64,000 bases of DNA, taken from a virus. Lineage: Duplodnaviria; Caudoviricetes. Positions 1-64,000 of the stretch are shown here, one piece after another. The DNA lies in IMG/VR virus record IMGVR_UViG_3300033978_000217, positions 1,818-65,817 of that record; one strand, 5' to 3'. The translations under genes were made by a program, and so were the position numbers. How positions within the stretch are numbered: the stretch's first letter is position 1; each line of letters opens with the position of its first letter. The notes beneath the pieces were generated by a model. The model had not been told where the DNA came from, did not search any database, and was given only the letters and a program-made list of their open reading frames with translations.

Positions 1-138
1 GGATATCACGTTGAAAAGGGAAGACCTCCAAAACCAATCGGTGGTTACATTCTGTCATTTGATACTGCCTATGAGACAGAAAATGGTAGAGAGGCAATAT
101 TGTTGCTCCCTACGTTTACACAAGTACGAGATCACTAA
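1..138 (+). CDS. 3' end of a gene cut by the window edge, possibly a calcineurin-like phosphoesterase
   Basis: Frame 1 is open to TAA at 136-138. GYHVEKGRPPKPIGG resembles C-termini of phage metallophosphoesterases (from recall). Confidence 0.4.
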   Translation, partial: GYHVEKGRPPKPIGGYILSFDTAYETENGREAILLLPTFTQVRDH

Positions 139-270
139 CAAAAAATGGGAACCGTTGCTCCCATTTTCTGCACACAAATAAAGAACACAATAACAAAAAT
201 CAAGCATCAGAACGATGCTGTACAAAAGTACATCAATTCACGCACAAAAAACACACTTAATATTTTCAAA

Positions 271-897
271 ATGAAGTATTTGAATTATTTGCCTGTAGTT
301 ATGAAATCCAAGGAGCATCTAGCCGATGGTGTTGATGTTGGAGACACAAGAATTCACATGGTAATTAGAACCGCTTCAGAAGAGGCTGACTATTGGACAA
401 ACACCGATTGTATTGTTTTTGAGGACTACGGCAAGTGGAAAAAAGGAGACGAGGTGTTCGTTAAGTACGTTGAGATTAGAGAGGTTGTTGGAGCATATAG
501 CGAAGGTAAAAACAAACGTATTATTGATGTTGGAGATCAGGAAGTTTTATTAGTTAGACCTGATCTTATATATTTAACAATTAGAGACGGAAAACTTATT
601 CCTCAAGACGGATGGTGTTTAATTAAACAAGTTCCCGAAAAACCTAAAAGTTCTCTATTGATAATTCCAGAAGCTTTTGAAGAAAAATACAAGGAGTTTG
701 AGTGGGAAGTTGTTGCGGTTGGAGGTTCTTCACCATCACATGAAATACTGTATGGAAAAGATGCCGTTCCTGAAGTAGGTTCAATTATTTTAGGGAAAAA
801 GAATTGTGGTATTCCTTTGGAAGCAGGTTTGAATAAGAAGTTAAAAGAAGAATACTATTTAATCAGACACAATGAAATTCTAGCGTATGAAGTTTGA
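271..897 (+). CDS. GroES-like co-chaperonin (probably tandem GroES-fold domains)
   Basis: Motifs LIPQDGWCLIK..KSSLLIIP..EVVAVG..EVGS..YYLIRHNEIL. ATG271 follows an A-rich leader and is preferred over 145. Confidence 0.6.
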   Translation: MKYLNYLPVVMKSKEHLADGVDVGDTRIHMVIRTASEEADYWTNTDCIVFEDYGKWKKGDEVFVKYVEIREVVGAYSEGKNKRIIDVGDQEVLLVRPDLIYLTIRDGKLIPQDGWCLIKQVPEKPKSSLLIIPEAFEEKYKEFEWEVVAVGGSSPSHEILYGKDAVPEVGSIILGKKNCGIPLEAGLNKKLKEEYYLIRHNEILAYEV

Positions 898-1552
898 ACA
901 TAATGAGTTTAACAAACTAAAATACCCAATACATAAGATACCATTAGGCACACCTGTGCTTTTTGAGTTCTCAGACTTATCTAAGTTCTCTATAATATTT
1001 GCAGCAAACGATTTACCTAAGAAGTTAGACCCAGATATCGTTATGCGATACCTGATCTATATGTACGACTTGGGATCTCCGGGTCAGGGTATTCCCGACT
1101 TGAAGAGAAGGAAAGTGTGGGCGTTACAATGCTTAAACCTTGAGCCTCCATATGACGATGTAATTAAGGATATGCTTAATTGGAAAATCAAGGGAGTAAA
1201 CAGAAGGGCAATCTATTTCCTTATGTTGATGGGTGGTGAGCAGTATATGGTTTGGAAGTCTGCGGAAGAGGCCCTGTTGCGTTATACCGAATTAGAGATT
1301 AAATTAGAGGCTGAAGATGAAGTTGCTCAAGCCAAGATAGTTCAAGCGGAAAAGACTCGAAGAGAAATTATTAACATGACGATGTCACAAATTGCATCTT
1401 CAAAAACTGATTTCTTACAAGGGGAAAAAAGCAAAGAATTAGAGGATGAGTTAACTGAGTTTACTTTGTTAGACTCTTTGGGTATTAGGCCCGAAGAGTA
1501 TATTCGTGAGTTTGAACAAAATGGAGATGTATTCCCAGATATAGATGCGTGA
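887..1552 (+). CDS. Hypothetical protein (small-terminase position)
   Basis: 221-aa helical ORF overlapping the TerL start; function inferred from position only. Confidence 0.5.
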   Translation: MKFEHNEFNKLKYPIHKIPLGTPVLFEFSDLSKFSIIFAANDLPKKLDPDIVMRYLIYMYDLGSPGQGIPDLKRRKVWALQCLNLEPPYDDVIKDMLNWKIKGVNRRAIYFLMLMGGEQYMVWKSAEEALLRYTELEIKLEAEDEVAQAKIVQAEKTRREIINMTMSQIASSKTDFLQGEKSKELEDELTEFTLLDSLGIRPEEYIREFEQNGDVFPDIDA

Positions 1553-3953
1553 AGTAAAATATAAATACAAACCACAAGAGGAGTTCATTATTGTAAACGA
1601 TGGTGACGAAGACTTGTACCCAATAAAAATTAAAGTTCCTTCAGTTGAAGAGTATTATAATTTACCTTACGAAGAGGCTATAAAAAAAGTTGAGGGTTAC
1701 GGACTTCCTCCCGAAAAACAGAAGTTTACTTATCAAGAGATGCCTTCGAAGTTATCTGAAATCGAATCTGTTATTCGCAGAAAGAAACAGATGAAGCCAA
1801 AGGATGTAGTGAAGTTAGAGGATATTGACGAAGAGTTATTCAACGATGTTTCTTATTACTCAAAAGAAATACAGTGGATTAAGAGACAGATCAAGAGACA
1901 CTACAAGGGTTACTTCTTCTTCAATAACGGCACTCCAACATATATGCCTGGGTGTCAATACACATACTTAAACTATTGGCCAATTGGTAACGGAAGAAAT
2001 ACAAAAGGTTTAGCAGAGTACCGAGACAGAGATAGAAGGTGGTTCTTAACCGTTATGTATGCCTACACAACTAGAGATGCTTACTACAAATTCAAGGTAG
2101 TTTATCTCGAGAAGAAAAAGAGTTATGTTCGTTACTTCAATATGCAGAAGAGCGTTGATGAGTTTAAAGAAAAACATCCCGACTGCTATGTTGAAAAAGG
2201 CGATTATACGATAGACACAGGCGAGAGAACAACTTACGGAGTTATCTACCCGAAACACCGAAGAGAGGGAGCAACCTCTCGTGCAGGTTTTATGAATTGG
2301 TATGTGACCGCAACGATGGGCATTCAGCGTTTTGGCGGCATCCAAAGTATGTCGGATTACCACTCCACTCAGGTTTTTGTGGATCACATTGCAAAGCGTC
2401 TCCGCAGAATGCCTTTCTTCTTCAAGTTGATGACTGAGGGATCTTCTGTTCCAAAAGAAGCCATACAATTTACTGCTCCAGCAAATAGAACAGCAGGTGG
2501 TGTGGGGACAACTTCTCTCCCTCCACACGAGGGTTGGATAAACCACCGACCATCTGGAGAGAGAGCGTATGACATGGAAAAGTTACACTTCATTCACCAC
2601 GATGAGGTTGGAAAGATAGATCCGAAAGCAGGTATCAACATCAATGTTGTTGACAGATGGAGGGTCGTTATGAAGTGTCTCGCACAGGGACCGTACATTC
2701 ATGGCATTGGTCTCCTCACTTCAACACTAGGTGAGATGGAAAAGGGTGGTGGTGAGCAGATGAAGAAACTTATCCTTGGCTCTCGTTTCAATGAAAGGAA
2801 CGACAACGGACAGACAATGACAGGGTTGTTAACTCTATTCTTTCCTGCACACGATGGCTTGGATGGTTTCATTGACGAGTTTGGAAACTCTATCGTTGAA
2901 GATCCGGAGAAGCCAACAAAGAATGTGGATGGTAAGTTTGTTTCGATGGGAGCGAAGACATATCTTGAAAACAAGAGAAGAGCATTCGAAATGAACGGAG
3001 ATCAAACAGGACTCATTGAGGAGATGCAAAACTTCCCAATGAATCTGAAAGAATGCTTTATGTCGGCATCAAAAGACTCCTCTTTCCCTGTCCTCAAGAT
3101 AAGAAAAAGAATTACAGAACTTACTTTTGAAAAACATAAAACTCGTAGGTACAACTTTGAGTGGGAAAACGGAAGATGCTCTCGTGTAAAATTAGTTGAG
3201 GATGACGAGGGTAAGTTTAACATATCCTTCCTTCCTCCAGCAGGAGCGAGAAACATAAAAGAGTGGGACTCGGAGTTGGAATCTTGGAAGCCTGGTTGGA
3301 CCGTTATGAACAAGTTTGTAATGGGAGCTGACCCTGCCAAGTACGAATCTCACGAGGTGAGTGGTAAGAAGAAGTCTTACAACGCAGGTGCAATGTACTA
3401 CAAAAAGGATGAGCATCTTGATGGAGACACAGGACTACTCATTAAGCCAAGAGGTATGTGGGCGTCAGATAAGTTTGTCCTCACTTATAAACAAAGAGAT
3501 GTTGGAAGAGAAGAGTATTGCGATGACATGGCAAAGGCTTGTATGTTCTTTGGAGCGATGCTATACCCCGAGATGAATATTACCATCCTCTACGAGAAGT
3601 TTTTAGAGTGGGGATTACGAGGGTATCTCTTGTACGACATGGATGAGAATGGATTCAGAAAGCCGTTGCCGGGTAGGATTACTACGGACGGTTCAAGCAA
3701 TTCTGCAAAGCAAGACATCTTTGATAGTTGGGAACATTACCTAAAAAATGGTGTGGAAGGAGAAAACCACATTGAGATTTTAGAGGAGTGTGCTAACATC
3801 GATGGTAAACAAGAAATGACAAAATACGATTTATTTGCGGCAGGAGGCTACGCACTTTTGGGAAGTAAGTCAGTTTACCCTAAATTTGTAGAATTAAATG
3901 AGCAATCTATGAATATAGATTCAAAACTTTTTGATACATTTGATTATTATTAA
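1545..3953 (+). CDS. terL: Terminase large subunit
   Basis: Walker A-like PKHRREGATS, Walker B FIHHDEVGK, motif III TST and nuclease MGADP; lies directly before the portal. Confidence 0.9.
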   Translation: MREVKYKYKPQEEFIIVNDGDEDLYPIKIKVPSVEEYYNLPYEEAIKKVEGYGLPPEKQKFTYQEMPSKLSEIESVIRRKKQMKPKDVVKLEDIDEELFNDVSYYSKEIQWIKRQIKRHYKGYFFFNNGTPTYMPGCQYTYLNYWPIGNGRNTKGLAEYRDRDRRWFLTVMYAYTTRDAYYKFKVVYLEKKKSYVRYFNMQKSVDEFKEKHPDCYVEKGDYTIDTGERTTYGVIYPKHRREGATSRAGFMNWYVTATMGIQRFGGIQSMSDYHSTQVFVDHIAKRLRRMPFFFKLMTEGSSVPKEAIQFTAPANRTAGGVGTTSLPPHEGWINHRPSGERAYDMEKLHFIHHDEVGKIDPKAGININVVDRWRVVMKCLAQGPYIHGIGLLTSTLGEMEKGGGEQMKKLILGSRFNERNDNGQTMTGLLTLFFPAHDGLDGFIDEFGNSIVEDPEKPTKNVDGKFVSMGAKTYLENKRRAFEMNGDQTGLIEEMQNFPMNLKECFMSASKDSSFPVLKIRKRITELTFEKHKTRRYNFEWENGRCSRVKLVEDDEGKFNISFLPPAGARNIKEWDSELESWKPGWTVMNKFVMGADPAKYESHEVSGKKKSYNAGAMYYKKDEHLDGDTGLLIKPRGMWASDKFVLTYKQRDVGREEYCDDMAKACMFFGAMLYPEMNITILYEKFLEWGLRGYLLYDMDENGFRKPLPGRITTDGSSNSAKQDIFDSWEHYLKNGVEGENHIEILEECANIDGKQEMTKYDLFAAGGYALLGSKSVYPKFVELNEQSMNIDSKLFDTFDYY

Positions 3954-3956
3954 AGT

Positions 3957-6290
3957 ATGAGCGAATATACTATCTTGTGGCCGAAGGATGATATTGATCC
4001 TAAAAAGAAAGACAACAACTGGTTGTCACAAATTGGTCGTGCTATTTTTTATCGTTACGAAAATAACAAAACTTATTTCGGTAGACAAGATATCGCTCGT
4101 TTGTTTGAGATCAGGAACTATTCTGAAGGGAGACAAAACCAACAGAAGTACATCGATATGTGGATTCAACGTGGGGAAGAGAAATCAAGTACGTCAAGTC
4201 CCAATCCACAAGCACAACGTATTCGTAGAAAGGGGTATGCCAACATGAACTTTGAGATTTTCTCAATTGCCCCCGAACTAAAAAGAGTTATTCACTCTGT
4301 AGTAGGTACTGATAATCAACGAGTTCAAGTTGATTGTATTAACCCAGAGATTAAAAATAAGAAAGCACTAGACAAGGCAACACTTTACGTTAAGTCAAAG
4401 ATGGAACCGTTGATGAAAGAGATTGGAATGCCTCAAGCTGGTGAAGGAGAATTTCTTCCTCAAGACTCTGGTGAGTTAGATGTATTTGAAAGTCTTGGTG
4501 GATTTAAGCAAAACTTAGAAATTACTTTAGAGAAATTGATTGAGTTAGGCTTTACAAATAGTGATTGGAGTAAGATTGAACGTCAGTTAAAAGACGATGC
4601 AATCAACTTTAGCTTTATGGTTTGCAAGGATTATACTGACCCTCACACAGGAATGGCAAAGGTGAAGTACATTGATGCGGCTAAATTTATTTGTGCGTGG
4701 ACAGATGAATCTCAAGGAGACAACACTCCATTTGCAGGTCACTTTGAAAAATATAGCATTCCTCAAGTTAGAGATTTGCTCATCCAAAACGGTTGGAGTG
4801 AAGAAGATACTGAAAAGCAAGTTAATAGAATTGCCAAATGGGCATTTGATATAACTTACTCAAATGACAGATATGGTTGGTCTTGGTACTCACAACGTGA
4901 CACTCTAACAGACCGTATGCGTTACGATGACTTTTTTGTAGACGTTCTTGAGTTTGAATACATTTCAAAAGATACTCAGTTCTATAAAAAGAAAGATCGT
5001 GATGGTATTCACACATTCTACTCAGACAAGTTTGGGGAATATGTAAATACTGACAAGAAGAAAACAGTTATTGTTGATGCCCATGTTATTTATGAAGGTT
5101 ACTTCATGCCAGGGGCAAACATCACAGTGGGTGGTAAGCAAAAGAATATGAAGAGAGTGAGCAAACAAAAGCCTCAAATCTCTTATCGTTTTGAAAAAAT
5201 TCCTGGTAAATCAATTACCGAAACCGCTATCCCAATTTACGACTCTCTACAAATCAATCACCTTAAATTACAAGCGGCTAAACTAGCGGCTGCTCCTAAG
5301 GGTATTGCGATTGATATTGGAGCGTTGAACATTAATAGTATCGCAGGTTCAATGTACACTCCATTTGACCTCGTTCAAGTATATTCTCACACAGGTAACT
5401 TCTTCTACAAATCATCTCTTCTAGGCGGTAAGGTAAATACTAACAAAACCTTTGATGAATTAGAAGGTGGTATTGGTAAGCAACTATCTGAATGGATTCT
5501 TGCCTACCAACATGATGTAGAAAAGCTGTTGCAGATTACAGGTATTACACCAACAATGGCTGGTTCTCCTCCAAAAGGGGATAAGTTAGTCGGAGTTGCT
5601 GAGATGGAAGTCGAGGCTACTAACAATGCTTTGTGGCCACTACAACAAGCGTTAGAGCGTTTGAAAGTTAAGATGGGACAGAACATTGCTCTTCGTGCCA
5701 TGACAACCATGCGTTTTGATAGCGAGGTAAAATCTTATTACGAGGAAATATTTGGAAAAACAGCAATTGAGTATATGATGCCTGCTGCTGACTTTACATT
5801 AGATGAGTTAGGAATTTCTCTTAGCAATAAAATTTCTTCCACACAGAAGTTTAAAATTGCTGAGGCGGCTGAGACTGCATTAAAAGTAGGTCGTAACGGA
5901 ATGCCTGAGATAGAACTTTCTGACTACACTATGATTTTAGAGATGTTGGAGAAAGGTCGTTTAAAAGAAGCGACTTGGTACTTAACATATAAGAGCAGTA
6001 AGAAGCGTAAGTATAATGATGAAATGGCTGCTCAAAACCAACAGGCTCAAGCACAATCTCTACAAGAGTTAGAGTTGATGAAACAGAAGGGTGAGATGGA
6101 ACTACTTCAAATGGCAGCGAAGATTGAAGTTGAAAAAGAAGCGGCTCTTTCTAATATTAGAATTAAAGAAAAACAAATGATTATCGCTGCCGAGACTCAA
6201 GGTTCAATCGAGGAGATTAAGGCAGAAGCATATCTACAGGAACAGACTGGTACTGAAATTACAGGTAAGTTCCGCAAACCAAGCGCATAA
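3957..6290 (+). CDS. Portal protein
   Basis: 777 aa after TerL, with ITGI..MAG and a Q/E-rich coiled-coil C-terminus typical of podoviral portals. Confidence 0.85.
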   Translation: MSEYTILWPKDDIDPKKKDNNWLSQIGRAIFYRYENNKTYFGRQDIARLFEIRNYSEGRQNQQKYIDMWIQRGEEKSSTSSPNPQAQRIRRKGYANMNFEIFSIAPELKRVIHSVVGTDNQRVQVDCINPEIKNKKALDKATLYVKSKMEPLMKEIGMPQAGEGEFLPQDSGELDVFESLGGFKQNLEITLEKLIELGFTNSDWSKIERQLKDDAINFSFMVCKDYTDPHTGMAKVKYIDAAKFICAWTDESQGDNTPFAGHFEKYSIPQVRDLLIQNGWSEEDTEKQVNRIAKWAFDITYSNDRYGWSWYSQRDTLTDRMRYDDFFVDVLEFEYISKDTQFYKKKDRDGIHTFYSDKFGEYVNTDKKKTVIVDAHVIYEGYFMPGANITVGGKQKNMKRVSKQKPQISYRFEKIPGKSITETAIPIYDSLQINHLKLQAAKLAAAPKGIAIDIGALNINSIAGSMYTPFDLVQVYSHTGNFFYKSSLLGGKVNTNKTFDELEGGIGKQLSEWILAYQHDVEKLLQITGITPTMAGSPPKGDKLVGVAEMEVEATNNALWPLQQALERLKVKMGQNIALRAMTTMRFDSEVKSYYEEIFGKTAIEYMMPAADFTLDELGISLSNKISSTQKFKIAEAAETALKVGRNGMPEIELSDYTMILEMLEKGRLKEATWYLTYKSSKKRKYNDEMAAQNQQAQAQSLQELELMKQKGEMELLQMAAKIEVEKEAALSNIRIKEKQMIIAAETQGSIEEIKAEAYLQEQTGTEITGKFRKPSA

Positions 6291-6307
6291 ACACAAATAA
6301 CACATAT

Positions 6308-7408
6308 ATGGAAAATCAAGAACAAGGAACACCTACAAACATTTTTAGTTTCTTAGGTGTGGATAACCCGGCTCCTACACCAACGCCTTCTGGAGAAGAA
6401 GCACCTGCATTTACATCAACACCAAATGATGATGGTGGCGAACCTGCTCCTTTGGCAGAACCAATTATTAACGAGGATACAACCTTTAAAGCATCAGACT
6501 TAAAGGCAATTTTCGGAGACTTTGAGTCTATGGACTCTATCAAACAAAAGTATTCTGCCTTTGAGGAAAGAGCAAAGAAGTACGATGAGTACGAGCCTCT
6601 TATCTCTCAACAAGAAACTTTAATTAAAGAGTTAGAGTCTCCCTTTGCAAATGAAAAACTTGCTAGTCTTAACTCTTTTATCAGAAACACAGGGATTAAC
6701 GATTTAGACATCGCTAATAAATTTGTTGGAAAAACATCTGATGAAATTAAACAGAATCCAATTCAAGTCATGGCACTTTCTCAAGTAATTCAAGAGCCTG
6801 ATCTTTTGAATAACATGACATTCGAAGACTTATGTGAGGCAATCGCAGACGAGAACAACACCTATGCTGACGTTACATTTGAAGACGCTCCAAAGGTGAT
6901 GAAGATGAAGATTGGAAAAAATATTGCTGTAGTCGAAGAAAAATTACAAAATATTGGACAGAATAAAGATTTTGTTGCATCTTTGCGTAACCAATACAAC
7001 GAGTCTAAAGAGACTGTTGCAAAGGCTGTCCAGGAATGGAAGCCGACAATTGAAAAACTGACTGATTTGAAAGAGGTGGAGTATGACCTTGAGGGGTACA
7101 AAGTGAAGGCGCAGGTGTCTGCGGAAACCCGAACTCAGCTCCAAAAAGAGATTACAAATATCATCGCTTCAAATCCATCTTTACCAGACGATCAAAGTAT
7201 TGAGCTTATAAACACATATGTTCGGAGTCGAATAGAAAATTTAGAAGCATCCAATATCTATAAATCTCTTATCACAGCCGCTAAAGGGGAGGCCCTAGAA
7301 AAATCGGTTAAAGAGTTTCATAACGGATCGCCTGTTGCTAGACCGGAAAAGCAGGGTGGAAGTAACGAAAAGAGTCAATTGTTGCAATACTTCGAGAGAC
7401 AAATTTAA
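6308..7408 (+). CDS. Putative scaffold protein
   Basis: Acidic, Pro-rich N-terminus and helical body; lies between portal and capsid genes. Confidence 0.6.
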   Translation: MENQEQGTPTNIFSFLGVDNPAPTPTPSGEEAPAFTSTPNDDGGEPAPLAEPIINEDTTFKASDLKAIFGDFESMDSIKQKYSAFEERAKKYDEYEPLISQQETLIKELESPFANEKLASLNSFIRNTGINDLDIANKFVGKTSDEIKQNPIQVMALSQVIQEPDLLNNMTFEDLCEAIADENNTYADVTFEDAPKVMKMKIGKNIAVVEEKLQNIGQNKDFVASLRNQYNESKETVAKAVQEWKPTIEKLTDLKEVEYDLEGYKVKAQVSAETRTQLQKEITNIIASNPSLPDDQSIELINTYVRSRIENLEASNIYKSLITAAKGEALEKSVKEFHNGSPVARPEKQGGSNEKSQLLQYFERQI

Positions 7409-7451
7409 AGGTTAAAATAAAAAATAAGTATTAATTTAATAATTTACCAAA

Positions 7452-8918
7452 ATGGCTTTTGGAACTTCTTCAAATACCCCAATAGGTACATCCAGTGGTC
7501 TTAACGGACAGTTACTTTCATTGTTTGATGCATCTTACCAAACAGGTTTGCTTGTACCTCATTACTTGCGTACCCTTAAAAATAAATTCGGTGACAACGG
7601 TCTTTCTGACTTCCAACTTTTGATGGGATTAGGAATGAAGCGTGGCGTTCAAAACATTACAGGATGGCACTGGGAAAAGGGTCTTTATGACGCTCCTGTT
7701 GTTGTTCAAACTACAGTTGCTGCTCCAGGCGCAGGTTTGCCTTTGACTTTTGTTTCTGACACAGACGCAAGTGCTACTAGTTCTCCTGCTGTAGCTAACT
7801 TGTCTTTTCCGTTTGTTGATCAACCTGCTAATACTACCTACGCTAAGGAAGGTCAAATATTAATGAACACTAGCGTTGCTACGTTGCCATTATATAGAGT
7901 TACAGGTGTTACAAACGCTTCTGTTACTATTCGACCTATTCTTTCTACTACTAACTCAGCTGCAACATTAGGTGATATCTTCGTTGTTGTTGGTTCTGCA
8001 TGGGACGAAGGAACTGATCAACCAATCTCTTCTCAATCTTTCTGGACTAAGTACAACTGGAAGACTCAAATCTTTAAAGAGACTTATACTCTTTCTGGTA
8101 CTCAAAAAACTAACGCCCCACAGTGGATGGAAGTTGAGTACGGAGATGGTAAGACTAAGAAGATGAACGGTTTCTTCTACGAAGGTCAAGACGAAGCTGA
8201 ATATCGTTTGATTAAGCAAATTGCTTTATCAATGATTTTCGGTCAATCACAAACTAACTCAAGTATTCCTCAGACCTTCTCTGGTCTTGATGCTGAGATT
8301 ACTTCTCGCGGATATACTCACAGCGTTGGTGGTTCTGGCAACTTTGATGTTTCTGACTTCCGTACCATTGCTAACGTAATGAGCCGCCGTTACTCAAGTA
8401 ACTTGTTCTTGGCTTGGTTAACTACTGAATTGTATTCTGAATTGATGCAAGATTTGAACAGTGCTTCTGGCTCTTACATTCAAAACGCTAACTTAGTTAA
8501 CGCTACTACTCAAAACATTGCTGACGTATTCTTCGGTGGTAACATGGAGCAAACTGAGACTTTGTTCTCTACTTTCTCTTGGCAGGCAATCAACGTAGAT
8601 GGTTACAACTTCGCGTTAAAGAACGCTCGTTTCATGCAAGACCCAGCAACTACTGCTGCTAATACAACTTCACAGTTACGCCGCAGAGGATGGATTATTC
8701 CATTGAACAAAGTTCAAGACGCTGAAGGAGTTCTTCGCAATCGTATCGAGTTGGTTTACAAGGAGATGGACGGATATAGCCGCTTCATGGAAATCACAGA
8801 CGATGGTCGTGCTTCTGCTCGTAAGATTGGGCCAACTGACGTTGCTCGTCTTTACTTGTCATCTGACCTTGGATTTGACTTCTTCACATTGGAGCAATTC
8901 ACTCGTATCACAGACTAA
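7452..8918 (+). CDS. Major capsid protein
   Basis: 488 aa with GSAWDEGT, TQIFKET and ALSMIFGQ..FSGL motifs, strong codon bias and a downstream hairpin. Confidence 0.85.
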   Translation: MAFGTSSNTPIGTSSGLNGQLLSLFDASYQTGLLVPHYLRTLKNKFGDNGLSDFQLLMGLGMKRGVQNITGWHWEKGLYDAPVVVQTTVAAPGAGLPLTFVSDTDASATSSPAVANLSFPFVDQPANTTYAKEGQILMNTSVATLPLYRVTGVTNASVTIRPILSTTNSAATLGDIFVVVGSAWDEGTDQPISSQSFWTKYNWKTQIFKETYTLSGTQKTNAPQWMEVEYGDGKTKKMNGFFYEGQDEAEYRLIKQIALSMIFGQSQTNSSIPQTFSGLDAEITSRGYTHSVGGSGNFDVSDFRTIANVMSRRYSSNLFLAWLTTELYSELMQDLNSASGSYIQNANLVNATTQNIADVFFGGNMEQTETLFSTFSWQAINVDGYNFALKNARFMQDPATTAANTTSQLRRRGWIIPLNKVQDAEGVLRNRIELVYKEMDGYSRFMEITDDGRASARKIGPTDVARLYLSSDLGFDFFTLEQFTRITD

Positions 8919-8942
8919 TCTTAGTCTAAAAATATGTAAAAA

Positions 8943-8971
8943 GGGGAGGGAGGGAACTCTCTCCCCAATTT
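8943..8971 (+). terminator. Hairpin terminator after the capsid gene
   Basis: GGGGAGGGAG-GGAA-CTCTCTCCCC followed by AATTT (weak U-tract). Confidence 0.6.
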
Positions 8972-9017
8972 ACTAAACACACACACACACAAAATAATAA
9001 CATAATAAATTACAACT

Positions 9018-9884
9018 ATGCTATTTCAAGATGGCCAAAAATTTATCCTTGATGAAGAGGATTTGAATCAGTTAAAAGAAGTTTTTCCTGATTACATGAA
9101 TAAAAATAAAGGTCTTAGAATTACATATAATAGTGGCGTTATACAAAAGATTGAAACAAACAATCCTTCAGCTCCATTTGTATTTTCTAAACCTACCCAT
9201 AACATTTTACTTGTAAATAAATGGGTTGATAACGAGACAGGAGAGCAAAGAGAAATCCGTTTCTCTAACCAACCTGCAAGATATCGTGGTGACGGATCTT
9301 CTTACTTTGCTGAAAAAAGCACTGTAATCGACACTTCATTTGTCTTTAAACCAAAGGAAGACATTGAGTTGTTGTGGTTTTGTTACAACTTTAGCAAGTT
9401 GTTTTCTAATGGCTTAAAAGGAAATGATATATCTCCATTTCGTTTCTTAGTTCATCAAGCTGATGCATCTTCTAGAACTAACGATGTTCTTGCTGAGGCT
9501 AATGCTAAAGTTGCATTATCTAACTTGTCTACAGAAAAATTAAAATCATTTGCTTCTGCATATGTTGCTGTAGAAGAGGATGATAGTAAGGAGATTATTC
9601 TTTCTAAATTGTTCTCTACAATGGACGGAAGTAAGAATTTCAAGAATTTAGTTATTAAGAATTTCACGCAAAATGATGCTGAATCAGATGCTAAAGATTT
9701 AGTTGACAAGGCTATTGCAAACGGAATTCTTAAATCTAACGAGGACGGAGATCAGGTAGTTATGGTCATAAATGGCAAAGAAACTATCGTTGCTGATATC
9801 CCACTTGAGGAAAAGAATCTGTTGATTATATACGTTTCTAAGGAAAAGAAGTTATACAATCAGTTGAAGAAGGCTTTGTCTTAA
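9018..9884 (+). CDS. Hypothetical head-module protein
   Basis: 288-aa ORF downstream of the capsid gene. Confidence 0.6.
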   Translation: MLFQDGQKFILDEEDLNQLKEVFPDYMNKNKGLRITYNSGVIQKIETNNPSAPFVFSKPTHNILLVNKWVDNETGEQREIRFSNQPARYRGDGSSYFAEKSTVIDTSFVFKPKEDIELLWFCYNFSKLFSNGLKGNDISPFRFLVHQADASSRTNDVLAEANAKVALSNLSTEKLKSFASAYVAVEEDDSKEIILSKLFSTMDGSKNFKNLVIKNFTQNDAESDAKDLVDKAIANGILKSNEDGDQVVMVINGKETIVADIPLEEKNLLIIYVSKEKKLYNQLKKALS

Positions 9885-9910
9885 ACAAAAGATATAAATA
9901 ATCTGAAATG

Positions 9911-9937
9911 GGGTACAGTTTGTACCCTATTTTTTTT
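9911..9937 (+). terminator. Intrinsic terminator
   Basis: GGGTACA-GTT-TGTACCC followed by TA and a T-run. Confidence 0.7.
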
Positions 9938-9944
9938 ATCTTTG
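9937..9944 (+). promoter_or_regulatory. Bacteroidota -7 promoter element
   Basis: TATCTTTG matches TAnnTTTG, 20 nt before ATG9965. Confidence 0.6.
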
Positions 9945-9964
9945 TGTATAATTCGTAAGTAAAA

Positions 9965-11197
9965 ATGGCTACAAATCTTATCTTTAACCTTTCTACAAAA
10001 AAGTATCAAGGTGCAACATCTCCCTCTGCAACTATTTACGCAAGAGTATACGACCCAGCAGGTAATCTAATTTTAGATAAAAGTGCTTTAAGCAACGCAT
10101 TTATTACAGCGTCAACTACCTCTGCGTTTTACAACTTGCCTTTGGACACATCTTCTAATGTTTTGCAAGGTGCTTACACGTTTGAGTACAGCACAGTAGC
10201 AGGCATGGGTTCTGGAGTAACTACAGATGTATACAACTTTTTAGGAGTTGATATTGCCTGCCTAGAGTTTAATGTAACTAACGATTGCAACTTTTATCCT
10301 AACGGACAAATCACAGCCACAGACACTACGAATTATGGAGATTGGACTGTTACGAACAAGAGTATAAAACTTTATTTTCCTAATGGATTAAGTCCTGCTC
10401 CAATTGCTCCTTACATTGAAACAACAACAGCATCTACTCTTGTAGTTAACACTCTTGCTACAGGGATGTGGACAGCAATATTGACAACGGACTTGTCAAT
10501 CACTCAAAACGACAATCTTGAAGTAATTACAGAGTTAAATAAGACTTTAAACCATAACGTAGCTTGTAACGCTCAGTTATGTAGTGTAAATAATGCACTT
10601 GACCAAATTACTGCGGCATATGCAGCTGACGTGGCTTGTGGATCAACAACTCCTCGTTACGCTCAAGAATTAACTTTAGCCAATGCTTACTACACTCAAT
10701 ACCAAATTGAAAGAGCGTGTGGGGACACTCTTGCGGCCGCTGCCTACGCTGAGAAGATTACTAACCTGGTTGGTCAGTCGAGTTCTTCTTGCAACGGTTC
10801 TTGTGGTTGTAGTAGCAATAACTGTAGTTGCGATACCACTTGCGGTTGCAGCGGAACTGATTCTACTCCTCAATGGGTTAATAATACGACTAGCGAATCA
10901 GGATACAAATCATATGTAGCGTTGATGTCTCAGACAGGAACTGCTGCTCCTACTGCTGTTGAACTAGAAAATAGTTTAGGAAATATTGTTTGGACTAGAA
11001 ATTCAATAGGTGTATACTACGGAACTCTTACTGGAGCGTTTCAATCAGCAAAAACATTTGCTAGAGTTAATTCCTCAGTTAATTTTGGAGCAACTGTAAG
11101 TTGCTATAGATTAAATGATAATGTCATCGTGTTAACATCTGTGGCTAGTGATTCTCAATTGGCAAACAATCCTATAGAAATTAGAGTTTATAACTAA
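9965..11197 (+). CDS. Putative virion structural protein with a Cys-rich linker
   Basis: T/S/N-rich beta character, a CxxxCxC cluster and a distinct C-terminal domain (YKSYVALMSQTGTAAP). Confidence 0.55.
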   Translation: MATNLIFNLSTKKYQGATSPSATIYARVYDPAGNLILDKSALSNAFITASTTSAFYNLPLDTSSNVLQGAYTFEYSTVAGMGSGVTTDVYNFLGVDIACLEFNVTNDCNFYPNGQITATDTTNYGDWTVTNKSIKLYFPNGLSPAPIAPYIETTTASTLVVNTLATGMWTAILTTDLSITQNDNLEVITELNKTLNHNVACNAQLCSVNNALDQITAAYAADVACGSTTPRYAQELTLANAYYTQYQIERACGDTLAAAAYAEKITNLVGQSSSSCNGSCGCSSNNCSCDTTCGCSGTDSTPQWVNNTTSESGYKSYVALMSQTGTAAPTAVELENSLGNIVWTRNSIGVYYGTLTGAFQSAKTFARVNSSVNFGATVSCYRLNDNVIVLTSVASDSQLANNPIEIRVYN

Positions 11198-11206
11198 TAG
11201 AAGATT

Positions 11207-11956
11207 ATGAATCTTAACGACATACTAAACCAAGTTTACAACAAGATAGGTAAGGATGCTTATGGCAACCTTATTACCCCCGATATTTATAACGAGGCTA
11301 TTGAGTATGTCAACATAGATAAGATCAATGACTTTCTAGAGGTGTACGAAGAGAACCAAGAGATTACTGATAACCTACGTCCCTTCATAGTTACACTTGG
11401 GGATAATGGAATCACTCCACTTCCCCTCGACTCTTATGGATACGGAATTCTTCCTTCTGATTATTTAAGATACGGAAGAGCGAGTCGTTATGATTACGAG
11501 AACACTCCAACCGGATCTAATCAGATTTATCGTCATGTTGAGATGTTGTCTAACAAGGATTTTGCATACAGACTTTCGACATCTTTATTCTCACCAAGTT
11601 TAGCGAGACCTGTAGCGACAATCCAAAACCAAAAGATTTTAGTTAGACCACAAGGCATACCTACAATTAACTTGACATATGTTAGATACCCAAATACTCC
11701 TGTGTTTGATTACGATATCATAACAGCGACAGGAATGCCATATTATTTACCTCCCGGGACTACTCACAGTAACTCTGCTACATTAACTTGTAACCCAAAC
11801 TTCTCTCCTGGTGACCCTAGTGAGAGTGTAGAATTTGAATATACTGAAGATGTCTTGAACGACATTATCAACGAGTTGACTAAATACTTTATGATTAATC
11901 TTAAAGACCTTAATTCACTCGGTGTTTTAGAACTTGAAAAAGGATTAATGCCATGA
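11207..11956 (+). CDS. Putative tail ring/adaptor protein
   Basis: MNLNDIL.., LPSDYL and LTYVRYP motifs; size and position fit crAss-like ring proteins. Confidence 0.6.
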   Translation: MNLNDILNQVYNKIGKDAYGNLITPDIYNEAIEYVNIDKINDFLEVYEENQEITDNLRPFIVTLGDNGITPLPLDSYGYGILPSDYLRYGRASRYDYENTPTGSNQIYRHVEMLSNKDFAYRLSTSLFSPSLARPVATIQNQKILVRPQGIPTINLTYVRYPNTPVFDYDIITATGMPYYLPPGTTHSNSATLTCNPNFSPGDPSESVEFEYTEDVLNDIINELTKYFMINLKDLNSLGVLELEKGLMP

Positions 11957-12546
11957 CGAAAAGACAACTGATAGAATTGATACAGGAGCGTCTTGCTTCA
12001 GGCGATGTTCCAAACGATATCTTAGGGAGGTATAAGTACAATACTGTCGCTGCTCTTTTGGATATTATTTTCCAAGAAGCTTCAACAGCGGATAATGAGT
12101 TGACTCAAAATATGGCAACTCCTTATGTAGTTAGTGTGGCTTGTGCCAATGGTAAGTACACTAGCACATTGCCTGTGTCTCCTATAGCAGGAAACAAGAG
12201 CGTGAAGTATGCGACTGACGATTGTTGCAACAACTACTTTGCTCGTCAGACCGAGGATCAAAACATCTTCTTGAAGACAATCAAGAACATGGCAAAGCCT
12301 GAGTTTTATGTTAGAGGAAGACAAGTTAACTGGACAGGCAAACCTCTCTCAGACAATATTACATTCTACATCATCCCATCTTTTTTAGATTCAGCAGAAG
12401 ACGATGAGGTTGTTATGCCAACGGCAATAGGCCCTATCTTTTCTCGTGTTATTGAATTAATCAGAGCGACAGATGTAAGACCTGAAGAAGTTATTAATAA
12501 TACGGTTGAGGACAACACTCCTAGACCTGCTAACTACTCTGTATAA
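11953..12546 (+). CDS. Putative tail ring protein
   Basis: Coupled ATGA start; lies in the tail module. Confidence 0.5.
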   Translation: MTKRQLIELIQERLASGDVPNDILGRYKYNTVAALLDIIFQEASTADNELTQNMATPYVVSVACANGKYTSTLPVSPIAGNKSVKYATDDCCNNYFARQTEDQNIFLKTIKNMAKPEFYVRGRQVNWTGKPLSDNITFYIIPSFLDSAEDDEVVMPTAIGPIFSRVIELIRATDVRPEEVINNTVEDNTPRPANYSV

Positions 12547-13292
12547 TGGAAGGTACTCCAATTAAAAATATCGAATATGTTGTTCAATCTTCTTTGAACA
12601 GGGTTAAGGGACAGACGGCTGAAATTCCTCGTGTGGAACAGATTGCTATCGAGTGGATGACAGAAGTTGTGAGAGGAACTACAGCATTTCCTTGTATGAA
12701 GGTTGCTCACTTGCGAGTGAATAGTTTAATGCAGGCAGCTCTTCCTGGAGACTATATGAGATATTCAAAGATTGCTTTGAACTACGGAGGTCGATTAATT
12801 ACTTTAGGATTGGATGTTAACATGAACATTCCAACTACAATGCAGGCTGCGAATTTTGAGCAAGTAAATAATAATGCGGAATCTACTAATCAAGGTGTGT
12901 TTTTTATTAACCACACATGGAGAGGAACTTATTACCCTGCGCTTTTCGCATTGGGGGGTGGTTTTAATGAGGCTTATTACAGAATTGATCCTACTAATAC
13001 TTTTATTCAATTGAGTAATGGTGTTGATGGAGGAGAAGTTGTGTTGGAATATTTAAGCACAGGAGTGGACGTGAACTCTCAAACTCTTGTCCCCCCCTAT
13101 TACATCGAGCCAATGAGAAATTACATCATTTGGCAATTAGCGGAATTTGAACCTCAAAAATATCCTGTTAACGCAAAGGACAGAGAGCGTATTTATACAG
13201 AGTCTATGGCAGAAGCAGCGATGGCTCAAGGAAATACAATTGATGAGATTTTGGATGCATACTACTCTGCTCCTGGACTAAAACTACGATAA
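12546..13292 (+). CDS. Putative tail ring protein
   Basis: LPGDYMRYSKI and VVLEYLS motifs, similar in pattern to the 11207 product. Confidence 0.55.
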   Translation: MEGTPIKNIEYVVQSSLNRVKGQTAEIPRVEQIAIEWMTEVVRGTTAFPCMKVAHLRVNSLMQAALPGDYMRYSKIALNYGGRLITLGLDVNMNIPTTMQAANFEQVNNNAESTNQGVFFINHTWRGTYYPALFALGGGFNEAYYRIDPTNTFIQLSNGVDGGEVVLEYLSTGVDVNSQTLVPPYYIEPMRNYIIWQLAEFEPQKYPVNAKDRERIYTESMAEAAMAQGNTIDEILDAYYSAPGLKLR

Positions 13293-13295
13293 GAT

Positions 13296-16200
13296 ATGTA
13301 TCAACAAGGTGTCTTTTTTTACGGAGGTATGAATACAGACGATGAGGATCGTCTTATACCTAATGGAGATTATAGATACGCAGCTTATTCTCGTAACTAT
13401 GGGGTAAATACTCCTTTGGAAGGCGCGATACAGTCTATGACTGGAAATTCTATCAGAGAAAATACAAATCTTCCCACAGGTGTTAATATTGTTATCGGGT
13501 CTTGTGAAGACATAGAGCATAAGGCGATTATCTTATTTGTATGGAATGATTTAGATAATCACTCTATTTGGAGATATGAAGTAGAAAATTTTACTTACAC
13601 ATTAATATTGCAAGACGCTATATTAAACTTCAAAAAGAGTAATCAAATATATCACGCGGCTGTTGTGAACAACTTGCTGTATTGGACTGATAATTATTTT
13701 GGCCAATATGTAGATAATGATTTTAACCCTCCTCGTAAGATTAATATTGAAAAGGCAATATTATATACTTTCTCAGGAGGAACAGATCCTAATGGATACT
13801 CTGAAATTACATTCAACAACTTAGATTGGATTAAACACCCACCTCTATTCTCTCCGACATTTGTATACGGCACAGATATAACCGAAAATTCTAACAACCT
13901 AAAAAATAAGTTGTTTCAATTCCGTTATCAGTATGTGTATGATGATAATGAAGAGTCGGCATGGTCTCCAATATCTGAATTAGTTCTACCTAACTACTCT
14001 GAGTATATTAATCAGACAGTAAATATCGACCCTTATTTAGACAACACAATAAAGGTTGATATTGAGACGGGTTCATCAATTGTTCGTTTAATTCGTGTGG
14101 CATACCGTATTGGAAATACAGGAGAATTCTTTTTATATAAAGAATACGATAAAAATCAATTAGTATGGTCTGACTATTCAACAGAAACAATTGACTTTAA
14201 AAACGAAACTTCTGGACCTGCAATAAGCAACTCTGAAAGGAATTACGACCTAATACCTCAGATTGCAAAAACAATTGAGTATTTGCCCTCTAATGAGTTT
14301 GCTATAGGTAATTATATCGAAGGTTATGATAAGCAAGAGATAACCGACAGCGATGTTGCTTTTTCTGTTTCAAATTATCCCATAGAAAACACAGCTTTCA
14401 CTAACCCATTAGCAAGTTTTGCTTGTTATGCAAGTGGAGTTACTAATATGCTTTTCATTTCGTTTAATCGTATAGGTTCAATTGTGAAGTATAGGTATGA
14501 GCCTGGTGATGTTATAATTCTTTCTTTAAAGGATTTTTTTGGACCTGCTTTGGCATCCACAGTAAATCCAGACAGAACTATATACTTTACAGTCCCCTAT
14601 ATAAATCCAACGACATACCCAACAGATTTATTAAAAATAAATCAACTGAATGTTGAACTGCAAAACTATTTGTATTCAATAGGTATTTCATCTACTGTTG
14701 TAGCCGCTGGTTATTTTGATCCTACTGTAACATGGACAACCTTACGAATTTTAAATAAAACTTGGTTCGATAGAACTGAATCTCAATTAAGTACTGATAC
14801 AAAAGGATCTGTTTACGTTCTTAGAAACAATAATTGTAAAAGAACATTTAAATCAGGAGCAAAACACGAGTTTGCTTTTCAGTATTACGATAGAGCAAAT
14901 CGTGATGGAACTGTATTGACTGTTCCTGCTGGAGAGATTTACGTTCCTTTTAATACGGATTATACAGACAATCAATTAAATCAACCTATTGGTTTAAATC
15001 GAAAACCTTATTATAGTAACATAAATTTATTAATTTCCTCCACATATCAACCGCCAATTTGGGCAGATACTTATCAAATACTTTACAAGCCATCTACTAA
15101 CATTTTAAATTTTCAGCAAAGGTCTGTAAAACAAATTATTTTTAATCCTGATACAACGGCAAAACTTGTTTTAGAGAATTACTACAAAAATAATATTTTA
15201 GGAGCTTCTATAAATCAAACCCCATCCAAGGGAGATTTTGTTAGGTTTGTTAGAAAAAGAGCCTTATTCAATAGAGATTTAGTGACGTTAAATTTATTTA
15301 ACGCTAATTTTTCATCTGTTTCTGTGCCTTATGCAGGTCCTTATTCATTAAATCTAAACACCTACATAAACGAAACATACGATCCAAATGGAACAATGTC
15401 TTTAGGTGTATTTACTGCTCCTTCAACTGCAAATTATAGAGTTAGTGGTAATGCGAACATTTCTGTCACTTATGTAGGTACTGCAACTATAGCTACTGTA
15501 AGTATTATTGCTAAAGTCAATGGTGCTACTGAGTATTTTGTTTGTGGGTCAACTACTATCTCTCCACCTAATACATTTACATTTGCAGATTTAAATAATA
15601 CTAGTTCAGATATACCTTTAACTGCATCAGATACTGTACAATTTATTTGTCGTGTAACACTTACTGGAGCTTCTCCAGCAACAATAACAGTTACAAGCAG
15701 TAATACATCTTATAACATTTCACGAATAGGAGTTGATTATGATGAGTCGCAATACTACCCGGAATATTTAACTCAAGAATCTAATTTAGATCAAGAGTTA
15801 AATGTTATGAGCTATGATCCGGCAGGTGGTCCTAATGGTGAAGAGGTAATTGTTTTAAATAATTTTGATCCAAACTTATTAGGTGAATATCTAGTATTTA
15901 GTGGAACAAATCCAAACCGAGCTATTTGCACAGGTGGATTTCAAATTGAGATTTACACTCCTAAGGCTGAAAGTGAAAACGACCCTTGGTATGAAGTGGG
16001 TGTTGAGTTTCCTATATTAAACCCTCACACAAACACAAGACGCCATGGTGGAGATGTAAATCAAGTATACGGAATTACCGAAGGGGAAGTTTATTTAAAT
16101 TGCGGAGATGTTTATATCCGTCAAAGAATCATGGCTACAGGATACGATTATGAAGGAGGATTTGAAAATGTTGGAGATGCTAACGACACTACTGCTGCCT

Positions 16201-17663
16201 GGTTTTGTGAAGATCCCCACTACTCTGACTTTTATGTTTCAAACTGGAACAACAAAGGTCGTGTTGGATTATTTTCTCCTTTTGCTAAACAACAACACCT
16301 AAAGGCATCAATTTATCACACAAACGCTCTTATCGATAACACTCAAATAAATGGTTTGAGCAGAGTTGAGTTTTTCAACAATGTAGCATTAAAAGATGAG
16401 CATGGGGGTATTAATAGGTTAATGCAAATTGGAGACACTCTCAAGGCATTCCAAGATAAAAAGATTAGTTCTGTTTACATCCAAAAGACATTTGCTCTTA
16501 ACGGAGACGGAACTAATAACGTAATCCTTTCCGACAAGACTTTTGCAGGTGTTCGTCCTCATGACGATGACTACGGATGTATACACCCAGGATCTATTTC
16601 AAAAGTTGAGAACAACATATTCTTCTACGACTTTTACAACGCCGCTGTAGTTCAAGCAACTCAAGGTGGGTTAATTAATATATGTGATGGTGAGCGTAAG
16701 TTTTCTGTTGGTATTAGAAATTATACTAATAGTATTAGAATGTACGAATCAGATAATTCAGAGCCTATTAACATAACTTCTCACATCAATAGGTCAAATG
16801 GCGAATATATTTTATACGCAGGAACTAATTTAAGCCAAATTCCTAATAGTTCAGAGATTACAGAATTTATAATCGCTGTAAAAAACAAAGTGATTTTAAG
16901 TGGTGATTACACCTCTATATTTACTCCAGGAAGTATTTTTACAATAAGTGGTGCTAACAACCCTGGTAATGACGGAACTTACACTGTAGACACTTCGTCT
17001 TATGACGCAGGTGATGATGAGACAACTGTTTTTGTAGACCCTACTTTTGCAGGTGGAGAAAATCCAAGCGGAGGAACTATTACAATAATGCCTGCCGCAG
17101 ATATTTCCACAGAGGCAATCATTTACTCGTTTAACAGACAGAGATGGTCTTCTTATATGAATCACCCTGTTTTGTGGGCAACTCAATTTGGTAACAGAGC
17201 GTATGCCGTTGGAGGTGTTGCTACAGCCAACATGGGTAAATTGTATGAGGAAGATGGGGGGGACGAATTAACTTTCTTTAGTTCGGTTTATAACCAACAA
17301 GTTAGATTTCTATTTAATGCTAACCCAACAATAGTTAAACGATTCTTGACGTTTATGACTCAGTCCAATATGCCTTTTCAAGTTCAGGCTATTATACCTC
17401 CAACTAATCAATACCCAGGTGGTATGTTCACTAATATGGTAATTGATAACTTTAGGAATCAAGAGTCTTACTATGTCTCTAAATATTTTAGAGATATGTC
17501 AGATCCTAATCCATTTTTACCAAACGCATTGAAACGATTAAACGGAAGAGAGTTAAGGGGATATGTTTTAGACCATAGTTTGACAAATACATCGACAACA
17601 AATAAGATGATTTTGTTCTCGGTAAATGTCAACTTCGTGCCTTCAGAACCTATCCTACAATAA
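13296..17663 (+). CDS. Tail stabilization/muzzle protein (P22 gp10-like)
   Basis: 1455 aa with GGMNTD..LIPNGDYRYA, LLYWTD..PPRKINI and YGCIHPGS motifs; C-terminal GRELRG. Confidence 0.7.
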   Translation: MYQQGVFFYGGMNTDDEDRLIPNGDYRYAAYSRNYGVNTPLEGAIQSMTGNSIRENTNLPTGVNIVIGSCEDIEHKAIILFVWNDLDNHSIWRYEVENFTYTLILQDAILNFKKSNQIYHAAVVNNLLYWTDNYFGQYVDNDFNPPRKINIEKAILYTFSGGTDPNGYSEITFNNLDWIKHPPLFSPTFVYGTDITENSNNLKNKLFQFRYQYVYDDNEESAWSPISELVLPNYSEYINQTVNIDPYLDNTIKVDIETGSSIVRLIRVAYRIGNTGEFFLYKEYDKNQLVWSDYSTETIDFKNETSGPAISNSERNYDLIPQIAKTIEYLPSNEFAIGNYIEGYDKQEITDSDVAFSVSNYPIENTAFTNPLASFACYASGVTNMLFISFNRIGSIVKYRYEPGDVIILSLKDFFGPALASTVNPDRTIYFTVPYINPTTYPTDLLKINQLNVELQNYLYSIGISSTVVAAGYFDPTVTWTTLRILNKTWFDRTESQLSTDTKGSVYVLRNNNCKRTFKSGAKHEFAFQYYDRANRDGTVLTVPAGEIYVPFNTDYTDNQLNQPIGLNRKPYYSNINLLISSTYQPPIWADTYQILYKPSTNILNFQQRSVKQIIFNPDTTAKLVLENYYKNNILGASINQTPSKGDFVRFVRKRALFNRDLVTLNLFNANFSSVSVPYAGPYSLNLNTYINETYDPNGTMSLGVFTAPSTANYRVSGNANISVTYVGTATIATVSIIAKVNGATEYFVCGSTTISPPNTFTFADLNNTSSDIPLTASDTVQFICRVTLTGASPATITVTSSNTSYNISRIGVDYDESQYYPEYLTQESNLDQELNVMSYDPAGGPNGEEVIVLNNFDPNLLGEYLVFSGTNPNRAICTGGFQIEIYTPKAESENDPWYEVGVEFPILNPHTNTRRHGGDVNQVYGITEGEVYLNCGDVYIRQRIMATGYDYEGGFENVGDANDTTAAWFCEDPHYSDFYVSNWNNKGRVGLFSPFAKQQHLKASIYHTNALIDNTQINGLSRVEFFNNVALKDEHGGINRLMQIGDTLKAFQDKKISSVYIQKTFALNGDGTNNVILSDKTFAGVRPHDDDYGCIHPGSISKVENNIFFYDFYNAAVVQATQGGLINICDGERKFSVGIRNYTNSIRMYESDNSEPINITSHINRSNGEYILYAGTNLSQIPNSSEITEFIIAVKNKVILSGDYTSIFTPGSIFTISGANNPGNDGTYTVDTSSYDAGDDETTVFVDPTFAGGENPSGGTITIMPAADISTEAIIYSFNRQRWSSYMNHPVLWATQFGNRAYAVGGVATANMGKLYEEDGGDELTFFSSVYNQQVRFLFNANPTIVKRFLTFMTQSNMPFQVQAIIPPTNQYPGGMFTNMVIDNFRNQESYYVSKYFRDMSDPNPFLPNALKRLNGRELRGYVLDHSLTNTSTTNKMILFSVNVNFVPSEPILQ

Positions 17664-17670
17664 AAATTTG

Positions 17671-17678
17671 TATATTTG
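17671..17678 (+). promoter_or_regulatory. Bacteroidota -7 promoter element
   Basis: TTTG-TATATTTG just before ATG17694. Confidence 0.6.
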
Positions 17679-17693
17679 ATAAAAATTTAAGTC

Positions 17694-18323
17694 ATGGCAG
17701 TAGGAGGAGTATTAACAGCAATACAAATTGCAGAAGCGTTAGGCACAGCAGGTTTAGGTGCTTCCCAACTTATTAAAGCAAAGAAGCTTCAAAATAAACT
17801 TGGAGATAGACCTGTCTATGACTATACACAAGCAAAGGCAGCTAACCAAGGTCAACTTGCTTTGGCTCAAGGTGAAGCTCCTGGACTTGCTCAACAAATG
17901 CAAGGAGTAAACCAAACACTTGCGAATACAACGCAAAGTATTGCTAATATGGCACCGTCAGGAGCAGCAGGCTTAGGTGCTTTGGTTCAAGCAGGTGCAG
18001 GTACTCAACAAACCGTTGCTGATCTTCTTGCAAATGCTGCTCAACAAAAGTTAGGTCTTCAACAGAATTATCTTCAAGGAAAAGCAGGTCTCCAACAATA
18101 TGCTGACACAGCGTTCCAAGTTAACCAAATGGACCCTTACACACAGAAGGTAAACGAAATTGCTGCTATGAAACAAGCTGGTCTTCAAAATATTGGAGGT
18201 GCTGTAAGTGCTGGTGCTGACATGGCATCAGCCGCACAAGCTGCTGAATCTTTAAAACAAGGCAACATAAAAGACAGCGAGGCTATAAAGAAGTTATTAG
18301 AAGAGTTATTAGGTAAAAAATAA
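17694..18323 (+). CDS. Putative ejection/pilot protein
   Basis: A/G/Q-rich helical protein following the tail genes. Confidence 0.55.
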   Translation: MAVGGVLTAIQIAEALGTAGLGASQLIKAKKLQNKLGDRPVYDYTQAKAANQGQLALAQGEAPGLAQQMQGVNQTLANTTQSIANMAPSGAAGLGALVQAGAGTQQTVADLLANAAQQKLGLQQNYLQGKAGLQQYADTAFQVNQMDPYTQKVNEIAAMKQAGLQNIGGAVSAGADMASAAQAAESLKQGNIKDSEAIKKLLEELLGKK

Positions 18324-18332
18324 ACATAAGAG

Positions 18333-19805
18333 ATGGCATTAACACCGGGATTATATGTACCTCAAGGTCAAGTAGGAACAGGCTCAGCTTATGTGCATGA
18401 GATTAAAGATAGGTCAGATTATTTAGACACTATAGCTAAGGCTGCTGAAAAACAAAGAGTTAATCAAGAGAAGCAGATGGCCAAGCTTAAAGGTTTTGAC
18501 TACGGAAAAGTAGTAGACCAAACAATGAAGGAGCATATATCTAAAAAATATAAAGAGGGTCTTGAAACTTTTGCGGCAATCACAGCGGCAGGTGGAGATA
18601 TCTCAAATATATCTACCCCAGAAGGTCAAGCATTTAGTGTGTGGGAAAATCAAATAAAAGATGAGGCCGATACAGCTGCTCTTGCCGAAACAAAAAAACA
18701 AGAGTTTAGAAATAAAGTTGATAACCCTCAATATGGCGTTGATCCAATGATGGTATATACGGTAATGGAGGATTACGATAATGCCCAAACACCTGATGAG
18801 AAGTTAGCCGCCACTCAAAGTTTTGATCCTACACTTTTAAGAGACTTTCCGTATAACGATTGGATTAGTGAAGAGATTGATAAAGCTGAAAAGGATAAAG
18901 AAATAGTTAAACTAGATAAAGACTCAGCTGATTACCAAAACGTTTTCAATGGTAAATTAAAAGAAATCCCACTTTTATTAGCCTCTAAAGAAGGTTATAA
19001 GATAGCTAAAAAACAATGGGAAATAAGACATAGCAAAAACGAAGAAGGTTTTGGTCAAAATTCTTTTGATGAATTTTTAGGCGAGAGAATTGAGAACGAG
19101 AGAAAGATGAGAGAAAATAAGCAACAGGCTGCTAGAACCTCTATAAGTGTGACTCAAAATGTAGGTGGAGACAGCACCCCTGACAATTCAAAAATAACTC
19201 CTGTTCAAAATACTCAAGGAATAGCAATCAATATTCCCGACCTCAAGGATGCGTTTGAAGGAAAGAGTCCAAGCCACCAAGCGTTTTGGGTTTATGGCCC
19301 TTCAGGTGTGCCTAGGTTAGTTTTGAAAGGTAAGGGTGATGACCCAGCTGCATATGGACTTGACGGAACTGTGGCACAAGCTGACGAGAGCGATACAAAT
19401 GGTATTAAAATAAGGGGTGAGATGTTGTGGAAGTTTAGAATACCTACACAAGGTCAAGTATTTATGCCTCAAGATAAAGCTGATTTATCTACTAATTTTA
19501 AAAACGCTAACTATTTTGATGAAAACGGCAAGGTTACAGGAGGAGAGCCTGCTGATATGTACCAAGATCAGTTGGGTAACTTGTGGTTAGACTTAGTTGA
19601 CGAAAAAGGAGGTCTTAAACACATTATAGTTGACGTTGGGGGTTATACTCAAACCTACACCGATCAGTACGGAAACGTAGTAGAAAACCCTTTGAAGACA
19701 ATAGCTAAAAAGAACCAAGCGGCTATTGAAAAGTCATTGGGAATATCAAGTTTCTCTGAATTTGCCAACAAGTATTTTTACAACAACATGAACATAACAA
19801 AGTAG
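18333..19805 (+). CDS. Putative internal virion (cargo) protein
   Basis: 490-aa charged protein between the pilot-like and giant genes. Confidence 0.5.
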   Translation: MALTPGLYVPQGQVGTGSAYVHEIKDRSDYLDTIAKAAEKQRVNQEKQMAKLKGFDYGKVVDQTMKEHISKKYKEGLETFAAITAAGGDISNISTPEGQAFSVWENQIKDEADTAALAETKKQEFRNKVDNPQYGVDPMMVYTVMEDYDNAQTPDEKLAATQSFDPTLLRDFPYNDWISEEIDKAEKDKEIVKLDKDSADYQNVFNGKLKEIPLLLASKEGYKIAKKQWEIRHSKNEEGFGQNSFDEFLGERIENERKMRENKQQAARTSISVTQNVGGDSTPDNSKITPVQNTQGIAINIPDLKDAFEGKSPSHQAFWVYGPSGVPRLVLKGKGDDPAAYGLDGTVAQADESDTNGIKIRGEMLWKFRIPTQGQVFMPQDKADLSTNFKNANYFDENGKVTGGEPADMYQDQLGNLWLDLVDEKGGLKHIIVDVGGYTQTYTDQYGNVVENPLKTIAKKNQAAIEKSLGISSFSEFANKYFYNNMNITK

Positions 19806-19835
19806 AAATAAGGCTTGTCTATTAAATGAAATTTG

Positions 19836-19843
19836 TATATTTG
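19836..19843 (+). promoter_or_regulatory. Bacteroidota -7 promoter element
   Basis: TTTG-TATATTTG, 17 nt before ATG19861. Confidence 0.6.
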
Positions 19844-19860
19844 TGCATACAATTTTTCAT

Positions 19861-22800
19861 ATGGCAAATTTACAAGACCTCTTTAACGAAATACAAGCTG
19901 ACTCTAGAATTTCAAATCCTCCTACATTTGAAGAGTTTCAATCAAAAATGGAAGACCCTGCTTTTGCAGAAAGAGTTAATGAAATATTAGGTAGAAACGG
20001 TTACGATGTAAACGCTTACGAAGGCTTAAAAAAAAAAGAGGAGTCTATGGTCGAATCTGCTCCGCTATCTCAGTCGGAATCAGAGCAGCCAAGCGAGACT
20101 ACAGAGCCAACCCAGATGGGTGGTATTGAGCCTGTAGGGGAAGTTGTAAGTGAAGATCCACAAGCAGAAACAGAAGAAGATTTAGATCCGTTAAACGCGG
20201 ACCTTTCTGCATATAACTTAGAAATTAAAACCCCTCTTTCTTTAAATCAAAACGCTCCAATACAAGCTGCTCCTCAACAACAAAATGTGACGGAAGGTTC
20301 AGTTATGAACGAGTCTTTAGATACTCCTAAGCCTGTAAATAAATACAAGAACAACGACATTATTAGTTTAGCCAAGAACGCTAAAAATAAGTTTATAAGC
20401 AAACATATAGACCCTATTTTTTCTCAAGCTAAACAAGCTACGGCTCAATTTGATCAAGAGATTAAGCCTGAAGAAGAAGCTATTTCTCAAGTTGAAGAAG
20501 GAGGCCCAGGAGACCCAAAAAGAAAAGATGTTAAAGATGCGGCAACCTCTCTATACAACGAGATGGATGACCTTAACTACAAAACAGCTTCTAGAGTGTT
20601 AGGTGACACTCGTGTTCTTGGTGTTAAAATGGATGGAGATAACTACGAGGTTGTTTTCGCCAACAACAAGATGGGTGGTGGTGACCAAGGAAGGTCATAT
20701 AAAGGCAAGGTGGGAGATGTTACATGGGAAGGTTATATTAGCAATGCCATTAACTCATCAGACCTTTATAAAGACGATGAGTCTTGGGAAGACTTGAAGA
20801 GTGCTGTTATTACTCAAGACACATATTCTCCAGAACTAGAAGGTAAAAAATTATCGCCAAGTTTTAATAACAATTTAGCCTCACATAAATCAAAATATTT
20901 CCCTCAAGGAAGTTTTGGTCAAATTACAGGCACCGTAACTATTCCCAAGGAAAAAAATAAGGAAGAAGAGGCTTCTTTTGGTACTGATCTAAAGCGTTTT
21001 TTTGAAAAGGTTAAGGTTAAAGTTAAGACCCAAAACATCATAAGTAAAGAGGACGAGGAAAGGAAGGAATATAACATCGCTGAGGAGACTATTCCTAAGA
21101 CGGAGTATGTGATGGACACCGAGCAAACTTTCTACAACAGCCTTAACAATACTCCCGAGACAAACGCTATAATGCAGGAGAACGCCCTTAGCTTTAGCGA
21201 CATTTTACTCCCATCAAGTAAAAACAAAGAGACTGTGATGGAGGGCATCAAATTGTTTCTTGCTAAGGCTGGTTATGATGAAAATGAAATCAATCAAAAG
21301 TTAGGTGTTATATACAAGCAAATGTTGCGTGACGCTAGATATCATGCAGCGGAGCAATACATTAGACATGAGATTGAGAACGGAAATAAGACATATAAGT
21401 TCCAAGACATTGACCGCTTAAACCAAGCAAAAGAAAAGGGTATAGACGAGTTAATGGGTGACGAATCTTTGGTGACCCAGTCTGACAAAAACTTTGTGTC
21501 CAATGTTTGGGACATTAGTTTGTCTGACTATATTAACCACTACGATGCTAAGGCAACGGTACGAGGTCGTAACATGGACATTAAAAACATCCCGGGTAAA
21601 GTGTCTGCCTACACCGCCCGAATGAATGAACTAGAGGCTCAAATAGAGGCTGAGAAAGTTAAACTGCAAATCCCTTCAAAGGAGCAGTTGTCAGAGACGG
21701 TGAAGGGTCTTAAATCAACTAAGGATAAAATTGATGCTTATGACGCTCAGTTGTCTAAAATGGAAGAGGATATGAACTCTCTTCTTGTAGATCAGGACGG
21801 TCAAAAGTATTATAAAGACGAGGCTTCAAAAACAATATACGAAGAACTTGTCGCTCAATCAGAAAAAATTTTAAACGAAAGAAATGCCTTAGTAGAACAA
21901 AACAAGGCCGGGTCTCAAGACATTGAAAAGGTAAACCAATTCCAAAACAATATTTCTCGCCAATTAAAAGAGTATGAGGCTCTAAGAAAAAAACTTAATT
22001 ACTACGATGATGACCCAGACTTGTTAGCAATGAGAGGGTTGTCAAACACGTTGACTTCTATTCAAAACTACGAGAGCGATAAATCAGCAGGAATAAAGAA
22101 TGACTTGTATGACTTCCAAGACTACAGAGAAAAGGTAAGACAAGATGACGAAATCGCTAGAAAAGAAGCCGAGGATGATAATATGCTAGAGGCTGGTGGT
22201 AAAGGACTAGTGGGAGGTTTTGCTAACGCTCTTATTGGCATCTCAAAGACAGGTATGTACTTAGGTCAGGTGTTAACTGACGAGGACTCGGATCAGAAGG
22301 AATGGACTGGTGGTGATGAGTTACTAGCAGCTACAAGTCAATTGCAAGAAAACGTAGGGCAATGGGCATCTAATCCTTACTATGAAAAATGGGGGGTAAA
22401 TTGGTTTGTAAATGGTGTGGGAGGGGTAGTACCTGACTTAGCAGCTGTTTATTTCACAGGCGGTGGTGCTGGATTTGCAGAACTAGCCACTACAAGGGGA
22501 GCAATAGGAGCTGTAGGTAAAATAGCTACTAGTCCAACAACCGTTTACTTTACAGTAAGATCTACAGGTGACTATGCTGAAAGACTGCAAAAGGCAGGGT
22601 ATTCTGCAGGAGAGGCTTTTTTAGGCGGTGGGTTAATTGCAGGTACGGAAGCAATGTTAGAAAGTTTGTTGCCTTCATTTTTTAATACAACGGAAAGCAT
22701 AAGCATTAAGTCTTTTTGGAAAAAAACAATAGAAGAGGGTATTGCTAAAAAACTAGCACCTGAAGTAATTGCTCGTCAACTTAAAGAGGGTACTATCGGT

Positions 22801-25800
22801 ATAGCTAGAAATTCTGGGAAGTTAATAACTACAAACACATTTAACGAAAAAATTGAAGAGGGGACTCAAACTTTATTTACAGAGGTAGCTTTTGCCGGAG
22901 CAACAGATGAGACCATCCAAATATTTGACCCTAAGACAGGGGGCATGGGAAAGACACTTGAGGCTGTTACAGAGGCTTCTGCTATAGGTGGGGCAATGGG
23001 ACTTGTTGGGTCTAGTGCAAAGGGTATAAGAACCTTAATAAAAGAAAAGGCTAACAATACGACATTAAAGTTAACCCAGTTACAGATTGGAAGGAAGTAC
23101 ACCGAAATCATTAATGAAGCGGATAGACTTTCAAAAGATTTTAAAGGGTCAGAGGTAGAAAAGGAATACGAGAAGATTAATAAGGAGTATAAAAAACTAA
23201 GTGCTAATCCAAACTTTTTAGAATATGACGACTTAGCTCAGTCAGAAGTTTTGGACAAGTCACTTGCTTTAAACGATTTAAAAGAGGCTCAAAAAAACTA
23301 CGAGAGCCAAAATATTGTAGACGTTAAACTTAACAATCAGATAGCAGAAAAAGAAAAAGAGTTAGTCTCTATCATTAACACCGCACAGGAAAATACTGAC
23401 GTTCGTAATGATATGAACAAACAGTTGGAGGAAATTGGCGTTAAGTCTTTTACATTAAATGCTAACGGAGAAGTCAACGGAATTACGTTTGATGAATGGA
23501 CAACCTCAGAAGAAGAAAAGGAAAGTACAGAAAAGGCTATCGAAATAATAGAAAAAGTATATAAACCAAAAGCACAAGAAAATGCCGTACAAAAGTCAAG
23601 CGCAACAGAAGTTCTTCCACGCCAACAAGGCGAAACTACAGAGACAGGGGGTAAACGTGAAGGAGTGGGATCAAGCGTCCAAGGGCAAGGTACTACCCAA
23701 GAAGTTGGGAAAGAAGAAATAGTAGCGACTCCCAAGGAGGCGAAAGAACCGGAGGCGATGCAAACTGACATCGACCAAGTTCAGCAGTCGACAGGCACTG
23801 TTATTAATTTAAACGAGGACGGAACTCTTACTATCAACGCCCCTCAAAGAGGTGGTCAGTCTAAAAAAGCTGCGGCCATTGAGAACGCTAAACAAGAGTT
23901 GGCAAACCTCGGGTATAACGTAGAGAGTCGAGTTGCACAACCTACGCAACAAGAAGTTGCACAAGAGGAAGGACAAAGAGAATTTACAGACGAAGAGTTT
24001 GGAAATACTATAAAGGAGACTGAGGGTATGGGCGTAGTAGCAGGAACTCAGTCAATGAATGACTTGCAGAAAAGAACTGCTCAAGATCCTAAGAAGGGTA
24101 AGATTGTTGCCCAAGCTTCTCGCGCAGTTAATGCACTCAAGTCCCTCTTCCCGAACATGAACATTGTTGTACACGAAAGTGATGAGTCGTACAACAAGGC
24201 TATGAACACTTTGGGAGGTACTGTAAATACTCGTGGTCAGTTTGTTTACAAACCTTCAGCGGACGGAAACATCCAAGGTGCTGTTCACATTAACTTAAAC
24301 AGAGCGAACTCAAGAACAATTGCTCACGAGGTTGCTCACGCTGCTCTCCTAAAAATGTTTAAGGGAGACGGAAAGGTGTTCGGAAACTTTAAAGACAAGT
24401 TAAAAGACATCGCCAAGGACCAAAAGATGACCATCACAGACAAGGATGGCAACGAGGTAGAAACTACATGGGGAGATGAGGCAGAGAAGTTATCTAGCAG
24501 ATATCAGACAGAGGATCAGGCTGAAGAATACTTGGCTGAACTTGCAGGTCTTGTTGCAGAGTTAGATTTAGATAAACCAGTTAACAAAAGCATACTTCAG
24601 AAGATTGCTGACTTCATCAACAACTTTATCTTGAGTAACCCTCAACTAAAGGCACTAGGAGTAAAGCCAATCAGCGACACATCTTCTGCGGAAGAGGTGT
24701 TAGAGTTCTTTGACACTCTTGGTAAGAAGATATCGAGAGGAGAGGAAATTAAAGAATTTGAAGATGTAAACTCTCTTGGTCTTAGTGGTGTAGTTAATGT
24801 GTCAGAGGGTGTTAAGTCTAAAAGTTCAATAGACTCTGGTGAGATAAAAAGGTTTCCTGTCAACCCAAACACAAGGGTTGAAGAGGATGTGCCTTTAGAA
24901 AGATTCAATGGGAAAAGAGTTAACCTAATGGAGTCGGATCGAATGACAGGCGGTTACATAAGCGACTCTGAAGGCAACCCCTTGTTCAAATTTTATGGAG
25001 GCGTATTCTACCCTATAATTACAGGAAAGTGGTGGGCCTCAAGAAACAAAATAAAGGCAAAAGGCATCGCTGAAAACGCGAATAAAAATAGAGACAAGGA
25101 CGGATATATTTACTCCGCGCCTATGATCGGGTCTGACAAACAGCATATGAGCAACACAGATATGTTGACTGTAACTGTTGAGCTAATGAAGTTTGACGCC
25201 AACTCAAAAACATCTAAGGTTAAAAAGGCTGACGTTATAAGTTACATAGACAAGGCTTTTAGCAACAAGAGTGTCCAGGGTAAAAAGGCTGTTGTGAAAA
25301 CCGTTTTGAAAAAGTCAAACAATATAAACGAACTATTTAACGAGTTAGAGTTTGTGTTATTCCAAGAGGGGGATAAGATATTAGACAAGAAAGGAAGTCC
25401 GATATTAGACGAAAATAAAAAGCCGATATCAAACTTTACGTTTGAGGAAAGACTAGCTATAGTTAATTCTATTTTAGGAGACCCGAAAGTAAAAGAGGCG
25501 AGATTTCCTTCAGCAGGGTCTATATCAGAGGCAGCTAAAAGGTTTGAAGAGCCTATTACGGCAAAGGCTAATAAGATAGGTGACTTGGTTACCATAATGA
25601 GAACTAAAGGCACTTTACAATATAAAACATCCGAGGTTAATGATGACTTTTATCACAAGTCTTACCCGGAAGAAATTTATGCCGTTAATGAGGACGGGTC
25701 TCCTGCCGAGATTGAGGTCTATGTTTTAGAAGGTGCTTACAGCATGAACGATGTTTTACCCTCTTTAACTCAATCTAGTGGAAAAGAATTTACTTGGGAC

Positions 25801-28800
25801 GAGTATTTAGAGAAACACAAGTCTGAAAATTTAGCAATAGCTCAATACAACAGGACAGCCAAGTTAAGTAGTGCGTCTGGTGAAATCAAGACAGGCGTTA
25901 AGACAAAGTCTCAAATGGATGACGTTCAGCGTACAGCGCAGATGTACAACATGAACGATCAGGGATTCTTCCCAAAGAACGCTGACGAGTATAAGATCAA
26001 CAGAGACTTTGAAAGATTTGGCTTAAAGGCAAAGAGAGCAAACGCTTCTAGTTGGGGACCGGGTTCTCTCTACCTAGTTAACCAAGCAGGAAGAAAGGTT
26101 AATCCATTTAACCGACCTAAAGGTAAATCTCAGTTGTCGGATGATGAAGTTGATCAAGTTTTGAAAACATATCCTGATCTAAAAACAACTCAAATTGTAG
26201 ACGAGAATGGTAATCCTTTAATAGTTCGTCACCAAAGTCAGACAGATATTGATATTAATAATATGTCTGATAAAAACAAGGGAGGTATAAGAGACATCCT
26301 AGGTAGAGAGTCTAAAGATAAATACGGAATATATTTTACTACAGAAAGTGCAGAGTCGTTGAAAGATATGTTTGACAAGACTGGTAAGGGTAAAACATAT
26401 GAAGTGTTTTTAGATGTCAAAAATTTATTAGACTTAGGAGACACTCATTACTTTAATTTTGAAACAAACAAGCCTGAGCAACTATCAGATGCTGTTGTAA
26501 AAAATTCTGATCAATATTTAGATGTAAGAGATATGTCTAAAAATGATGTAGATAGAGTTAAAGCTTTGGGATATGATGGTATCTGGGGTAATAGAAACGA
26601 AGGTAATTATAAAGGAATAGACGAGATTGTTGTATTTGACAAATCTCAAATCAAGCCTGTTCCAACAGGAATAGTTGCCAAGTCTCAACTTTCAGATGAA
26701 GAGTCAGAGCCAAATCAAATCAGCAGTAGTGAACGTAAAATTATTGCAGATAGAGTTAAGGCTGAAATTAAAGCTGCTCTTCAAGGCCGTAAGGAAGGAA
26801 AAAAAGAGGGGATAGAACAAGCTAAAGAACAAGCTCAAAAAACTATCGACTCTTTAAACAAGAAATTAGAAGAGGGCAAGATAACTAAACAAGAGTTACA
26901 AGACAAAATTAAAGAGCTTGGATACAATGTGAGATGGCAGGCGGCTGAAGCAAGACTCGCTGGGGAAATAGAAGGTAAAAAAGCAGGTCGTGCAGAGGGT
27001 CGTAAAGAAGGTATCAAAGAGGGGGTAGAAAAGGGTAAAGAACAAGCGCAAAAGACTATCGATGCGTTGAATAAAAAACTTGAAGAAGGTAAAATAACTA
27101 AACAAGAGTTGCAAGACCGAATCAAGGAGCTTGGTTACAACATTCGATTTGAGGCAGGTGTTGCTAGACTTGCAGGAGAGAGGACTGGAAAGTCTATGGG
27201 TAAGAAGTTCGGAGAGTTTGTTGGTTACTTTAAAGGACTGAAGGCAGGAAGAACAGAACAAAGAGGTTTAGGTGCTTTGGTATCTGAATATATCAAAGAT
27301 GTAGTAGACAACGAGTTTGGTAAGAAGGGTTCTATCTCCCCTGCCACATTGAAGTCTATCTCTCGCAGAGCAGCTACCATCTCTAACCAAAAACAATTGG
27401 ATGCCTTTGTTTCTTACTTAGATAAGATCATTGCCAACAGAAGATTGGCAGAAGGAATCAATGAAATCCAAAAACAACAAAAGAAGTTGTTGAACAAGAT
27501 TGGTTATCAGTATACAACACAAATGAAGCAGTTTGCGAAGTTTGATTTGTATACAGCAGATGGTGACTTGGCTTTTGACATGAACACTTTGGAAGAATAC
27601 TTAGACGCTCTTCGTGATTTAACTAGCGATAGAGTTCCTAAGATTGGCAAGATGATGGAATTGTTTGATGAAATGTATGACATCAATCTACAGAACCAAC
27701 CTGCACCTAAGACTGCAATTGACTCACTTAATGAATGGCAAGTAGCAGTAAATAAGTTGTTTAACACCGCTAAGGATATCATCGTTGAAAACAACGGAGT
27801 AGTTGACCTAGCCGAATCGTTTCAAAACTATAGAGCGTTTAAATCTAATGTAAAGAAATACACAAACGCACTTGATGAGTTATTAGTCACAGGCATGATT
27901 AGCGAATCTGACTATGAAAGGATGTTTAATGATGTTATTGAAAAATCTGCTGTTACAGATACTTACGCTACTGAATTCCAAGACCAGATAGATGGGTTGA
28001 AGAAGATGCTGATAGACGGTATCACAGACAAAGGTGACTATGGGTTAATGGATTCAATCAAAGACTGGTTGAGCAACTCTCCTAACACATTTACGGAAAA
28101 TCAAAAGAAATTGATTGACCAGTTAATGAGAGCAAAACCTGATAATTTGATGACGTTAAGTCTTGAAGACCTTGACTTGTTAAATCAAGTTACTGCTCAA
28201 ATTGCAGAGGCTGGATTTGTTGACGAGAAGAATTTAAGAACCTTGTTGGATCGTGCAGAAATCAGAGGCAACGAGATCGGAAAGAGTTTGGCTGAACAGG
28301 CTAAACAAACAAAAGGCTTGTTTAGAAAAGATAGATACTCTAACGCTAAGAACGGATTCATCAACATGATGAATGACACCTTAGGAAAGAGTGTTGTATT
28401 CTGGGAGTCTCGTCTAGGAATGAAAGAGAACGGTCCGTTTAGAAAGCATTTAGTAGACCCAATCGTAAGGGCAATTAATGGATGGGAGAAAGACTCTCAA
28501 CGAATTCTAAAGGACTACCAAAAGAATGTTGAGAAACTTAGAAGCCGAAACATTTTAAAGAATGTTCCGGGTATTGGTAAGTTTATCAACAAAACTAAAA
28601 TTGAAAAGTTCAAACTAACCTCTGACGGAAATTTAGTGCCTGACGGAACAATTAAAGTTTCAAAAGACGCTTATGACAGAGTAATGATTGGAGTTGTTGG
28701 CCACATCCTTGACAACGCTTGGAACGCCAAACAGAAAAAGAAAACTGTAAGCGACTGGTTAGGTAAGCAGATGCTTAGTGCTAAGGTGAGAAACAACATG

Positions 28801-31377
28801 GCTAACGAAGACGTTAACGAGTTGGATATTGTTAACAACATCTACAACGACCTTAAAGATTCATTCCCTGACGGAAATGGAGGCCTTGACCACATGGCAG
28901 TTTTAGAAGCGTTTGAATCTGATCCAACTTCTGTCCTTACAGGTAGTCAGTTGGAGTATTATAACATTGCAAGAAGCACTTTACAGGAGGCTGGTGAGTA
29001 CATCAATAGTGCTAACGCAATTAGAAACAAGCAGCACGAGTTGAATCCTTACTATATGCCTAGGCAGTCTGTAGGAGTAAGAGAAGGCACTCTAACATCT
29101 ACGGATATTGCGTACAATAAAAATGTGGGTGAGGCAATAAGATCAGGGGCGTCTTACCAACGTGTGTTGCAAGTTCCTACAGAGGCAATTCGTTATAACG
29201 TAGACAGGCTTGTGATGACCAATGTTCATGAAGGTTTGAGAGACTACTATTTGACTGAGGCTAAAAGATATGTGAGAGATGTATTCTCTAACGCTAAAGA
29301 AAACGCTAGTCAAAACGATGCGGTTATGTTAGACAACTTAAAGCAGTTGAGTGACACTATTGCTCCGTTTGCTTTAGCAAAGTCTGAAAACACATTTGGA
29401 TTGTCAAAAATGATGGGTAAGTTCTTTGTTGACGCTTTGATAGGTGTTGTAAGAACTCCAATAGAATTTACTACTAACCTTATCAGTTATGCGGTAGGTA
29501 ATAGAAGTTTAAAGTCTTTGACATTGCCTTTCACTCCAAAAGAAAAACAAGAGACAGATAAATTATTGTCTGAGTTTGATTCTTCAGTTCAGTTTACAGG
29601 ATTGGAAAGAAAAGTTAAACTTAGTGGCAAGAAAGGTATTGACGGATACTTGGACAGAGAAAGTAACTTCGGTTTGCTCAACAAGTTCCTCAACAACGTA
29701 ACTGGGTTTATGAGAAAAGGGGAATGGAAGTCTCAGTTCGAAAGAGAGTTTGAAAGAAATACTGGAGAGAAGTTTAGTTACGAGAAACATTTCGTAAAAG
29801 AAAAAGGAAAGTATTACGATGAAATGAGCAAAGCTGCTTCGGATGCTGACTTCAGAATGAGAAGAATTATGAAGGGTGGTAACAAAGCAGAGCAAAGACA
29901 ATTCATTGAATGGTTTCCTTTTGTAAAGTCCGCAAGAATTTCTGCCGACTCTAAAATGGCACCGTTTGTAGGTATGTTCTCTGGATTTATTAACCACGAT
30001 GCTGACAATCTTAACATCGGTTTAAGAAAGACTGTTACTCAAAAAGAAATAAAGGATGGTTTAACTCAAGCGTTAGGTGCTTACGGAAGGTTGTCTTTAT
30101 ACCCTGTGTTGATGGTTATAGGAAAGGCTATTGCTAATTTAAACTTGGGTGACGATGATGAGAAGAAAGAGGCTCAAGAAACATTAGACTCATTGAAGAC
30201 ACCTCAAGGTTGGTCAGACATGGCTTTGTTTGCCGCTAAACAAGTTGGGGCAACATTTTTTGGAGGTAAGTATGCGGCAGGTGGTAAGATTATAGGAAAC
30301 CTACTATTAGACGCTGCCTATACTTTAAGTGATGACAGAAGACAGAGAAGACTAATAGAAGACACAATGAGAGATTTATACTTTGTAGATCCGATTGACT
30401 TTTATGACTTACCTTCTGAAAAGGATGACATGGCTTTGCAAATAGCTGCTAATCTTCAACCTATCGTGGGGATGGTCATTGACGGTGTTTCTGACTTTGT
30501 TAACGATGTCAAGAACAAAGGCAGAGAGCAAGTTACTCTTTATGACATCTACGAGTGGACTCAACAAACTGAGGAGGGTAAGCAATGGATGTACATGGCA
30601 AATTCTTTAGCTACATTAGGTCAAACTCTAACAGTCATATTTACACCCGGAGCAGTACCTTTTATTGATGACTATGTTCGTTGGGCAGAAGATGAGTTGT
30701 CTCAAAAAGAGCCAAATGAAAACACTCTATACAAAACTCCTGGTGGTGAAGTAGTAGACATAAGAGAACTATTTTTAGATGACAGCCAAAGACTGCCTAT
30801 TAATACTCCTGGGATAAGCTCAAGAGAGAGAGATAAGTATTCTATATTGGCAACTGAAAAGTTTAACAAGGCAATTGAAAAGGAAGGAAAACAAATAAAA
30901 GGCTTATTCCCTGACGAAAAGTATTTGTACATAGACTATCTCGCAGACAAGGCTAAATACGAGGCTGGTTCTGAACTAGGATTTCCGACTGAAAGATGGA
31001 GTGAGGCTGAAGGGGAAATGGTTTCAGGAGAACCTATTCCACCAAGTGAGAGAGATAACACGCCAGAAAGTGAGGTGACGTTAGAAAAACTTCATCAGGA
31101 AATTATGAAAGGAAAACAACTTAGCTTTGTTCAAAACATCAAAGAGAAGAGAAAAGCCGAAGACTATATGTTCAAGGAGTTTGATAAAAATCCGAACATG
31201 GAGAACGACTATAAAAACGCTACTATTGGTGGAAAGTTAGGTGTGAGAGAGTACTTCAAGGCAAAATACTTATACGACAAATACAAATTAACCGAACCTC
31301 CTGTTTCATCTAACTACTTTATAAAAGAAAAAGGTCAAATAAAACAGGTTGAAAGTACGCCAACAGAAGAAAATTAA
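19861..31377 (+). CDS. Giant polyvalent-type virion/ejection protein with zincin metallopeptidase and ADP-ribosyltransferase-like domains
   Basis: About 3840 aa. HEVAH (24325-24339) with downstream EEYLAE. VRH..GIYFT..YEVFLD..GYDGI..EIVVFDKSQIK (about 26190-26660) fits the ART-PolyVal pattern. Confidence 0.7.
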   Translation: MANLQDLFNEIQADSRISNPPTFEEFQSKMEDPAFAERVNEILGRNGYDVNAYEGLKKKEESMVESAPLSQSESEQPSETTEPTQMGGIEPVGEVVSEDPQAETEEDLDPLNADLSAYNLEIKTPLSLNQNAPIQAAPQQQNVTEGSVMNESLDTPKPVNKYKNNDIISLAKNAKNKFISKHIDPIFSQAKQATAQFDQEIKPEEEAISQVEEGGPGDPKRKDVKDAATSLYNEMDDLNYKTASRVLGDTRVLGVKMDGDNYEVVFANNKMGGGDQGRSYKGKVGDVTWEGYISNAINSSDLYKDDESWEDLKSAVITQDTYSPELEGKKLSPSFNNNLASHKSKYFPQGSFGQITGTVTIPKEKNKEEEASFGTDLKRFFEKVKVKVKTQNIISKEDEERKEYNIAEETIPKTEYVMDTEQTFYNSLNNTPETNAIMQENALSFSDILLPSSKNKETVMEGIKLFLAKAGYDENEINQKLGVIYKQMLRDARYHAAEQYIRHEIENGNKTYKFQDIDRLNQAKEKGIDELMGDESLVTQSDKNFVSNVWDISLSDYINHYDAKATVRGRNMDIKNIPGKVSAYTARMNELEAQIEAEKVKLQIPSKEQLSETVKGLKSTKDKIDAYDAQLSKMEEDMNSLLVDQDGQKYYKDEASKTIYEELVAQSEKILNERNALVEQNKAGSQDIEKVNQFQNNISRQLKEYEALRKKLNYYDDDPDLLAMRGLSNTLTSIQNYESDKSAGIKNDLYDFQDYREKVRQDDEIARKEAEDDNMLEAGGKGLVGGFANALIGISKTGMYLGQVLTDEDSDQKEWTGGDELLAATSQLQENVGQWASNPYYEKWGVNWFVNGVGGVVPDLAAVYFTGGGAGFAELATTRGAIGAVGKIATSPTTVYFTVRSTGDYAERLQKAGYSAGEAFLGGGLIAGTEAMLESLLPSFFNTTESISIKSFWKKTIEEGIAKKLAPEVIARQLKEGTIGIARNSGKLITTNTFNEKIEEGTQTLFTEVAFAGATDETIQIFDPKTGGMGKTLEAVTEASAIGGAMGLVGSSAKGIRTLIKEKANNTTLKLTQLQIGRKYTEIINEADRLSKDFKGSEVEKEYEKINKEYKKLSANPNFLEYDDLAQSEVLDKSLALNDLKEAQKNYESQNIVDVKLNNQIAEKEKELVSIINTAQENTDVRNDMNKQLEEIGVKSFTLNANGEVNGITFDEWTTSEEEKESTEKAIEIIEKVYKPKAQENAVQKSSATEVLPRQQGETTETGGKREGVGSSVQGQGTTQEVGKEEIVATPKEAKEPEAMQTDIDQVQQSTGTVINLNEDGTLTINAPQRGGQSKKAAAIENAKQELANLGYNVESRVAQPTQQEVAQEEGQREFTDEEFGNTIKETEGMGVVAGTQSMNDLQKRTAQDPKKGKIVAQASRAVNALKSLFPNMNIVVHESDESYNKAMNTLGGTVNTRGQFVYKPSADGNIQGAVHINLNRANSRTIAHEVAHAALLKMFKGDGKVFGNFKDKLKDIAKDQKMTITDKDGNEVETTWGDEAEKLSSRYQTEDQAEEYLAELAGLVAELDLDKPVNKSILQKIADFINNFILSNPQLKALGVKPISDTSSAEEVLEFFDTLGKKISRGEEIKEFEDVNSLGLSGVVNVSEGVKSKSSIDSGEIKRFPVNPNTRVEEDVPLERFNGKRVNLMESDRMTGGYISDSEGNPLFKFYGGVFYPIITGKWWASRNKIKAKGIAENANKNRDKDGYIYSAPMIGSDKQHMSNTDMLTVTVELMKFDANSKTSKVKKADVISYIDKAFSNKSVQGKKAVVKTVLKKSNNINELFNELEFVLFQEGDKILDKKGSPILDENKKPISNFTFEERLAIVNSILGDPKVKEARFPSAGSISEAAKRFEEPITAKANKIGDLVTIMRTKGTLQYKTSEVNDDFYHKSYPEEIYAVNEDGSPAEIEVYVLEGAYSMNDVLPSLTQSSGKEFTWDEYLEKHKSENLAIAQYNRTAKLSSASGEIKTGVKTKSQMDDVQRTAQMYNMNDQGFFPKNADEYKINRDFERFGLKAKRANASSWGPGSLYLVNQAGRKVNPFNRPKGKSQLSDDEVDQVLKTYPDLKTTQIVDENGNPLIVRHQSQTDIDINNMSDKNKGGIRDILGRESKDKYGIYFTTESAESLKDMFDKTGKGKTYEVFLDVKNLLDLGDTHYFNFETNKPEQLSDAVVKNSDQYLDVRDMSKNDVDRVKALGYDGIWGNRNEGNYKGIDEIVVFDKSQIKPVPTGIVAKSQLSDEESEPNQISSSERKIIADRVKAEIKAALQGRKEGKKEGIEQAKEQAQKTIDSLNKKLEEGKITKQELQDKIKELGYNVRWQAAEARLAGEIEGKKAGRAEGRKEGIKEGVEKGKEQAQKTIDALNKKLEEGKITKQELQDRIKELGYNIRFEAGVARLAGERTGKSMGKKFGEFVGYFKGLKAGRTEQRGLGALVSEYIKDVVDNEFGKKGSISPATLKSISRRAATISNQKQLDAFVSYLDKIIANRRLAEGINEIQKQQKKLLNKIGYQYTTQMKQFAKFDLYTADGDLAFDMNTLEEYLDALRDLTSDRVPKIGKMMELFDEMYDINLQNQPAPKTAIDSLNEWQVAVNKLFNTAKDIIVENNGVVDLAESFQNYRAFKSNVKKYTNALDELLVTGMISESDYERMFNDVIEKSAVTDTYATEFQDQIDGLKKMLIDGITDKGDYGLMDSIKDWLSNSPNTFTENQKKLIDQLMRAKPDNLMTLSLEDLDLLNQVTAQIAEAGFVDEKNLRTLLDRAEIRGNEIGKSLAEQAKQTKGLFRKDRYSNAKNGFINMMNDTLGKSVVFWESRLGMKENGPFRKHLVDPIVRAINGWEKDSQRILKDYQKNVEKLRSRNILKNVPGIGKFINKTKIEKFKLTSDGNLVPDGTIKVSKDAYDRVMIGVVGHILDNAWNAKQKKKTVSDWLGKQMLSAKVRNNMANEDVNELDIVNNIYNDLKDSFPDGNGGLDHMAVLEAFESDPTSVLTGSQLEYYNIARSTLQEAGEYINSANAIRNKQHELNPYYMPRQSVGVREGTLTSTDIAYNKNVGEAIRSGASYQRVLQVPTEAIRYNVDRLVMTNVHEGLRDYYLTEAKRYVRDVFSNAKENASQNDAVMLDNLKQLSDTIAPFALAKSENTFGLSKMMGKFFVDALIGVVRTPIEFTTNLISYAVGNRSLKSLTLPFTPKEKQETDKLLSEFDSSVQFTGLERKVKLSGKKGIDGYLDRESNFGLLNKFLNNVTGFMRKGEWKSQFEREFERNTGEKFSYEKHFVKEKGKYYDEMSKAASDADFRMRRIMKGGNKAEQRQFIEWFPFVKSARISADSKMAPFVGMFSGFINHDADNLNIGLRKTVTQKEIKDGLTQALGAYGRLSLYPVLMVIGKAIANLNLGDDDEKKEAQETLDSLKTPQGWSDMALFAAKQVGATFFGGKYAAGGKIIGNLLLDAAYTLSDDRRQRRLIEDTMRDLYFVDPIDFYDLPSEKDDMALQIAANLQPIVGMVIDGVSDFVNDVKNKGREQVTLYDIYEWTQQTEEGKQWMYMANSLATLGQTLTVIFTPGAVPFIDDYVRWAEDELSQKEPNENTLYKTPGGEVVDIRELFLDDSQRLPINTPGISSRERDKYSILATEKFNKAIEKEGKQIKGLFPDEKYLYIDYLADKAKYEAGSELGFPTERWSEAEGEMVSGEPIPPSERDNTPESEVTLEKLHQEIMKGKQLSFVQNIKEKRKAEDYMFKEFDKNPNMENDYKNATIGGKLGVREYFKAKYLYDKYKLTEPPVSSNYFIKEKGQIKQVESTPTEEN
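23582..23722 (+). CDS. Nested out-of-frame small basic protein (46 aa)
   Basis: MPYKSQAQQKFFHANKAKLQRQGVNVKEWDQASKGKVLPKKLGKKK* in the +1 frame of the giant gene, with an A-rich leader. Confidence 0.7.
   Translation: MPYKSQAQQKFFHANKAKLQRQGVNVKEWDQASKGKVLPKKLGKKK
26785..27210 (+). repeat. Tandem 213-nt (71-aa) duplication inside the giant gene
   Basis: GRKEG..KEQAQKTID.LNKKLEEGKITKQELQD.IKELGYN..ARLAGE occurs twice, starting at 26785 and 26998. Confidence 0.85.
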
Positions 31378-31410
31378 ACTAAATTTGTAACACTCATACT
31401 ATCATAAAAA

Positions 31411-31911
31411 ATGAAAAAACCAGAGAAATTATCTCAACCAGTTATAAACTTACTCCTGCCTCGTTTGCAGGATGAGTTTAATGCGGCATATTTTTATCGC
31501 TCTGCATCTAACTGGTGTAAAAATGTAGGTTACTTTATAGCCGCTGAGTTCTTTGCAAAGGAGTCAGAAGATGAGTTTGGTCACGCCAAGAAGATTGAGA
31601 ACTACTTAGTCGATTGGAATGTGACTCCTGCTCTTCCAACGATTCCAAAGCCAACACTTGATTTCTCTAATTTAGAGCAGGTAATTATCATGGCTTATGA
31701 AATGGAGTACGCTCTTTACGAAGAGTATGAAGACACGAGCATGAAGATCTTTAAGACAGGAGACCTTTGCGTGTTTGACTTCCTCCAACAATATCGTGTT
31801 GGTCAAAAGGAGTCAGTTGCCGAGTATAGCGACAAGTTGAATATGCTTGAGGGTACAAACACAGGAAGTAAATTTGAGATGTTAATGTTAGAAGAAAAAT
31901 TATTCGGATGA
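31411..31911 (+). CDS. Non-heme ferritin
   Basis: 166 aa with ferroxidase pattern E..A.YFY, FF..ESEDE.GHA, E.ALYE and DFLQ..Q.E..E; TAAATTTG at 31380 upstream. Confidence 0.85.
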   Translation: MKKPEKLSQPVINLLLPRLQDEFNAAYFYRSASNWCKNVGYFIAAEFFAKESEDEFGHAKKIENYLVDWNVTPALPTIPKPTLDFSNLEQVIIMAYEMEYALYEEYEDTSMKIFKTGDLCVFDFLQQYRVGQKESVAEYSDKLNMLEGTNTGSKFEMLMLEEKLFG

Positions 31912-32462
31912 AACAGCCAAATTACAAAGAATTAAAAAACGCTGCTTTTAATAAAGGATACCAATGGTTGCCTTTCCAACTTGTAAACATTCGCTCCGCT
32001 GCGGATAAGCCAAATGAGTTCGATGATTTGTTGGGAATCGTGGATGGTACAAATGTTATATGGCACACTGGGACAACTAATCCCGGTGTTCATTGGTTGA
32101 AGAATCTTCTTAACCCAAAGGGTGCTGCTGTTCTTGCAGAAGGTCAGCACTTAAACGCTTGGGTAATTGGAAAGCATAAAGGTCAGTACGAGGCTTTGGT
32201 TCAGTACGCTCCTCTTCCTGTTTACAGAGACGGAAATAAGAACGACAAGAGTGAGCAGGTAGGCAAACCTATCTATGGTCAATACGGAATTAATATCCAT
32301 CGCGCAAATCCAAACGCAATTAGCAAGATAATTGACAAGTGGAGTGCAGGGTGTCAGGTAAGAAACAACCCAAAGGAACACGATGAGTTTATGAACCTTT
32401 GTAAGAATAGTGGGGTTAAGTATTTTTCATGCATATTGTTTAACGAAAAAGATTTTTTATAA
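31908..32462 (+). CDS. Putative endolysin (L,D-transpeptidase-like Cys peptidase)
   Basis: GINIHRA..WSAGCQV His/Cys motif, followed by two membrane-protein genes. Confidence 0.65.
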   Translation: MKQPNYKELKNAAFNKGYQWLPFQLVNIRSAADKPNEFDDLLGIVDGTNVIWHTGTTNPGVHWLKNLLNPKGAAVLAEGQHLNAWVIGKHKGQYEALVQYAPLPVYRDGNKNDKSEQVGKPIYGQYGINIHRANPNAISKIIDKWSAGCQVRNNPKEHDEFMNLCKNSGVKYFSCILFNEKDFL

Positions 32463-32635
32463 TGAGCAACCACCAACAGCAAATAGCGGAAGGAGTAACA
32501 GGTACGATCAGCAGCATTCTATTATCTATTCCAGCGTGGCTGTTGAATGTAGAGTTTGCTCTTAAAATGTTTTGCCTTGTACTATCGGGTATAGCGTCTA
32601 TCTATACCATTATCAAAATGGCCAAGAAGAAGTGA
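32462..32635 (+). CDS. Small holin-like membrane protein (57 aa, absent from the ORF track)
   Basis: MSNHQQQIAEGVTGTISSILLSIPAWLLNVEFALKMFCLVLSGIASIYTIIKMAKKK*: two hydrophobic segments, basic tail, TAATG coupling. Confidence 0.65.
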   Translation: MSNHQQQIAEGVTGTISSILLSIPAWLLNVEFALKMFCLVLSGIASIYTIIKMAKKK

Positions 32636-32874
32636 AATGGTTAAAGTCACTATTTAGCAATGAAGGAGATGCAAGTTCAAAGAGATTTAGTGCAATACTC
32701 TCTCTACTCGTTTGCATTTCGTTGGCGTACATTGCTACATTCACTCCCTATAGATGCCCTGACTATATGTTTGAGGGACTTCTCGTTATAGCAGGAGGAG
32801 GTTTGGGACTTACGGTTATTGAGAGTATCTTTACACGATATAAGAAGAAGGATGACACAACATCCGAACAATAA
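32632..32874 (+). CDS. Holin-like two-TM protein
   Basis: GTGA-coupled start MKWLKSLFS..SSKRF, two TM segments and a charged tail. Confidence 0.6.
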   Translation: MKWLKSLFSNEGDASSKRFSAILSLLVCISLAYIATFTPYRCPDYMFEGLLVIAGGGLGLTVIESIFTRYKKKDDTTSEQ

Positions 32875-32889
32875 CAAAACAAAAAACAA

Positions 32890-33705
32890 ATGAAATGTTC
32901 TTTACCATTCTCTCTCTCCAAGGAGGAGAAAAGTCTCATTGAATTATATACAGCCATTAGCGACTCTGTGAACACAGGAGAGATTAGGTGGCAACTCTTT
33001 AAGGAGGAATCGATTGCTCCAAAGAGCGTGAAGGTTACAGGTTACATGACCATAGCCGACAAGAAGAGCGACACCTTCTCTGTGGTGTGCGAGGATGATA
33101 AGCCGAGAGAGGCTCTCATTGCCATAGCCAACATGAAGTTGCTCGTTATGACCTGCACGTCTTTAGGCATCCCTATCGACTTTGAGTTTGAGAAGCCAAA
33201 GAAGGAGACAGAATTCAAGCCAGTCAAGAGTTGGAAGGTTGTTGCAGAAGAGCATGGAATAGATCCGGTGGAGGTCATCAAGTGCCAAGATTTGCGATCT
33301 CTTTCCCGGTATTGCAAAACATCCAAGTTCCCAATAGCACAAGCCTTGGAGGCAACCTCTCAGAAGTTTAACTCCGAAAGAGTAACTGTTAAGCAATTCT
33401 TTGAGTTCATTTGGGGTGAGGAAAATTATAACAAAGTTCGCTCCCTCTCCTCCAAAAAGAAGAAGGCTAGAACCATAAGTGTCCCTCAAATAGAAGAGGT
33501 TGAAGAGGAGATTGAAGCACACGCAGAGAACAGAGGTCACCAAGACACGAAGTATGTGATGGGTAAACTAATCTCGGCAGGAATTAATAGTATAAATTTT
33601 GAAGAGAAGGCAGTAATAATGTCTGAAAGATATGGTAATTTTCAGTATTTTTGTATGAACGCATCCGATGACGAGATTGCGTCTGTACTAATGCTTGAAA
33701 AATGA
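32890..33705 (+). CDS. Hypothetical protein
   Basis: 271-aa ORF with an A-rich leader. Confidence 0.6.
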   Translation: MKCSLPFSLSKEEKSLIELYTAISDSVNTGEIRWQLFKEESIAPKSVKVTGYMTIADKKSDTFSVVCEDDKPREALIAIANMKLLVMTCTSLGIPIDFEFEKPKKETEFKPVKSWKVVAEEHGIDPVEVIKCQDLRSLSRYCKTSKFPIAQALEATSQKFNSERVTVKQFFEFIWGEENYNKVRSLSSKKKKARTISVPQIEEVEEEIEAHAENRGHQDTKYVMGKLISAGINSINFEEKAVIMSERYGNFQYFCMNASDDEIASVLMLEK

Positions 33706-34283
33706 TTCACAACGTAACTAAAATACAAAGGATAGACAGCGGATTGGTTAAGATATACAACCAGTCTTATGTTATTGGAGCGTTTAGTGGACTGAAAACT
33801 CTGACCATTGGTTATGAAAATGGGAGACCTATAACAATCAACTTTGTTGACTCTCTTTTCAACGTGTTTTCTTTTTATGTGTACAACCTTACCACAGTAA
33901 ACGGTAAGGATAAAGATAGTACATGGATTCCAATTGATCCTAGCGACACATCGGGTGCTTACGAAACAAAGGTGTACGAGGTTTATGACTTCCTCTGCGA
34001 CTTCATTTACACAGCACCAACAGAAATAAATATAACCGACTCTGCTGGAGATATTATCAACCCTGCTCAAGACGAGACAATCATCTTACTTAGAAGGATT
34101 GCAAAACTTCTTGAGCCAATTGGTACACAAGATTCTCTGCAAAGACAGAGGATTACCATTGGTTCTTCTGAAACTACAGTTAGTACTAACCCTTCAACAA
34201 TGGCTAGTGTTGATACAAGGTTTATGATTGCAGACTGGGCAAGAACAGCTTATAACACAGGAATCCGAGCAAAATTAACTTAA
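33702..34283 (+). CDS. Hypothetical protein, possibly fibre-associated
   Basis: 193 aa, directly upstream of the repeat-rich gene. Confidence 0.55.
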   Translation: MIHNVTKIQRIDSGLVKIYNQSYVIGAFSGLKTLTIGYENGRPITINFVDSLFNVFSFYVYNLTTVNGKDKDSTWIPIDPSDTSGAYETKVYEVYDFLCDFIYTAPTEINITDSAGDIINPAQDETIILLRRIAKLLEPIGTQDSLQRQRITIGSSETTVSTNPSTMASVDTRFMIADWARTAYNTGIRAKLT

Positions 34284-34284
34284 T

Positions 34285-37104
34285 ATGCCAATTACTAATA
34301 ACCTTAAAAAGCAAATTGACCAGCCTGTATGGGAGTGGTCTAGGTTTGCTTTAACTACCTTTAACTCTCCAGCATCAGGTTTTGCTACAGCAATAGATGG
34401 CTCAAATAGATATATCTATTATCAATACCCTGGTACCTTGCAAAGATATGATACTTGGAGTGATACTTGGGCATCTTTAGCAGCCCCAGCATATTACACT
34501 ACAGCTACAATAGCTTCAATGGTTTATTGTAAATCTCAAGGAAATAGAGGTAGAGTATTAGCAGCCCCAACAAGTTCTACATTAACAATCCCTTCTCTTA
34601 TTTCTGGCGCTAAATTAGTTGGACAGAAAATCAGAATTGTATCAGGTGTAGGATCAGAACAAACTAGAACCATTACCGCATCTACTGATCCTGTAACTGT
34701 AGAGTCTGGAGTTAACATAGGATCAAGTTCTGCTACTATTCTTCAAGACACTACAAAAAGATGGCAAGTAAATCAATGGGTTGGTTACACAGTTAGAATT
34801 TCTTATGGTACAAACTTTTCTTTTCAAAGAACAGTAATATTTAATACTGTAGATAGTTTGTATTTTTCAGACATAAACTTACAACAATATGAGCCATGGG
34901 ATAACCAAGGATTTATTTCCTCTCTTTCAGGTACGTTTTCAACTTATGAAATATCATCTCAAACTGTAACTGTAGACACTCCTTTTGTTACAACTCCTAC
35001 TACAGATAGTAGATTTATGATAATGTCTGGAGTTATATGGTTGATGTCTTCACAAACAACTTCTGGATTTACATGGCAAATGTATGATGTACTTACAGAT
35101 GTGTGGTATCAAAAGTCAATGCCTTCTACTATATTTAGTGGTGCTGTGGGTACAGAGATAGCTCTTACCCCAATCGATGAAGTAGAAGCTGCGTATATTT
35201 CTAGTACTGCAACATCTGCTACAAATAGAAGACTTACAGACACGACTCAAATGATGGTTAACGATCAATACCGCAACTATCAAATCAGATTAACAGGCGG
35301 CACAGGAGCAGGACAAAGAAGAAGAATTACATCTAATATAGACAGAACATTTGAAGTAGATTCTAAATGGACAGTAACTCCAGACGCTACAACGACTTAT
35401 GAAATATGGCCTAATACAGACTACATTTATTTTGTTGGTAATGCTAATGCTGCAACCTTTGCTTATGACATGGAATCAGATGTATGGGTAACTGGTCCAA
35501 GTAGTGATGCTTCTGTTGCTACAAATGCTTCTATAACTAAAGTTGGAGATATACCATTAGGTATTGCTTCAGCAGCGGATAATGGAACAGGGTCTGTACT
35601 AACCGTTGCTGTAAATGCAGTAGGGTCTGGATATGCGGTTAATGATATTATTGCAGTATCTGGAGGAGCCGCAAACTGCCGTCTTTATATTACATCAACT
35701 ACTACAGCAGGTGGTGTTACAGGAGTGGCATTTAAAAATAATGGATCAGGGTATGCTACAGCAACTGGATCAGTAACTTCAATAGTTTCAGGATCTGGGT
35801 CAGGATGCACAATTAACATAACTGCTATTGGAAGAACAGGTTTGGTTACAACTACTATAAATCATTTTCTTAAAAGAGGAGATTCTGTAACTATAGCAGG
35901 ATCTTCAGTAGCAGGATGGAATGGCACTTACACAATTTTAAGTGTTGATACTAATCTTACATTTACAATTGCTAGTACAGCTACAGCAACTCTTAATGCT
36001 ACATCAGCAAATAGTACAACTTTAGTAGTAGATTCTACAAAATCTTGGGATGTAAACGAACACCTAGGGAAGTTCTTAATGATTATGCAAGGTGGTAGTA
36101 TTACTCCTAACCAACAAATAAGAAGAATTACTTCTAATACAGCAACGACTATTACAATCCCAGCTTTTACATCTTTTACCCCTACTAGTGGAACAACTCG
36201 TTATGTAATTATAGATCCTTCTAGTTTTGGGAGAGATAATAAATTCTGGGCAGATGATCAATTAGCCTACGGATATCCAACAAGTGGAACTACAACTTCT
36301 ATTACAGACACAACTAAGAACTGGATTAGAGGAACATGGGTAGGTCACGTTGTAAGAATCATGGCAGGAACAGGACTTGGAAATGAACTCGTAATTACGG
36401 CAAATAATAATAACACCATTACATTTGCTGCCGCTACATTTACTCCAGATACTACTACTCGTTATGCAATAATGGATAGTTTTGGGACAGCAACTTCAGG
36501 TTCTACAACTACTCTCGTAGACACTGGAAAGAACTGGGTTACTAACCAATGGGTAGGTAAACGTGTTAGGTTTGTTGGAGGAGCATCTGCTTCTAACGAA
36601 GTTACTATAACATCTAATACGGCTACAACACTAAACTTTGCTGCAACTACTGCAACCGATGCTACTACCAATTATGTTATTTACGGTCCTCCTGCAAGAG
36701 GTGCTGGGGCTAACGTCAAATGGACGTGGGGTAATGGAAATCATAAATATTTATTTGCCCCAATTGGTGGGGGTAGTTTAGGGGTAAGTAAATTTGATAT
36801 TACAACAGGTAGATGGGATAGCTATTATCAAAACTCTGGGCAAGGTGAAACTTTCACTACAGGATCTATGTGGGCATACGATGGTGCAGATAGAGTTTAT
36901 GTTCAAAAAGATCAAACAGGACGTATTTTTTATTTTGATATTGTTAAAAGAGAAATGGTAAACTCTGGTACTGTGCCTTACGGTATGTCAACAGCATTTG
37001 TAGGAAATAGAATGGAGATAATTAAGACAGAAGATGGTCTCAAATATCTTTACGTTGCAAGACATAACGGAACTGAAATGTGGAGAACATTAATATTTTG
37101 GTAA
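34285..37104 (+). CDS. Repeat-rich fibre/receptor-binding-like virion protein
   Basis: Thr-rich, with about six repeats of DT.K.W..NQW.G..VRI..GTG..R.I.SN and propeller-like termini. Confidence 0.6.
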   Translation: MPITNNLKKQIDQPVWEWSRFALTTFNSPASGFATAIDGSNRYIYYQYPGTLQRYDTWSDTWASLAAPAYYTTATIASMVYCKSQGNRGRVLAAPTSSTLTIPSLISGAKLVGQKIRIVSGVGSEQTRTITASTDPVTVESGVNIGSSSATILQDTTKRWQVNQWVGYTVRISYGTNFSFQRTVIFNTVDSLYFSDINLQQYEPWDNQGFISSLSGTFSTYEISSQTVTVDTPFVTTPTTDSRFMIMSGVIWLMSSQTTSGFTWQMYDVLTDVWYQKSMPSTIFSGAVGTEIALTPIDEVEAAYISSTATSATNRRLTDTTQMMVNDQYRNYQIRLTGGTGAGQRRRITSNIDRTFEVDSKWTVTPDATTTYEIWPNTDYIYFVGNANAATFAYDMESDVWVTGPSSDASVATNASITKVGDIPLGIASAADNGTGSVLTVAVNAVGSGYAVNDIIAVSGGAANCRLYITSTTTAGGVTGVAFKNNGSGYATATGSVTSIVSGSGSGCTINITAIGRTGLVTTTINHFLKRGDSVTIAGSSVAGWNGTYTILSVDTNLTFTIASTATATLNATSANSTTLVVDSTKSWDVNEHLGKFLMIMQGGSITPNQQIRRITSNTATTITIPAFTSFTPTSGTTRYVIIDPSSFGRDNKFWADDQLAYGYPTSGTTTSITDTTKNWIRGTWVGHVVRIMAGTGLGNELVITANNNNTITFAAATFTPDTTTRYAIMDSFGTATSGSTTTLVDTGKNWVTNQWVGKRVRFVGGASASNEVTITSNTATTLNFAATTATDATTNYVIYGPPARGAGANVKWTWGNGNHKYLFAPIGGGSLGVSKFDITTGRWDSYYQNSGQGETFTTGSMWAYDGADRVYVQKDQTGRIFYFDIVKREMVNSGTVPYGMSTAFVGNRMEIIKTEDGLKYLYVARHNGTEMWRTLIFW

Positions 37105-37111
37105 AGAAACA

Positions 37112-37144
37112 TTTGGAAATACAGAATTAAGTTTTGTATATTTG
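37112..37144 (+). promoter_or_regulatory. Canonical Bacteroidota promoter
   Basis: TTTG(37112)-N21-TATATTTG(37137). Confidence 0.75.
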
Positions 37145-37148
37145 TCAT

Positions 37149-37226
37149 CATTGTTTTATCTTTCATAGATTTATTGATTATTGATTTAAGGGCAGATAAG
37201 GGGGAGCAATCCTCCTTATTTGTTTT
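37149..37226 (+). ncRNA. Candidate ~78-nt antisense-type small RNA
   Basis: Bounded by the promoter and the hairpin ATAAGGGGGA-GCAA-TCCTCCTTAT+TTGTTTT. Its U-rich body is complementary to early-gene start regions. Confidence 0.55.
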
Positions 37227-37239
37227 AAACGCAACGCCA

Positions 37240-37659
37240 ATGAAATGCCAAGCCGAAGAGTGTTTTTGTACGGATTTTAACCGTACATTCTGTAAAAACT
37301 ACAGAGAGGATGCGAAGCCTAAATCACAAGGTCTCAAGAGAACTCAGTTCAAGAAAAAGTACAAGGCTACTGGCGAGATGGATCTATTTAAACATCTATG
37401 GGAGACTCGCAAACATCGTTGTTACGTCACAGGAAGGGAGTTGGAGTTCTCTCCATCAATCTGCTTCCACATCCTTGGTAAGGGAGCGTTTCCTGCCTAT
37501 CGTCTCAACCCTTCAAATATCATCTTTGTCAATGCGGAGTACCACACAGATTGGCACACAATGTCGAGAGAGAAATTGGTGCAGAAGGATCGTAGATGGG
37601 AGTACGTCTTCAAACTCTACGAGATGTTGAAGATTGCGTACTACAGCGAAGGTTTATAG
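37240..37659 (+). CDS. HNH-like (NinG/Ref-type) nuclease
   Basis: N-terminal Cys cluster; CYVTG..HILGK..YRLNPSNI..H. Confidence 0.55.
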   Translation: MKCQAEECFCTDFNRTFCKNYREDAKPKSQGLKRTQFKKKYKATGEMDLFKHLWETRKHRCYVTGRELEFSPSICFHILGKGAFPAYRLNPSNIIFVNAEYHTDWHTMSREKLVQKDRRWEYVFKLYEMLKIAYYSEGL

Positions 37660-37837
37660 TGTGGTTCTTGCACAGCCTGATCTGATTAGAGTCGAAGTGT
37701 TTTATCTCTCCAGTCTCCTCCAAGGCTACCACCCACACAGTATTATTCTGCATTCCGTAGTCCATGAGGAATAGAGCAATTCCGTCACCTAACTCCGTCT
37801 CCACCCAAAGCACTTGTTGTATTTCATGTATATTCAT
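37610..37837 (-). CDS. Hypothetical protein
   Basis: 75 aa (T.LGDG.ALF..DYG..WVV); a minus-strand TAAATTTG lies just upstream. Confidence 0.6.
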   Translation of the reverse strand: MNIHEIQQVLWVETELGDGIALFLMDYGMQNNTVWVVALEETGEIKHFDSNQIRLCKNHTINLRCSTQSSTSRRV

Positions 37838-37838
37838 C

Positions 37839-37866
37839 GTAACAAATTTAGGTGTATATTTGTTAC
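37839..37866. promoter_or_regulatory. Back-to-back divergent -7 elements
   Basis: GTAACAAATTTA-GGTG-TATATTTGTTAC, with TAnnTTTG on each strand 4-5 nt from an ATG. Confidence 0.6.
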
Positions 37867-38157
37867 ATGAGAAATTCTTTAGCAGGAACTAAAAAAGGCA
37901 AATCAGAGAGTGCCAAATACTTTCAGTCTAATCCAAAGGCGAAGGCTAAGAAAGATGCGTATAACAAGGAGTATCATTCTACTCCCGAGAGACGGAAGTA
38001 TCGTTCAGAACTGAACAAAGAGAACCGAAAGGCTGGAACTTACGGCAACAAGGATGGCAAAGACATGAGCCATACGAAATTAGGTAAAGTTGTCAAAGAA
38101 ATATTTTCAAAAAATAGAGCTAGAAACGGAAAAGGCGGTACTCCACGTTTGAAGTAA
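37867..38157 (+). CDS. Small basic protein with a degenerate HNH-like motif
   Basis: K/R-rich; DGKDMSH..NRARNG. Confidence 0.6.
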   Translation: MRNSLAGTKKGKSESAKYFQSNPKAKAKKDAYNKEYHSTPERRKYRSELNKENRKAGTYGNKDGKDMSHTKLGKVVKEIFSKNRARNGKGGTPRLK

Positions 38158-38187
38158 CCGCCTTCGTTCAACAGCTAAAAAATAAAC

Positions 38188-38520
38188 TTACTCAAGAGGG
38201 ATGATAGTAACCTCCCAAAACTCTTTTCCTCGTGGGACAATTAGTTTGTAGAGATGGATCTCGTAAACATCCTTGTCATTAAACTTATACTTCTTCTGCA
38301 TGATGTCCAACACCAACTTGGTGGGATTGTCTACGTCTGAAGCCTTGTTAGAAAAGCCATACCGTATGTGAAGTGCGACCTTGCCTTGGGGAAACCGTAG
38401 CCGGGGCATCATCAATAGGCATGACTTTTCATATTCATTATAATCTTTTGTCTTAAATCTTCTGCCCTGGAAGGCTTTGTTTATGGACAAAGGTTTTATG
38501 TTAACCTTTATTGTACTCAT
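38188..38520 (-). CDS. rusA: RusA-like Holliday junction resolvase
   Basis: PLSIN, SDVDNPTK..LD and FND motifs. Confidence 0.8.
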   Translation of the reverse strand: MSTIKVNIKPLSINKAFQGRRFKTKDYNEYEKSCLLMMPRLRFPQGKVALHIRYGFSNKASDVDNPTKLVLDIMQKKYKFNDKDVYEIHLYKLIVPRGKEFWEVTIIPLE

Positions 38521-38827
38521 CTGTGTTCAAGAAAACATTTATAACTCTCTCTCTCATTTCCTGATCCTCTATAAACGATAAGGCTTGGAGTAGATGAGGA
38601 GTGGCGGTGTTTTCGTGTGTAAATTTAACAAAAGTTGGGTTAATTGCCTCAATATGCCCCTCATAATTTTCAATAAGAGCAACAGTTTCTCCCGAGACAA
38701 TTCCCCAAGCGTGGAAATATCCAGCCTTTGAGTTGTTGAATGTTATAACCTGGTACTCTCCGTTCCACATATAACACAATCCGTCCTCAATTTGGATATC
38801 GCTCCAATACCTAACCTTCCGTCTCAT
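38501..38827 (-). CDS. Hypothetical protein
   Basis: 108 aa (GYFHAWG..VALIE..G) in a tightly packed operon. Confidence 0.6.
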   Translation of the reverse strand: MRRKVRYWSDIQIEDGLCYMWNGEYQVITFNNSKAGYFHAWGIVSGETVALIENYEGHIEAINPTFVKFTHENTATPHLLQALSFIEDQEMRERVINVFLNTDEYNKG

Positions 38828-39077
38828 TGCCCATGATAAGTAGCACGTCAGACTCCATTATGAAGCCAACCTTTATGTCCTTCTCTTCAAGGTAAACAGG
38901 ACTCTTGTGAGAGAAACGAATGATGTCACCAATCCGAACCTCCTCGATCTCTGGTCCTACTTCGATAACCTTCCCCTCGATAACTTGTGTTCCAAGGTGA
39001 GATAGGTCAAGTGAAGATGACTTGACAAGGTCTTGTGTGATTGGCAAAAATTTAATTCTGTCAGATAGCGTTTTCAT
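38811..39077 (-). CDS. groES: GroES co-chaperonin
   Basis: MKTLSDRI..GKVIEVGP..VRIGDII.F..MESDVL, 88 aa. Confidence 0.75.
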   Translation of the reverse strand: MKTLSDRIKFLPITQDLVKSSSLDLSHLGTQVIEGKVIEVGPEIEEVRIGDIIRFSHKSPVYLEEKDIKVGFIMESDVLLIMGNETEG

Positions 39078-39082
39078 ATGTG

Positions 39083-39532
39083 TTAGTTTAAAAGTTTAAC
39101 AGTTAACAATACTCCTCCAACAAAGGATACCGGGATGCCTACAATAGATATAGTCTTCCATGTTGTTTTCTTTGCGTCAAGAATCCAATAAGAACTCTCT
39201 AACTCATCGTACTGATCCTGCTTTAGTTTATACTGCATATCTAAAGCCTCGTATTGTTTTGTCTTAGCCTCGTAAGAAACTTTGTAGTCATTGGCAATAA
39301 CGTCCAAGATGGAAATCTGCTTCTCGAGATTAGCAATCTTACTCAAATGAGTATCGTACATGGAGTGGTAGAACCTCTCCGATGCCGCTATCTTGTTAAT
39401 GATTTTGATTTCAGTATCCTTCAGGCAGGTCAAAGTATCCTTGTTTATCAAGATCCTTGAACTTGGTGAGGTTAGTTGAGAGAAGACTTGATTGCTGACT
39501 AGGAGTAGCAAGATCAATATACCTTTTTTCAT
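39083..39532 (-). CDS. Exported coiled-coil protein with a C-terminal TM (spanin-like)
   Basis: Signal peptide MKKGILILLLLVSNQVFS, coiled coil and hydrophobic C-terminus; overlaps the upstream gene by 122 nt. Confidence 0.5.
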   Translation of the reverse strand: MKKGILILLLLVSNQVFSQLTSPSSRILINKDTLTCLKDTEIKIINKIAASERFYHSMYDTHLSKIANLEKQISILDVIANDYKVSYEAKTKQYEALDMQYKLKQDQYDELESSYWILDAKKTTWKTISIVGIPVSFVGGVLLTVKLLN

Positions 39533-39791
39533 CTTTGTATTTGGTTTTAGTTTCCTTTGACTTGTTATCTATAACTACCACATCGCCCTTCAGACCTATT
39601 AGTTTCTGCTGTAACTGGGTAATCTCCACTTGTTTGCTGTCGATAACCTTCTGCTGTTCCTCTATTTGATTACGGAGGATTGCCTCAGCCTTATTATTAT
39701 CATCCATCTTCTTAACACCAAGTAAATGAATGGTTGCAATGAGTGTTAGAATACCTACGGCAAGTGCTATGAATTTGTGGTGGTCTTTCAT
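39411..39791 (-). CDS. N-terminal TM plus coiled-coil protein (i-spanin-like)
   Basis: TM FIALAVGILTLIATIHLLGV followed by a coiled coil. Confidence 0.5.
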   Translation of the reverse strand: MKDHHKFIALAVGILTLIATIHLLGVKKMDDNNKAEAILRNQIEEQQKVIDSKQVEITQLQQKLIGLKGDVVVIDNKSKETKTKYKDEKRYIDLATPSQQSSLLSTNLTKFKDLDKQGYFDLPEGY

Positions 39792-39845
39792 GGGAATTGT
39801 GTGTAGATAAAGATAATGATTAATACTGCAAGTGAGATATAAATC

Positions 39846-40220
39846 TCACCCTTCTGCTGTTGATTCAGAGTCCATTCTTCTCTGAACTTTCTCTTTCTGT
39901 TCCAAAGCTTTTTCATCCTTATATTTTTTTATTAGTTGGACAATGTCGTAGTAAGCAAACCAGGGTAGTGTAGATATCTCTTCGATCAGGTCTTCAGCGT
40001 CATCCATTGCTCGAAGGTAGTAGTCACCACCCTCAATGTCGAAGAGGGCGGTGGCTAATACTTTGTATCTCTGCTCGGCAGCTTTAACGAACTGGTTACC
40101 CTTCATCTTCACCTCCTTCTCCCAAAAGGGTGGCCCAATTTGGTCGGAGATGTTTACAAATGCATTTGCGTGTAGCATGGATGCAATTATCTGATGCTTT
40201 TTATGTTCGTCTAGAATCAT
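39846..40220 (-). CDS. Hypothetical protein
   Basis: 124 aa, coupled to the exonuclease stop. Confidence 0.6.
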   Translation of the reverse strand: MILDEHKKHQIIASMLHANAFVNISDQIGPPFWEKEVKMKGNQFVKAAEQRYKVLATALFDIEGGDYYLRAMDDAEDLIEEISTLPWFAYYDIVQLIKKYKDEKALEQKEKVQRRMDSESTAEG

Positions 40221-40900
40221 CGGTTGCCTAACTTTTCAATTAAAAATTGTTTGTACTTAACTGCCATCTCAATAGCATTGTCCAAAATTTCTTTCGAATC
40301 TGATTGTAAATGTACAGGAATTATTGCTAACTTGTTCTTCCCATCCATGCGAGGATCGTAAGAAATGAACATACCCTCTTCCTTCCCGGCAACAATCATA
40401 TTCATTTGCAACTGCCACCAATAAGGTTTTCTCTGCTTGAATAGGTCATCCTCGTCTGCAATAAGAAGGTTCTGAACGTGGTTCTCGAAGTTGTACGGAC
40501 ACTTAATCTCAATCACACCGAAGCGTGAGCAGATACCATCGGGAGAGCCTCCTGCGTGGTCTCCGTAGGGGATAAACCCTACAGAGTCAACATGAGATTC
40601 CATCATCTCGGCATATATATTACAAGCCTCTGCCTCGTGTTCCACACCCCATTCCGTAGCCGCAGAGTTAGTGGTCTGCTCGATGCCAGTCATTTCCTCG
40701 GCAACCTTCGACATGATGTAAGACTTGGTAGTCTCAGACAACTCTCCGTTCTCTCTCGCTGCCTTCGTCTGAGGTTGAGTCATTAGTTTGTATATCTCTG
40801 ATGCGGTAAACTTACCAACACGAGCGTTGAACCATGCTTGTGAGCGTTGGTTAGACGCTTGTGCTTGTTCCTTTAGGATTTCGTTTAATAGATTATTCAT
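40217..40900 (-). CDS. YqaJ/lambda-type exonuclease
   Basis: QRSQAWFNAR.G.FTAS, WG..HE..A, GSPDG, IEIKCP and Y.WQLQ motifs. Confidence 0.9.
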   Translation of the reverse strand: MNNLLNEILKEQAQASNQRSQAWFNARVGKFTASEIYKLMTQPQTKAARENGELSETTKSYIMSKVAEEMTGIEQTTNSAATEWGVEHEAEACNIYAEMMESHVDSVGFIPYGDHAGGSPDGICSRFGVIEIKCPYNFENHVQNLLIADEDDLFKQRKPYWWQLQMNMIVAGKEEGMFISYDPRMDGKNKLAIIPVHLQSDSKEILDNAIEMAVKYKQFLIEKLGNR

Positions 40901-41759
40901 TGTCCCCTCCTTTAACTTTCTTACGAGCCTTCTCAATGATCTCTTTCTTCTGCTCCGGATCAATCATTACCGACTCATCAGACAAAGCAGTCTCAAGTTC
41001 TACCACGTTGGTAGTCTTCTCAAGTAAGCGGTCAATCTGTTCCTCGCTCATCTTCACATACTCAACGGTCTTGTACTCCTCGTTGTCGATAGAGATAGCG
41101 GTGTTAACCTTCTCAATCTTATCCAAGGCAAACGAAGACTTAGGGATAGACTTCCAACCTCTCTTCACAACGGTCTTACGAGCCATCTCTGCATAGTCAG
41201 TTGACCATGGGCCAACATCTTTGCGACCAGTCTCTGAGCGATTCTTGATAGCGTCAATTTGTGGCTTCCACATAACCTCGAACAAGGTCTCGTCATTGTG
41301 CAGTACAAAGATTGCGTAAACGGCAATGATGTCATCAACCTTGAAGGTCTCTCCCTTCGGCTTGTGGTTGATGCGAGGTGATGTACCTTGAACGATGTCG
41401 AAGTCATCTCCTCTGTAAACTACTCCCGAAGAAACCGACTTGATAATCCCAGTGTCAGAGATTAACTTAATCATCCCCTGGTATCCAGGCATGAGTTTAG
41501 CGTTGCCCTTGAAAGGAACGAGGTAAGCCAAGTTCATCACAGGGTTCAGAGACAACTTGGTCAATGCACAATTGTACACAGCCATTGCAACTGATTGTGG
41601 GTTAGAATTCGCTAACACTTGGTTGTTGTTAGCAGCTTGGATGGCGAAAGACATCTCTCTCATGAGGACTTCTTCTCCTCCCATCAGTTTAATCATTTCC
41701 TCTCTGCGAGGTTCGATGAACGGCATAACCGTCTTTGGTGAAATTGTTATGTTTGACAT
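40893..41759 (-). CDS. recT: RecT single-strand annealing protein
   Basis: LSLNP..AYLVPF, GYQGM and PW..DY.EMARKTV motifs; adjacent to the exonuclease. Confidence 0.9.
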   Translation of the reverse strand: MSNITISPKTVMPFIEPRREEMIKLMGGEEVLMREMSFAIQAANNNQVLANSNPQSVAMAVYNCALTKLSLNPVMNLAYLVPFKGNAKLMPGYQGMIKLISDTGIIKSVSSGVVYRGDDFDIVQGTSPRINHKPKGETFKVDDIIAVYAIFVLHNDETLFEVMWKPQIDAIKNRSETGRKDVGPWSTDYAEMARKTVVKRGWKSIPKSSFALDKIEKVNTAISIDNEEYKTVEYVKMSEEQIDRLLEKTTNVVELETALSDESVMIDPEQKKEIIEKARKKVKGGDNE

Positions 41760-41802
41760 AATTTATAAGTTTTCTTTATTAATGTTTTGCGAATGTAACA
41801 CA

Positions 41803-42093
41803 TTATTCGAAACCCTCCAAAACTTTTTTTGTAAATTTTTCTAATGTTAATAAGTAAGGTTCGTGTTCGAGTTTTATATCTGTACCCCATTTGCTGAAAA
41901 TCTGTTTGAGAATCTTCCTCCTCTCCCCTTGTGGAAGGTGTAAAAGAGCAAGGTCAAAGTACACATATGACTTTGGATCTTGTGGTATGCCCAGAGAGAT
42001 GCACATCTTGTTAACCCTCTTGTGCATAGTGTCGAGGACTAGGTATGTGTCTGCCCTCTTTAAATACTTTTGGCTACGAGAAGATTTTGCCAT
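41803..42093 (-). CDS. Hypothetical protein
   Basis: 96-aa ORF in an operon. Confidence 0.5.
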   Translation of the reverse strand: MAKSSRSQKYLKRADTYLVLDTMHKRVNKMCISLGIPQDPKSYVYFDLALLHLPQGERRKILKQIFSKWGTDIKLEHEPYLLTLEKFTKKVLEGFE

Positions 42094-42313
42094 TGTTTCT
42101 TGTGTCGGTTCTCTCTATAGATGACTTTATGTTCTTCCAATCGACAAGGTCTTGCTCCTCGAAAATCATCTTTCCATGAAACAAAGACATCATCCTCTTA
42201 ACCTTAGCCGGATCAAACTCTGGTCTGAATATCTTCAAAGCGTTTCTCGGATTTATGTCTTTCTCGGCAAAATAGGTGAGCCAATTTGCTCTATACTTGT
42301 GTTTCGATTTCAT
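42074..42313 (-). CDS. Hypothetical protein
   Basis: 79-aa ORF in an operon. Confidence 0.5.
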   Translation of the reverse strand: MKSKHKYRANWLTYFAEKDINPRNALKIFRPEFDPAKVKRMMSLFHGKMIFEEQDLVDWKNIKSSIERTDTRNNGKIFS

Positions 42314-42584
42314 GCTTTAAGCGTTCAATTTTCTCTCTAAATTCCTCCACCTCATCGCAGTATTCGAGTATCGAATTGATGACCTTCATGACCTTCTCCT
42401 GGTCTCTGATTGGCTTCTTTCTGCCCACAATGTCGCTCATCCAACGCTGTCCGTTACCACACTTATGGTTGATATAAGCCATGTTTAACACATCGGCATG
42501 AGACCTGCACGTCTTAATAAAGGACATCAGTAGGGAATCTCCAATAACCTTTTTCTGCGGCTTATTTTCTTGCGTATTGTTCAA
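42291..42584 (-). CDS. Hypothetical protein (possible HTH); start uncertain
   Basis: TTG-start ORF downstream of a canonical promoter. Confidence 0.45.
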   Translation of the reverse strand: MNNTQENKPQKKVIGDSLLMSFIKTCRSHADVLNMAYINHKCGNGQRWMSDIVGRKKPIRDQEKVMKVINSILEYCDEVEEFREKIERLKHEIETQV

Positions 42585-42628
42585 ACTATTGTTATGGTGT
42601 AAAATGTGTGCGAGAAGTTTTTACAAAC

Positions 42629-42659
42629 CAAATGTACTATAAATGCCAATAAAATCAAA
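42629..42659 (-). promoter_or_regulatory. Canonical Bacteroidota promoter for the recombination operon
   Basis: Minus strand TTTG-N19-TACATTTG. Confidence 0.7.
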
Positions 42660-42790
42660 ACGCCGCATCGTCTGACTTGTCACAGAAAGTGATAGTAGTT
42701 TTTCTGAAAACGCCGGGGGATCAGGCGAAATTATGATCAGGAGGACCAGGATCAATTCAAATAAGCACTAACCCTCTGAAAATTAGGCAC

Positions 42791-42825
42791 AAAAAAAAAG
42801 GATGCTGAATTAACAACATCCTTTT
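42791..42825 (-). terminator. Intrinsic terminator ending the early operon
   Basis: Minus strand AAAAGGATGTTG-TTAATT-CAGCATCC followed by T9. Confidence 0.8.
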
Positions 42826-42842
42826 AAGATTTTCCGTAGTGG

Positions 42843-42992
42843 TTATTGCAGGTTACCTATCGTGTATACAATCGGCAGTATGGTCATCGTGCCTAACATT
42901 AGTGGTATTGAATGTGTCATCCACGCTATGAAGAAGAGGATGATTCCGAGAATGCCTAGCACCGTCAAGATGATGTCAATTGTCCTTCTCAT
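42843..42992 (-). CDS. Small two-TM membrane protein (49 aa)
   Basis: MRRTIDIILTVLGILGIILFFIAW..; ATGA-coupled to the upstream stop. Confidence 0.6.
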   Translation of the reverse strand: MRRTIDIILTVLGILGIILFFIAWMTHSIPLMLGTMTILPIVYTIGNLQ

Positions 42993-43207
42993 ATTTCCAC
43001 CAATGATATGTCTTCCCCAGCAATTCTGATTGCCGTCCAAATGTGGTGCATTGTTCCTTCGTTAGTCAAGGCAATGTTCAATACATCTTGCGCTTCCTCA
43101 TCAGAGCAGTCAAAAATATCTTGAACATCTTCTACGCTCCAAAGGTTATCTACGAAGTAACCATTCTTTCTAAGCGTCTCTTTCGCTTGTTTGATTTCGT
43201 TTGTCAT
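42989..43207 (-). CDS. Small acidic early protein
   Basis: 72 aa, LWSVEDV..SDEEAQDVL. Confidence 0.65.
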   Translation of the reverse strand: MTNEIKQAKETLRKNGYFVDNLWSVEDVQDIFDCSDEEAQDVLNIALTNEGTMHHIWTAIRIAGEDISLVEI

Positions 43208-43215
43208 CTCTTTTA

Positions 43216-43659
43216 TTATTTAAGGTCATTAATCAATTCTATATCTTCGGGAGAGTACTCTTGTTCGTTATCCCAATCCCCATCCCAGTGTTCGCATATG
43301 TATTGCGGAATTAAGGCACATCCGTCAAACAATTGCTCTACTGATATGTCTGCTCTGCCGAATGTCTCTATTTGCTCAACCATTGCATTACCGAAATCTC
43401 TTATCTCGGATGCATCAGAGAAATACCAATCAAGGAATTTAGATGCCTTGATTACATTCAAGGTCTTCATTCGAATTGGTTTCTCTTCCGAGTAATCTGA
43501 TATCGTCTCGGGAAGTTGACAAAGTTTAGTGATGCTCTTCAAGTCTTCGAAGACTTCTGAATCCTCGCTGAATAGTTTTTGTTCAGTCAAGTTGATCAGG
43601 ACTTGCAATGCAAGTTGATTGATAATTTGCAAATGTTTTTGCGTGATTTCTTTCTCCAT
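43216..43659 (-). CDS. Acidic early protein
   Basis: 147 aa; AAAACAATG start context. Confidence 0.65.
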   Translation of the reverse strand: MEKEITQKHLQIINQLALQVLINLTEQKLFSEDSEVFEDLKSITKLCQLPETISDYSEEKPIRMKTLNVIKASKFLDWYFSDASEIRDFGNAMVEQIETFGRADISVEQLFDGCALIPQYICEHWDGDWDNEQEYSPEDIELINDLK

Positions 43660-43668
43660 TGTTTTAAA

Positions 43669-44154
43669 TTATTTATTGATTTCGATTAATGTTCCGTCCG
43701 CTTGTTCTTCGTAGTAGTAGTCACTATCTTCAATGTCCCATTCAGTATAGTAGTACTCGTCTTGGGCATAGGCTTCTTCTAGAAGAAATTCGTCAGATAG
43801 TTCGTTGTACTCGTCAACATTTCGGTCTCTTAACCACTTAATCAAGTCAGATGTGTTCACGAAGTATGCTTCTCCATCGTTGCAACAATATCCTCTATCC
43901 ATCCCCTTCCCAGTTGCAGAATCTTTTCTCGCCCACTTGATTTTTACATCTTTGAGCATATTGTATTGCTCCAAGGTAAGTTCCATATAGTTCGCCCATC
44001 CTTGTGCTTCCTCTAGCAATGTGTTTGGATGTTCAGACGAATCGTAAACATATAAACCACCTTCTCCTAGGGATATCATTTGAACAACGGTGTTATGGTC
44101 ATTGTCCCACATATGACTAACTACTTCCTCTCCGAATAAATAATAGAATTTCAT
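43669..44154 (-). CDS. Acidic early protein (DNA-mimic candidate)
   Basis: D/E/Y-rich C-terminus; AAAACAATG start. Confidence 0.65.
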   Translation of the reverse strand: MKFYYLFGEEVVSHMWDNDHNTVVQMISLGEGGLYVYDSSEHPNTLLEEAQGWANYMELTLEQYNMLKDVKIKWARKDSATGKGMDRGYCCNDGEAYFVNTSDLIKWLRDRNVDEYNELSDEFLLEEAYAQDEYYYTEWDIEDSDYYYEEQADGTLIEINK

Positions 44155-44166
44155 TGTTTTATGTTT

Positions 44167-44577
44167 TTAGTTGTTTGGATTTAATGCGTTACCTAGGATT
44201 GCGAAGAGAGATTCGTTCTGCTCTCCTTCAGTCAGTTTTAATTTGATTACTCTCTCTGCGTAGAAGATGTGATGACGATTGTACAAGTCAATCAATCCTT
44301 TTCTCCAAAGAGAGATGTCTGGGATAGTTGCTCTAAAGTAAAAGCCGTTGACCATCTTGCAGAGAACATCCGTATAGATTGCTTCCTCCGTAATCTCAAA
44401 ATCGTCTTGGTTATAGTCTGCTCCAATGTGGGCATTCAATGAGAGCAAAAGCTCGTCCATCGAATTGAATTCCTCGTGTCTCTCAATTGAATGAGATTCT
44501 ACTTGTTGTTGTTCACCATGCTCGTAAGAGTCTAGTGTTGTGATGCACGAATGACGTGTGATTCTAAATTTTTCCAT
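44167..44577 (-). CDS. Acidic early protein
   Basis: 136 aa; AAACAATG start. Confidence 0.65.
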   Translation of the reverse strand: MEKFRITRHSCITTLDSYEHGEQQQVESHSIERHEEFNSMDELLLSLNAHIGADYNQDDFEITEEAIYTDVLCKMVNGFYFRATIPDISLWRKGLIDLYNRHHIFYAERVIKLKLTEGEQNESLFAILGNALNPNN

Positions 44578-44598
44578 TGTTTCTGATTGTTTTATATA

Positions 44599-45120
44599 TT
44601 ATAATATTTTGTTTCTTACTTGTTCTATAAAATATTTATCTGAACAAAGTGATTGGATGTCGCTAAATTTTTGTTTACTTCCAAGATATTGGTATGACAA
44701 TCCGCTAGGAATACTAGAGCAATTTCCGTATTCATCCTCAATTATTGTATCCGCACGTTTATATACATCAATAGTTATGTGATTTTCGTGATGACCAATT
44801 AATTTACTTTCTGTTCTACCTATCAAAATACTATTGCATTCGTAGTGACGATTCTCTTTTCCCATCTTTTGAATTACTGCAAAAGGCAAGTCTTTTTCCA
44901 ATAAGGAGATGATTCGATAAACTTCTGCTTCGGCAAGTTTATTCCAATTCTCTTTTGCAATTAGGACATTTGCTTCGAATTCTTTTTTCTTTCGATTCAA
45001 CATCTGCAATTCGTCTGCATTGATTAGATTGAAAGATTTTGATGTGCTGAACTGCTCGTTTACTTTAGCGAATGAATCTGACATATTCGCAATGATTTGT
45101 TGTTGTTGTTTTGTCAACAT
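44599..45120 (-). CDS. Hypothetical early protein
   Basis: 173-aa ORF in the operon. Confidence 0.65.
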   Translation of the reverse strand: MLTKQQQQIIANMSDSFAKVNEQFSTSKSFNLINADELQMLNRKKKEFEANVLIAKENWNKLAEAEVYRIISLLEKDLPFAVIQKMGKENRHYECNSILIGRTESKLIGHHENHITIDVYKRADTIIEDEYGNCSSIPSGLSYQYLGSKQKFSDIQSLCSDKYFIEQVRNKIL

Positions 45121-45149
45121 AATTACTAGTTTTAAATTTATTGATTTGA

Positions 45150-45470
45150 TTAAATGAATGTACCGTTACCTAAATTATCGAATGTCTCGCTCTCCGAGAA
45201 TGATAGTAAAGAGGAATCTTGGATGTGTTCTTCTTCCTCTAGGAATACCAAGAATGTCTCGCATTCGAATTCAACATTCTCTCGCGTTTGTCCATACCGA
45301 AATGACTCGTCCTTCGAATAATATCCGTCAATCCAAATGATGACGAATGTCTTGTCATCCAAAACGAAGTCCCTATCCAATTCGATGTGACCAGTTCTTT
45401 GGTCATTTAGATAATCGCCTAGGATGACTTGCACCCTAGCGATTTCGTTTGTATTCAGTTCGATGTTCAT
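45150..45470 (-). CDS. Acidic early protein
   Basis: MNIELN start just after the upstream stop; E/D-rich. Confidence 0.6.
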   Translation of the reverse strand: MNIELNTNEIARVQVILGDYLNDQRTGHIELDRDFVLDDKTFVIIWIDGYYSKDESFRYGQTRENVEFECETFLVFLEEEEHIQDSSLLSFSESETFDNLGNGTFI

Positions 45471-45471
45471 A

Positions 45472-46530
45472 TTATTTATCAAATTTGTATTCGTCATTTG
45501 TGATGTCGGTAATTACTTTAATGTTGTGTGAGTAGAAAAGTTCGTCAGCAAGGTAATCATCGTCACCATCTGCTGACTTGCGAAGAAGGTCAAACAAGAA
45601 CTTTGCTTGTCCGTTAGCCAAGGCAAGTCTCTCAAGCAATTCCTCTTTGCTGATATCCTCCTCGTGAATGACTGACCAAATTGCATCGTCAACATTCATC
45701 TTCTTCGCTAATACCTTTTCAGTAAGCTCTAGGTTAGGCAAGAAGAATTCTTTTTTCAAATCGTAGTGAGGATTTAAATCGTCACCTTGGAAGTAGTTGA
45801 CTGCAACAACATCGTTATCGTTTTCATCTCTCCATTCAGATATCCATCTATCTGACTCTTGAACAAATCTCCATTCGTGATTAACCTTAACAAAACGATT
45901 CTGATTCACATTGTATATATTATCATTCTCACAATCCCAAACACAAATCTCCTCGTCTCTATTGAACGCTTCCGTATAGGTGCAATCGTGTTGGAAGATT
46001 CTACCTTTCCAATCGAATGTCAAACCGTCCCCATCCACAATCATCAGATAGTCTCCGATGGTGAACTTCTCCCCTTTCGGCATCATCTCTTTTAGATTGT
46101 CGAATATCTCAACCCAATTGATTCTATTGAAAGCAATCAGTCCAAATATGTTAGCCAATGTCCCTCTTTCGAATGTGTCGTATCTGAAGAAGTTAGATAG
46201 TTCAAGCGGACTATTTTTCGTGCGGATATTACTGAAGGCAGTCTCCAAAACATCTCTATCGTTGTGGATATGAGAAATCATTGTGTATGTCTCAAGGTTA
46301 GTGTATCCGTTAACCGTTTTGTCTCCCCCAGTCGAATTGGATTCCTCAACTTTCATCGTGTTAATCAATTCTTCGATGTCTCGTTGTGCTAGACTGCATT
46401 CGTGTTGCATACTTCCCCCTTCTTCAATCTCATCAATTGCTAGTTGGACAAAGTCCCAAATTTCTTCTTTCAATGTTGGATTTTCGTTAGCCATTTTCAG
46501 CGCGTACTTTTTTAATTCAGATAAATTCAT
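45472..46530 (-). CDS. Multi-domain acidic early protein
   Basis: 352 aa; contains an NGYTNLETY motif recalled from phage early proteins. Confidence 0.65.
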   Translation of the reverse strand: MNLSELKKYALKMANENPTLKEEIWDFVQLAIDEIEEGGSMQHECSLAQRDIEELINTMKVEESNSTGGDKTVNGYTNLETYTMISHIHNDRDVLETAFSNIRTKNSPLELSNFFRYDTFERGTLANIFGLIAFNRINWVEIFDNLKEMMPKGEKFTIGDYLMIVDGDGLTFDWKGRIFQHDCTYTEAFNRDEEICVWDCENDNIYNVNQNRFVKVNHEWRFVQESDRWISEWRDENDNDVVAVNYFQGDDLNPHYDLKKEFFLPNLELTEKVLAKKMNVDDAIWSVIHEEDISKEELLERLALANGQAKFLFDLLRKSADGDDDYLADELFYSHNIKVITDITNDEYKFDK

Positions 46531-46567
46531 TTTCTTAAAGTTTTAAAATTATTGATTTTGATTTTGA

Positions 46568-46843
46568 TTAGTTTTCTTCCTCTTCATAAGATGCGAATCC
46601 GAGATCCACAAGAACATCTAGTATGCAAGTCTCGTTGACTTCTAGAATCTCTGCAATGTCTCTTACTTCCATATCGTAAAGCATAAACATATTGCAGTCC
46701 CTCTGATAGTTCTGGAATTCGTTCTCTAGATAGTCTCTAACTGACTTCTCTTGCTGATAATCCATACGCATAATTCTGCGATTGATGTCTGAACAAATGT
46801 CATTAACGGCATTCGTTACATTGTCTTGATGTGTTGTCTTCAT
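46568..46843 (-). CDS. Small acidic early protein
   Basis: 91 aa, ends YEEEEN. Confidence 0.65.
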   Translation of the reverse strand: MKTTHQDNVTNAVNDICSDINRRIMRMDYQQEKSVRDYLENEFQNYQRDCNMFMLYDMEVRDIAEILEVNETCILDVLVDLGFASYEEEEN

Positions 46844-46855
46844 TTTATTAAAGGA

Positions 46856-47464
46856 TTAAAGGATTGAATTAGAAAGTCTCAATTTTGATTTTGCTCCAAG
46901 TCTATCTATAGAGCGAAGGTAGGATAGTAAAAAGTCAACGTCTTCGTGCGGAAGTGTTGTGAAAATACCGTCAAAACGTAAGTCAGCAACGTACTCATCG
47001 TCACATTCCCAAACAACGTCTCCGTTGCAGTCTTCAACGTAGCAGAAATACCTTCCGTTGACTTCTTCAATCTCGCTCACAACAAGCACGAATGAATTGT
47101 AGTCTTTCTCCTCTCCGATATCAGATGCAGTCCAATAGGCATTCCATTCTTCAAGTTCGTCTTCATGGACTAGCCATAAGTCTCCGTTCTCCTCTTGCGT
47201 GAGATAGAATAGTTCGTTGGTAGATTCTCTACGAATCTCGTTGTAATGAGAAAGGATGTCGCTCCAATTCTCCCAATAGAATTCGTTGTCTTGTCCTTTA
47301 GCAAGTTCGTTCAACATCTGAACTAATACTAAACTAGTGGACGTGAAACGATATGAATGCAGATTCTCGTTCAACATATCCTCTGCGAATTCTTGTGGGA
47401 TGTAAGTCCCTCTATGACCATCTAGAAGGAAGATGGATTTCTGAAGTGAAAGTGTACTTTTCAT
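46856..47464 (-). CDS. Acidic early protein
   Basis: LLDGHRGTYIPQEFA..YWENWSDIL..GDLW. Confidence 0.65.
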   Translation of the reverse strand: MKSTLSLQKSIFLLDGHRGTYIPQEFAEDMLNENLHSYRFTSTSLVLVQMLNELAKGQDNEFYWENWSDILSHYNEIRRESTNELFYLTQEENGDLWLVHEDELEEWNAYWTASDIGEEKDYNSFVLVVSEIEEVNGRYFCYVEDCNGDVVWECDDEYVADLRFDGIFTTLPHEDVDFLLSYLRSIDRLGAKSKLRLSNSIL

Positions 47465-47518
47465 TGTCTTGATTTTATTGATTTATATATTCCCCAGTTA
47501 AAGTGTATTTTGAAAATT

Positions 47519-47707
47519 TTAATGTCCTCTCTCCAATGTATACGAATTGTAAGCGACATCGCAGAGAATCAGTTTCTCGTTAGTCTTGAAGTCAATTGCT
47601 CCTTGCGTCTCTCCGTACTCATATGAAACGGATGTTGGTTTAAGTTCTCTCTTTAGGCATTCAGCGTTAAAGATGTCTTGGTCTAAAAAATAAATGTGTG
47701 CGTACAT
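47519..47707 (-). CDS. Small early protein
   Basis: 62 aa; AGACAATG start. Confidence 0.55.
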   Translation of the reverse strand: MYAHIYFLDQDIFNAECLKRELKPTSVSYEYGETQGAIDFKTNEKLILCDVAYNSYTLERGH

Positions 47708-47725
47708 TGTCTGAAAATTATTAGT

Positions 47726-47890
47726 TTATGAATTGATTGATTTGGTTATCTCTTCGGAGATGATGTCTTGAACTTCGAATTCTGACTCATCTTCACTATC
47801 TATGCAATTAGGCACAAAACCTAGTTCAACAAGTCTATCAGTTATGCGGATTGCAATGTCTCTGATTTCGTCTTCAGTAAATTTCTTCAT
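47726..47890 (-). CDS. Small acidic early protein (54 aa, absent from the ORF track)
   Basis: MKKFTEDEIRDIAIRITDRLVELGFVPNCIDSEDESEFEVQDIISEEITKSINS*; AGACAATG start. Confidence 0.65.
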   Translation of the reverse strand: MKKFTEDEIRDIAIRITDRLVELGFVPNCIDSEDESEFEVQDIISEEITKSINS

Positions 47891-47900
47891 TGTCTTATGA

Positions 47901-48332
47901 TTATTTGTTTAGTGAATGAAATTCGATTGTCTCAATTAGGTATTCTCTCTCGTCCTCTCTCACATATTCCCAATCTCCGTTACCATTGTCGAAGGACTCG
48001 CATATTTCAGCAAGTTGACCAATTGAAGTCACTTCTCCCCAACACCATCCGCAATCGAATGCGTAATGTCTCTCTCCGTTAACATCGAAGTAAACACCAC
48101 TACTGATAACTACCTTCTCCCCATCGTACATCTCATACAATACACCATCCTCGAACGATAGGATTGATTCCGAGTCTTCGTTTTGGAACATCCAATCTTG
48201 GTCGAATATCTTCTTAATCGTTGTCTCGCTGAAGTAAGGGACTGACCATCCGTTCCAATACATATTTGAACTATAACCTACGAAGGTGAAGTCGGTGTTT
48301 CCACCATCAATTGAAAATACTGCTTTTTTCAT
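47901..48332 (-). CDS. Acidic early protein
   Basis: YWNGWSVPYF..GWCW; AGACAATG start. Confidence 0.65.
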   Translation of the reverse strand: MKKAVFSIDGGNTDFTFVGYSSNMYWNGWSVPYFSETTIKKIFDQDWMFQNEDSESILSFEDGVLYEMYDGEKVVISSGVYFDVNGERHYAFDCGWCWGEVTSIGQLAEICESFDNGNGDWEYVREDEREYLIETIEFHSLNK

Positions 48333-48410
48333 TGTCTTAAATTGTTAAATTATTAGTGTTTACGCATTCCCCAGGAAAAGCGCATTTTGAAATTTTTGAT
48401 TGTCTTTTCT

Positions 48411-48569
48411 TTACTTTTTCAGTCTTACGATTAAGATGATTGCTGATGCAAGGAACACAACGAATGCTCCAAAACACAAGTAAACATTTTGTAGGCACAT
48501 TGAGATTAAGATGACAAGTGTGCTATAAATCATTAAGAAGAATAGAACGATTTCGATTTTTTTAAGCAT
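48411..48569 (-). CDS. Small two-TM membrane protein, first gene of the early operon (52 aa, absent from the ORF track)
   Basis: MLKKIEIVLFFLMIYSTLVILISMCLQNVYLCFGAFVVFLASAIILIVRLKK*. Confidence 0.6.
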   Translation of the reverse strand: MLKKIEIVLFFLMIYSTLVILISMCLQNVYLCFGAFVVFLASAIILIVRLKK

Positions 48570-48590
48570 TTGATTTATGTATTAAGTTTA

Positions 48591-48652
48591 GCAGAATGTG
48601 TAGACTCGAACTACACGATGCATATTGTATATACACCTCTCCAAGCATTCTA
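48591..48652 (-). ncRNA. tRNA-like element lacking a D-arm
   Basis: Acceptor-like stem TAGAATG/CATTCTG, T-arm TGTAG-TTCGAGT-CTACA and a 9-bp middle stem. Confidence 0.5.
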
Positions 48653-49219
48653 GAATGTGTTAGTGTTACGTCAACAAAGGCATACTTTCCATATGTTATT
48701 CCCTTGGTTCTCGCTGATGCGATTCAATCTATGATGTCAAAGAACTACGGACTTTATACGCTTTTCCGTTATGTGCGTCCCAACTTTACAACTTTCACTT
48801 CCTCTATTAAGTTTTTACTCCGTTCGTATATTCTACTCGTTGTACTCAAGGATGTTGGTTTCGCCTCTTACTATTAATATCAGTTTGAATATTGCTCTCT
48901 ATAATTCACGCGATAGATATTCCCATATGTATGCGCTTATAACTATTCAGTTGCGGAGCAAAACCAATCTTTCAATTTTCGTAATTCCCGTTGGAATCGG
49001 ATACAAACATCGTTATAATTTTTAGATGAAATTCACATAATTGCAACAAATTTCATCATTCTTGGAATCCTAAAGGTAAAAGCCTGAAAATTAGCATTTT
49101 AACCCACAAAAAAAAGTGTGCATTTTGACTGTCGGAGTGCATTTTCAAAGGAAATTGACCATATGAAAGGCATAAAAAGGATTTAGGATGCACCATAAAT
49201 TCTCCGCTTATTTGATGTG

Positions 49220-49880
49220 AAATTGTGCTGAATGAATTGTTGGTTGAATTGTGCCTATATGAAATGTTGCTGACCTTTCGACAAATGCCTTGTGTGAGTT
49301 ACGAACATAGTTACTAACAACGGAAGCGGAGATGGTGCTAGTTAAATTGAGGGACATATGCAATAGGTTTGCTGAATAGTTACTAACAAAGTTATTCACA
49401 TATAATATTACGGCACGACTGCTGACCTTACGCGATTCGTGACGGCAGTAGAGCAACGATATTGTGCTGACCATAGTAAACCATCACTATTCGAATTGCG
49501 TTGAATTTTGCCTATTGTATGGAAGCGAGGGAAGGAATCGAATTGCTGAAAGCCTGATCGATTAGGTTTCGCCTGGCGGGTGGGGTCGCAAATCCTGATC
49601 TCCTGATCGGCCCGGTGGTGGGATCATGGTTGGTAAACCCCCTTCCGCTAACATCTCGCCCCCTTTTAGTTTTGGATTGGGTTATCCCTTGATTCCCTTT
49701 TTACGGTTATATAAAGATACGAAATGTATTGTAAAGATTATAATAATATGGGCCGAAATGCGGTTTGTCCACCGTTGAGTATCCCTATTTTGCTGAGTTT
49801 GTAATTTTTGGAATGGGGGGGGGTGGTGTCGCAAAATGCGTTTCGTGCATAATGCTGATCAGGTTGTGGGGACCAGGTCT
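49220..49880. repeat. Non-coding repeat/GC-rich region (candidate genome end, pac or origin)
   Basis: Seven TGCTGA, two TAGTTACTAACAA, five GATC, G-runs and an A-tract/T-tract at the point where transcription diverges. Confidence 0.5.
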
Positions 49881-49976
49881 AAAAAAAATTTTTTTTCTGG
49901 AGTGTCGACTATGTGTCTACAGTTGGGTAGTGGTACTAACCAGTTGGTTTTATATATTTGTAAAAAAAATATAGTC

Positions 49977-50333
49977 GTGAAAACAAACAAGAACAAAAAC
50001 GCTCGTATGGAGAAGAGGGCAGATCGTTTGACTGCTAAGGCTAACAAGATCACTGGCAAGGGGTCTACCACGCTTAACCTGGTTTCTGGTAACAAGAGTG
50101 CCACTATTAAAACTTCTGCTAACACTAAGAAGTCTGACCGTTTACTTAACCGCGCTAGTGTGTTGAGGGGGAAGGCTATCTCAGACCCTCTTGAGAAGGC
50201 GAGATATATTTCAAACTTACCAGAGGGTACTTTGAAGAAGAAGTTGACTAAGCAAGGTCCTATAGACAAGATTCATGCTAGAAGGGTTGTGAAGAAGTTT
50301 AACAACTCTCCCATTGGTCCTATAAAGCGTTAA
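49977..50333 (+). CDS. Small Lys/Arg-rich protein
   Basis: GTG start 16 nt after TATATTTG (49953). Confidence 0.6.
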   Translation: MKTNKNKNARMEKRADRLTAKANKITGKGSTTLNLVSGNKSATIKTSANTKKSDRLLNRASVLRGKAISDPLEKARYISNLPEGTLKKKLTKQGPIDKIHARRVVKKFNNSPIGPIKR

Positions 50334-50336
50334 GTC

Positions 50337-50652
50337 GGCTACAGATTGTAACCACCTTGATGGTGTCAACAAAATGGTCTTAATTCGGAAAACTTCCGAG
50401 TTTGGCCATGTTTTGTTACGGAGTTTGGCAAGGGGTTGGGGATTATTTTCCACGATAAGCCTTATTCTGGTGACAATTATCCACATTAGTTTGTCTCAAA
50501 AGTTTACTATAATTGCGACAGATGTGGTTTATAACATCTAACTCATATTAAAGTGTGGGATCTCTGAACGTAAGGCTATATTTTGACTTTAATGACTGAG
50601 GAGTCATACTATAACGTGACTTATGTGTCACAATTTTTCGAGTTTTTGTGAC
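50337..50652. promoter_or_regulatory. Array of different imperfect palindromes plus a DnaA box
   Basis: About a dozen abutting inverted repeats between convergent genes; TTATCCACA at 50477. Confidence 0.5.
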
Positions 50653-50666
50653 TTGTAAGGGACTTT

Positions 50667-51143
50667 TTATTTCTTTCTACTCGCCTTGACTCTTTTCTTG
50701 TCTGCCTTGAACTGTTCGGACTGGGTGTAGAGCTTACCAGCCTTCTTGTCCTCTCGGTACATTTTGTTAGCAGACTTCTTTGCGTCACCTTCCTTCCACT
50801 TCTTTCCGTAGGCGAACTTCTCTGCTCTCTTGGCTGACTTGAATCCGACTACCTCTCCTCTCTTCAATGCCTCATCGTATGCCTCTTGAGGTTTATCCTC
50901 AAGGTTAGTCCATGTCTTCCCACCATTGTTAGGGAAGATGGTTGGGTTTACTTCGTATGGTCTCTTTCTGTTTCCTGTTTCTCCAGAGGAGAGGAGGACA
51001 GTTGAGGAAGGTCCTTGTGCGTTCTTCATGGGAGTAACCCCTTTTCTCATGTCTCTGAGTGCCTTTACCTTGCGAGAGACGATGAGTCCATCCTTGGTTT
51101 TCGGTTTCTTCGGTCCTGGGTTGAAGTAGTCTTGTGCTTTCAT
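50667..51143 (-). CDS. Basic protein
   Basis: 158 aa, K-rich termini, core PTIFP..AYDEA..GEV..F..AEKFA.G.WK. Confidence 0.65.
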   Translation of the reverse strand: MKAQDYFNPGPKKPKTKDGLIVSRKVKALRDMRKGVTPMKNAQGPSSTVLLSSGETGNRKRPYEVNPTIFPNNGGKTWTNLEDKPQEAYDEALKRGEVVGFKSAKRAEKFAYGKKWKEGDAKKSANKMYREDKKAGKLYTQSEQFKADKKRVKASRKK

Positions 51144-51155
51144 GTTGTAAATATA

Positions 51156-51180
51156 AAAAAAAAAGCCTCTTGCGAGGCTT
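51156..51180 (-). terminator. Intrinsic terminator
   Basis: Minus strand AAGCCTC-GCAA-GAGGC followed by a long T-run. Confidence 0.75.
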
Positions 51181-51199
51181 ATTCATTGCGAAGTATTTT

Positions 51200-51595
51200 T
51201 TAGAAAGAGTTAGTTCCTTTTCTAGCTTCTCTTCTTACTGCACGAGCAAACTTCATCCCATTTCCAGTAGCCTTTGCACTTTGAACTTTTTCAGTGTCAT
51301 ATTTTTTAGGGTTTCTGTTATATTCTTTTAAAGCTTGACTTACCTTCTCATTTTTCTTCATGGCAATTTTAGAGTTCCCAAGTTTTCTATCTACCTTGTT
51401 CTCTAGCATTTTACCTGCAAGTGATCCGCGATCTTTAAATGATTTTTTTTCAGATATTACTCCACCGCTTTTAGAGTATACTGTACGAGTTTTAGATACC
51501 GCCTCATTTCCTGAAGCGTTTCTGTTTACTACTACTTTTCTACCTAAAACGTTTTTTCTTGATGTGGTAGTTTCTCTTTTAACTTTGATGCCCAT
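51200..51595 (-). CDS. Lys/Arg-rich protein (RKNxLGR family)
   Basis: Start MGIKVK; promoter TTTGTATATTTG at 51627-51638 on the minus strand. Confidence 0.65.
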   Translation of the reverse strand: MGIKVKRETTTSRKNVLGRKVVVNRNASGNEAVSKTRTVYSKSGGVISEKKSFKDRGSLAGKMLENKVDRKLGNSKIAMKKNEKVSQALKEYNRNPKKYDTEKVQSAKATGNGMKFARAVRREARKGTNSF

Positions 51596-51641
51596 GGTTG
51601 TTTTGTATTTTATTATTAATAATACACAAATATACAAATCA

Positions 51642-51842
51642 TCACTTGTCTCCCAAAATTTCTTTGAGTTGAGAGAAGATATCTGTCTGCGCCTGTCCCC
51701 AGAAGAAATCGCAAGTTCCGTCCTCCTTGATTGGAGGCTTTTCAAAGTAGGCTTGAGCGTACTCATTAATCGGTGCTGTAAATCTATGGCACTTCTCTTT
51801 GTGGGGACAATTTGTCCCTTCGCACATTGTTATATCACTCAT
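51642..51842 (-). CDS. Small Cys-rich protein
   Basis: MSDITMCEGTNCPHKEKCHRF..CDFFW. Confidence 0.65.
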   Translation of the reverse strand: MSDITMCEGTNCPHKEKCHRFTAPINEYAQAYFEKPPIKEDGTCDFFWGQAQTDIFSQLKEILGDK

Positions 51843-52233
51843 CTCCAAATTTTTGTTTAATTTCATAGTTGTCACCCTCATCACATTTCTCACACATGGC
51901 AAGTTGATTATTGCCACACGAGTCGAATCCAAACTTACACTCCAACCCACTTTGTTTTGTTTCTGAGTGGAATACCCGGAGTCCCCACATTAGGTTATAC
52001 ATCGCTGCTGATCTTCTTGCGTACTCTTTGGAGAGTCCCTTCTCCTTTTGGAAGAGGTCTACCATCCAGTCCATCCATTGCTGTTCCTGTTCGGGAGTCA
52101 TGTCCCAGTCGTAATACCATTGGTCCTTACGTCCGAGTACATCCTCGTAGGTTACGTTGTGTCCTGCTATCGAGAACATCTTGTCTACTATTTCCTTGAT
52201 GATTTCCTGATCGGTCTTTCTCTTGCGTCTCAT
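51835..52233 (-). CDS. Hypothetical protein
   Basis: 132 aa with C-terminal Cys pairs. Confidence 0.6.
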   Translation of the reverse strand: MRRKRKTDQEIIKEIVDKMFSIAGHNVTYEDVLGRKDQWYYDWDMTPEQEQQWMDWMVDLFQKEKGLSKEYARRSAAMYNLMWGLRVFHSETKQSGLECKFGFDSCGNNQLAMCEKCDEGDNYEIKQKFGDE

Positions 52234-52451
52234 TATTCAAATGTATTTGTGTAGTATTCCTCAAATTGCTTCTCGAAGATCTTTTTTAGGCGAGGGACTT
52301 TAGTCACATGAGCGAGGTACAGGTCCTTCATCTCCTGCTTATGCATCTCCCTTACCTCCTTGAGTACTGCGTTCCACTCCCACTTATCTCTTGGGCATTC
52401 CCATAGTATTTCGAAGAGGATATCTACCGAGGTTTGCTTCTTGTTACTCAT
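52233..52451 (-). CDS. Hypothetical protein
   Basis: KQTSV..EMHKQE..EEYYTNTF pattern. Confidence 0.6.
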   Translation of the reverse strand: MSNKKQTSVDILFEILWECPRDKWEWNAVLKEVREMHKQEMKDLYLAHVTKVPRLKKIFEKQFEEYYTNTFE

Positions 52452-52693
52452 CTGATTTTATCTCTCATCCATTTAGCACCTTCTATAAACCCAAATCTTT
52501 TTGAATCATTAAGAAATGTTTCCAAAGCAACATCATCTATCTCCTCATCCGTTGGTAGTTCTATTGGGGTTAGAGAAGCAATGAAGTCATCATAAAATAT
52601 AGGTTTATAGTCTTCATTATCTAATGCTAAAGCATCTATATAAGCAGTAGTCCACGCTTTCATAATTTGCTCTTCTGTGTATAGCTTACTCAT
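52448..52693 (-). CDS. Hypothetical protein
   Basis: LPTDEEI..GFIEGAKWMR. Confidence 0.6.
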   Translation of the reverse strand: MSKLYTEEQIMKAWTTAYIDALALDNEDYKPIFYDDFIASLTPIELPTDEEIDDVALETFLNDSKRFGFIEGAKWMRDKIR

Positions 52694-53075
52694 TGCTGTT
52701 TATTTTAATTGTTCCTAAAGTTCCACTTGCTAATGCTGGAGAGGAATAGACATTGTTCCAGTCGTTGTCTATTGCTAGTCGGTGCATTATAGTCCTAGAA
52801 ATTTGATAGCAGTTACCAATGAACTCGGTGCTGTTGTATCCATAGCTTTGATTGTCTACAAAGTCGGGGAGAAGAACTCTTTTAGCCTGTCTTAGCAATT
52901 CCTCAACTTCATCACGTCTTTTCATCTGCTCATCAAATGGCAAACCTCTCAGCATTTCTTCAATAGTATGTCTTAACTGCCATTGACCAGAAGCAAATCG
53001 AGATACATCTTCCATGCAGTCTGCAATCAATCTCATTTGATCTTCAGATAGTTCAATCGTGTACTTTTTGCTCAT
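52686..53075 (-). CDS. Hypothetical protein
   Basis: 129 aa; AAAACAATG start. Confidence 0.6.
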   Translation of the reverse strand: MSKKYTIELSEDQMRLIADCMEDVSRFASGQWQLRHTIEEMLRGLPFDEQMKRRDEVEELLRQAKRVLLPDFVDNQSYGYNSTEFIGNCYQISRTIMHRLAIDNDWNNVYSSPALASGTLGTIKINSNE

Positions 53076-53109
53076 TGTTTTTAGTTTTAAAGGTTACACC
53101 CGACTTTAG

Positions 53110-53220
53110 CTTGGTGTTGTGTTCAAGCACTACCTTAGCAATCTTAAACAGCTACTTGCAATGACTTGTACTTCGTCTGCAAGGGACTCTCAAGTGTGCG
53201 TTGAGTTCGTCTACACCAAG
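53110..53220 (-). ncRNA. Candidate multi-branched structured RNA
   Basis: An 8-bp closing stem CTTGGTGT/ACACCAAG encloses 3-4 hairpins in an intergenic gap; strand inferred from flanking genes. Confidence 0.45.
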
Positions 53221-53342
53221 ATAGTACAGCTGGTACGATTCAAGAGGCTTTGAGGTACAATTATTAAAAAATGCTGTTAGTTGTACTCAAGGGTAACATA
53301 CACCACATCTATTATGAGGAGACGCTCTGTGTGGCTGCATTT

Positions 53343-53471
53343 TTATTTTTCCTTCTTATTCATTTGAGAGAGTACCCACGTCAAAACCTCTAACTTAATC
53401 TCATCAGAGATATCTTCGCTAAAGGTCTTGCGGAGCATTCGCTCATAAATCAGTTGCTTCACTATCTTCAC
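53343..53471 (-). CDS. Small hypothetical protein (42 aa, absent from the ORF track)
   Basis: GTG start, MKIVKQLIYERMLRKTFSEDISDEIKLEVLTWVLSQMNKKEK*. Confidence 0.4.
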   Translation of the reverse strand: MKIVKQLIYERMLRKTFSEDISDEIKLEVLTWVLSQMNKKEK

Positions 53472-53715
53472 TAGAAGGTGCTGTTTTTATTGCGTTAAGG
53501 AAAGCCACAGCCTCTTGTTGGAACTCCGGATCTTCTCTCATAGCGTTTAGAGCATCGTTTGCAACAGAGGTCAACTCTTGAGTTAGTCCTGTGAAAGATT
53601 CTAGAATTTCCTCGTTGGTTAACTCCATGTTGAGTGCCAACAACTCCGTTAACAACTTGTGACACGAGAGAGCAAATTCTTGCATGGTCTCGTTCGTTAC
53701 TCTTAATTTTTGCAT
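53443..53715 (-). CDS. Acidic helical hypothetical protein
   Basis: Start MQKLRV; promoter TTTGTATATTTG at 53733-53744. Confidence 0.6.
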   Translation of the reverse strand: MQKLRVTNETMQEFALSCHKLLTELLALNMELTNEEILESFTGLTQELTSVANDALNAMREDPEFQQEAVAFLNAIKTAPSSEDSEATDL

Positions 53716-53785
53716 TTTGTGTATTATTTTCACAAATATACAAAAGACATTAAAATAACAATTAATAAGTTTTCAACAATACGGA

Positions 53786-53947
53786 TTATAGATTTGGAGG
53801 AAGTTTGTATTCCTCTCCGCTGTCCTTTGCCTTTTGATAGTCGTTGACAATGTCACAGAGTTTGACTTTCTTCCCAACCTCGGGACATCCAAGTTGGTGA
53901 GCGTTGTAGTACCCACAGATAGGGCATTTATACTTTGGCTTTTTCAT
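53786..53947 (-). CDS. Small Zn-finger-like protein (53 aa, absent from the ORF track)
   Basis: MKKPKYKCPICGYYNAHQLGCPE..; ATGA-coupled. Confidence 0.55.
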   Translation of the reverse strand: MKKPKYKCPICGYYNAHQLGCPEVGKKVKLCDIVNDYQKAKDSGEEYKLPPNL

Positions 53948-54093
53948 GATCCGCAATATAAGCACGTTTCGTCATCATCCTCAATAGAATGTGCCTCATT
54001 ATTGATACGGATTGCTTCCATTTCGATTTGAGCGTCTGTCCACTCTGGGTGGAAGGCTCTGATTTGTGACTTGAGGAATAGTAACTCGTTCAT
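53944..54093 (-). CDS. Small protein ending in CxxCGS (49 aa, absent from the ORF track)
   Basis: MNELLFLKSQIRAFHPEWTDAQIEMEAIRINNEAHSIEDDDETCLYCGS*. Confidence 0.6.
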   Translation of the reverse strand: MNELLFLKSQIRAFHPEWTDAQIEMEAIRINNEAHSIEDDDETCLYCGS

Positions 54094-54113
54094 AGACTTA
54101 AATTTTAGGTACA

Positions 54114-54149
54114 CAAAGATACGGAGAGAAATATATTTCTATATCTTTG
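54114..54149. promoter_or_regulatory. Divergent pair of TATCTTTG -7 elements
   Basis: CAAAGATA at 54114 (-) and TATCTTTG at 54142 (+). Confidence 0.6.
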
Positions 54150-54169
54150 TTTAGATAAAAAATTACACT

Positions 54170-54307
54170 ATGGCAAAGGTTCAGTCTACAAGCAGTTTTA
54201 AGAAGAAGCCGAAGGTTAGAAGACCCGGTGTTATCGCAAAGACGAAGTGTTCTTGCTCAAAGAACTCTAAGAACTATATTAAATCATATAGAGGTCAAGG
54301 GCGATGA
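54170..54307 (+). CDS. Small basic protein (45 aa, absent from the ORF track)
   Basis: MAKVQSTSSFKKKPKVRRPG..SKNYIKSYRGQGR*. Confidence 0.7.
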   Translation: MAKVQSTSSFKKKPKVRRPGVIAKTKCSCSKNSKNYIKSYRGQGR

Positions 54308-54459
54308 AAAAACAGATGCTTAAAAGAAAAGATGGTAGTGTGTCCCCAAGAGGACTTTGGGACAACATTCGTGCTAACAAAGGATCAGGCAAGAAGCCTA
54401 CTGCCGCTATGTTAAAACAGGAGAGGGTTATTAAGTCTCAAACCAAAAAGAAAAAGTAA
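54304..54459 (+). CDS. Small basic protein (51 aa, absent from the ORF track)
   Basis: MKKQMLKRKDGSVSPRGLWDNIRANKGSGKKPT..*; coupled on both sides. Confidence 0.7.
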   Translation: MKKQMLKRKDGSVSPRGLWDNIRANKGSGKKPTAAMLKQERVIKSQTKKKK

Positions 54460-54731
54460 TGGCTAAGACACCAGCGTGGACTCGAAAGGAAGGCAAAGAC
54501 CCGAAGGGTGGCCTCAACAAAAAGGGGGTGGCCTCTTATAGAGCCGCTAATCCCGGATCTAAGTTACAGACCGCTGTGACTACCAAACCATCTAAACTAA
54601 AACCAGGTAGTAAGGACGCTAATAGACGCAAGTCTTTTTGCGCTAGAATGTCGGGTATGCCAGGTCCAATGAAGGACGAAAAAGGTAGACCGACAAGAAA
54701 AGCACTTTCTCTAAAAAAGTGGAACTGTTAA
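54459..54731 (+). CDS. Basic phage protein (DUF6321-like)
   Basis: AWTRKEGK.PKGGLN..RRKSFCARM..ALSLKKWNC. Confidence 0.7.
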   Translation: MAKTPAWTRKEGKDPKGGLNKKGVASYRAANPGSKLQTAVTTKPSKLKPGSKDANRRKSFCARMSGMPGPMKDEKGRPTRKALSLKKWNC

Positions 54732-54767
54732 TAAAAAAATAGTATATTTGTGTAAATATTTAAAGAG

Positions 54768-55151
54768 ATGGTTACAAGTACTACAGGTTTAGAAGGATCT
54801 ACAAATGTCAGAAGAGTAATAGCTTCTGGAGCTACAGGTTTATACGACTTCTACAAAATAAAATATATTAAATCAGTCATTGTGCAAGGAATCACAAGCA
54901 CAATACCAAACGTATCTCCAACACAGGGTTCGGTTGTTGCTGCTAACGATGGGTTGGACGCGGATGTTGAAAGTTATGTTGCAAATAACTTCCCATTTGA
55001 CGTTGACTACATGAACACCACTAGTTATTTATGTTACGAGGTAGACAGAGATGTAATGAATGCTGCAGGCGCATCTGTGACCTACTTACACGCTCAAGTA
55101 GACGTGTATGAAGTGGTTCAGTCAACTAATAATTTAATTGTTAAAATATAA
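54768..55151 (+). CDS. Hypothetical, possibly structural, protein
   Basis: 127 aa, not basic; TATATTTG at 54743. Confidence 0.6.
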   Translation: MVTSTTGLEGSTNVRRVIASGATGLYDFYKIKYIKSVIVQGITSTIPNVSPTQGSVVAANDGLDADVESYVANNFPFDVDYMNTTSYLCYEVDRDVMNAAGASVTYLHAQVDVYEVVQSTNNLIVKI

Positions 55152-55156
55152 ATAAA

Positions 55157-55561
55157 ATGAAACAACCATCAGTAAAAACACGCAAGAACCTTTTAGGTCG
55201 TGACGTGAAGATTACTCGCGCAGGTAATGAGAAAACTCGTGAAGTAACTGGTAATCGTGTAGCCAAAACAACAGTAACTAAGGACATTAAGACTGGAGGA
55301 AGAAAAATAACTACAAGTAAGATGGTTGTTTCTCCTAGAGAGCAAATGGTCGATGTTATTAACAAGACCAAGTACACTGGAGCAGCAGGCAGAAGTCGTA
55401 TGCTTGATGTTAATCCTGAGACAAGTAGAAAGAAAAAGACTGCTAAGGCGTTTAATGTAAACCCTGAAAAAGCAAAGGTTACTAAAAACAAACTTTCAGT
55501 TAGAGAGAGTGCTAAGAAGGCGTACAAAGGATCTAACTTACCTCGTAGATACAATGGCTAA
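55157..55561 (+). CDS. Lys/Arg-rich protein (RKNLLGR family)
   Basis: Tandem paralog of the next gene. Confidence 0.7.
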   Translation: MKQPSVKTRKNLLGRDVKITRAGNEKTREVTGNRVAKTTVTKDIKTGGRKITTSKMVVSPREQMVDVINKTKYTGAAGRSRMLDVNPETSRKKKTAKAFNVNPEKAKVTKNKLSVRESAKKAYKGSNLPRRYNG

Positions 55562-56000
55562 AATAATTACAAGAAAAAACTTGTTGGGTCGTGATGTTAA
55601 AATCACAAAAAGCCCAAATACTAAAACTCGTGAAGTTACAGGAGACTTCGTTGCTAAAAAAAAGGTTAAGACTAATTTAAAGGGAACAACTCAAATTAGA
55701 AACCCGTTTACAGGCACGAAGCGTTTTGAAAAGGTGGATATCGGTAAAAGAGTTTCTACTAGTAAAATAAAGGTGAATAGAAAAAACGATTCTATTGACG
55801 TTACTAATAAAACAAAGTATACTGGATCTGCTGGTAGGACTAAAAATTGGGATGATAACCCAAAAACTAATAGAAAGAAATCTACTGTAAGAACTTACAT
55901 GGAAGATCCTAACACTGTAAGTAGAGTTAAAAAAAATATACCTTTAGAGGAAAAGGCTGCAAAGGCATATAAAGGAAAAAACTTACCAAGAAGATATTAA
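55554..56000 (+). CDS. Lys/Arg-rich protein (RKNLLGR family)
   Basis: Shares RKNLLGRDVKIT, KTREVTG, NKTKYTG.AGR and AYKG.NLPRRY with the previous gene. Confidence 0.7.
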   Translation: MAKIITRKNLLGRDVKITKSPNTKTREVTGDFVAKKKVKTNLKGTTQIRNPFTGTKRFEKVDIGKRVSTSKIKVNRKNDSIDVTNKTKYTGSAGRTKNWDDNPKTNRKKSTVRTYMEDPNTVSRVKKNIPLEEKAAKAYKGKNLPRRY

Positions 56001-56003
56001 ACT

Positions 56004-56636
56004 ATGGCTACAAGTATCGACAAGAAGAAAAAGGCTGAAAATCCAAATAAGGACTATAGAGGTAGAAGAAATATCTTTGGTCAAGTTAAGGATAAGCAGA
56101 CAAACATCACAACTGAAAGAGATAATAAAAGAGGTACAACTACTACTCGAAAAGAAGTGGTTAAAACTCGTTCTATCTCTCCAAAAAGAACTGTGGTTGT
56201 TAGAAGTGGAAATACAACCAACCCTGAACTTGGGTACAAGGGTATATGGAAATCAAAGGGAGATGTAAAAGCCGTTAAAACAAAAAATGTAGATAAATTC
56301 TTGAAAAGAAAAGATGGAAAATATATGCCTTCATCTAATCCTAATCAAAGAGTTTTGGTAACCAAAAAAGATATAGAGGTTACGAAAAAAAGAGACGCTT
56401 TTGCTACAAATAAAAAAGCACAAGAGAATGCTCGTAAGAATAACAGCACTATTTTAGATAGTGATAAAGTTAACACCATGAGTGGTAAAAAAGTTGAAAG
56501 AAGTGCTTTGAATAAAACAAGGACATATAAAGCAAAACAACTTCCTAAAAGAGTTGCTGTAGGTATTCAAAATGCTGTTGTGGCTTATGGAATGGGATCA
56601 GGATTCAAACCTTTATACGGAAAAAATAAAAAATAA
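56004..56636 (+). CDS. Lys/Arg-rich protein
   Basis: 210 aa with RRNIFG and YKAKQLPKR motif variants. Confidence 0.65.
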   Translation: MATSIDKKKKAENPNKDYRGRRNIFGQVKDKQTNITTERDNKRGTTTTRKEVVKTRSISPKRTVVVRSGNTTNPELGYKGIWKSKGDVKAVKTKNVDKFLKRKDGKYMPSSNPNQRVLVTKKDIEVTKKRDAFATNKKAQENARKNNSTILDSDKVNTMSGKKVERSALNKTRTYKAKQLPKRVAVGIQNAVVAYGMGSGFKPLYGKNKK

Positions 56637-56637
56637 C

Positions 56638-56835
56638 ATGGCTATTAAAAAAATATCAAAAATGAGTGCAACTCCTAAAAGCAACTCTCCTAAAAGCACA
56701 CCTACTCCAGGAAAAAGAGTTGTAGAGAAGAAAGTAAATCCATACACCACAAAACCAGTAGTAGGGAATAAAACTTACGTCAGAGGAGGCGTTAAGTTTA
56801 TACAAAACTCAGACGGAACTTATAGAAAAGGTTAA
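56638..56835 (+). CDS. Small basic protein
   Basis: MAIKKISK.. start directly after the upstream stop. Confidence 0.6.
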   Translation: MAIKKISKMSATPKSNSPKSTPTPGKRVVEKKVNPYTTKPVVGNKTYVRGGVKFIQNSDGTYRKG

Positions 56836-56848
56836 AAAACATTAAACA

Positions 56849-57187
56849 ATGGCAACAATGAAAACAACTGCGAAGACTAACCCTATTACAGGAGATCCAA
56901 CATATCCAGGAAGCACCGGGTCAAAACGTGAGCAAAGAAAAAATGCTGCTGGTGAATTAACTAGAAGACAAAATAAAGCGGTAAACCAAGGTATTGAAAA
57001 GCAAAAAGGTAAAATTGAATACAAAGGTGTACCTGAAACTAAAAAACCAAAAGATTGGAGAGATAAAGTTAAGCCAGATAAAGGTGGTAAAAAGAATATG
57101 ACTACAACCAATCCTAACAAGAAAGGAAAAGGTGGTTTCAGTATTGTTCCAAAGTCTTGTCGCGGTCCAAAAGAATGGACTAGATAG
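56849..57187 (+). CDS. Small basic protein
   Basis: 112 aa, K/G-rich. Confidence 0.6.
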   Translation: MATMKTTAKTNPITGDPTYPGSTGSKREQRKNAAGELTRRQNKAVNQGIEKQKGKIEYKGVPETKKPKDWRDKVKPDKGGKKNMTTTNPNKKGKGGFSIVPKSCRGPKEWTR

Positions 57188-57434
57188 AGTCTCGGTTCAT
57201 AAAGATAGACTTTATTGAGTCATAAGAAGTTTTGAATAGGCGTGGGTTTCCCATGCCTATTTCTATTATAACGTAATCCGTAATCAACTCGTCAATCTGC
57301 CGTATAGACATCACGTCCCGAATGTCGAACATAGTCCTAACTAACTGCTCTGTTGGAGTTAGGTCGAAGAAGGTTATATCACCAGTATTGGTTAAAACCT
57401 CCTCCGCTTCGATATAGTAGCCTTTAATCAACAT
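57180..57434 (-). CDS. Hypothetical protein
   Basis: 84 aa, last gene of the minus-strand operon. Confidence 0.55.
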   Translation of the reverse strand: MLIKGYYIEAEEVLTNTGDITFFDLTPTEQLVRTMFDIRDVMSIRQIDELITDYVIIEIGMGNPRLFKTSYDSIKSIFMNRDSI

Positions 57435-57627
57435 TTGGTCTTAGTATATATCTGATTAATCTTCGTAGGTTCTTTGCGTCTCTATAGGAGAGAGGGATCA
57501 ATTGTCTGCCCTTGTCGTTGGTTATGGCAATATCAACCCCTGCGCCATTGGCCCATTCTGACACTTCTAAAAACTTTCCCTCCTCCTGATCGTGGAAGAA
57601 AGTCTTCTTAATTTTTTTTGTGTGCAT
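57424..57627 (-). CDS. Hypothetical protein
   Basis: FLEVSEWANGAGVDI motif. Confidence 0.6.
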   Translation of the reverse strand: MHTKKIKKTFFHDQEEGKFLEVSEWANGAGVDIAITNDKGRQLIPLSYRDAKNLRRLIRYILRPNVD

Positions 57628-58096
57628 TTTCTTTAAATTTTAATAGTTGATGTTGGTCGAGAACATACGAGTCACCTGTCCCGAGGTTTCGGATGTTCTC
57701 TTCTTTTTTCACATCCTCTGAACGAGAGTATCCAGCAAAACGGATCGTGTAATCATTTTCAACTATGGCGAGTACATACATATCCATCGGCTGAGAGTTT
57801 AACTTGACAATCATACGACCTTGAGGAAGGCGAGTGCTTTTGACATCAATAGTCAAATTCTTATACACGCAGTCTGGTTGACCTGCTGTATCGTCTCCAA
57901 AAGATAGGCTGAAGTGAATGTTATGCCACTTGCAGAATGCGTACTCAGATAGGCATCCATCGAAGTCTATTTCGTACCCCGACTTATCTGAGGCGAACTT
58001 CTGATCCACCACATTCTTCTTTCTGCTTACAAATGCTCTTGTAGAAGCAAGAGTTCTCAAGAAGTGAACCTCTGATTCGTTTAGTGTAATTGTCAT
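57608..58096 (-). CDS. PD-(D/E)xK-like nuclease-fold protein
   Basis: E.AF..PD..IDVKST motif. Confidence 0.5.
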   Translation of the reverse strand: MTITLNESEVHFLRTLASTRAFVSRKKNVVDQKFASDKSGYEIDFDGCLSEYAFCKWHNIHFSLSFGDDTAGQPDCVYKNLTIDVKSTRLPQGRMIVKLNSQPMDMYVLAIVENDYTIRFAGYSRSEDVKKEENIRNLGTGDSYVLDQHQLLKFKENAHKKN

Positions 58097-58191
58097 GACT
58101 GTAATCCTTTTTCATTATCATCACCCCCAAAGTAGGAGAGGAATACTATTATCGCTGTTATAATTACAGCCGCCATTAGAAATTTGTTCAT
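58093..58191 (-). CDS. Small TM peptide (32 aa, absent from the ORF track)
   Basis: MNKFLMAAVIITAIIVFLSYFGGDDNEKGLQS*; ATGA-coupled. Confidence 0.45.
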   Translation of the reverse strand: MNKFLMAAVIITAIIVFLSYFGGDDNEKGLQS

Positions 58192-58196
58192 AGTGT

Positions 58197-58394
58197 TTAA
58201 TATTCAGGGTCAGTTGTTGTGCCTACAGTTGCTGGATCTACATACACAGTATCCCTGGGTATGTAAGTGGCCTTAAACATTTGGTGGTCTTCTTTTTGTA
58301 TTGGGTGGTAGTTACTTATGTCGCAACTTAACGCTAGGCAAGTTATGATAACCGACAATAAGAATATAAATAATTTTCTACTTTTTGTTGACAT
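58197..58394 (-). CDS. Putative lipoprotein
   Basis: Basic N-terminus, hydrophobic stretch and LALS-C lipobox. Confidence 0.5.
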   Translation of the reverse strand: MSTKSRKLFIFLLSVIITCLALSCDISNYHPIQKEDHQMFKATYIPRDTVYVDPATVGTTTDPEY

Positions 58395-59898
58395 CGTTCT
58401 GTTGATTAATTGTTTCACTTACTTCTTGAATTCTCTTTCCAATCCACGCCATTACAGGAACAGCCATTGAGTTGCCCATCGCCTTGTACCTTGGTCCATC
58501 TGGAGACTCTGGTTTTTTTCGGTATGGGATGTTTGTGAAGTTATCAGGGAATCCTTGTAACCTCTCGCATTCTACAGGAGTTAGCCTACGAACTCTTGCG
58601 TTCGTAATTGTACCACCAGTGTGGTTGATATCCGAAGCGGAGGACGATAAGGTTTGAGAAGTCTTCTCGTTGATGCTCATATTGTACATATCAACGGCAA
58701 CAGGAAATACAGCGTGTGGACCTTTAGCAACTAATGTTGGAGAAGTTTCAGACTCTTCAATTTTAGGTTCGTATTGAGCGTTCTGACCTTGGTTGAAAGA
58801 AGCTCTATCCAACACAATTGTTTTATTTTCGGAAACGACTAATCCCCTACCATCAGCAAGATCTTCATTTCCAATGCCTTTGTAATCTCTTGCTAAAAGA
58901 GTACCTATTGTTTCAGACTCATTTGGTGGTAACCACTTTGTTTCAGAAACTATTGGTGTGTTACCACCGCCTGTACCCCAACGAGATGTTACTGTACTAC
59001 TTGTCTCTCCCATTTCTTTAACTCTGCTATCGTTAGGATGATTTTCGTAAACATCTTTTTGAATTACCGCAGAGAAGTGTCCTTTGTCGGGCATATACTG
59101 ATCGTGACAACGAGTAGTTAAACTTGCGGCTGTTTGACCTCCGTCCCACCATGAGTCTGGTTCTACAACAGACACAGTTGATCTAACATCACCAACGTCA
59201 AAACAATTAAGAGTGTTTGACACATCGTCTTCAACCCATGTCTCTAATCCGTCTTTGGTTGTTGCTCGGCTTGATTTACGGTATGTAGTAGAGCTTCCTT
59301 CAATCGCTCGGGTAACTTTTTCCCTCTTACCTCTGCTCTCCGTAATATTCCTGCACAGGCTTTCTGACTCAAATAGAACCGCTGCGGCAGGTCTCCAGTC
59401 TCCAAGATATCCGATAAGAAAGACTCTTCTACGTCTTTGTGGGACTCCAAAGTGTTGAGCGTCAAAAACTCTGTAGGCGAACCCATACCCGAGTTCCCCC
59501 AACGCCCCGAGGAGGGAAGCAAAATCTTTTCCTCCGTTACTTGACAAGACACCGGGGACATTTTCCCAAACGATCCACTGGGGTTTTGCTTTGTTAGCAA
59601 TGCGACAGAATTCAAGGGCCAGGTTGCCACGAGGGTCTTCCATTCCTTTTCGGAGACCTGCAACTGAGAATGATTGGCAGGGAGTTCCTCCAACGAGAAC
59701 ATCGATAGTTGTTTCATTAAATATAGGGTTTGAGTGAATTAAAGTCATGTCCCCTAAGTTGGGAACTTCTGGATAATGGTGCTGTAGGACAGCTGATGGG
59801 AAGGGTTCTATTTCTGAAAACCATTGCGCCTTCCAACCTAGTGGATGCCAAGCCATCGTAGCGGCTTCTACTCCCGAACATACTGATCCGTATCTCAT
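58378..59898 (-). CDS. DNA cytosine-5 methyltransferase, alpha polypeptide, with multiple TRD-like repeats
   Basis: SVCSG, GGTPCQSFS, ENVPG, QRRRRVF, RRLTPVECERLQGFPD and GNS motifs. Confidence 0.92.
   Translation of the reverse strand: MRYGSVCSGVEAATMAWHPLGWKAQWFSEIEPFPSAVLQHHYPEVPNLGDMTLIHSNPIFNETTIDVLVGGTPCQSFSVAGLRKGMEDPRGNLALEFCRIANKAKPQWIVWENVPGVLSSNGGKDFASLLGALGELGYGFAYRVFDAQHFGVPQRRRRVFLIGYLGDWRPAAAVLFESESLCRNITESRGKREKVTRAIEGSSTTYRKSSRATTKDGLETWVEDDVSNTLNCFDVGDVRSTVSVVEPDSWWDGGQTAASLTTRCHDQYMPDKGHFSAVIQKDVYENHPNDSRVKEMGETSSTVTSRWGTGGGNTPIVSETKWLPPNESETIGTLLARDYKGIGNEDLADGRGLVVSENKTIVLDRASFNQGQNAQYEPKIEESETSPTLVAKGPHAVFPVAVDMYNMSINEKTSQTLSSSASDINHTGGTITNARVRRLTPVECERLQGFPDNFTNIPYRKKPESPDGPRYKAMGNSMAVPVMAWIGKRIQEVSETINQQNDVNKK
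59244..59717 (-). CDS. Nested alternative-frame methyltransferase beta-like polypeptide
   Basis: 157-aa ORF inside the MTase gene; LSDILE..RFYLS.KAC.GILRRA..RGKKLP..L..AL, arranged as in M.EcoHK31I. Confidence 0.7.
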   Translation of the reverse strand: MKQLSMFSLEELPANHSQLQVSEKEWKTLVATWPLNSVALLTKQNPSGSFGKMSPVSCQVTEEKILLPSSGRWGNSGMGSPTEFLTLNTLESHKDVEESFLSDILETGDLPQRFYLSQKACAGILRRAEVRGKKLPERLKEALLHTVNQAEQQPKTD

Positions 59899-60131
59899 TT
59901 GTTTTTTATTTTTTCGATTGCACTTTTTAAATAAACAGCCATGTCAAGGCATTCCTCATAGGCTTCTTGTAACCACATGAGGTGGTCGTAATCAGTTCGG
60001 TCCACTGTTGTTCCGTATTGGAGATACCCTTTCTTCTCTCTTTTTTTAAGGTCCTCAATTAACTTGGTGAGTATCTTGGAGTCCTTAATCTCGTAGTGAG
60101 GATCTATGTTGTGAGTACTATTCTGCTCCAT
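59895..60131 (-). CDS. Small helical phage protein (MazG-like fold possible)
   Basis: G..QYGTT..WLQEAYEECLDMAVYL. Confidence 0.6.
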   Translation of the reverse strand: MEQNSTHNIDPHYEIKDSKILTKLIEDLKKREKKGYLQYGTTVDRTDYDHLMWLQEAYEECLDMAVYLKSAIEKIKNK

Positions 60132-60354
60132 ATGTCTCGTAGTGTTTACGGATAATATCTTGAACAAACTTTTGTTTTGTTTCGCTCCAATCACTTTTAT
60201 CTGTCTCATCTATTGATAGATGAGCAGACACTCCGTAAATTGTTCCTTCCGCAGTTACAGATTTAACCAGCGTGTATTCATACTTCACGTCTAAAGTAAT
60301 TTCTCCTTTAAAGAAATATTCTGTCTTGTGTGGCTTTTGAATTGTGATTTCCAT
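60118..60354 (-). CDS. Hypothetical protein
   Basis: 78-aa ORF in an operon. Confidence 0.55.
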   Translation of the reverse strand: MEITIQKPHKTEYFFKGEITLDVKYEYTLVKSVTAEGTIYGVSAHLSIDETDKSDWSETKQKFVQDIIRKHYETYGAE

Positions 60355-60357
60355 AGT

Positions 60358-60864
60358 TTATTTTTGAATTTTAAGTTTAAAGTATAGGTCTGAAAGTGCT
60401 TCTTTAGGTTGAGGATATCCGTTCTCTTCCATCTTCTCAACAAAATATTGTATCAACATCCTATCCTTCCAAGATGTCTCAACAGTGTTTTCAAATGTTC
60501 TAATACCATGCAATACTGTAGCGTGGTTTTTATTTTCAAACTCACTACCAATGCCTGCCAATGTAACCGGCAATGTTTTGTGCATCATCCAATAAACTAG
60601 TTGTCTGTAAAGAATATTCTCTCTCTTTCTAGTTGAATCACCTGGCGAGTTATAAACTTTCTTAGCGATATCTTTCATTAGGTCAATATAGGTTCTCATA
60701 TTAGTCCCTATTGACACGTTGTAAATCACATGGCTAATTTTATCAGCTTCCTCCTTTAAATGAGGAACGAAGATTACCAAGTCATGAATAAACATTTCTT
60801 TTTTATCGTTCGGCACATACTCTAAGATATCACCAAACCGAACTTTTCTTTCTTTTACTTCCAT
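60358..60864 (-). CDS. DnaA C-terminal-domain (HTH) protein
   Basis: RKRE..RQ..Y..TL..IG..F.NKNHATVLHG is the DnaA domain IV signature. Confidence 0.75.
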   Translation of the reverse strand: MEVKERKVRFGDILEYVPNDKKEMFIHDLVIFVPHLKEEADKISHVIYNVSIGTNMRTYIDLMKDIAKKVYNSPGDSTRKRENILYRQLVYWMMHKTLPVTLAGIGSEFENKNHATVLHGIRTFENTVETSWKDRMLIQYFVEKMEENGYPQPKEALSDLYFKLKIQK

Positions 60865-60872
60865 TCTTATTG

Positions 60873-61316
60873 TTATAGGTTATTAAAAATTTCTTTAACT
60901 TGTTCTAGTGTGTGTCTTTGGATGAAGTCCCAGTATACGAACTTGTACAGATTTTGAAAATATTTGCGTTTGTAACTTTGAGTGTTGATCGGCTTGTCGA
61001 TACCAAGTTCTTTACAAGTCCTTTTATTCGCTTTAGTCTTAATTTCATCCTTTACTTCTTTATCGATTATGTTATTGTTTCGCAAATATCTAACATTCTT
61101 TTCACAAAATCCAAATAAAACTTCAACTATTTCAACATATTTTTTATCAACACAGATATAAACAGCCTCAATGTTTTCGTAGAAGTCTTGTTTTGAGCCA
61201 ATTAACTCTCCGTCCTTCAGTTTAGTGATTGCGACTTGTCGAAGGCCATACTGAAATGCTGGATCAGAATGGTATGTCTTCGTCTTCATATTCTTGTTGT
61301 CTTGTTTCGTATTCAT
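60873..61316 (-). CDS. Hypothetical protein
   Basis: ORF overlapping the helicase end; start uncertain. Confidence 0.55.
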   Translation of the reverse strand: MNTKQDNKNMKTKTYHSDPAFQYGLRQVAITKLKDGELIGSKQDFYENIEAVYICVDKKYVEIVEVLFGFCEKNVRYLRNNNIIDKEVKDEIKTKANKRTCKELGIDKPINTQSYKRKYFQNLYKFVYWDFIQRHTLEQVKEIFNNL

Positions 61317-63009
61317 CTAGTAGGATTCCTCTACTATCATCACCAACCTCTGCAAATCTTTTTGTCTTCACATCGTAAATGAAAGGAACTTCTCCAACCC
61401 GGCCAATGAAGGACCAACGTATCTTTTGGATGTTGATGAGAGTTTGCCCAGACACATAGTCTCGATATGCAACAAACCCATTGTCACACTTGTTGAAGAA
61501 GTGAGCAGATCCGGCTATATCATAAAGCGTAGGCATAACATACACTCCGTTTTCCTTCCTGATCTTTGTAGGGTGTGCAATAACAAAGACATGGACTCCG
61601 TAACGATCCTTGAATCGTTTAACCTTTGTGAGTGCTTCTGAGATATACTGTGTCTCACTCATTCCCTTTGGGACTTGGTGTTCAACATAGTTCCAAGGAT
61701 CTATCACAAGGCAATTGATTCCGTTCCTCTTCACAAGTTCAGCTGCTTTGTCTAGTATACCATCAATGGTAACATCCATCTCATCTATCTTCATGAAGAA
61801 GAAAAACTCTTCTACAAAGTCACGAGCCTTATCCACCTCCTCTTGAGACATCTTTGCGGTAGGTACAAATGAGAAGAAAGGCTTACCGATAAATATTTCA
61901 GCAAGTTCAGAAAAAAGTATCTCTGTAGGTTGCTTTTCTGGGGAAAACATTGCTATCTTCCACGAATGTTTCGCAGACAATCTGACAAGTAAATTGTTCA
62001 GAAAAGTTGACTTTCCTGCGTTGGGTGTTCCTGTGATGATGGTGAACTCTGACCCTCGAAACGAGATATGCTCATCAAATTGATTAAACCCTGCTTTCAA
62101 CCCATGAGGAAACCCATTAAGATATATGTCAGATATTTTCTCCTTCACGTCATTTACTTTCTCAATGCCCTCTATTGGTATTTGATAGGCTTCTGCAACT
62201 ACCTTCTGAAGAAGTTCTACTCCGTAATTAACTAATATTTCGTTAGCGTCCTTACAACCATCGGGTATGTTCACATACCAAATCTTCTCGCGTCCCAATC
62301 TTCGTGTTAATTCCTCACGAAGAGAGAGTCCTGCTGAGTCATTATCGGTAAAAATGATTACCTTATCCTTGTCCGCAAACGCATCAATGCAGTTATCTAA
62401 ATACTTGAGGTTTTGATTTCCTTTCGTTGCTCCATTAGGAACGCTTACGACAGGGTAAATTTGAGCTTCCTCCAAAGATAGAGCGTCCATTTCACCCTCA
62501 ACGATTACACACCAGTCATAGCCTTCTATGGAGTTCAGGTTGTACAGAATCAATTCGGCATCCTTAACCATCCGAAAGTTCTTTGCCGCGTCTCTGTACT
62601 TGATGTTAACCAAGTCACCTCCTCGGAAGTAGTTAAAACATATGGCGTTTCTATTCTCTCCGGCTTGAGGGAAAAAACATTCCTCTTCCGTAACTTTTAG
62701 TTTCAGCAAAGTGTTGTTGGAGATCCCTCTCTTCTCAAACCAAGAGAGGACCTTGTCGCTCACCTTTTGAAGTTTAGATGTAGGGATGAAGTACTCAACC
62801 TTGCGGTCCGACTTGTTTACACTCTTACCCATAAACGCTTCGCAGTTTGGGTAGTGACACTTGTACACACCTAACTCGACATTTACAGATAGACTCTTGT
62901 CCTTCTTGTTACTTCTCGTGTCTTTGCAGAACGGACAGTTTACTTTTTGTTGTGCCGAGGTATCCTTGCAGACAATTCCAAGGGCAGATAATTTTTGGTA
63001 GTTGCTCAT
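61264..63009 (-). CDS. Primase-helicase (T7 gp4/Twinkle type)
   Basis: Zn finger CPFC..CHYPNC, TOPRIM EGEMD/DND/KDANE, Walker A GTPNAGKS, IDP, AHP and GS motifs. Confidence 0.92.
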   Translation of the reverse strand: MSNYQKLSALGIVCKDTSAQQKVNCPFCKDTRSNKKDKSLSVNVELGVYKCHYPNCEAFMGKSVNKSDRKVEYFIPTSKLQKVSDKVLSWFEKRGISNNTLLKLKVTEEECFFPQAGENRNAICFNYFRGGDLVNIKYRDAAKNFRMVKDAELILYNLNSIEGYDWCVIVEGEMDALSLEEAQIYPVVSVPNGATKGNQNLKYLDNCIDAFADKDKVIIFTDNDSAGLSLREELTRRLGREKIWYVNIPDGCKDANEILVNYGVELLQKVVAEAYQIPIEGIEKVNDVKEKISDIYLNGFPHGLKAGFNQFDEHISFRGSEFTIITGTPNAGKSTFLNNLLVRLSAKHSWKIAMFSPEKQPTEILFSELAEIFIGKPFFSFVPTAKMSQEEVDKARDFVEEFFFFMKIDEMDVTIDGILDKAAELVKRNGINCLVIDPWNYVEHQVPKGMSETQYISEALTKVKRFKDRYGVHVFVIAHPTKIRKENGVYVMPTLYDIAGSAHFFNKCDNGFVAYRDYVSGQTLINIQKIRWSFIGRVGEVPFIYDVKTKRFAEVGDDSRGILLDEYETRQQEYEDEDIPF

Positions 63010-63740
63010 ATTTTATTGAAAAATCCTGGTTCAGCTTTGTTTATTTCCTCTTGAGTTTTTAAGTGTGTTCCTCCAAAGATGTCCCTCACTTTAATTTTCT
63101 CCTCTTGAATCTTATAGCCATCCTTAAACCAAACGTGCATCTTGAGTCTCCAATTTTTAACTGGAGATCCACTCTTGTCATGCCAATTACCATCGGTGTA
63201 GTAATTAAACGCTTTGATGGCGGCATCTTCTCTATAACCCTTATCTCTAAAAAACACTTTCACCTCTTCTAACGTAGGTGGCACAAAACTATTTTTCGGT
63301 TTTTTTGCCAATGTATCTATATTAGTATTTGTATTAATATTAGTATTTGTATTAGTGTGTCTTTGTATAGGCAGACTTTGACCGACATCGGCTTTTGTCG
63401 AACTCGGCTTTTCCCTAATGTCGGATATATCCAATGTCGGCTCTTCGTAAACAATATGATTCCATCCCTTAAACACTTTTGTCTTAGGATCATTTACCTT
63501 GACACTAACGATATACCCTTTCTCTTGAAGTTGTTTGAAAACACGATCAATAGTCCCTTTAGATTCTCCAGTCTTCTCAGGTAAGTTCTTTTTGTAAAGC
63601 ACCCAGTCAGTAGGTAGGCTTAATAGATAAACAAGCAACCCCTTCTCTTCGATGGTGATGTTGCAGTCTTGCAACAACTTGTTGCTTAACATGGTGAAAT
63701 CTCTTTCAGACTTCGCTCTTACAATTTGTCCTATATTCAT
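63006..63740 (-). CDS. Replication initiator-like HTH protein
   Basis: FT..N..KGLL.YLLS.P.DW..L.EKGYI N-terminus; C-terminal FVPPTLEEV..FNYY..W..KNW. Confidence 0.7.
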   Translation of the reverse strand: MNIGQIVRAKSERDFTMLSNKLLQDCNITIEEKGLLVYLLSLPTDWVLYKKNLPEKTGESKGTIDRVFKQLQEKGYIVSVKVNDPKTKVFKGWNHIVYEEPTLDISDIREKPSSTKADVGQSLPIQRHTNTNTNINTNTNIDTLAKKPKNSFVPPTLEEVKVFFRDKGYREDAAIKAFNYYTDGNWHDKSGSPVKNWRLKMHVWFKDGYKIQEEKIKVRDIFGGTHLKTQEEINKAEPGFFNKI

Positions 63741-63746
63741 AATGTG

Positions 63747-63838
63747 AAAAAAAATGCCCCGAAGAACAGGGAGGTCGCAGTCTCACCTATTCAACAGGGC
63801 TAGTATTTTGTGTTTTTTAATTCGCTGCGACCCGAATT
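63747..63838 (-). promoter_or_regulatory. Structured leader/attenuator with complementary loops
   Basis: Two hairpins whose loops GGTCGCAG and CTGCGACC are complementary; T-run after the second; TATCTTTG at 63844-63851. Confidence 0.6.
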
Positions 63839-63857
63839 GAAAACAAAGATAATAAAA

Positions 63858-64000
63858 TTACGCTGCTCTCCAAACACGAACTCCACCATCCATTGATCGG
63901 GCAGTCAGTTCGTAGTTCTTCTTTTTCTTTTGGTAGAAAAGTTTAGCAAGGTATTTTGATGTTTCTCCAGGAACGAAGAAAGAGTCTCCAACTTCCATAT
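63858..64000 (-). CDS. 3' part of a small DNA-binding-like protein
   Basis: MEVGDSFFVP..GVRVWRAA*. Confidence 0.6.
   Translation of the reverse strand, partial: MEVGDSFFVPGETSKYLAKLFYQKKKKNYELTARSMDGGVRVWRAA

Follow-up and report, generated by a model that had tools for sequence, protein, structure and literature searches.

At the junction between the two gene blocks in the genome of a Bacteroidota phage from lake water, a promoter is followed by a short leader, by a strong terminator-like hairpin and only then by a gene. What is such an arrangement for? It could release a short RNA acting on other transcripts, as the initial annotation proposed when it read the locus as a small RNA antisense to the start-codon regions of the early genes, or it could govern the gene directly behind it.

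The window, i.e. the whole 64,000-nt stretch of DNA that was analysed, corresponds to bases 1818-65817 of a virus record that is 65.8 kb long and carries direct terminal repeats. Genes were called by simple ORF rules. Structural genes occupy the plus strand from 145 to 37104 and include one frame of about 3840 aa, while small early genes and replication genes lie on the minus strand between about 54.1 kb and 38188. The promoter-terminator unit sits where these convergent blocks meet and fills the 135-nt gap between the stop of a 939-aa gene (37104) and the ATG of a 139-aa gene (37240). The 139-aa gene is followed by a 96-aa gene (37867-38157, plus strand) and then by a minus-strand RusA-like gene. 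The features of the locus are listed below.

34285-37104, plus strand: upstream 939-aa gene (ORF), the last large gene of the structural block
37112-37115, plus strand: -33 element TTTG, found by motif pattern (pi 0.000 among 25 distinct relatives)
37137-37144, plus strand: -7 element TATATTTG, lying inside GTATATTTG (37136-37144; pi 0.035)
37149-37163, plus strand: variable 5' leader including the predicted start, with the seed CAUUGUUUU (pi 0.257)
37164-37189, plus strand: conserved unstructured U-rich segment CAUAGAUUUAUUGAUUAUUGAUUUAA, with tandem UUAUUGAUU (pi 0.039)
37190-37195, plus strand: variable linker, lower part of the extended stem (pi 0.248)
37196-37219, plus strand: core hairpin from folds, 10-bp stem (37196-37205 with 37210-37219) and loop GCAA (37206-37209)
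37220-37226, plus strand: T-run TTGTTTT, from the terminator scan (pi 0.137)
37227-37239, plus strand: spacer to the start codon (pi 0.217; 13-25 nt in relatives)
37240-37659, plus strand: 139-aa gene for a putative HNH/NinG-like nuclease (36 homolog loci; Cys/H-N-H core)

The 939-aa gene, for which 13 relatives were found, appears to be mosaic and receptor-binding-protein-like or fibre-like. One relative (L003) is 100% identical to the window on both flanks of this gene and only 59-90% identical inside 34380-36980. Where a relative of the 939-aa gene occurs without the nuclease gene, a promoter still follows it, but no hairpin does. Matching DNA was found in lake-water metagenomes from three studies. 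Among four RNA runs, compared at 85% likeness, one contained a 2075-nt assembled contig spanning the whole unit region, and another a contig of a relative carrying a different leader. In a third RNA run, from one study, a 210-nt contig (37025-37230) stops just past the T-run; assembled contigs cannot show transcript ends.

The promoter and its predicted transcript

By its motifs, the promoter is of the Bacteroidota sigma-A (host) type. According to PMC6847099, the Bacteroidota consensus consists of a -33 TTTG and a -7 TAnnTTTG, and transcription in Flavobacterium johnsoniae starts 4-5 nt past the -7 element. The unit carries TAnnTTTG (n not G) with a TTTG upstream, within the usual distance of about 19-21 nt; the spacer between the -33 TTTG and the -7 TATATTTG is 21 nt. 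Applying the start rule places the predicted +1 at C37149 or A37150, so that the RNA would begin with CAUUGUUUU and would measure about 78 nt to the end of the T-run. Among relatives, the two promoter elements are near-invariant (pi 0.000 and 0.035) and the spacer between them is free to vary (pi 0.232).

The same motifs recur across the window. TTTG-N17-21-TANNTTTG matches 10 times against 2.45 expected, and GTATATTTG occurs in 7 copies against 0.83 expected, a count reached by 0/100 shuffles. Five of the six other GTATATTTG copies stand 4-25 nt before a same-strand ATG (17694, 19861, 37867, 53715 and 54768), with predicted leaders of 0-13 nt, and the remaining one (51635-51627, minus strand) falls within a called gene. 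The copy in the unit lies 95 nt upstream of its ATG and is the sole copy with a 91-nt, terminator-containing leader. In the rest of the genome a terminator usually comes first and a promoter after it, as at 42825-42796 and 42659-42629 on the minus strand.

The terminator hairpin

The full hairpin (37190-37225) folds at -24.1 kcal/mol with a z-score of -4.0, and 0/200 shuffles fold as well. It has the G+C-rich stem, the short loop and the U-run directly behind (UUGUUUU) of an intrinsic terminator. The stem arms are strongly constrained (pi 0.039 and 0.016) and the loop much less so (pi 0.163), with GCAA, GAAA, GUAA and GUGA all present among relatives. Both-sided, compensatory changes affect 5/10 consensus stem pairs, and the hairpin forms in 11/11 folded variants (8/8 and 3/3) that together represent five different stem sequences. 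The T-run is interrupted in one lineage (TGTGTTTCT). Promoter and terminator are each far beyond chance.

No promoter motif is present in the 13-nt spacer (37227-37239), and no conserved alternative, antiterminator-type fold was found across the folded variants. A pairing of CUUUC/UUUCUC with the 5' arm, noticed by eye, was discarded as an antiterminator: it is weak, G-U-rich and not conserved.

A conserved unpaired segment within a variable leader

For the selection profile, 25 distinct sequences whose proteins share 91% identity or more were compared, and the codon positions of the nuclease gene (pi 0.064, 0.027 and 0.309 for positions 1, 2 and 3) provide its internal scale. On this scale, the 15 nt of 5' leader evolve neutrally, near codon position 3, and most relatives carry CAAUGUUCAAUUGUUUC in place of the CAUUGUUUU region. 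Conversely, the 26-nt segment behind it, which begins with CAUAG and contains UUAUUGAUU twice, is constrained like codon position 2 (0.039 vs 0.027). Furthermore, the centroid folds of 8/8 variants leave this segment unpaired. Being constrained yet unpaired in every centroid fold, it is probably read by its sequence and not by its fold. Its core, UUAUUGRUU, is retained down to 41-57% protein identity. No Rfam family matched at the gathering threshold anywhere in the window; at E-values up to 10 the best score was 15.6 bits, where the family thresholds are 39-90.

The gene behind the terminator

The ATG of the 139-aa gene lies 13 nt past the T-run. Its product conserves four N-terminal cysteines and an H...N...H core, and no substitution of C3, C8, C18, H77, N93 or H102 occurs among 17 sequences that reach down to 30% identity. 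The protein had no Pfam match. PHROG profiles for HNH and endonuclease VII families matched weakly: phrog_12434, 'HNH endonuclease', matched 11/11 members with a best E-value of 0.0027, and matches were firmer for remote relatives (P0043, 7e-06; P0145, 6e-05). Using tblastn, we recovered remote homologs in Bacteroidales phages at 25-35% identity, annotated by their depositors as NinG recombination protein or HNH endonuclease. A profile search found 1076 representative clusters; close clusters number only 14, all of them unnamed. Together these similarities suggest an HNH/NinG-like nuclease, and its position beside RusA is consistent with a recombination or branch-cutting nuclease.

Linkage of the unit to the putative nuclease gene

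We found 36 homolog loci of the 139-aa protein in IMG/VR (55-100% identity). The promoter, U-rich leader, hairpin, T-run and ATG are present in 35/35 of those having upstream sequence, with TAnnTTTG exact in 32 and one mismatch in the other 3. The genes upstream of the unit differ among these loci because the fibre-like 939-aa gene is mosaic. A search of the viral contig collection with an 18-mer of the leader returned 56 matches, of which 55 were examined: 28 bear the hairpin and have the gene behind it (28/28), and the other 27 are unrelated chance matches. No copy of the unit apart from the nuclease gene was seen among these 55. When prokaryote genomes, one for each species, were searched for an exact 21-mer of the conserved segment, the 12 matches were all chance or low-complexity. 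A metagenome scan yielded 23 loci, 12 of which were read; their variants include one with a single repeat and a GUGA loop.

These comparisons bear out the description from which the initial annotation started, namely a canonical promoter and a terminator-like hairpin bracketing about 78 nt, with all parts in place; they also answer its call to look for the same arrangement in related phages, where it is found in 35/35 loci. Its idea of a discrete small-RNA unit holds to the extent that promoter, constrained 26-nt stretch and terminator are conserved together, but fails in that the unit never stands free. The annotation had counted it against a small RNA if the segment were only a 5' UTR of the gene at 37240. 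Since the nuclease gene lies directly behind the unit everywhere (35/35 loci, 28/28 matches), the unit is also the 5' leader of that gene.

Beyond the close family, in a lineage at 41% protein identity, the U-rich stretch is kept and a hairpin lies 20 nt ahead of the ATG, with no TAHHTTTG within 500 nt upstream. The lack of a nearby promoter in this lineage suggests that the pair of U-rich stretch and hairpin also works inside a longer transcript. In cultured Bacteroidales phages, the genes of remote homologs are packed closely into operons: they have no leader, and they overlap the neighbouring gene or stand 3-4 nt from it. The leader is therefore not a general requirement of the nuclease protein family. 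Searches with P0016 and P0021 returned no more distant loci. One relative (G001) carries the cassette in inverted orientation with respect to both gene blocks.

A mobile homing cassette had first been suggested by the stretch 37037-38036, where identity to a relative reaches 92-99%, compared with about 78% overall. This reading was dropped: synteny of the gene is kept throughout the family, what differs upstream are fibre genes that have been exchanged, and homing is not needed.

Proposed function of the unit

We propose, with moderate confidence, that the unit is the 5' leader of the nuclease gene and that its order of promoter, terminator and gene limits that gene. A host-type sigma-A promoter would start transcription at about 37149/50, and the polymerase would cross the 15-nt freely evolving and the 26-nt conserved single-stranded stretches before reaching the strong terminator at 37196-37226. 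For most transcripts this would be the end, giving a U-rich RNA of about 78 nt. At the convergent junction, the structural operon upstream would be closed by the same terminator. The nuclease would be expressed by read-through past the terminator and, because its gene has no promoter of its own, only in this way, so that the level of a potentially harmful enzyme would be kept low or conditional. An attenuator-type order (promoter, terminator, gene, and no promoter past the terminator) is found in 35/35 loci.

The 26-nt stretch could be a regulator site, recognised by an RNA or by a regulatory protein, for which the nuclease itself is one possibility; the partner may act as a protein on RNA, as a protein on DNA or as another RNA. 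Whereas the anatomy of the unit, its conservation, its selection profile and its gene linkage are direct results of the comparisons above, we infer from them that the promoter is active, that termination is efficient, that expression depends on read-through and that a partner exists.

A constrained single strand before a terminator is also the build of a base-pairing small RNA, and a trans-acting role of the short RNA is possible. In its broadest form, which we consider unlikely, the RNA of about 78 nt would be a phage regulatory RNA whose UUAUUGAUU repeats bind the A-rich leaders of early phage or host mRNAs that lack a Shine-Dalgarno (SD) site (AAYCAAUAA type), or a host factor recognising leaders of this kind, and the nuclease would be a read-through passenger.

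Complementarity to early-gene start regions

Bacteroidota translate from SD-less, A-rich start regions and, to our knowledge, Bacteroidota hosts mostly lack Hfq. The initial annotation had listed seven plus-strand strings complementary to the proposed RNA, and all seven are present at the positions it gave, which are minus-strand gene starts or junctions. To compare the complementarity with chance, we computed duplex energies, which do not take target accessibility into account, for the leader and for dinucleotide shuffles. Against 36 early start regions of the window, the mean duplex energy was -11.79, compared with -9.31 +/- 0.67 for the shuffles, 0/300 of which were as low. The start regions of the 31 plus-strand genes showed no such effect. 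With a different gene set, the window leader gave a z-score of -2.4 against early start regions. Leader and early start regions share 13 8-mers where 6.3 are expected (p=0.006), and for shared 7-mers and 6-mers there was no significant excess. The string matches thus exceed chance modestly, in 8-mers and duplex energy, but not in 7-mers or 6-mers. TTATTGATT occurs exactly six times in the window, twice in the leader and four times at early-gene junctions.

This signal is uneven among relatives. The leaders of four relatives gave z-scores of -1.36, -1.19, -1.69 and -0.19 against early start regions, and that of G001 gave -5.3 against its own. Since the cassette of G001 is inverted and its leader is still complementary, strand composition cannot explain the complementarity there. 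In contrast, G005, whose leader is identical to that of the window, has no k-mer excess (8 shared 8-mers vs 9.4) and no TTATTGATT outside the unit. For the 26-nt segment alone, z-scores against early start regions were -2.82 (window), -1.01, -1.71, -1.74 and -4.06 (G001), compared with +0.46, +0.47, +0.73, -0.23 and -1.79 against windows inside the same genes and +0.21, -0.67, +1.66, +0.57 and -0.40 against late start regions. The reversed 26-nt sequence equals or beats the real one in 2/5 genomes. In a cross test, the leaders of the window and of G001 each performed best on their own genome. The genomes compared are related and amount to about two independent lineages.

Composition accounts for much of this. 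Of the AAYCAATAA occurrences, 14/25 fall in sense start windows, compared with 7/21 for the reversed control, from which it follows that the signal mostly reflects how A-rich and G-poor start regions are; the motif as a dedicated start-region signal was weakened accordingly. The best leader-target duplexes consist of 11-12 A/U-rich pairs. In a genome-wide scan of 5 genomes, start regions contributed 1-2 of the top 12 sites in each, and none was conserved or outstanding. The complementarity to start regions is largely compositional.

These results leave the proposal of one RNA occluding many early starts without an outstanding or conserved target in the five genomes. The pairing that it predicted beats shuffles in the window, but is weak in relatives (z-scores of -0.2 to -1.7), and the first of its two anti-AUG seeds, CAUUGUUUU, belongs to the neutrally evolving part of the leader and is replaced in most relatives. 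Our literature search found no small RNA from a Bacteroidota phage aimed at start regions, which does not prove absence.

Alternative explanations

That the RNA of about 78 nt pairs in trans with the A-rich, SD-less starts of early genes and blocks their translation is, in our judgement, distinctly unlikely. The duplexes outdo 300/300 shuffles with no effect on plus-strand genes, the 26-nt segment gives negative z-scores in 5/5 genomes (-1.0 to -4.1) with controls near 0, complementarity persists in G001 despite the inverted cassette, and four TTATTGATT copies stand at early-gene junctions. Against these points weigh the unconserved CAUUGUUUU seed, the missing k-mer excess in G005, the small z-scores of the other relatives together with a reversed control that does as well in 2/5, the mostly compositional AAYCAATAA effect, and a top 12 with only 1-2 start regions, none of them conserved. 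Moreover, the promoter is of the type that early promoters likely have, an odd timing for the silencing of early genes. As no convincing phage target emerges, the host remains: the short RNA might act in trans on host transcripts or RNA-binding proteins while the nuclease rides on read-through, as in a StxS-like dual-use leader. A strong promoter of its own, a conserved single strand of 26 nt and a terminator with a U-tail would suit such an RNA, and StxS is a phage RNA from promoter-proximal termination that has gained a function in trans (PMC7547250). However, among the loci and matches examined the unit never occurs apart from the nuclease gene, and the exact 21-mer found only its 12 chance or low-complexity matches in prokaryote genomes (one per species); we regard this explanation as unlikely.

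The 26-nt stretch may instead act as DNA, either as the operator of a repressor (e.g. in nuclease autoregulation) or as a second, phage-specific promoter, whose starts inside or after the hairpin would escape termination and give late nuclease. The constraint on sequence and not on structure would fit, as would the 6-nt variable linker between the stretch and the core stem, and T4 nuclease genes use late starts inside a hairpin and I-TevI uses operator autorepression, according to PMC2988022. Yet no second copy of the motif lies in sense orientation upstream of any other gene in the window; TTATTGATTTARG with at most two mismatches occurs 14 times against 8.2 expected, and outside the leader no match is better than two mismatches. 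The 7-bp tandem spacing would also be unusual for DNA-binding dimers, and we judge action as DNA decidedly improbable. The simplest alternative denies the unit altogether: the hairpin would be the terminator of the structural operon, the promoter motif incidental, and the anti-start appearance due to the start of a 38-aa gene on the minus strand, given that the reverse complement of the leader resembles a start region, with AAATCAATAATCAATAAATCT followed by ATG. This is very improbable, as the -33 and -7 elements are near-invariant while their spacer evolves freely. The minus-strand small gene (37166-37050) was rejected as a gene, for its frame has 38 aa in the window but 4 in most relatives and 7 in G001, and the G002 type lacks it. 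An N-terminal extension of the nuclease on the plus strand, from the TTG at 37174, was likewise rejected because the frame is closed in relatives by a stop and by frame-breaking indels.

The reading of the unit as a nuclease leader has its own difficulties, namely that no antiterminator fold is conserved and that remote homologs in cultured Bacteroidales phages do without the leader.

Significance and comparison with known systems

Almost nothing is known of gene timing in Bacteroidota phages or of RNA-level control in this SD-independent phylum. The unit is a clean, conserved and uncatalogued combination of a promoter-proximal terminator and a constrained single strand, present in about 30 lake-water phage contigs, and offers a handle for the study of attenuation, of nuclease control and of possible small-RNA action. 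If it were a regulatory RNA, it would represent an RNA-based translation switch in Bacteroidota; if it merely throttles the nuclease, it is an ordinary solution, known from T4 and lambdoid phages.

The idea of shutting off early genes at their start regions has a precedent in T4 RegA, which represses the translation of early mRNAs and is a protein, unlike the short RNA considered here. Bacteroides has base-pairing small RNAs which, in a dRNA-seq map, are reportedly free-standing genes with mapped transcripts and targets. Like the unit, they have their own sigma-A promoter, a conserved single-stranded region and an intrinsic terminator, whereas the unit, with its predicted transcript, is joined to the gene behind it in every locus examined.

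With the lambdoid PR'-tR' short transcript (6S RNA) and its Shiga-phage form StxS (PMC7547250), a phage promoter is likewise closely followed by an intrinsic terminator, an abundant short RNA of about 74-78 nt is the by-product, and the downstream genes depend on read-through; StxS can also act in trans. The promoter-proximal leader is neutral here (pi 0.257), where Q-type systems need conserved sites, and no Q-like protein was found among the 8 neighbouring proteins scanned. Furthermore, the gene behind the terminator is one small nuclease gene and not a late operon.

Nuclease genes of T4 are likewise held down by terminators or hairpins: PMC2988022 describes internal terminators in mobE and segF and hairpins before I-TevI, segB and Aeh1 mobE. 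As in the unit, a terminator or hairpin lies in or before the 5' end, with read-through or in-hairpin starts, but those hairpins sequester the Shine-Dalgarno site or sit within the coding region. Here, a conserved unstructured stretch leads into a full terminator, with the SD-less start 13 nt further on, and the gene is syntenic.

Protein-dependent attenuation offers a further parallel to the nuclease leader that we propose. Although no antiterminator fold of the unit is conserved among the folded variants and no candidate RNA-binding regulator was recognised, points in which it differs from such systems, the TRAP/trp, PyrR, HutP and LicT leaders consist of a promoter, a repeat-built single-stranded binding stretch, a terminator and a gene, which is the same order of elements as found here.

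Promoter copies and the 96-aa gene

The features considered here, from the 3' end of the 939-aa gene (34285-37104, plus strand) onward, are as follows.

37037-38036: block comprising the leader, the nuclease gene, the gap and the start of the 96-aa gene
37610-37837, minus strand: 75-aa ORF, a frame in the stretch 37660-37866
37854-38157, plus strand: 96-aa gene and its promoter; phrog_6437 (function unknown)

The Bacteroidota-type -7 promoter element GTATATTTG ends 4 nt 5' of the ATG of the 96-aa gene (37854-38157). Since transcription starts lie 4-5 nt after the -7 element in Flavobacterium johnsoniae (PMC6847099), the predicted start site is the A of the start codon, and the mRNA would be leaderless by this rule. 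A functionally unassigned gap of 207 nt (37660-37866), 95-98% identical to the related locus L004, separates the nuclease gene from the 96-aa gene; a search for a family match to the 75-aa minus-strand ORF found none.

An exact copy of GTATATTTG with TTTG upstream was also found on the minus strand at 51627-51635, within the called gene 51200-51766, and may represent an internal promoter or a miscalled start of that gene. In the structural block, a GTATATTTG promoter precedes a single frame of approximately 3840 aa (19861-31377).

Recurrence of leader motifs

AAUCAAUAA occurs on the plus strand at 43673, 45138, 46549 and 47475, four successive early-gene junctions, 8-25 nt 5' of the start codon. 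In the relatives, AAYCAAUAA was found at different junctions and twice immediately behind a promoter (genomes G003, 54319, and G005, 15766). These occurrences may reflect a start-region signal or composition alone. In two Bacteroidota MAG contigs (L128 and L133), the 21-mer from the conserved leader segment has chance matches to a low-complexity tandem array of ATTGATT repeats turning into CTGGATT and other heptads.

Possible module exchange around the leader

The 1-kb block 37037-38036 is 92-99% identical to the related loci L004/L017, with flanks of that relative at just 52-80%, suggesting either that the block was exchanged recently or that it is under strong constraint. In the distant relative G001 (loci L059-L061, about 16970-17500), the entire leader and nuclease cassette is inverted; there the early block, with its RusA end, precedes the cassette, which points toward the structural block. 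Within the 939-aa gene, 34380-36980 shares 59-90% identity with the related locus L003, with both flanks at 100%. This gene is a swapped module, its pattern being typical of receptor-binding protein exchange.

Follow-up and report, generated by a model that had tools for sequence, protein, structure and literature searches.

Region-limited avoidance of restriction sites has been proven experimentally for a few cultured phages only, namely T5-like phages and the T7-like Murciavirus. The R-M sensitivity of these phages is set by sites in the region that is injected first, according to the available portions of two reports (PMC10644984, PMC12455610). In one of these, as far as its available text goes, conjugative plasmids' leading region appears as first-entering DNA that has few R-M targets and many anti-defence genes (PMC12455610). 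Here we describe the same signature, on the evidence of sequence only, in a family of lake phages that have not been cultured. The signature is sharp-edged and unusually broad, with at least 12 words, asymmetric ones included.

The window analysed is a 64,000-nt stretch, positions 1,818-65,817 of the IMG/VR record IMGVR_UViG_3300033978_000217 (Caudoviricetes). The contig was assembled as a circle, its ends overlapping by 127 bp. The host was probably a freshwater member of the Bacteroidota, as suggested by an SD-like motif in 4 of 61 genes and by the closest primase-helicases, found in Tenacibaculum, Riemerella and Flavobacterium phages. The major capsid protein had no match among phage records. 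Rfam and tRNA scans of the 64 kb returned nothing.

The depleted interval and its transcription unit

The initial annotation had described positions 42843-49500 as poor in eight words (GATC, CATG, AGCT, CCGG, GGCC, GGNCC, GCNGC and CCNGG), and each of its per-word counts was reproduced. CCGG, GGCC, GGNCC and GCNGC were absent, CCNGG occurred once (48371), and GATC (43594, 46603), AGCT (44450, 45725) and CATG (44517, 47164) occurred twice each. GAATTC, TCGA and GTAC, which the annotation had described as not avoided, had 8, 28 and 12 copies. The low-site stretch was wider than first drawn, spanning 42751-49555, with the nearest outer sites of the eight words at 42750 and 49556. Within these limits the eight words together had 7 sites, compared with 59.4 ± 6.5 expected and a minimum of 40 in 1000 synonymous shuffles, which drew on the region's own codon usage and are conservative. 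Each remaining 1-kb bin of the window held 5-27 such sites. The G+C content of six 1-kb bins in the depleted region (0.355-0.392) did not differ from that elsewhere (window mean 0.387). The depletion stayed under the codon and composition correction that had been proposed with the annotation, and it persisted under Markov as well as codon-aware controls.

GATC (2 sites, 19.7 expected), AGCT (2, 13.6) and CATG (2, 13.7) were each as low in none of the 1000 shuffles. The five G+C-rich words, with 0-1 sites against 1.7-3.1 expected, were as low in 5-14% of the shuffles and are singly non-significant in this genome; they were at or near zero in the corresponding unit of all 13 relatives examined. 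The strongest depletion had been missed: non-palindromic ACAG/CTGT, with 2 sites against 30.6 expected, ranked first in depletion among 136 4-mers merged with their reverse complements. Also missing from the first list were CAGG/CCTG (4 against 13.2) and the partially depleted ACGT (9 against 20.1) and CTNAG (1). Palindromes made up 4 of the 8 most depleted 4-mer classes, compared with 16 of all 136. The asymmetric words were low in both orientations, an indication that the DNA is recognised as a double strand. Other words were enriched in the unit relative to the density outside it (AATT, 87 against 45.6; TCGA, 29 against 11.9; CGA, 1.8-fold). The purge in 42751-49555 is confirmed as real, and it exceeds its first description.

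Dense sites just outside both borders, as first noted, were found again. The downstream patch (42713-42750, 38 bp) has 7 sites (CCGG, three GATC, GGNCC and two CCNGG) and sits upstream of a RecT/YqaJ/RusA operon. The upstream patch (49556-49625, 70 bp) has 10 (four GATC, two CCNGG, GGCC, GGNCC, CCGG and CATG). Its sequence is variable among relatives, yet site-rich in those that carry a methylase.

The depleted interval coincides with one minus-strand unit, consisting of an upstream block, a leader, 14 small ORFs and a terminator. The conserved non-coding block (49560-49900) lies directly upstream of the interval; an A8T8 tract forms its start, and within it are C-runs and an AT-rich, promoter-like core. 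Its mean column identity was 76% in a 10-sequence alignment that included L035, a relative without the methyltransferase, and RNAalifold gave no covariation support, with 1 compensatory pair of 31. Inside the block is a candidate promoter (49743-49771; TGGACA, 17 nt, TATTAT; 10/12), followed by TAnnTTT-like boxes at ~49728 and ~49719. A promoter consensus scan overall gave 20 matches against 25.6 expected, which is not above chance. The leader (48570-49555, ~1 kb) has no convincing ORF, carries six (G/T)TCAGCA repeats at 49226-49549 and folded no better than shuffles (z +1.46). The first ORF (48411-48569) encodes a 52-aa hydrophobic protein with a pI of 9.5. In the relatives L035 and L049, ~0.9-1.3 kb precede the first ORF of at least 50 aa, and a comparable small hydrophobic ORF is found near the unit start.

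Twelve minus-strand ORFs of 54-352 aa follow within 42989-48332 (47901-48332, 47726-47890, 47519-47707, 46856-47464, 46568-46843, 45472-46530, 45150-45497, 44599-45120, 44167-44577, 43669-44154, 43216-43659 and 42989-43207), 11 of them with a pI of 4.07-4.94. The last ORF (42843-42992) encodes a 49-aa hydrophobic protein, and the unit ends in an intrinsic terminator (42796-42825), in which a T-run comes after a stem of 12 pairs. Among minus-strand ORFs outside the unit, 1 of 23 had a pI below 4.5, compared with pI values of 4.1-4.9 for 11 of the 12 unit ORFs longer than 52 aa.

For the unit proteins, the sole PHROGs matches were phrog_9945 and phrog_21544, neither of known function, and Pfam gave nothing above the cut-off. 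The unit DNA matched none of 50,697 phage records in near and distant searches. The 43216-43659 protein resembled ArdA (PF07275) at E = 0.097 and 13.7 bits, below the cut-off of 27. This identity was not upheld: a PDB search with a profile built from 13 homologues yielded no ArdA, and the AF2 model (mean pLDDT 72.9) had no Foldseek match at E ≤ 0.001. ArdA was absent from the Foldseek and VIA lists, and the best VIA-wide match (Z 6.0) covered a helical hairpin only. A search of the ESM Atlas with the 352-aa protein gave no usable match. Family, profile and fold searches thus revealed no known anti-restriction family among the unit proteins.

The trough among relatives

A DNA-pattern search for relatives matched 17 stretches, and the anchor protein (51200-51766) had no relatives in viral contigs. 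The trough was present in the corresponding unit of all 13 related IMG/VR loci examined, also where the gene content of the unit was different. The flanks of the relatives were 87-98% identical, whereas the unit was only 72-82% identical, or replaced or largely non-homologous; it is the most variable part of its genome arm.

The sets of avoided words were lineage-specific and differed even between genomes with flanks 97-98% identical. In the window, the unit avoids CATG (2 observed, 28 expected) but not CTAG (24 observed, 18 expected), whereas the unit of L001 avoids CTAG (1/12) and ACGT (2/16), and CATG less so (15/35). A second group of relatives avoids only GATC, CCAG/CTGG and 5-mers.

Neutral evolution was simulated in 300 runs by placing the same observed substitutions at random, without codon-awareness. 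The alignable unit parts of all seven relatives compared had 9-28 sites, against 32-77 under random placement of the 407-888 substitutions, and each count was below the minimum of the 300 simulations. As judged from these counts, the avoidance is maintained by ongoing purifying selection and not by chance inheritance.

Explanations of the avoidance

We consider it reasonably probable that the minus-strand unit at 49.9-42.8 kb is an early host-takeover or anti-defence operon under localised restriction-site avoidance. What the sequences show is the purge and where it ends, its match to one unit, its conservation and the lineage-specific word sets; an early timing, a staged entry, an anti-restriction function and the identity of the selecting enzymes are inferred. 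The sharp edges at the conserved upstream block and at the terminator were counted in favour of this reading. The avoidance reading of the initial annotation holds in so far as the purge is kept by selection in a single, well-delimited unit of early appearance, with its conserved upstream block, terminator, hypervariable acidic ORFans and a trough that recurs in divergent relatives.

The selecting agents would be DNA-cutting defences met by the phage lineage, recognising mainly 4-5-bp type II targets and some asymmetric words. By analogy with the T5 FST and T7-like leading regions, the DNA of the unit would be exposed and transcribed before any phage counter-measure, and would be safe only without targets. 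The remaining genome, with its ordinary word density, might be shielded later by the unit products or by its later entry. The acidic unit proteins are candidate DNA-mimic-like inhibitors. Counted against this reading were the strongest depleted word, the 4-bp asymmetric ACAG/CTGT, which to our knowledge no restriction enzyme recognises, and the searches for anti-restriction families, which gave no match.

The same selective logic might also apply without staged entry, which we regard as unlikely. The whole genome would then enter together, and this unit alone would be exposed or essential at the start. Virion proteins injected along with the DNA might cover the rest, or cuts there might be mended once the unit products and RecT/YqaJ/RusA have acted. 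It fits this possibility that the purge tracks the borders of the transcription unit and not a demonstrated genome end, that the recombination operon lies directly downstream of the unit, and that the genome has a 3844-aa virion-type ORF. However, Pfam and PDB searches with this giant ORF, conceivably a virion RNA polymerase, gave no match and identified no DNA-protecting internal protein, and all known cases of region-limited avoidance elsewhere involve staged entry, within the available portions of the reports (PMC12455610, PMC10644984).

Contig word depth, which is not a copy number, was similar over the unit and its flanks in three DNA runs. At ~48.8-50.2 kb, contigs had 1.3-1.9 times the word depth of their neighbours (three runs). 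Because contigs break at 48776-48796, the raised depth was attributed to a conserved block common to strains that co-occur but differ in their units, and it was not taken as a terminal repeat. Assembled contigs of public runs, compared over 40000-54999, showed no molecule ends. The Flavobacterium 'elemo' phages, cultured distant relatives, were deposited with varying start points, so that fixed ends are not established for such phages. In the RNA-library run X21, the flanks of a relative were present, and nothing at ≥90% likeness was found over 43000-49499.

The genome also encodes a C5 cytosine DNA methyltransferase (58378-59898, minus strand; 506 aa; Pfam PF00145, 1.4e-59). Its catalytic motifs can be aligned with M.HhaI over residues 5-167 and 424-490, and its variable region is ~255 aa long, compared with ~85 aa in M.HhaI. 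This region has piecewise matches to other, uncharacterised phage methyltransferases only. Cassette indels distinguish the 441-, 466-, 506- and 545-aa enzyme forms among the relatives, with four to seven cassette-like modules. The cassettes may be target-recognition domains, which would make the enzyme multispecific. In a scan of genome contigs, its homologues were spread thinly over MAGs from many phyla and did not point to any host.

The initial annotation had offered avoidance of the phage's own methylation as a second reading. For the core words it is not needed, since four relatives without the C5 methyltransferase (G003, G004, G005 and G008) keep the trough. G003 and G004, the two searched for them, are also without three amino-methyltransferase families. 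The trough in GATC, CCGG, CCNGG and GCNGC is retained in G003, G004 and G005. In G008 the methylase slot is emptied to ~280 bp, and ACAG (11/41), CAGG (4/21) and GATC (2/42) are still low. Counting the eight words as a union had suggested that methylase-less relatives have no trough; this was rejected, as CATG and AGCT counts mask a core trough that is clear once the words are separated.

For the extra words purged in the lineage that carries the methylase (ACAG/CTGT, CAGG/CCTG, AGCT, CATG and others), avoidance of own methylation is a minority possibility, to which we give a low probability. These words would be targets of the modular enzyme, and a unit without 5-methylcytosine would escape type IV nucleases until inhibitors are made. 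The wider purge occurs in all five known methylase carriers (G000, G001, G002, G006 and G012), and the three genomes of the other group, all without methylase, are purged of core words only. The number of cassette-like modules is close to that of the extra words, the strong CATG purge (2 observed, 28 expected; 1/23) is limited to two genomes with one extra enzyme cassette, and every purged word contains a cytosine. Against this, a core trough is found without any detectable methylase, and G008 is purged of ACAG and CAGG as well as GATC despite its emptied slot. L001 and L010 are purged of CTAG and ACGT without a matching unique cassette, the contrast between methylase and purge is hardly more than a single split between clades, and the enzymes matched by the variable region are uncharacterised. 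If true, it would imply a two-layer strategy in one genome, with the bulk methylated and the leading unit stripped, and the missing words would read out both the uncultured host's defence repertoire and the sequence specificities of the phage's enzyme.

A compositional accident, or a foreign module whose donor had a different oligonucleotide signature, without site-specific selection, is largely refuted and very improbable: the unit does deviate in several unrelated words (AATT, TCGA, CGA) and is the most variable part of its arm, but the depletion is word-specific at equal G+C, is not removed by codon shuffling, is kept across differing gene content and against ~20% divergence, and its word sets differ between near-identical genomes.

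If localised restriction-site avoidance in an early anti-defence operon is the right explanation, troughs could show where uncultured phages carry the anti-defence operon that is exposed first. Around a dozen uncharacterised acidic proteins would become counter-defence candidates, and the troughs would be a fossil record of the restriction repertoire in hosts that have never been grown.

Comparison with known systems

Bacillus phages of the SPR, phi3T and SPbeta type have multispecific C5 methyltransferases with tandem cassettes in the variable region. The enzyme described here is likewise a C5 methyltransferase with an enlarged variable region and cassette-like modules that vary between related phages; its variable region had no detectable similarity to theirs in the phage collection. 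With its varying cassettes, the enzyme provides a naturally occurring series in which target-recognition modules might be matched to motifs.

With the T5 FST, in the available part of its description, the unit appears to share the layout of a several-kb block of small pre-early genes, mostly of unknown function, with repeat-rich non-coding DNA alongside; T5 survival depends on this block being without R-M sites, which the remaining genome carries (PMC10644984). In T5, however, a ~10-kb terminal direct repeat contains the FST, and entry has been demonstrated to proceed in two steps, whereas the unit described here is known from an assembly. Contig word depth, not being a copy number, gave no sign of a 2x region. 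The non-coding repeat region is located at the promoter-proximal end, unlike in T5, and there is no sequence similarity. Conjugative plasmids differ in entering single-stranded by conjugation.

Compared with T7-like phages, the genome architecture is different and no Ocr or ArdA homology was found. For Murciavirus the evidence is experimental and bears on a single type I motif, whereas here at least 12 short words are purged together, as judged from sequence only. What would be shared with the T7-like leading region (Murciavirus, T7 gene 0.3 Ocr), as the available portion of the report describes it, is a hypervariable early region with anti-defence functions, in which the location of a motif decides on restriction (PMC12455610), and the acidic unit proteins would fit the theme of Ocr-like DNA mimics.

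Extent and anatomy of the purged unit

In the initial annotation, the region at 42843-49500 had been described by eye as nearly free of restriction and methylation words (CCGG, GGCC, GGNCC, GCNGC, CCNGG, GATC, AGCT and CATG) that are common outside it. The observation was confirmed, with all word counts reproduced by our recount, and it was extended to exact interval limits, additional words and related viruses. The purged interval comprised positions 42751-49555, where the eight words occurred seven times in total. The six 1-kb bins that fall within these limits had 1-2 copies each, compared with 5-27 in the other 58 bins. Its G+C content was the same as in the rest of the window. GAATTC, TCGA and GTAC were unavoided, as initially stated, and so were CTAG, AATT and TGCA.

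A maximal-order Markov model of the region itself predicted 30.9 GATC, 28.6 CATG and 12.2 AGCT, each of which was observed twice. The depletion persisted in a codon-aware control, in which 1000 shuffles exchanged synonymous codons within the ORFs of the region and left proteins and codon usage unchanged. The shuffled sequences had 59.4 ± 6.5 copies of the eight words (minimum 40), compared with the seven observed, and the observed levels of GATC, AGCT and CATG were never reached. Taken singly, the five G+C-rich words gave a weak signal in this genome, as the region makes little use of their codons.

When all 136 reverse-complement-merged 4-mers were scanned without bias, using the same shuffle, the most depleted word was the non-palindromic ACAG/CTGT (2 vs 30.6 expected, z -6.6), missed by the initial annotation. 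GATC ranked third, CATG fifth, AGCT seventh and ACGT eighth, and CAGG/CCTG was found 4 times (13.2 expected). The rest of the window had 452 copies of ACAG/CTGT. Both its orientations were depleted in the unit, which places the constraint on double-stranded DNA rather than on the transcript. We know of no enzyme for a 4-bp asymmetric word of this type.

The purged interval corresponds to a single unit on the minus strand, preceded upstream by a conserved non-coding block of 340 bp (49560-49900, minus strand; 76% mean column identity in an alignment of ten related sequences). The block contains TGGACA-17-TATTAT (49771-49743, minus strand), only a candidate promoter, since the promoter scan overall was not above chance. 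The upstream border is a 70-bp patch (49556-49625) crowded with the same words that are missing downstream. It is followed by a minus-strand leader of ~1 kb without a convincing ORF, in which six (G/T)TCAGCA repeats are spaced 40-100 bp apart (49226-49549, minus strand). Their number and sequence differ between relatives, and no unusual structure was found in the leader RNA. The unit has 14 ORFs, the first and last encoding small hydrophobic proteins. Eleven of the 12 inner ORFs had a pI of 4.07-4.94, compared with a pI below 4.5 in only 1 of 23 minus-strand ORFs outside the unit. These acidic proteins are candidate DNA mimics or other inhibitors; no tie to any known family was found for them. 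A 12-pair hairpin with a T-run (42825-42796, minus strand) ends the unit, and between it and the recombination operon lies another site-dense patch (42713-42750).

The sequence GATCAGG...GGACCAGG occurs exactly twice (0 expected), once per unit border (49857-49877 and 42735-42750). GAYCAGG copies flank the candidate promoter on both sides and in both orientations, with further positions at 42719, 49553, 49594 and 49602. One of the two GATC remaining inside the unit is part of TGATCAGG (43593). The GATCAGG-type copies at the borders and promoter may be operator-like sites.

Directly upstream of the conserved block, ~770 bp (49893-50666) are missing in the related loci L004 and L022, and in one contig from a lake metagenome position 49893 is linked to 51157. 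The stretch is an indel hot spot adjoining the presumably early unit.

Word sets and selection among relatives

Forty-eight related IMG/VR loci were retrieved with RecT, and the comparison was limited to those reaching upstream. In these, the flanks were 87-98% identical to the window and the unit only 72-82%, with indels and swapped segments; in a second group, the unit was largely non-homologous. A trough in the unit was found in all 13 relatives analysed. GATC was purged in all (1-5 observed vs 7-42 expected), and CCGG, GGNCC, GCNGC and mostly CCNGG were at or near zero in every unit.

Other words were lineage-specific. Group A (the window, L001, L004, L010, L020, L022, L023 and L039) additionally purged ACAG/CTGT, CAGG/CCTG, AGCT and CATG, with partial purging of CGAC, ACTC and ACCC. 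Group B (L024, L042, L035, L049, L038 and L041) purged CCAG/CTGG and ACNGT instead, with CATG, AGCT, CTAG and ACGT at expectation or above. Within group A, CATG was avoided in the window (2 observed, 28 expected) and L004 (1/23), and CTAG was unavoided in both (24/18 and 10/16). L001 and L010 avoided CTAG (1/12 and 3/14) and ACGT (2/16 and 3/16), and their units had 15 and 10 copies of CATG, respectively. Such differences among near-identical genomes would be the expected product of host-strain-specific restriction repertoires.

The eight words were unusually dense in a downstream stretch of the related locus L005 (about 9000-14000), at 33-44 per kb or three times the normal level; this segment may be foreign or chimeric.

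The purge is kept by selection, not by inheritance. For seven group A relatives, the alignable unit parts (1978-4847 bp) had 17-21% substitutions, and equal numbers and types of substitutions were placed randomly on the window sequence 300 times. The simulations gave 32-77 copies of the purged words, compared with 9-28 in the real relatives, and all seven fell under the minimum of their own simulations; the effect size is approximate, because coding constraint is ignored. Combined with the shifts in word set and gene content, the result largely excludes a frozen accident, as well as one foreign module as the source.

The phage methyltransferase

A C5 cytosine DNA methyltransferase of 506 aa is encoded at 58378-59898 on the minus strand. 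Its C5 motifs are at residues 5-167 and 424-490, with ~255 aa between them, compared with ~85 aa in M.HhaI. Relatives (L053, L054, L071 and L074) have forms of 441, 466 and 545 aa, which differ in the variable region by entire cassettes, each about 20-60 aa long; separate parts of this region match other uncharacterised phage methylases. In this layout, the enzyme resembles the multispecific ones of Bacillus phages, and it may likewise have several targets. The amino-methyltransferase families PF01555, PF02086 and PF05869 were not found in genomes G000-G004.

The methylase was present in five group A genomes (G000, G001, G002, G006 and G012). Scored at its slot, it was cleanly gone between conserved flanks in four genomes; the other no-match records include fragments ending short of the slot. 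In three group B genomes (G003, G004 and G005), other DNA takes its place between the flanks (0.8-1.0 kb), and the core trough was kept. G008, the genome of L039, has only ~280 bp at the slot and a group A-type purge (ACAG 11 observed/41 expected, CAGG 4/21, GATC 2/42). The trough is therefore independent of the methylase. The methylase-bearing lineage purges more words, and the tie to these extra words is at best loose. The initial interpretation is partly supported. Of its two options, localised avoidance of cleavage is the better supported; staying unmethylated by the phage's own enzyme is not needed for the core words, given the trough in these four genomes, and is a less likely explanation of the extra words.

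Genome layout and known precedents

The source record, of which the window is bases 1818-65817, is a single virus contig of 65,817 bp. Its first and last 127 bases (1-127 and 65691-65817) are identical, hence its IMG/VR class 'direct terminal repeats'. This identity is the assembly overlap of a circular path, typical of assembler k-mer overlap, so the deposited ends are uninformative on physical ends.

Structural-looking ORFs occupy 145-37659 on the plus strand, including a weak SU10-type capsid match and, in the late arm, a giant ORF of 3844 aa (19843-31377). The latter had no Pfam family and no PDB sequence match, and one 420-residue stretch had 28% identity with a protein labelled 'structural protein' in Flavobacterium elemo phages. 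It is comparable in size with the virion RNA polymerases of N4-like phages, and nothing here supports identity. Directly 3' of it in the late operon, a ferritin-like protein is encoded (PF00210, 4.4e-21; 31411-31911, plus strand), an unusual cargo in a phage. The plus-strand arm opens with a gene for a DUF3127 protein (2.3e-22; genome 337-675, L052), located at the junction from which this arm and the replication genes diverge.

The minus arm encodes an HTH protein, a primase-helicase, a DnaA_C-like protein and the C5 methyltransferase (63.7-57.6 kb), and RecT, a YqaJ-type exonuclease and RusA (41.8-38.2 kb). Most of an island of four plus-strand ORFs without known function (55157-57187) is missing in the otherwise syntenic G003, which retains only 54735-55121.

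The closest cultured relatives were Tenacibaculum, Riemerella and Flavobacterium phages (34-37% identity for the primase-helicase). Only 4 of 61 ORFs had an upstream Shine-Dalgarno-like word, and upstream regions were 48% A, which we take to fit a Bacteroidota host. Public runs with the sequence were mostly labelled as lake-water metagenomes.

The best-supported reading is localised target avoidance in the earliest-functioning part of the genome: defence targets would be avoided where DNA is needed before any counter-defence exists. In T5-like phages, one report describes type I and II sensitivity only with sites in the first-step-transfer region (PMC10644984). For Murciavirus phages, another describes that type I restriction depends on where the motif lies in the first-injected region, and by that account such avoidance is sensible only given defined ends and staged entry (PMC12455610). 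The phenomenon is of a known kind, restriction avoidance in a leading or early region; here it occurs in a new family of uncultured phages and is unusual in its breadth and lineage resolution.

Follow-up and report, generated by a model that had tools for sequence, protein, structure and literature searches.

A conserved palindrome-rich noncoding element shared by two unrelated groups of phages

In bacteria, REP and BIME elements are present in tens to hundreds of copies per genome, and in T4-type phages the PeSL (promoter-early stem-loop) cassettes carry one repeated unit that is found many times per genome. For the locus described here the untranslated repeat regions in the left terminal repeat of phage T5 would, by analogy, be the closest described case. 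The T5 regions contain no ORFs and surpass the ORFs beside them in conservation (Davison, 2020, bioRxiv 10.1101/866236). They hold direct and inverted repeats as well as palindromes in the same order across relatives, together with eight DnaA boxes arranged in paired series at a fixed helical spacing, and in some phages they are split by an HNH gene (bioRxiv 10.1101/866236). In that account a role of the T5 regions as an injection stop signal is no more than proposed (bioRxiv 10.1101/866236).

The stretch of DNA analysed here, hereafter the window, comprises 64,000 of the 65,817 bases of one IMG/VR phage record. Its gene content is that of a tailed phage, i.e., terminase, portal, SU10-like capsid protein, a 3,844-aa ORF, RecT and exonuclease, as well as a C5 methylase, a primase-helicase and an initiator-like protein. 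A palindrome-rich gap between two of its genes had been pointed out in an earlier note. The observation is real, and comparison with other genomes suggests that the gap marks a functional element conserved across phages; we regard it as functional DNA because dozens of uncultured phages, an unrelated larger group included, keep one copy of it in which the succession of parts is the same. The element is found widely, is conserved in fine detail and in more than one phage group and is, as far as searched, undescribed (a narrow full-text literature search found no description of it, which is not proof of unpublished status); its mechanism is what we infer below.

The units, their order and their variation

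The motif stretch lies between the stops of a + strand gene and a - strand gene, as had been claimed, and all twelve component strings of the nine motifs listed in the earlier note were found where it had placed them. The array of distinct, operator-like palindromic units proved to be real, as each motif of the list corresponds to a unit found again in other phages (Table 1). Not all motifs lack a relation to one another, since GTCACAA-N12-TTGTGAC and TGTCTCAA-N13-TTGCGACA represent one palindrome type in two versions. Taken alone, the window has a modest excess of palindromes that would not convince by itself, and conservation is the stronger evidence. Between 50337 and 50666 there are 10 perfect inverted repeats (arm >=5, spacer <=15) against 4.7 +/- 2.2 in 1000 dinucleotide shuffles, a number that was reached by 2.1% of the shuffles and by 5.7% of 386 window tiles of the same length; the comparison of palindrome density with shuffled controls, named beforehand as a test, thus gave an excess that is present but small.

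Table 1. Features of the element and its surroundings in the window, in the order of the - strand
Feature	Coordinates	Strand	Description
158-aa basic protein gene	50667..51143	-	Upstream of the element; downstream in L005-L008
E12	50627..50652	-	Palindrome GTCACAA-N12-TTGTGAC; first unit past the stop of the 158-aa gene
Small palindrome	50616..50631	-	GTGAC-N6-GTCAC; overlaps the right arm of E12
Unit A	50592..50618	-	Near-palindrome CACGTTATAGTATG (50605-50618), then hairpin ATGACT-N4-AGTCAT (50592-50607)
Conserved tail of unit A	50572..50589	-	- strand reads AAGTCAAAATATAGCCTT; common to L031, L032, L034, L042, L045 and L088
Unit B	50520..50547	-	TATGAGTTAGATGT and palindrome AGATGT-N8-ACATCT; 8-nt spacer inverted relative to other genomes
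Unit E13	50492..50520	-	Imperfect palindrome TGTCGCAA-N13-TTGAGACA, conserved core TATAGTAAACTTTTG
F1	50472..50484	-	Direct repeat GTGGATAATTGTC; reverse complement contains TTATCCACA
F2	50441..50453	-	Direct repeat GTGGAAAATAATC; 31 bp after F1
Units G and H	50382..50429	-	GCCAAACTCCGTAACAAAAC, then AACTCGG-N7-CCGAATT; arms TCGG/CCGA invariant
Units J and K	50337..50378	-	ACCATTTTGTTGACACCATCAAGGTGGT and GGTTACAATCTGTAGCC
Inserted cassette	49953..50333	+	Promoter-like box TATATTTG (49953-49960) and 108-aa basic protein gene (50007-50333)
ORF-free region	48570..49952	-	72-81% nucleotide identity across the 65-kb family

The element is about 300-650 bp long, ORF-free, and made up of ten palindromes with sequence-conserved arms and two 13-bp direct repeats. 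On the - strand of the window the units follow a fixed order: E12, A, B, (C, D), E13, F1, F2, G, H, (I, L), J, K. The window holds E12, A, B, E13, F1, F2, G, H, J, and K; absent from it and seen elsewhere are C (TGTCCG-N7-CGGACA), D (CAGTA-N-TACTG), I (TGCATG-N17-CATGCA), and L. In the general anatomy of the element E13 reads TGTCGCAA-N13-TTGCGACA on the - strand, F1 and F2 are GTGGAAAATAATC twice, J is ACCAT-N18-ATGGT and K is GGTTAG-N5-CTAACC. Unit A is present once per genome, and its near-palindrome is of the CACAYTATARTGTG type across versions.

Variation was followed in 39 versions, i.e., the distinct versions obtained from F1-N18-F2 matches and from unit H matches in IMG/VR phage contigs. 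Unit order and orientation are kept in 37 of them, and the two non-colinear versions rest on short, probably chance, motif matches; the shuffled motif content that had been anticipated for related phages was not encountered. Units are individually present or absent among versions, and a contig variant from two wastewater RNA-type libraries is without window positions 50434-50552, which hold F2, F1, E13, and B. As single units, F1 and F2 included, are missing in some variants, no unit is indispensable. F1 and F2 are 31 bp apart, i.e., three helical turns, in every F-anchored copy; of the copies that unit H led to, a single one departs from this (30 bp). Most units have invariant arms and variable spacers. 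The spacer of B is GGTTTATA in 11 instances and its reverse complement TATAAACC in 12, and that of E13 is forward in 21, inverted in three and of another kind in five; E13 is represented in L044 and L048 by its core, the left arm being absent. E12 is conserved in relatives with the arm variants GTAACAA/TTGTTAC, and GTACC-TGATAA-GGTAC takes the place of the small palindrome GTGAC-N6-GTCAC in L060 and L062. Arms also change symmetrically, as in GTCACAA/TTGTGAC, GTCGCAA/TTGCGAC and GTAACAA/TTGTTAC, and such compensatory changes fit selection for hairpin formation as well.

Distribution, probable host and neighbourhood

Relatives of the locus were found at 12 loci through the 158-aa protein, and in L002-L004 the whole region is 87% identical to the window. 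All seven loci found with this protein at >=78% identity contain the element, and this sample is independent of the element itself. The F1-N18-F2 pattern gave 41 exact matches in IMG/VR contigs of 7-122 kb, corresponding to 33 distinct contexts, and two further anchors, TCGG-N7-CCGA (unit H) and the J-K unit, both found extra copies; pooled, the matches amount to 51 distinct sequences, 39 of them with the F repeat pair. All 16 genomes or records that hold the element have it at one locus, and a mobile repeat (MITE) or an interspersed repeat of the REP/BIME type was rejected on this ground. Among 185,579 species genomes the F repeat pair was present in one, on a 10.8-kb phage-like MAG contig where the neighbouring genes are those of the large phages described below.

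The phages with the element fall into two groups. The 65-kb group, represented in whole-genome comparison by G001, G011, and G014 (64-68 kb), consists of relatives of the window phage, whereas the large group consists of 114-122-kb phages, of which G006, G007, and G009 (114-120 kb) were compared. These three have no terminase, portal, capsid or replication protein in common with the window at E<=1e-4, yet between the two groups the element is 80-88% identical over 110-190 nt. The groups also have accessory genes in common, namely an endolysin-like gene (52% identity), a tail fibre gene (75%, in G009), DUF6321 (98%, in G006), a gene for a basic protein of 101 aa (73%) and some small ORFs. No protein common to both groups matches a DNA-binding family, nor is there a DNA-binding gene that accompanies the element in both. 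Both groups probably infect the same host and exchange DNA. The occurrence of the element in both groups, which have no core genes in common, speaks for reliance on host factors and not on an initiator or terminase specific to a phage. A distant phage, G004, was considered as a family member without the element and set aside as uninformative, its terminase being 34% identical.

The sequence TTTG-N17-21-TAnnTTTG stands at several operon starts (10 sites in the window), e.g., just upstream of 51595, 63740, and 37174, and Shine-Dalgarno motifs are absent at the start codons. We take these boxes to be promoters of the Bacteroidota type, and because of them and the lack of Shine-Dalgarno motifs the host is probably a member of the Bacteroidota. 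Public runs with the window sequence are mostly lake-water metagenomes, with lake DNA runs containing 0.8-1.0 of the words of the phage. A scan for sigma-70 promoters and terminators gave counts equal to those in shuffles, this promoter type being probably the wrong one for the host, and no match turned up when 48500-52500 was compared with the INPHARED phage collection by distant blastn.

Three related records are labelled DTR, but their end overlaps of only 122-127 bp are assembly overlaps, and assemblies of this kind, that of the window among them, should therefore be read as circular assemblies with undefined physical ends. The start of two near-complete linear contigs of the 65-kb family is just upstream of the element. 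Of 41 contigs, 15 have the element within 3 kb of one of their ends where 9.8 would be expected, a difference short of significance (KS p=0.17), and an enrichment at contig ends as a sign of physical genome ends was rejected.

The gap with the element belongs to a noncoding stretch of about 2.3 kb (48.3-50.7 kb), of which it is the upstream part and which is without an ORF under table 11, with TAG read as Q, or under table 4. In the window the 108-aa gene cassette is inserted between unit K and the ORF-free region and splits the two; homologues of the 108-aa gene occur at three loci only, and in L025 unit K runs directly into the homologue of window positions 49942-49817. A tract of A8T8 follows unit K or the inserted gene. 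The position of the gap between convergent genes thus results from the entry of a small gene for a basic protein into a noncoding region that is larger than the gap. It had been argued that no promoter is needed between two 3' ends; this loses its basis, as the convergent layout is an accident of a gene insertion unique to the lineage of the window. In L005-L008 window positions 49893-50666 are missing beside the 158-aa gene, which abuts the homologue of about 49892, and the homologue of the gap is found about 0.5-1 kb upstream, between two genes of the same strand and just before a host-type promoter. Relative to the element, the two basic-protein genes follow in L005-L008 and precede in the lineage of the window. 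In the 65-kb family the common arrangement starts with a small zinc-finger-like gene, which is followed by the element, the conserved ORF-free region and small genes. In the large phages the element is in a divergent intergenic region; a GroES-like gene, a basic protein gene and tail genes run one way, and the element points the opposite way, into a run of small early-type genes.

Other genes have entered the element as well. Three 65-kb phages (L030, L033, and L041) have a gene for a GIY-YIG homing-type endonuclease between units A and B, and one large phage (L024) has it in the equivalent upstream part of the element, in all four with a TTTG/TAnnTTTG promoter of its own. The proteins are 70% identical between the groups and 77-93% identical within the 65-kb group. 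HNH genes and an HTH gene with a 263-aa gene are found at downstream unit borders in other copies. The element marks a hotspot at which homing endonuclease genes and small cassettes move between unrelated phages. It is conceivable that it is mainly selfish or hitch-hiking DNA, a patch of homology that serves as a landing site for such genes, is dragged by them from one co-infecting phage to another and has little function for the phage. Insertions at unit borders, that of the 108-aa gene in the window among them, the GIY-YIG gene in the same part of the element in both groups and the crossing of DUF6321 and tail fibre genes between groups would all agree with this. Most copies are, however, without an endonuclease gene (found in 6 of 34 contexts), the element is kept in all seven relatives found without reference to it, and the 31-bp spacing and the invariant arms are conserved in very different contexts, so that we consider an explanation by hitch-hiking improbable.

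Possible signals in DNA, in RNA and for DnaA

The units could also be read as RNA, i.e., as an array of hairpins transcribed from the - strand as a read-through tail or a leader, with a role in processing or stability, in antitermination, or as a trans-acting or decoy early RNA. A fixed orientation is not required of sites in double-stranded DNA and is expected of a transcribed element, and the orientation of the element, which in the two phage groups alike does not change with respect to the same-strand genes on its flanks, therefore counts against a reading as DNA. The stretch in the window folds better than shuffles on both strands (z -3.7 and -3.2). In the ATGACT/AGTCAT hairpin the only changes at two columns are to G.U, so that pairing is kept through seven one-sided changes and broken by none, and a looser count over hairpins, which included doubtful matches, gave 75 G.U against 47 A.C. 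The strict count, restricted to distinct arm pairs with at most one change per arm in eleven hairpins, points the other way: 335 Watson-Crick pairs, 41 non-wobble mismatches, 19 G.U and 12 A.C (p=0.28), i.e., neither strand is favoured and non-wobble mismatches are commonest, with no bias to wobble. For twelve versions of unit A RNAalifold gave -1.1 kcal/mol with four pairs and no compensatory changes. No Rfam family matched in the window at gathering score, and over 48300-50700 two chance-level matches were found at E<=5, both outside 50337-50666. Nothing relevant came from a scan for tRNA and tmRNA, nor was conserved RNA structure found in the adjoining ORF-free region, where the SCI was only 0.24-0.60. 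Assembled contigs of relatives from four RNA-type runs do cover parts of 49708-51180, as transcription would predict, but they cover coding genes equally, strands are indistinguishable in them and they may stem from carried-over DNA. A transcribed array is further hard to reconcile with loops that are inverted in two units and with opposite-strand genes being tolerated between the element and the genes downstream. Finally, invariant arms with variable spacers are the reverse of the usual pattern in RNA, which fits a reading as DNA, as does an E13 core kept in the absence of the left arm. On the sequence comparisons the features are better suited to sites read in double-stranded DNA, or to DNA that tends to be flipped by way of hairpins, than to a folded RNA, and the preference for DNA over a single RNA fold has thus stood, there being no consensus fold, no wobble-strand bias, and loops inverted between genomes. 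We consider an RNA array unlikely.

Coding was excluded as an explanation because homologues differ in length by 1 nt (after F2). A likeness to coding sequence of DinD-, Bro-N- and RhuM-type genes, suggested in the earlier note, found no support, and a 67-codon + strand frame had no Pfam match at E<=10. The codon-like look of unit J was likewise dismissed, in view of in-frame stops in several homologues and 1-nt indels. The TATAGT core of unit A was considered as a phage promoter and rejected, as it is present once per genome.

The sequence that had been called a DnaA box does fit a relaxed consensus, but it is part of one of two 13-bp direct repeats, F1 and F2, and the repeats are conserved over these 13 nt, beyond the 9-nt box. 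F1 reads TTTTCCACA in 22 of the 39 versions, TTTTCCACT in nine, and TTATCCACA and TTTTCCACG in four each; TTATCCACA, the reverse complement of F1 in the window, keeps the fit to TTWTNCACA, as do 26 of the 39 versions in all. For F2 the fit is complete in three versions, with one mismatch in 33 and two mismatches in three. The ninth position of the box is not conserved and deviates in 13 of 39 F1 and 36 of 39 F2 copies. Boxes with at most one mismatch number 5.1 on average within +/-450 bp against 2.1-2.7 per 900 bp genome-wide, but two of these are F1 and F2 themselves, so that there is no wider cluster of boxes. Binding of DnaA at F1 is a fair hypothesis from the sequence.

It is tempting to go further and regard the element as a portable origin, in which the two DnaA-type boxes, a neighbouring GC cluster and the A8T8 tract would form an origin, dependent on host DnaA or primed by transcription, that is exchangeable among the phages of one host. 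The fit of F1, the direct orientation of the boxes 31 bp apart, the single copy, the independence of phage-specific replication proteins and the A/T tract after K or after the inserted gene are all in line with this. It is less easily squared with the poor fit of F2, the lack of further box enrichment and the existence of variants without F1 and F2. The cumulative GC skew follows gene orientation and has no global extremum at the element, and the window phage has initiator-like and primase-helicase genes of its own, which are absent from the large phages with the element. We hold an origin of this kind to be doubtful. A phage-specific origin or a pac site is also unlikely, as the large phages with the element lack the initiator, the primase-helicase and the terminase of the window.

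Another proposal was that the units are copies of operators of host and defence-island regulators, carried in order to titrate these. Many different palindromes with sequence-conserved arms, individually present or absent like accessory functions, placed beside early-type genes and accompanied by an F1 that resembles a site for host DnaA, would be compatible with such a decoy. Counterparts of the motifs in hosts were looked for with two of them, and none was found: the only species genome with the F pair has it on the phage-like contig mentioned above, and the J-K unit is single in all 19 metagenome loci. The latter search had a further purpose. Some CRISPR repeats begin with GTTG and end with CAAC, and the J-K unit is a 37-mer of the form GTTG...CAAC; a degenerate pattern of it gave these 19 metagenome loci, all of them with one copy only and outside any array, and mimicry of a CRISPR repeat by this unit was rejected. 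The fixed order of the units, the unconfirmed likeness to DinD, Bro-N, and RhuM, and the single copy per genome, which is few for titration at least before replication, likewise speak against decoys, and we consider them very unlikely.

Proposed role and comparison with known systems

The reading we favour, tentatively and with somewhat less than even confidence, is by analogy that of a control region acting in cis as double-stranded DNA with host factors beside early-type genes. The units would form a row of binding sites for dimeric DNA-binding proteins, F1 and F2 possibly being bound by host DnaA, and the element would act in cis together with host, not phage-specific, factors. Its place may be where the replication/early block meets the block of small genes that comes next, and there it might control early transcription or DNA entry or assist initiation through DnaA, as proposed for the T5 regions. 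That the units are bound by proteins, which proteins these are and what binding does is what we infer. The probability left over by the control region, the RNA array, the portable origin, hitch-hiking DNA and the decoy is assigned to explanations not considered.

A fine structure conserved in at least 39 versions and two unrelated groups, a single copy, early-type neighbours and the absence from the bacterial genomes searched point to a function tied to the shared host and not to the machinery of a particular phage. A more specific idea, which is rather on the unlikely side, is that unrelated phages of one lake bacterium exchange a portable host-interface module, a dozen hairpin or operator units with a pair of DnaA-type boxes, that relies on host factors only and acts at the start of infection. 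Such a module could, e.g., capture host DnaA and other DNA-binding proteins and in this way gate DNA entry, start replication or blunt host responses. If so, it would be an exchangeable cis-acting cassette of a kind not described for phages. Conserved noncoding phage DNA is poorly charted because annotation pipelines see only genes. If the units bind host proteins, the element offers a route to study early takeover by phages of uncultured freshwater bacteria, probably Bacteroidota.

Several known systems resemble the element in part. Like a noncoding element of 154-157 bp in a eukaryotic virus it is single-copy and conserved, with conserved clusters of nucleotides that are strictly placed, but the two have no sequence relation and no demonstrated common mechanism. 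REP/BIME elements are, as the present element is, mosaics of short palindromic units and boxes with a set order, units in either orientation and symmetric stems; the element, however, is found once per phage genome and is absent from the bacterial genomes searched. With the PeSL cassettes it has in common short conserved noncoding hairpin units at the borders of small early-gene cassettes, in a plastic region where cassettes are exchanged, but it is single copy and consists of about a dozen different units, none of which matches the host promoter consensus.

The comparison with T5 extends further. There is no sequence similarity, and the element has two box-like repeats where T5 has eight; it is also common to two phage groups without core genes in common. 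On the other hand both are ORF-free, several hundred bp to more than 1 kb long and located beside early or pre-early genes. Both have direct repeats and palindromes or inverted repeats in a conserved order across relatives and are better kept than the neighbouring ORFs, and in both there are DnaA-box-like sites, candidate boxes in the present element, at a fixed helical spacing and, in some genomes, an inserted homing-type endonuclease gene. Provided that the units bind host proteins, the element would be a second, independent case in which the ideas put forward for the T5 repeat regions can be tested.

The noncoding locus and its surroundings

The element adjoins a stretch of about 1.4 kb (48570–49952) in which no ORF is found with translation table 11, with TAG read as glutamine or with table 4, and the noncoding locus that the two make up together spans about 2.3 kb. 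Nucleotide identity of the adjoining stretch among members of the 65-kb phage family is 72–81%, and conservation of RNA structure within it is low (SCI 0.24–0.60). A perfect A8T8 tract (49875–49890) is found where this ORF-free region starts, and comparable A-run/T-run tracts come after the palindromic unit K in the related copies L006, L030, L046, and L060. Three small, very basic, low-complexity proteins are encoded in a cluster around the element; they have no match in Pfam or PHROG, and their placement relative to the element varies among relatives.

Two near-complete "linear" contigs of the 65-kb family (G011 and G014; loci L221 and L229) both start close upstream of the element, ahead of the small zinc-finger-like gene preceding it and at most about 1 kb from that gene. 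These starts could represent a physical genome end or, alternatively, an assembly break at sequence that is shared between phages. Counterparts of the 3,844-aa ORF, which has no PHROG match at E≤1e-5, are present in the same two genomes with only 26% identity.

Features of the window outside and within the element
Feature	Window position	Remarks
ORF	19843–31377	3,844 aa
Tail-fibre-like protein	34285–37104	939 aa; 75% identical to G009 protein
Basic protein	37852–38157	101 aa; 72–74% identical in G006, G007, G009
Small basic protein	50007–50333	
Flipped-loop unit	50492–50520	compared with L024, L054, L033
Flipped-loop unit	50520–50539	compared with L024, L054, L033
Small basic protein	50667–51143	
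Small basic protein	51200–51595	
DUF6321 protein	54459–54731	98% identical to protein of unrelated 114-kb phage G006

Variation within the element

In two units the palindrome loops are exact reverse complements between genomes while the arms are unchanged, i.e., flip-flop inversions. In contigs of two wastewater RNA-type libraries (runs X21 and X23) position 50433 is joined to 50553 with six other letters between, and these contigs, lacking 50434–50552, represent a naturally occurring form of the element that has neither the repeat pair (F2 and F1) nor the palindromic units E13 and B.

Genes common to unrelated phages

A GIY-YIG homing-type endonuclease is encoded within the element, about 120–800 nt upstream of the repeat pair, at three loci of the 65-kb family (L030, L033, and L041) and in a 114-kb phage (L024). 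It carries an HTH at the C-terminus, the gene has its own TTTG/TAnnTTTG promoter, and the proteins are 70% identical between the two unrelated phage groups. The gene of the 101-aa basic protein is located 0.65–2.2 kb from the element in the 114–120-kb phages G006, G007, and G009. The matches of this protein, the DUF6321 protein and the tail-fibre-like protein appear to reflect recent exchange of genes between the phage groups, which probably share one host.
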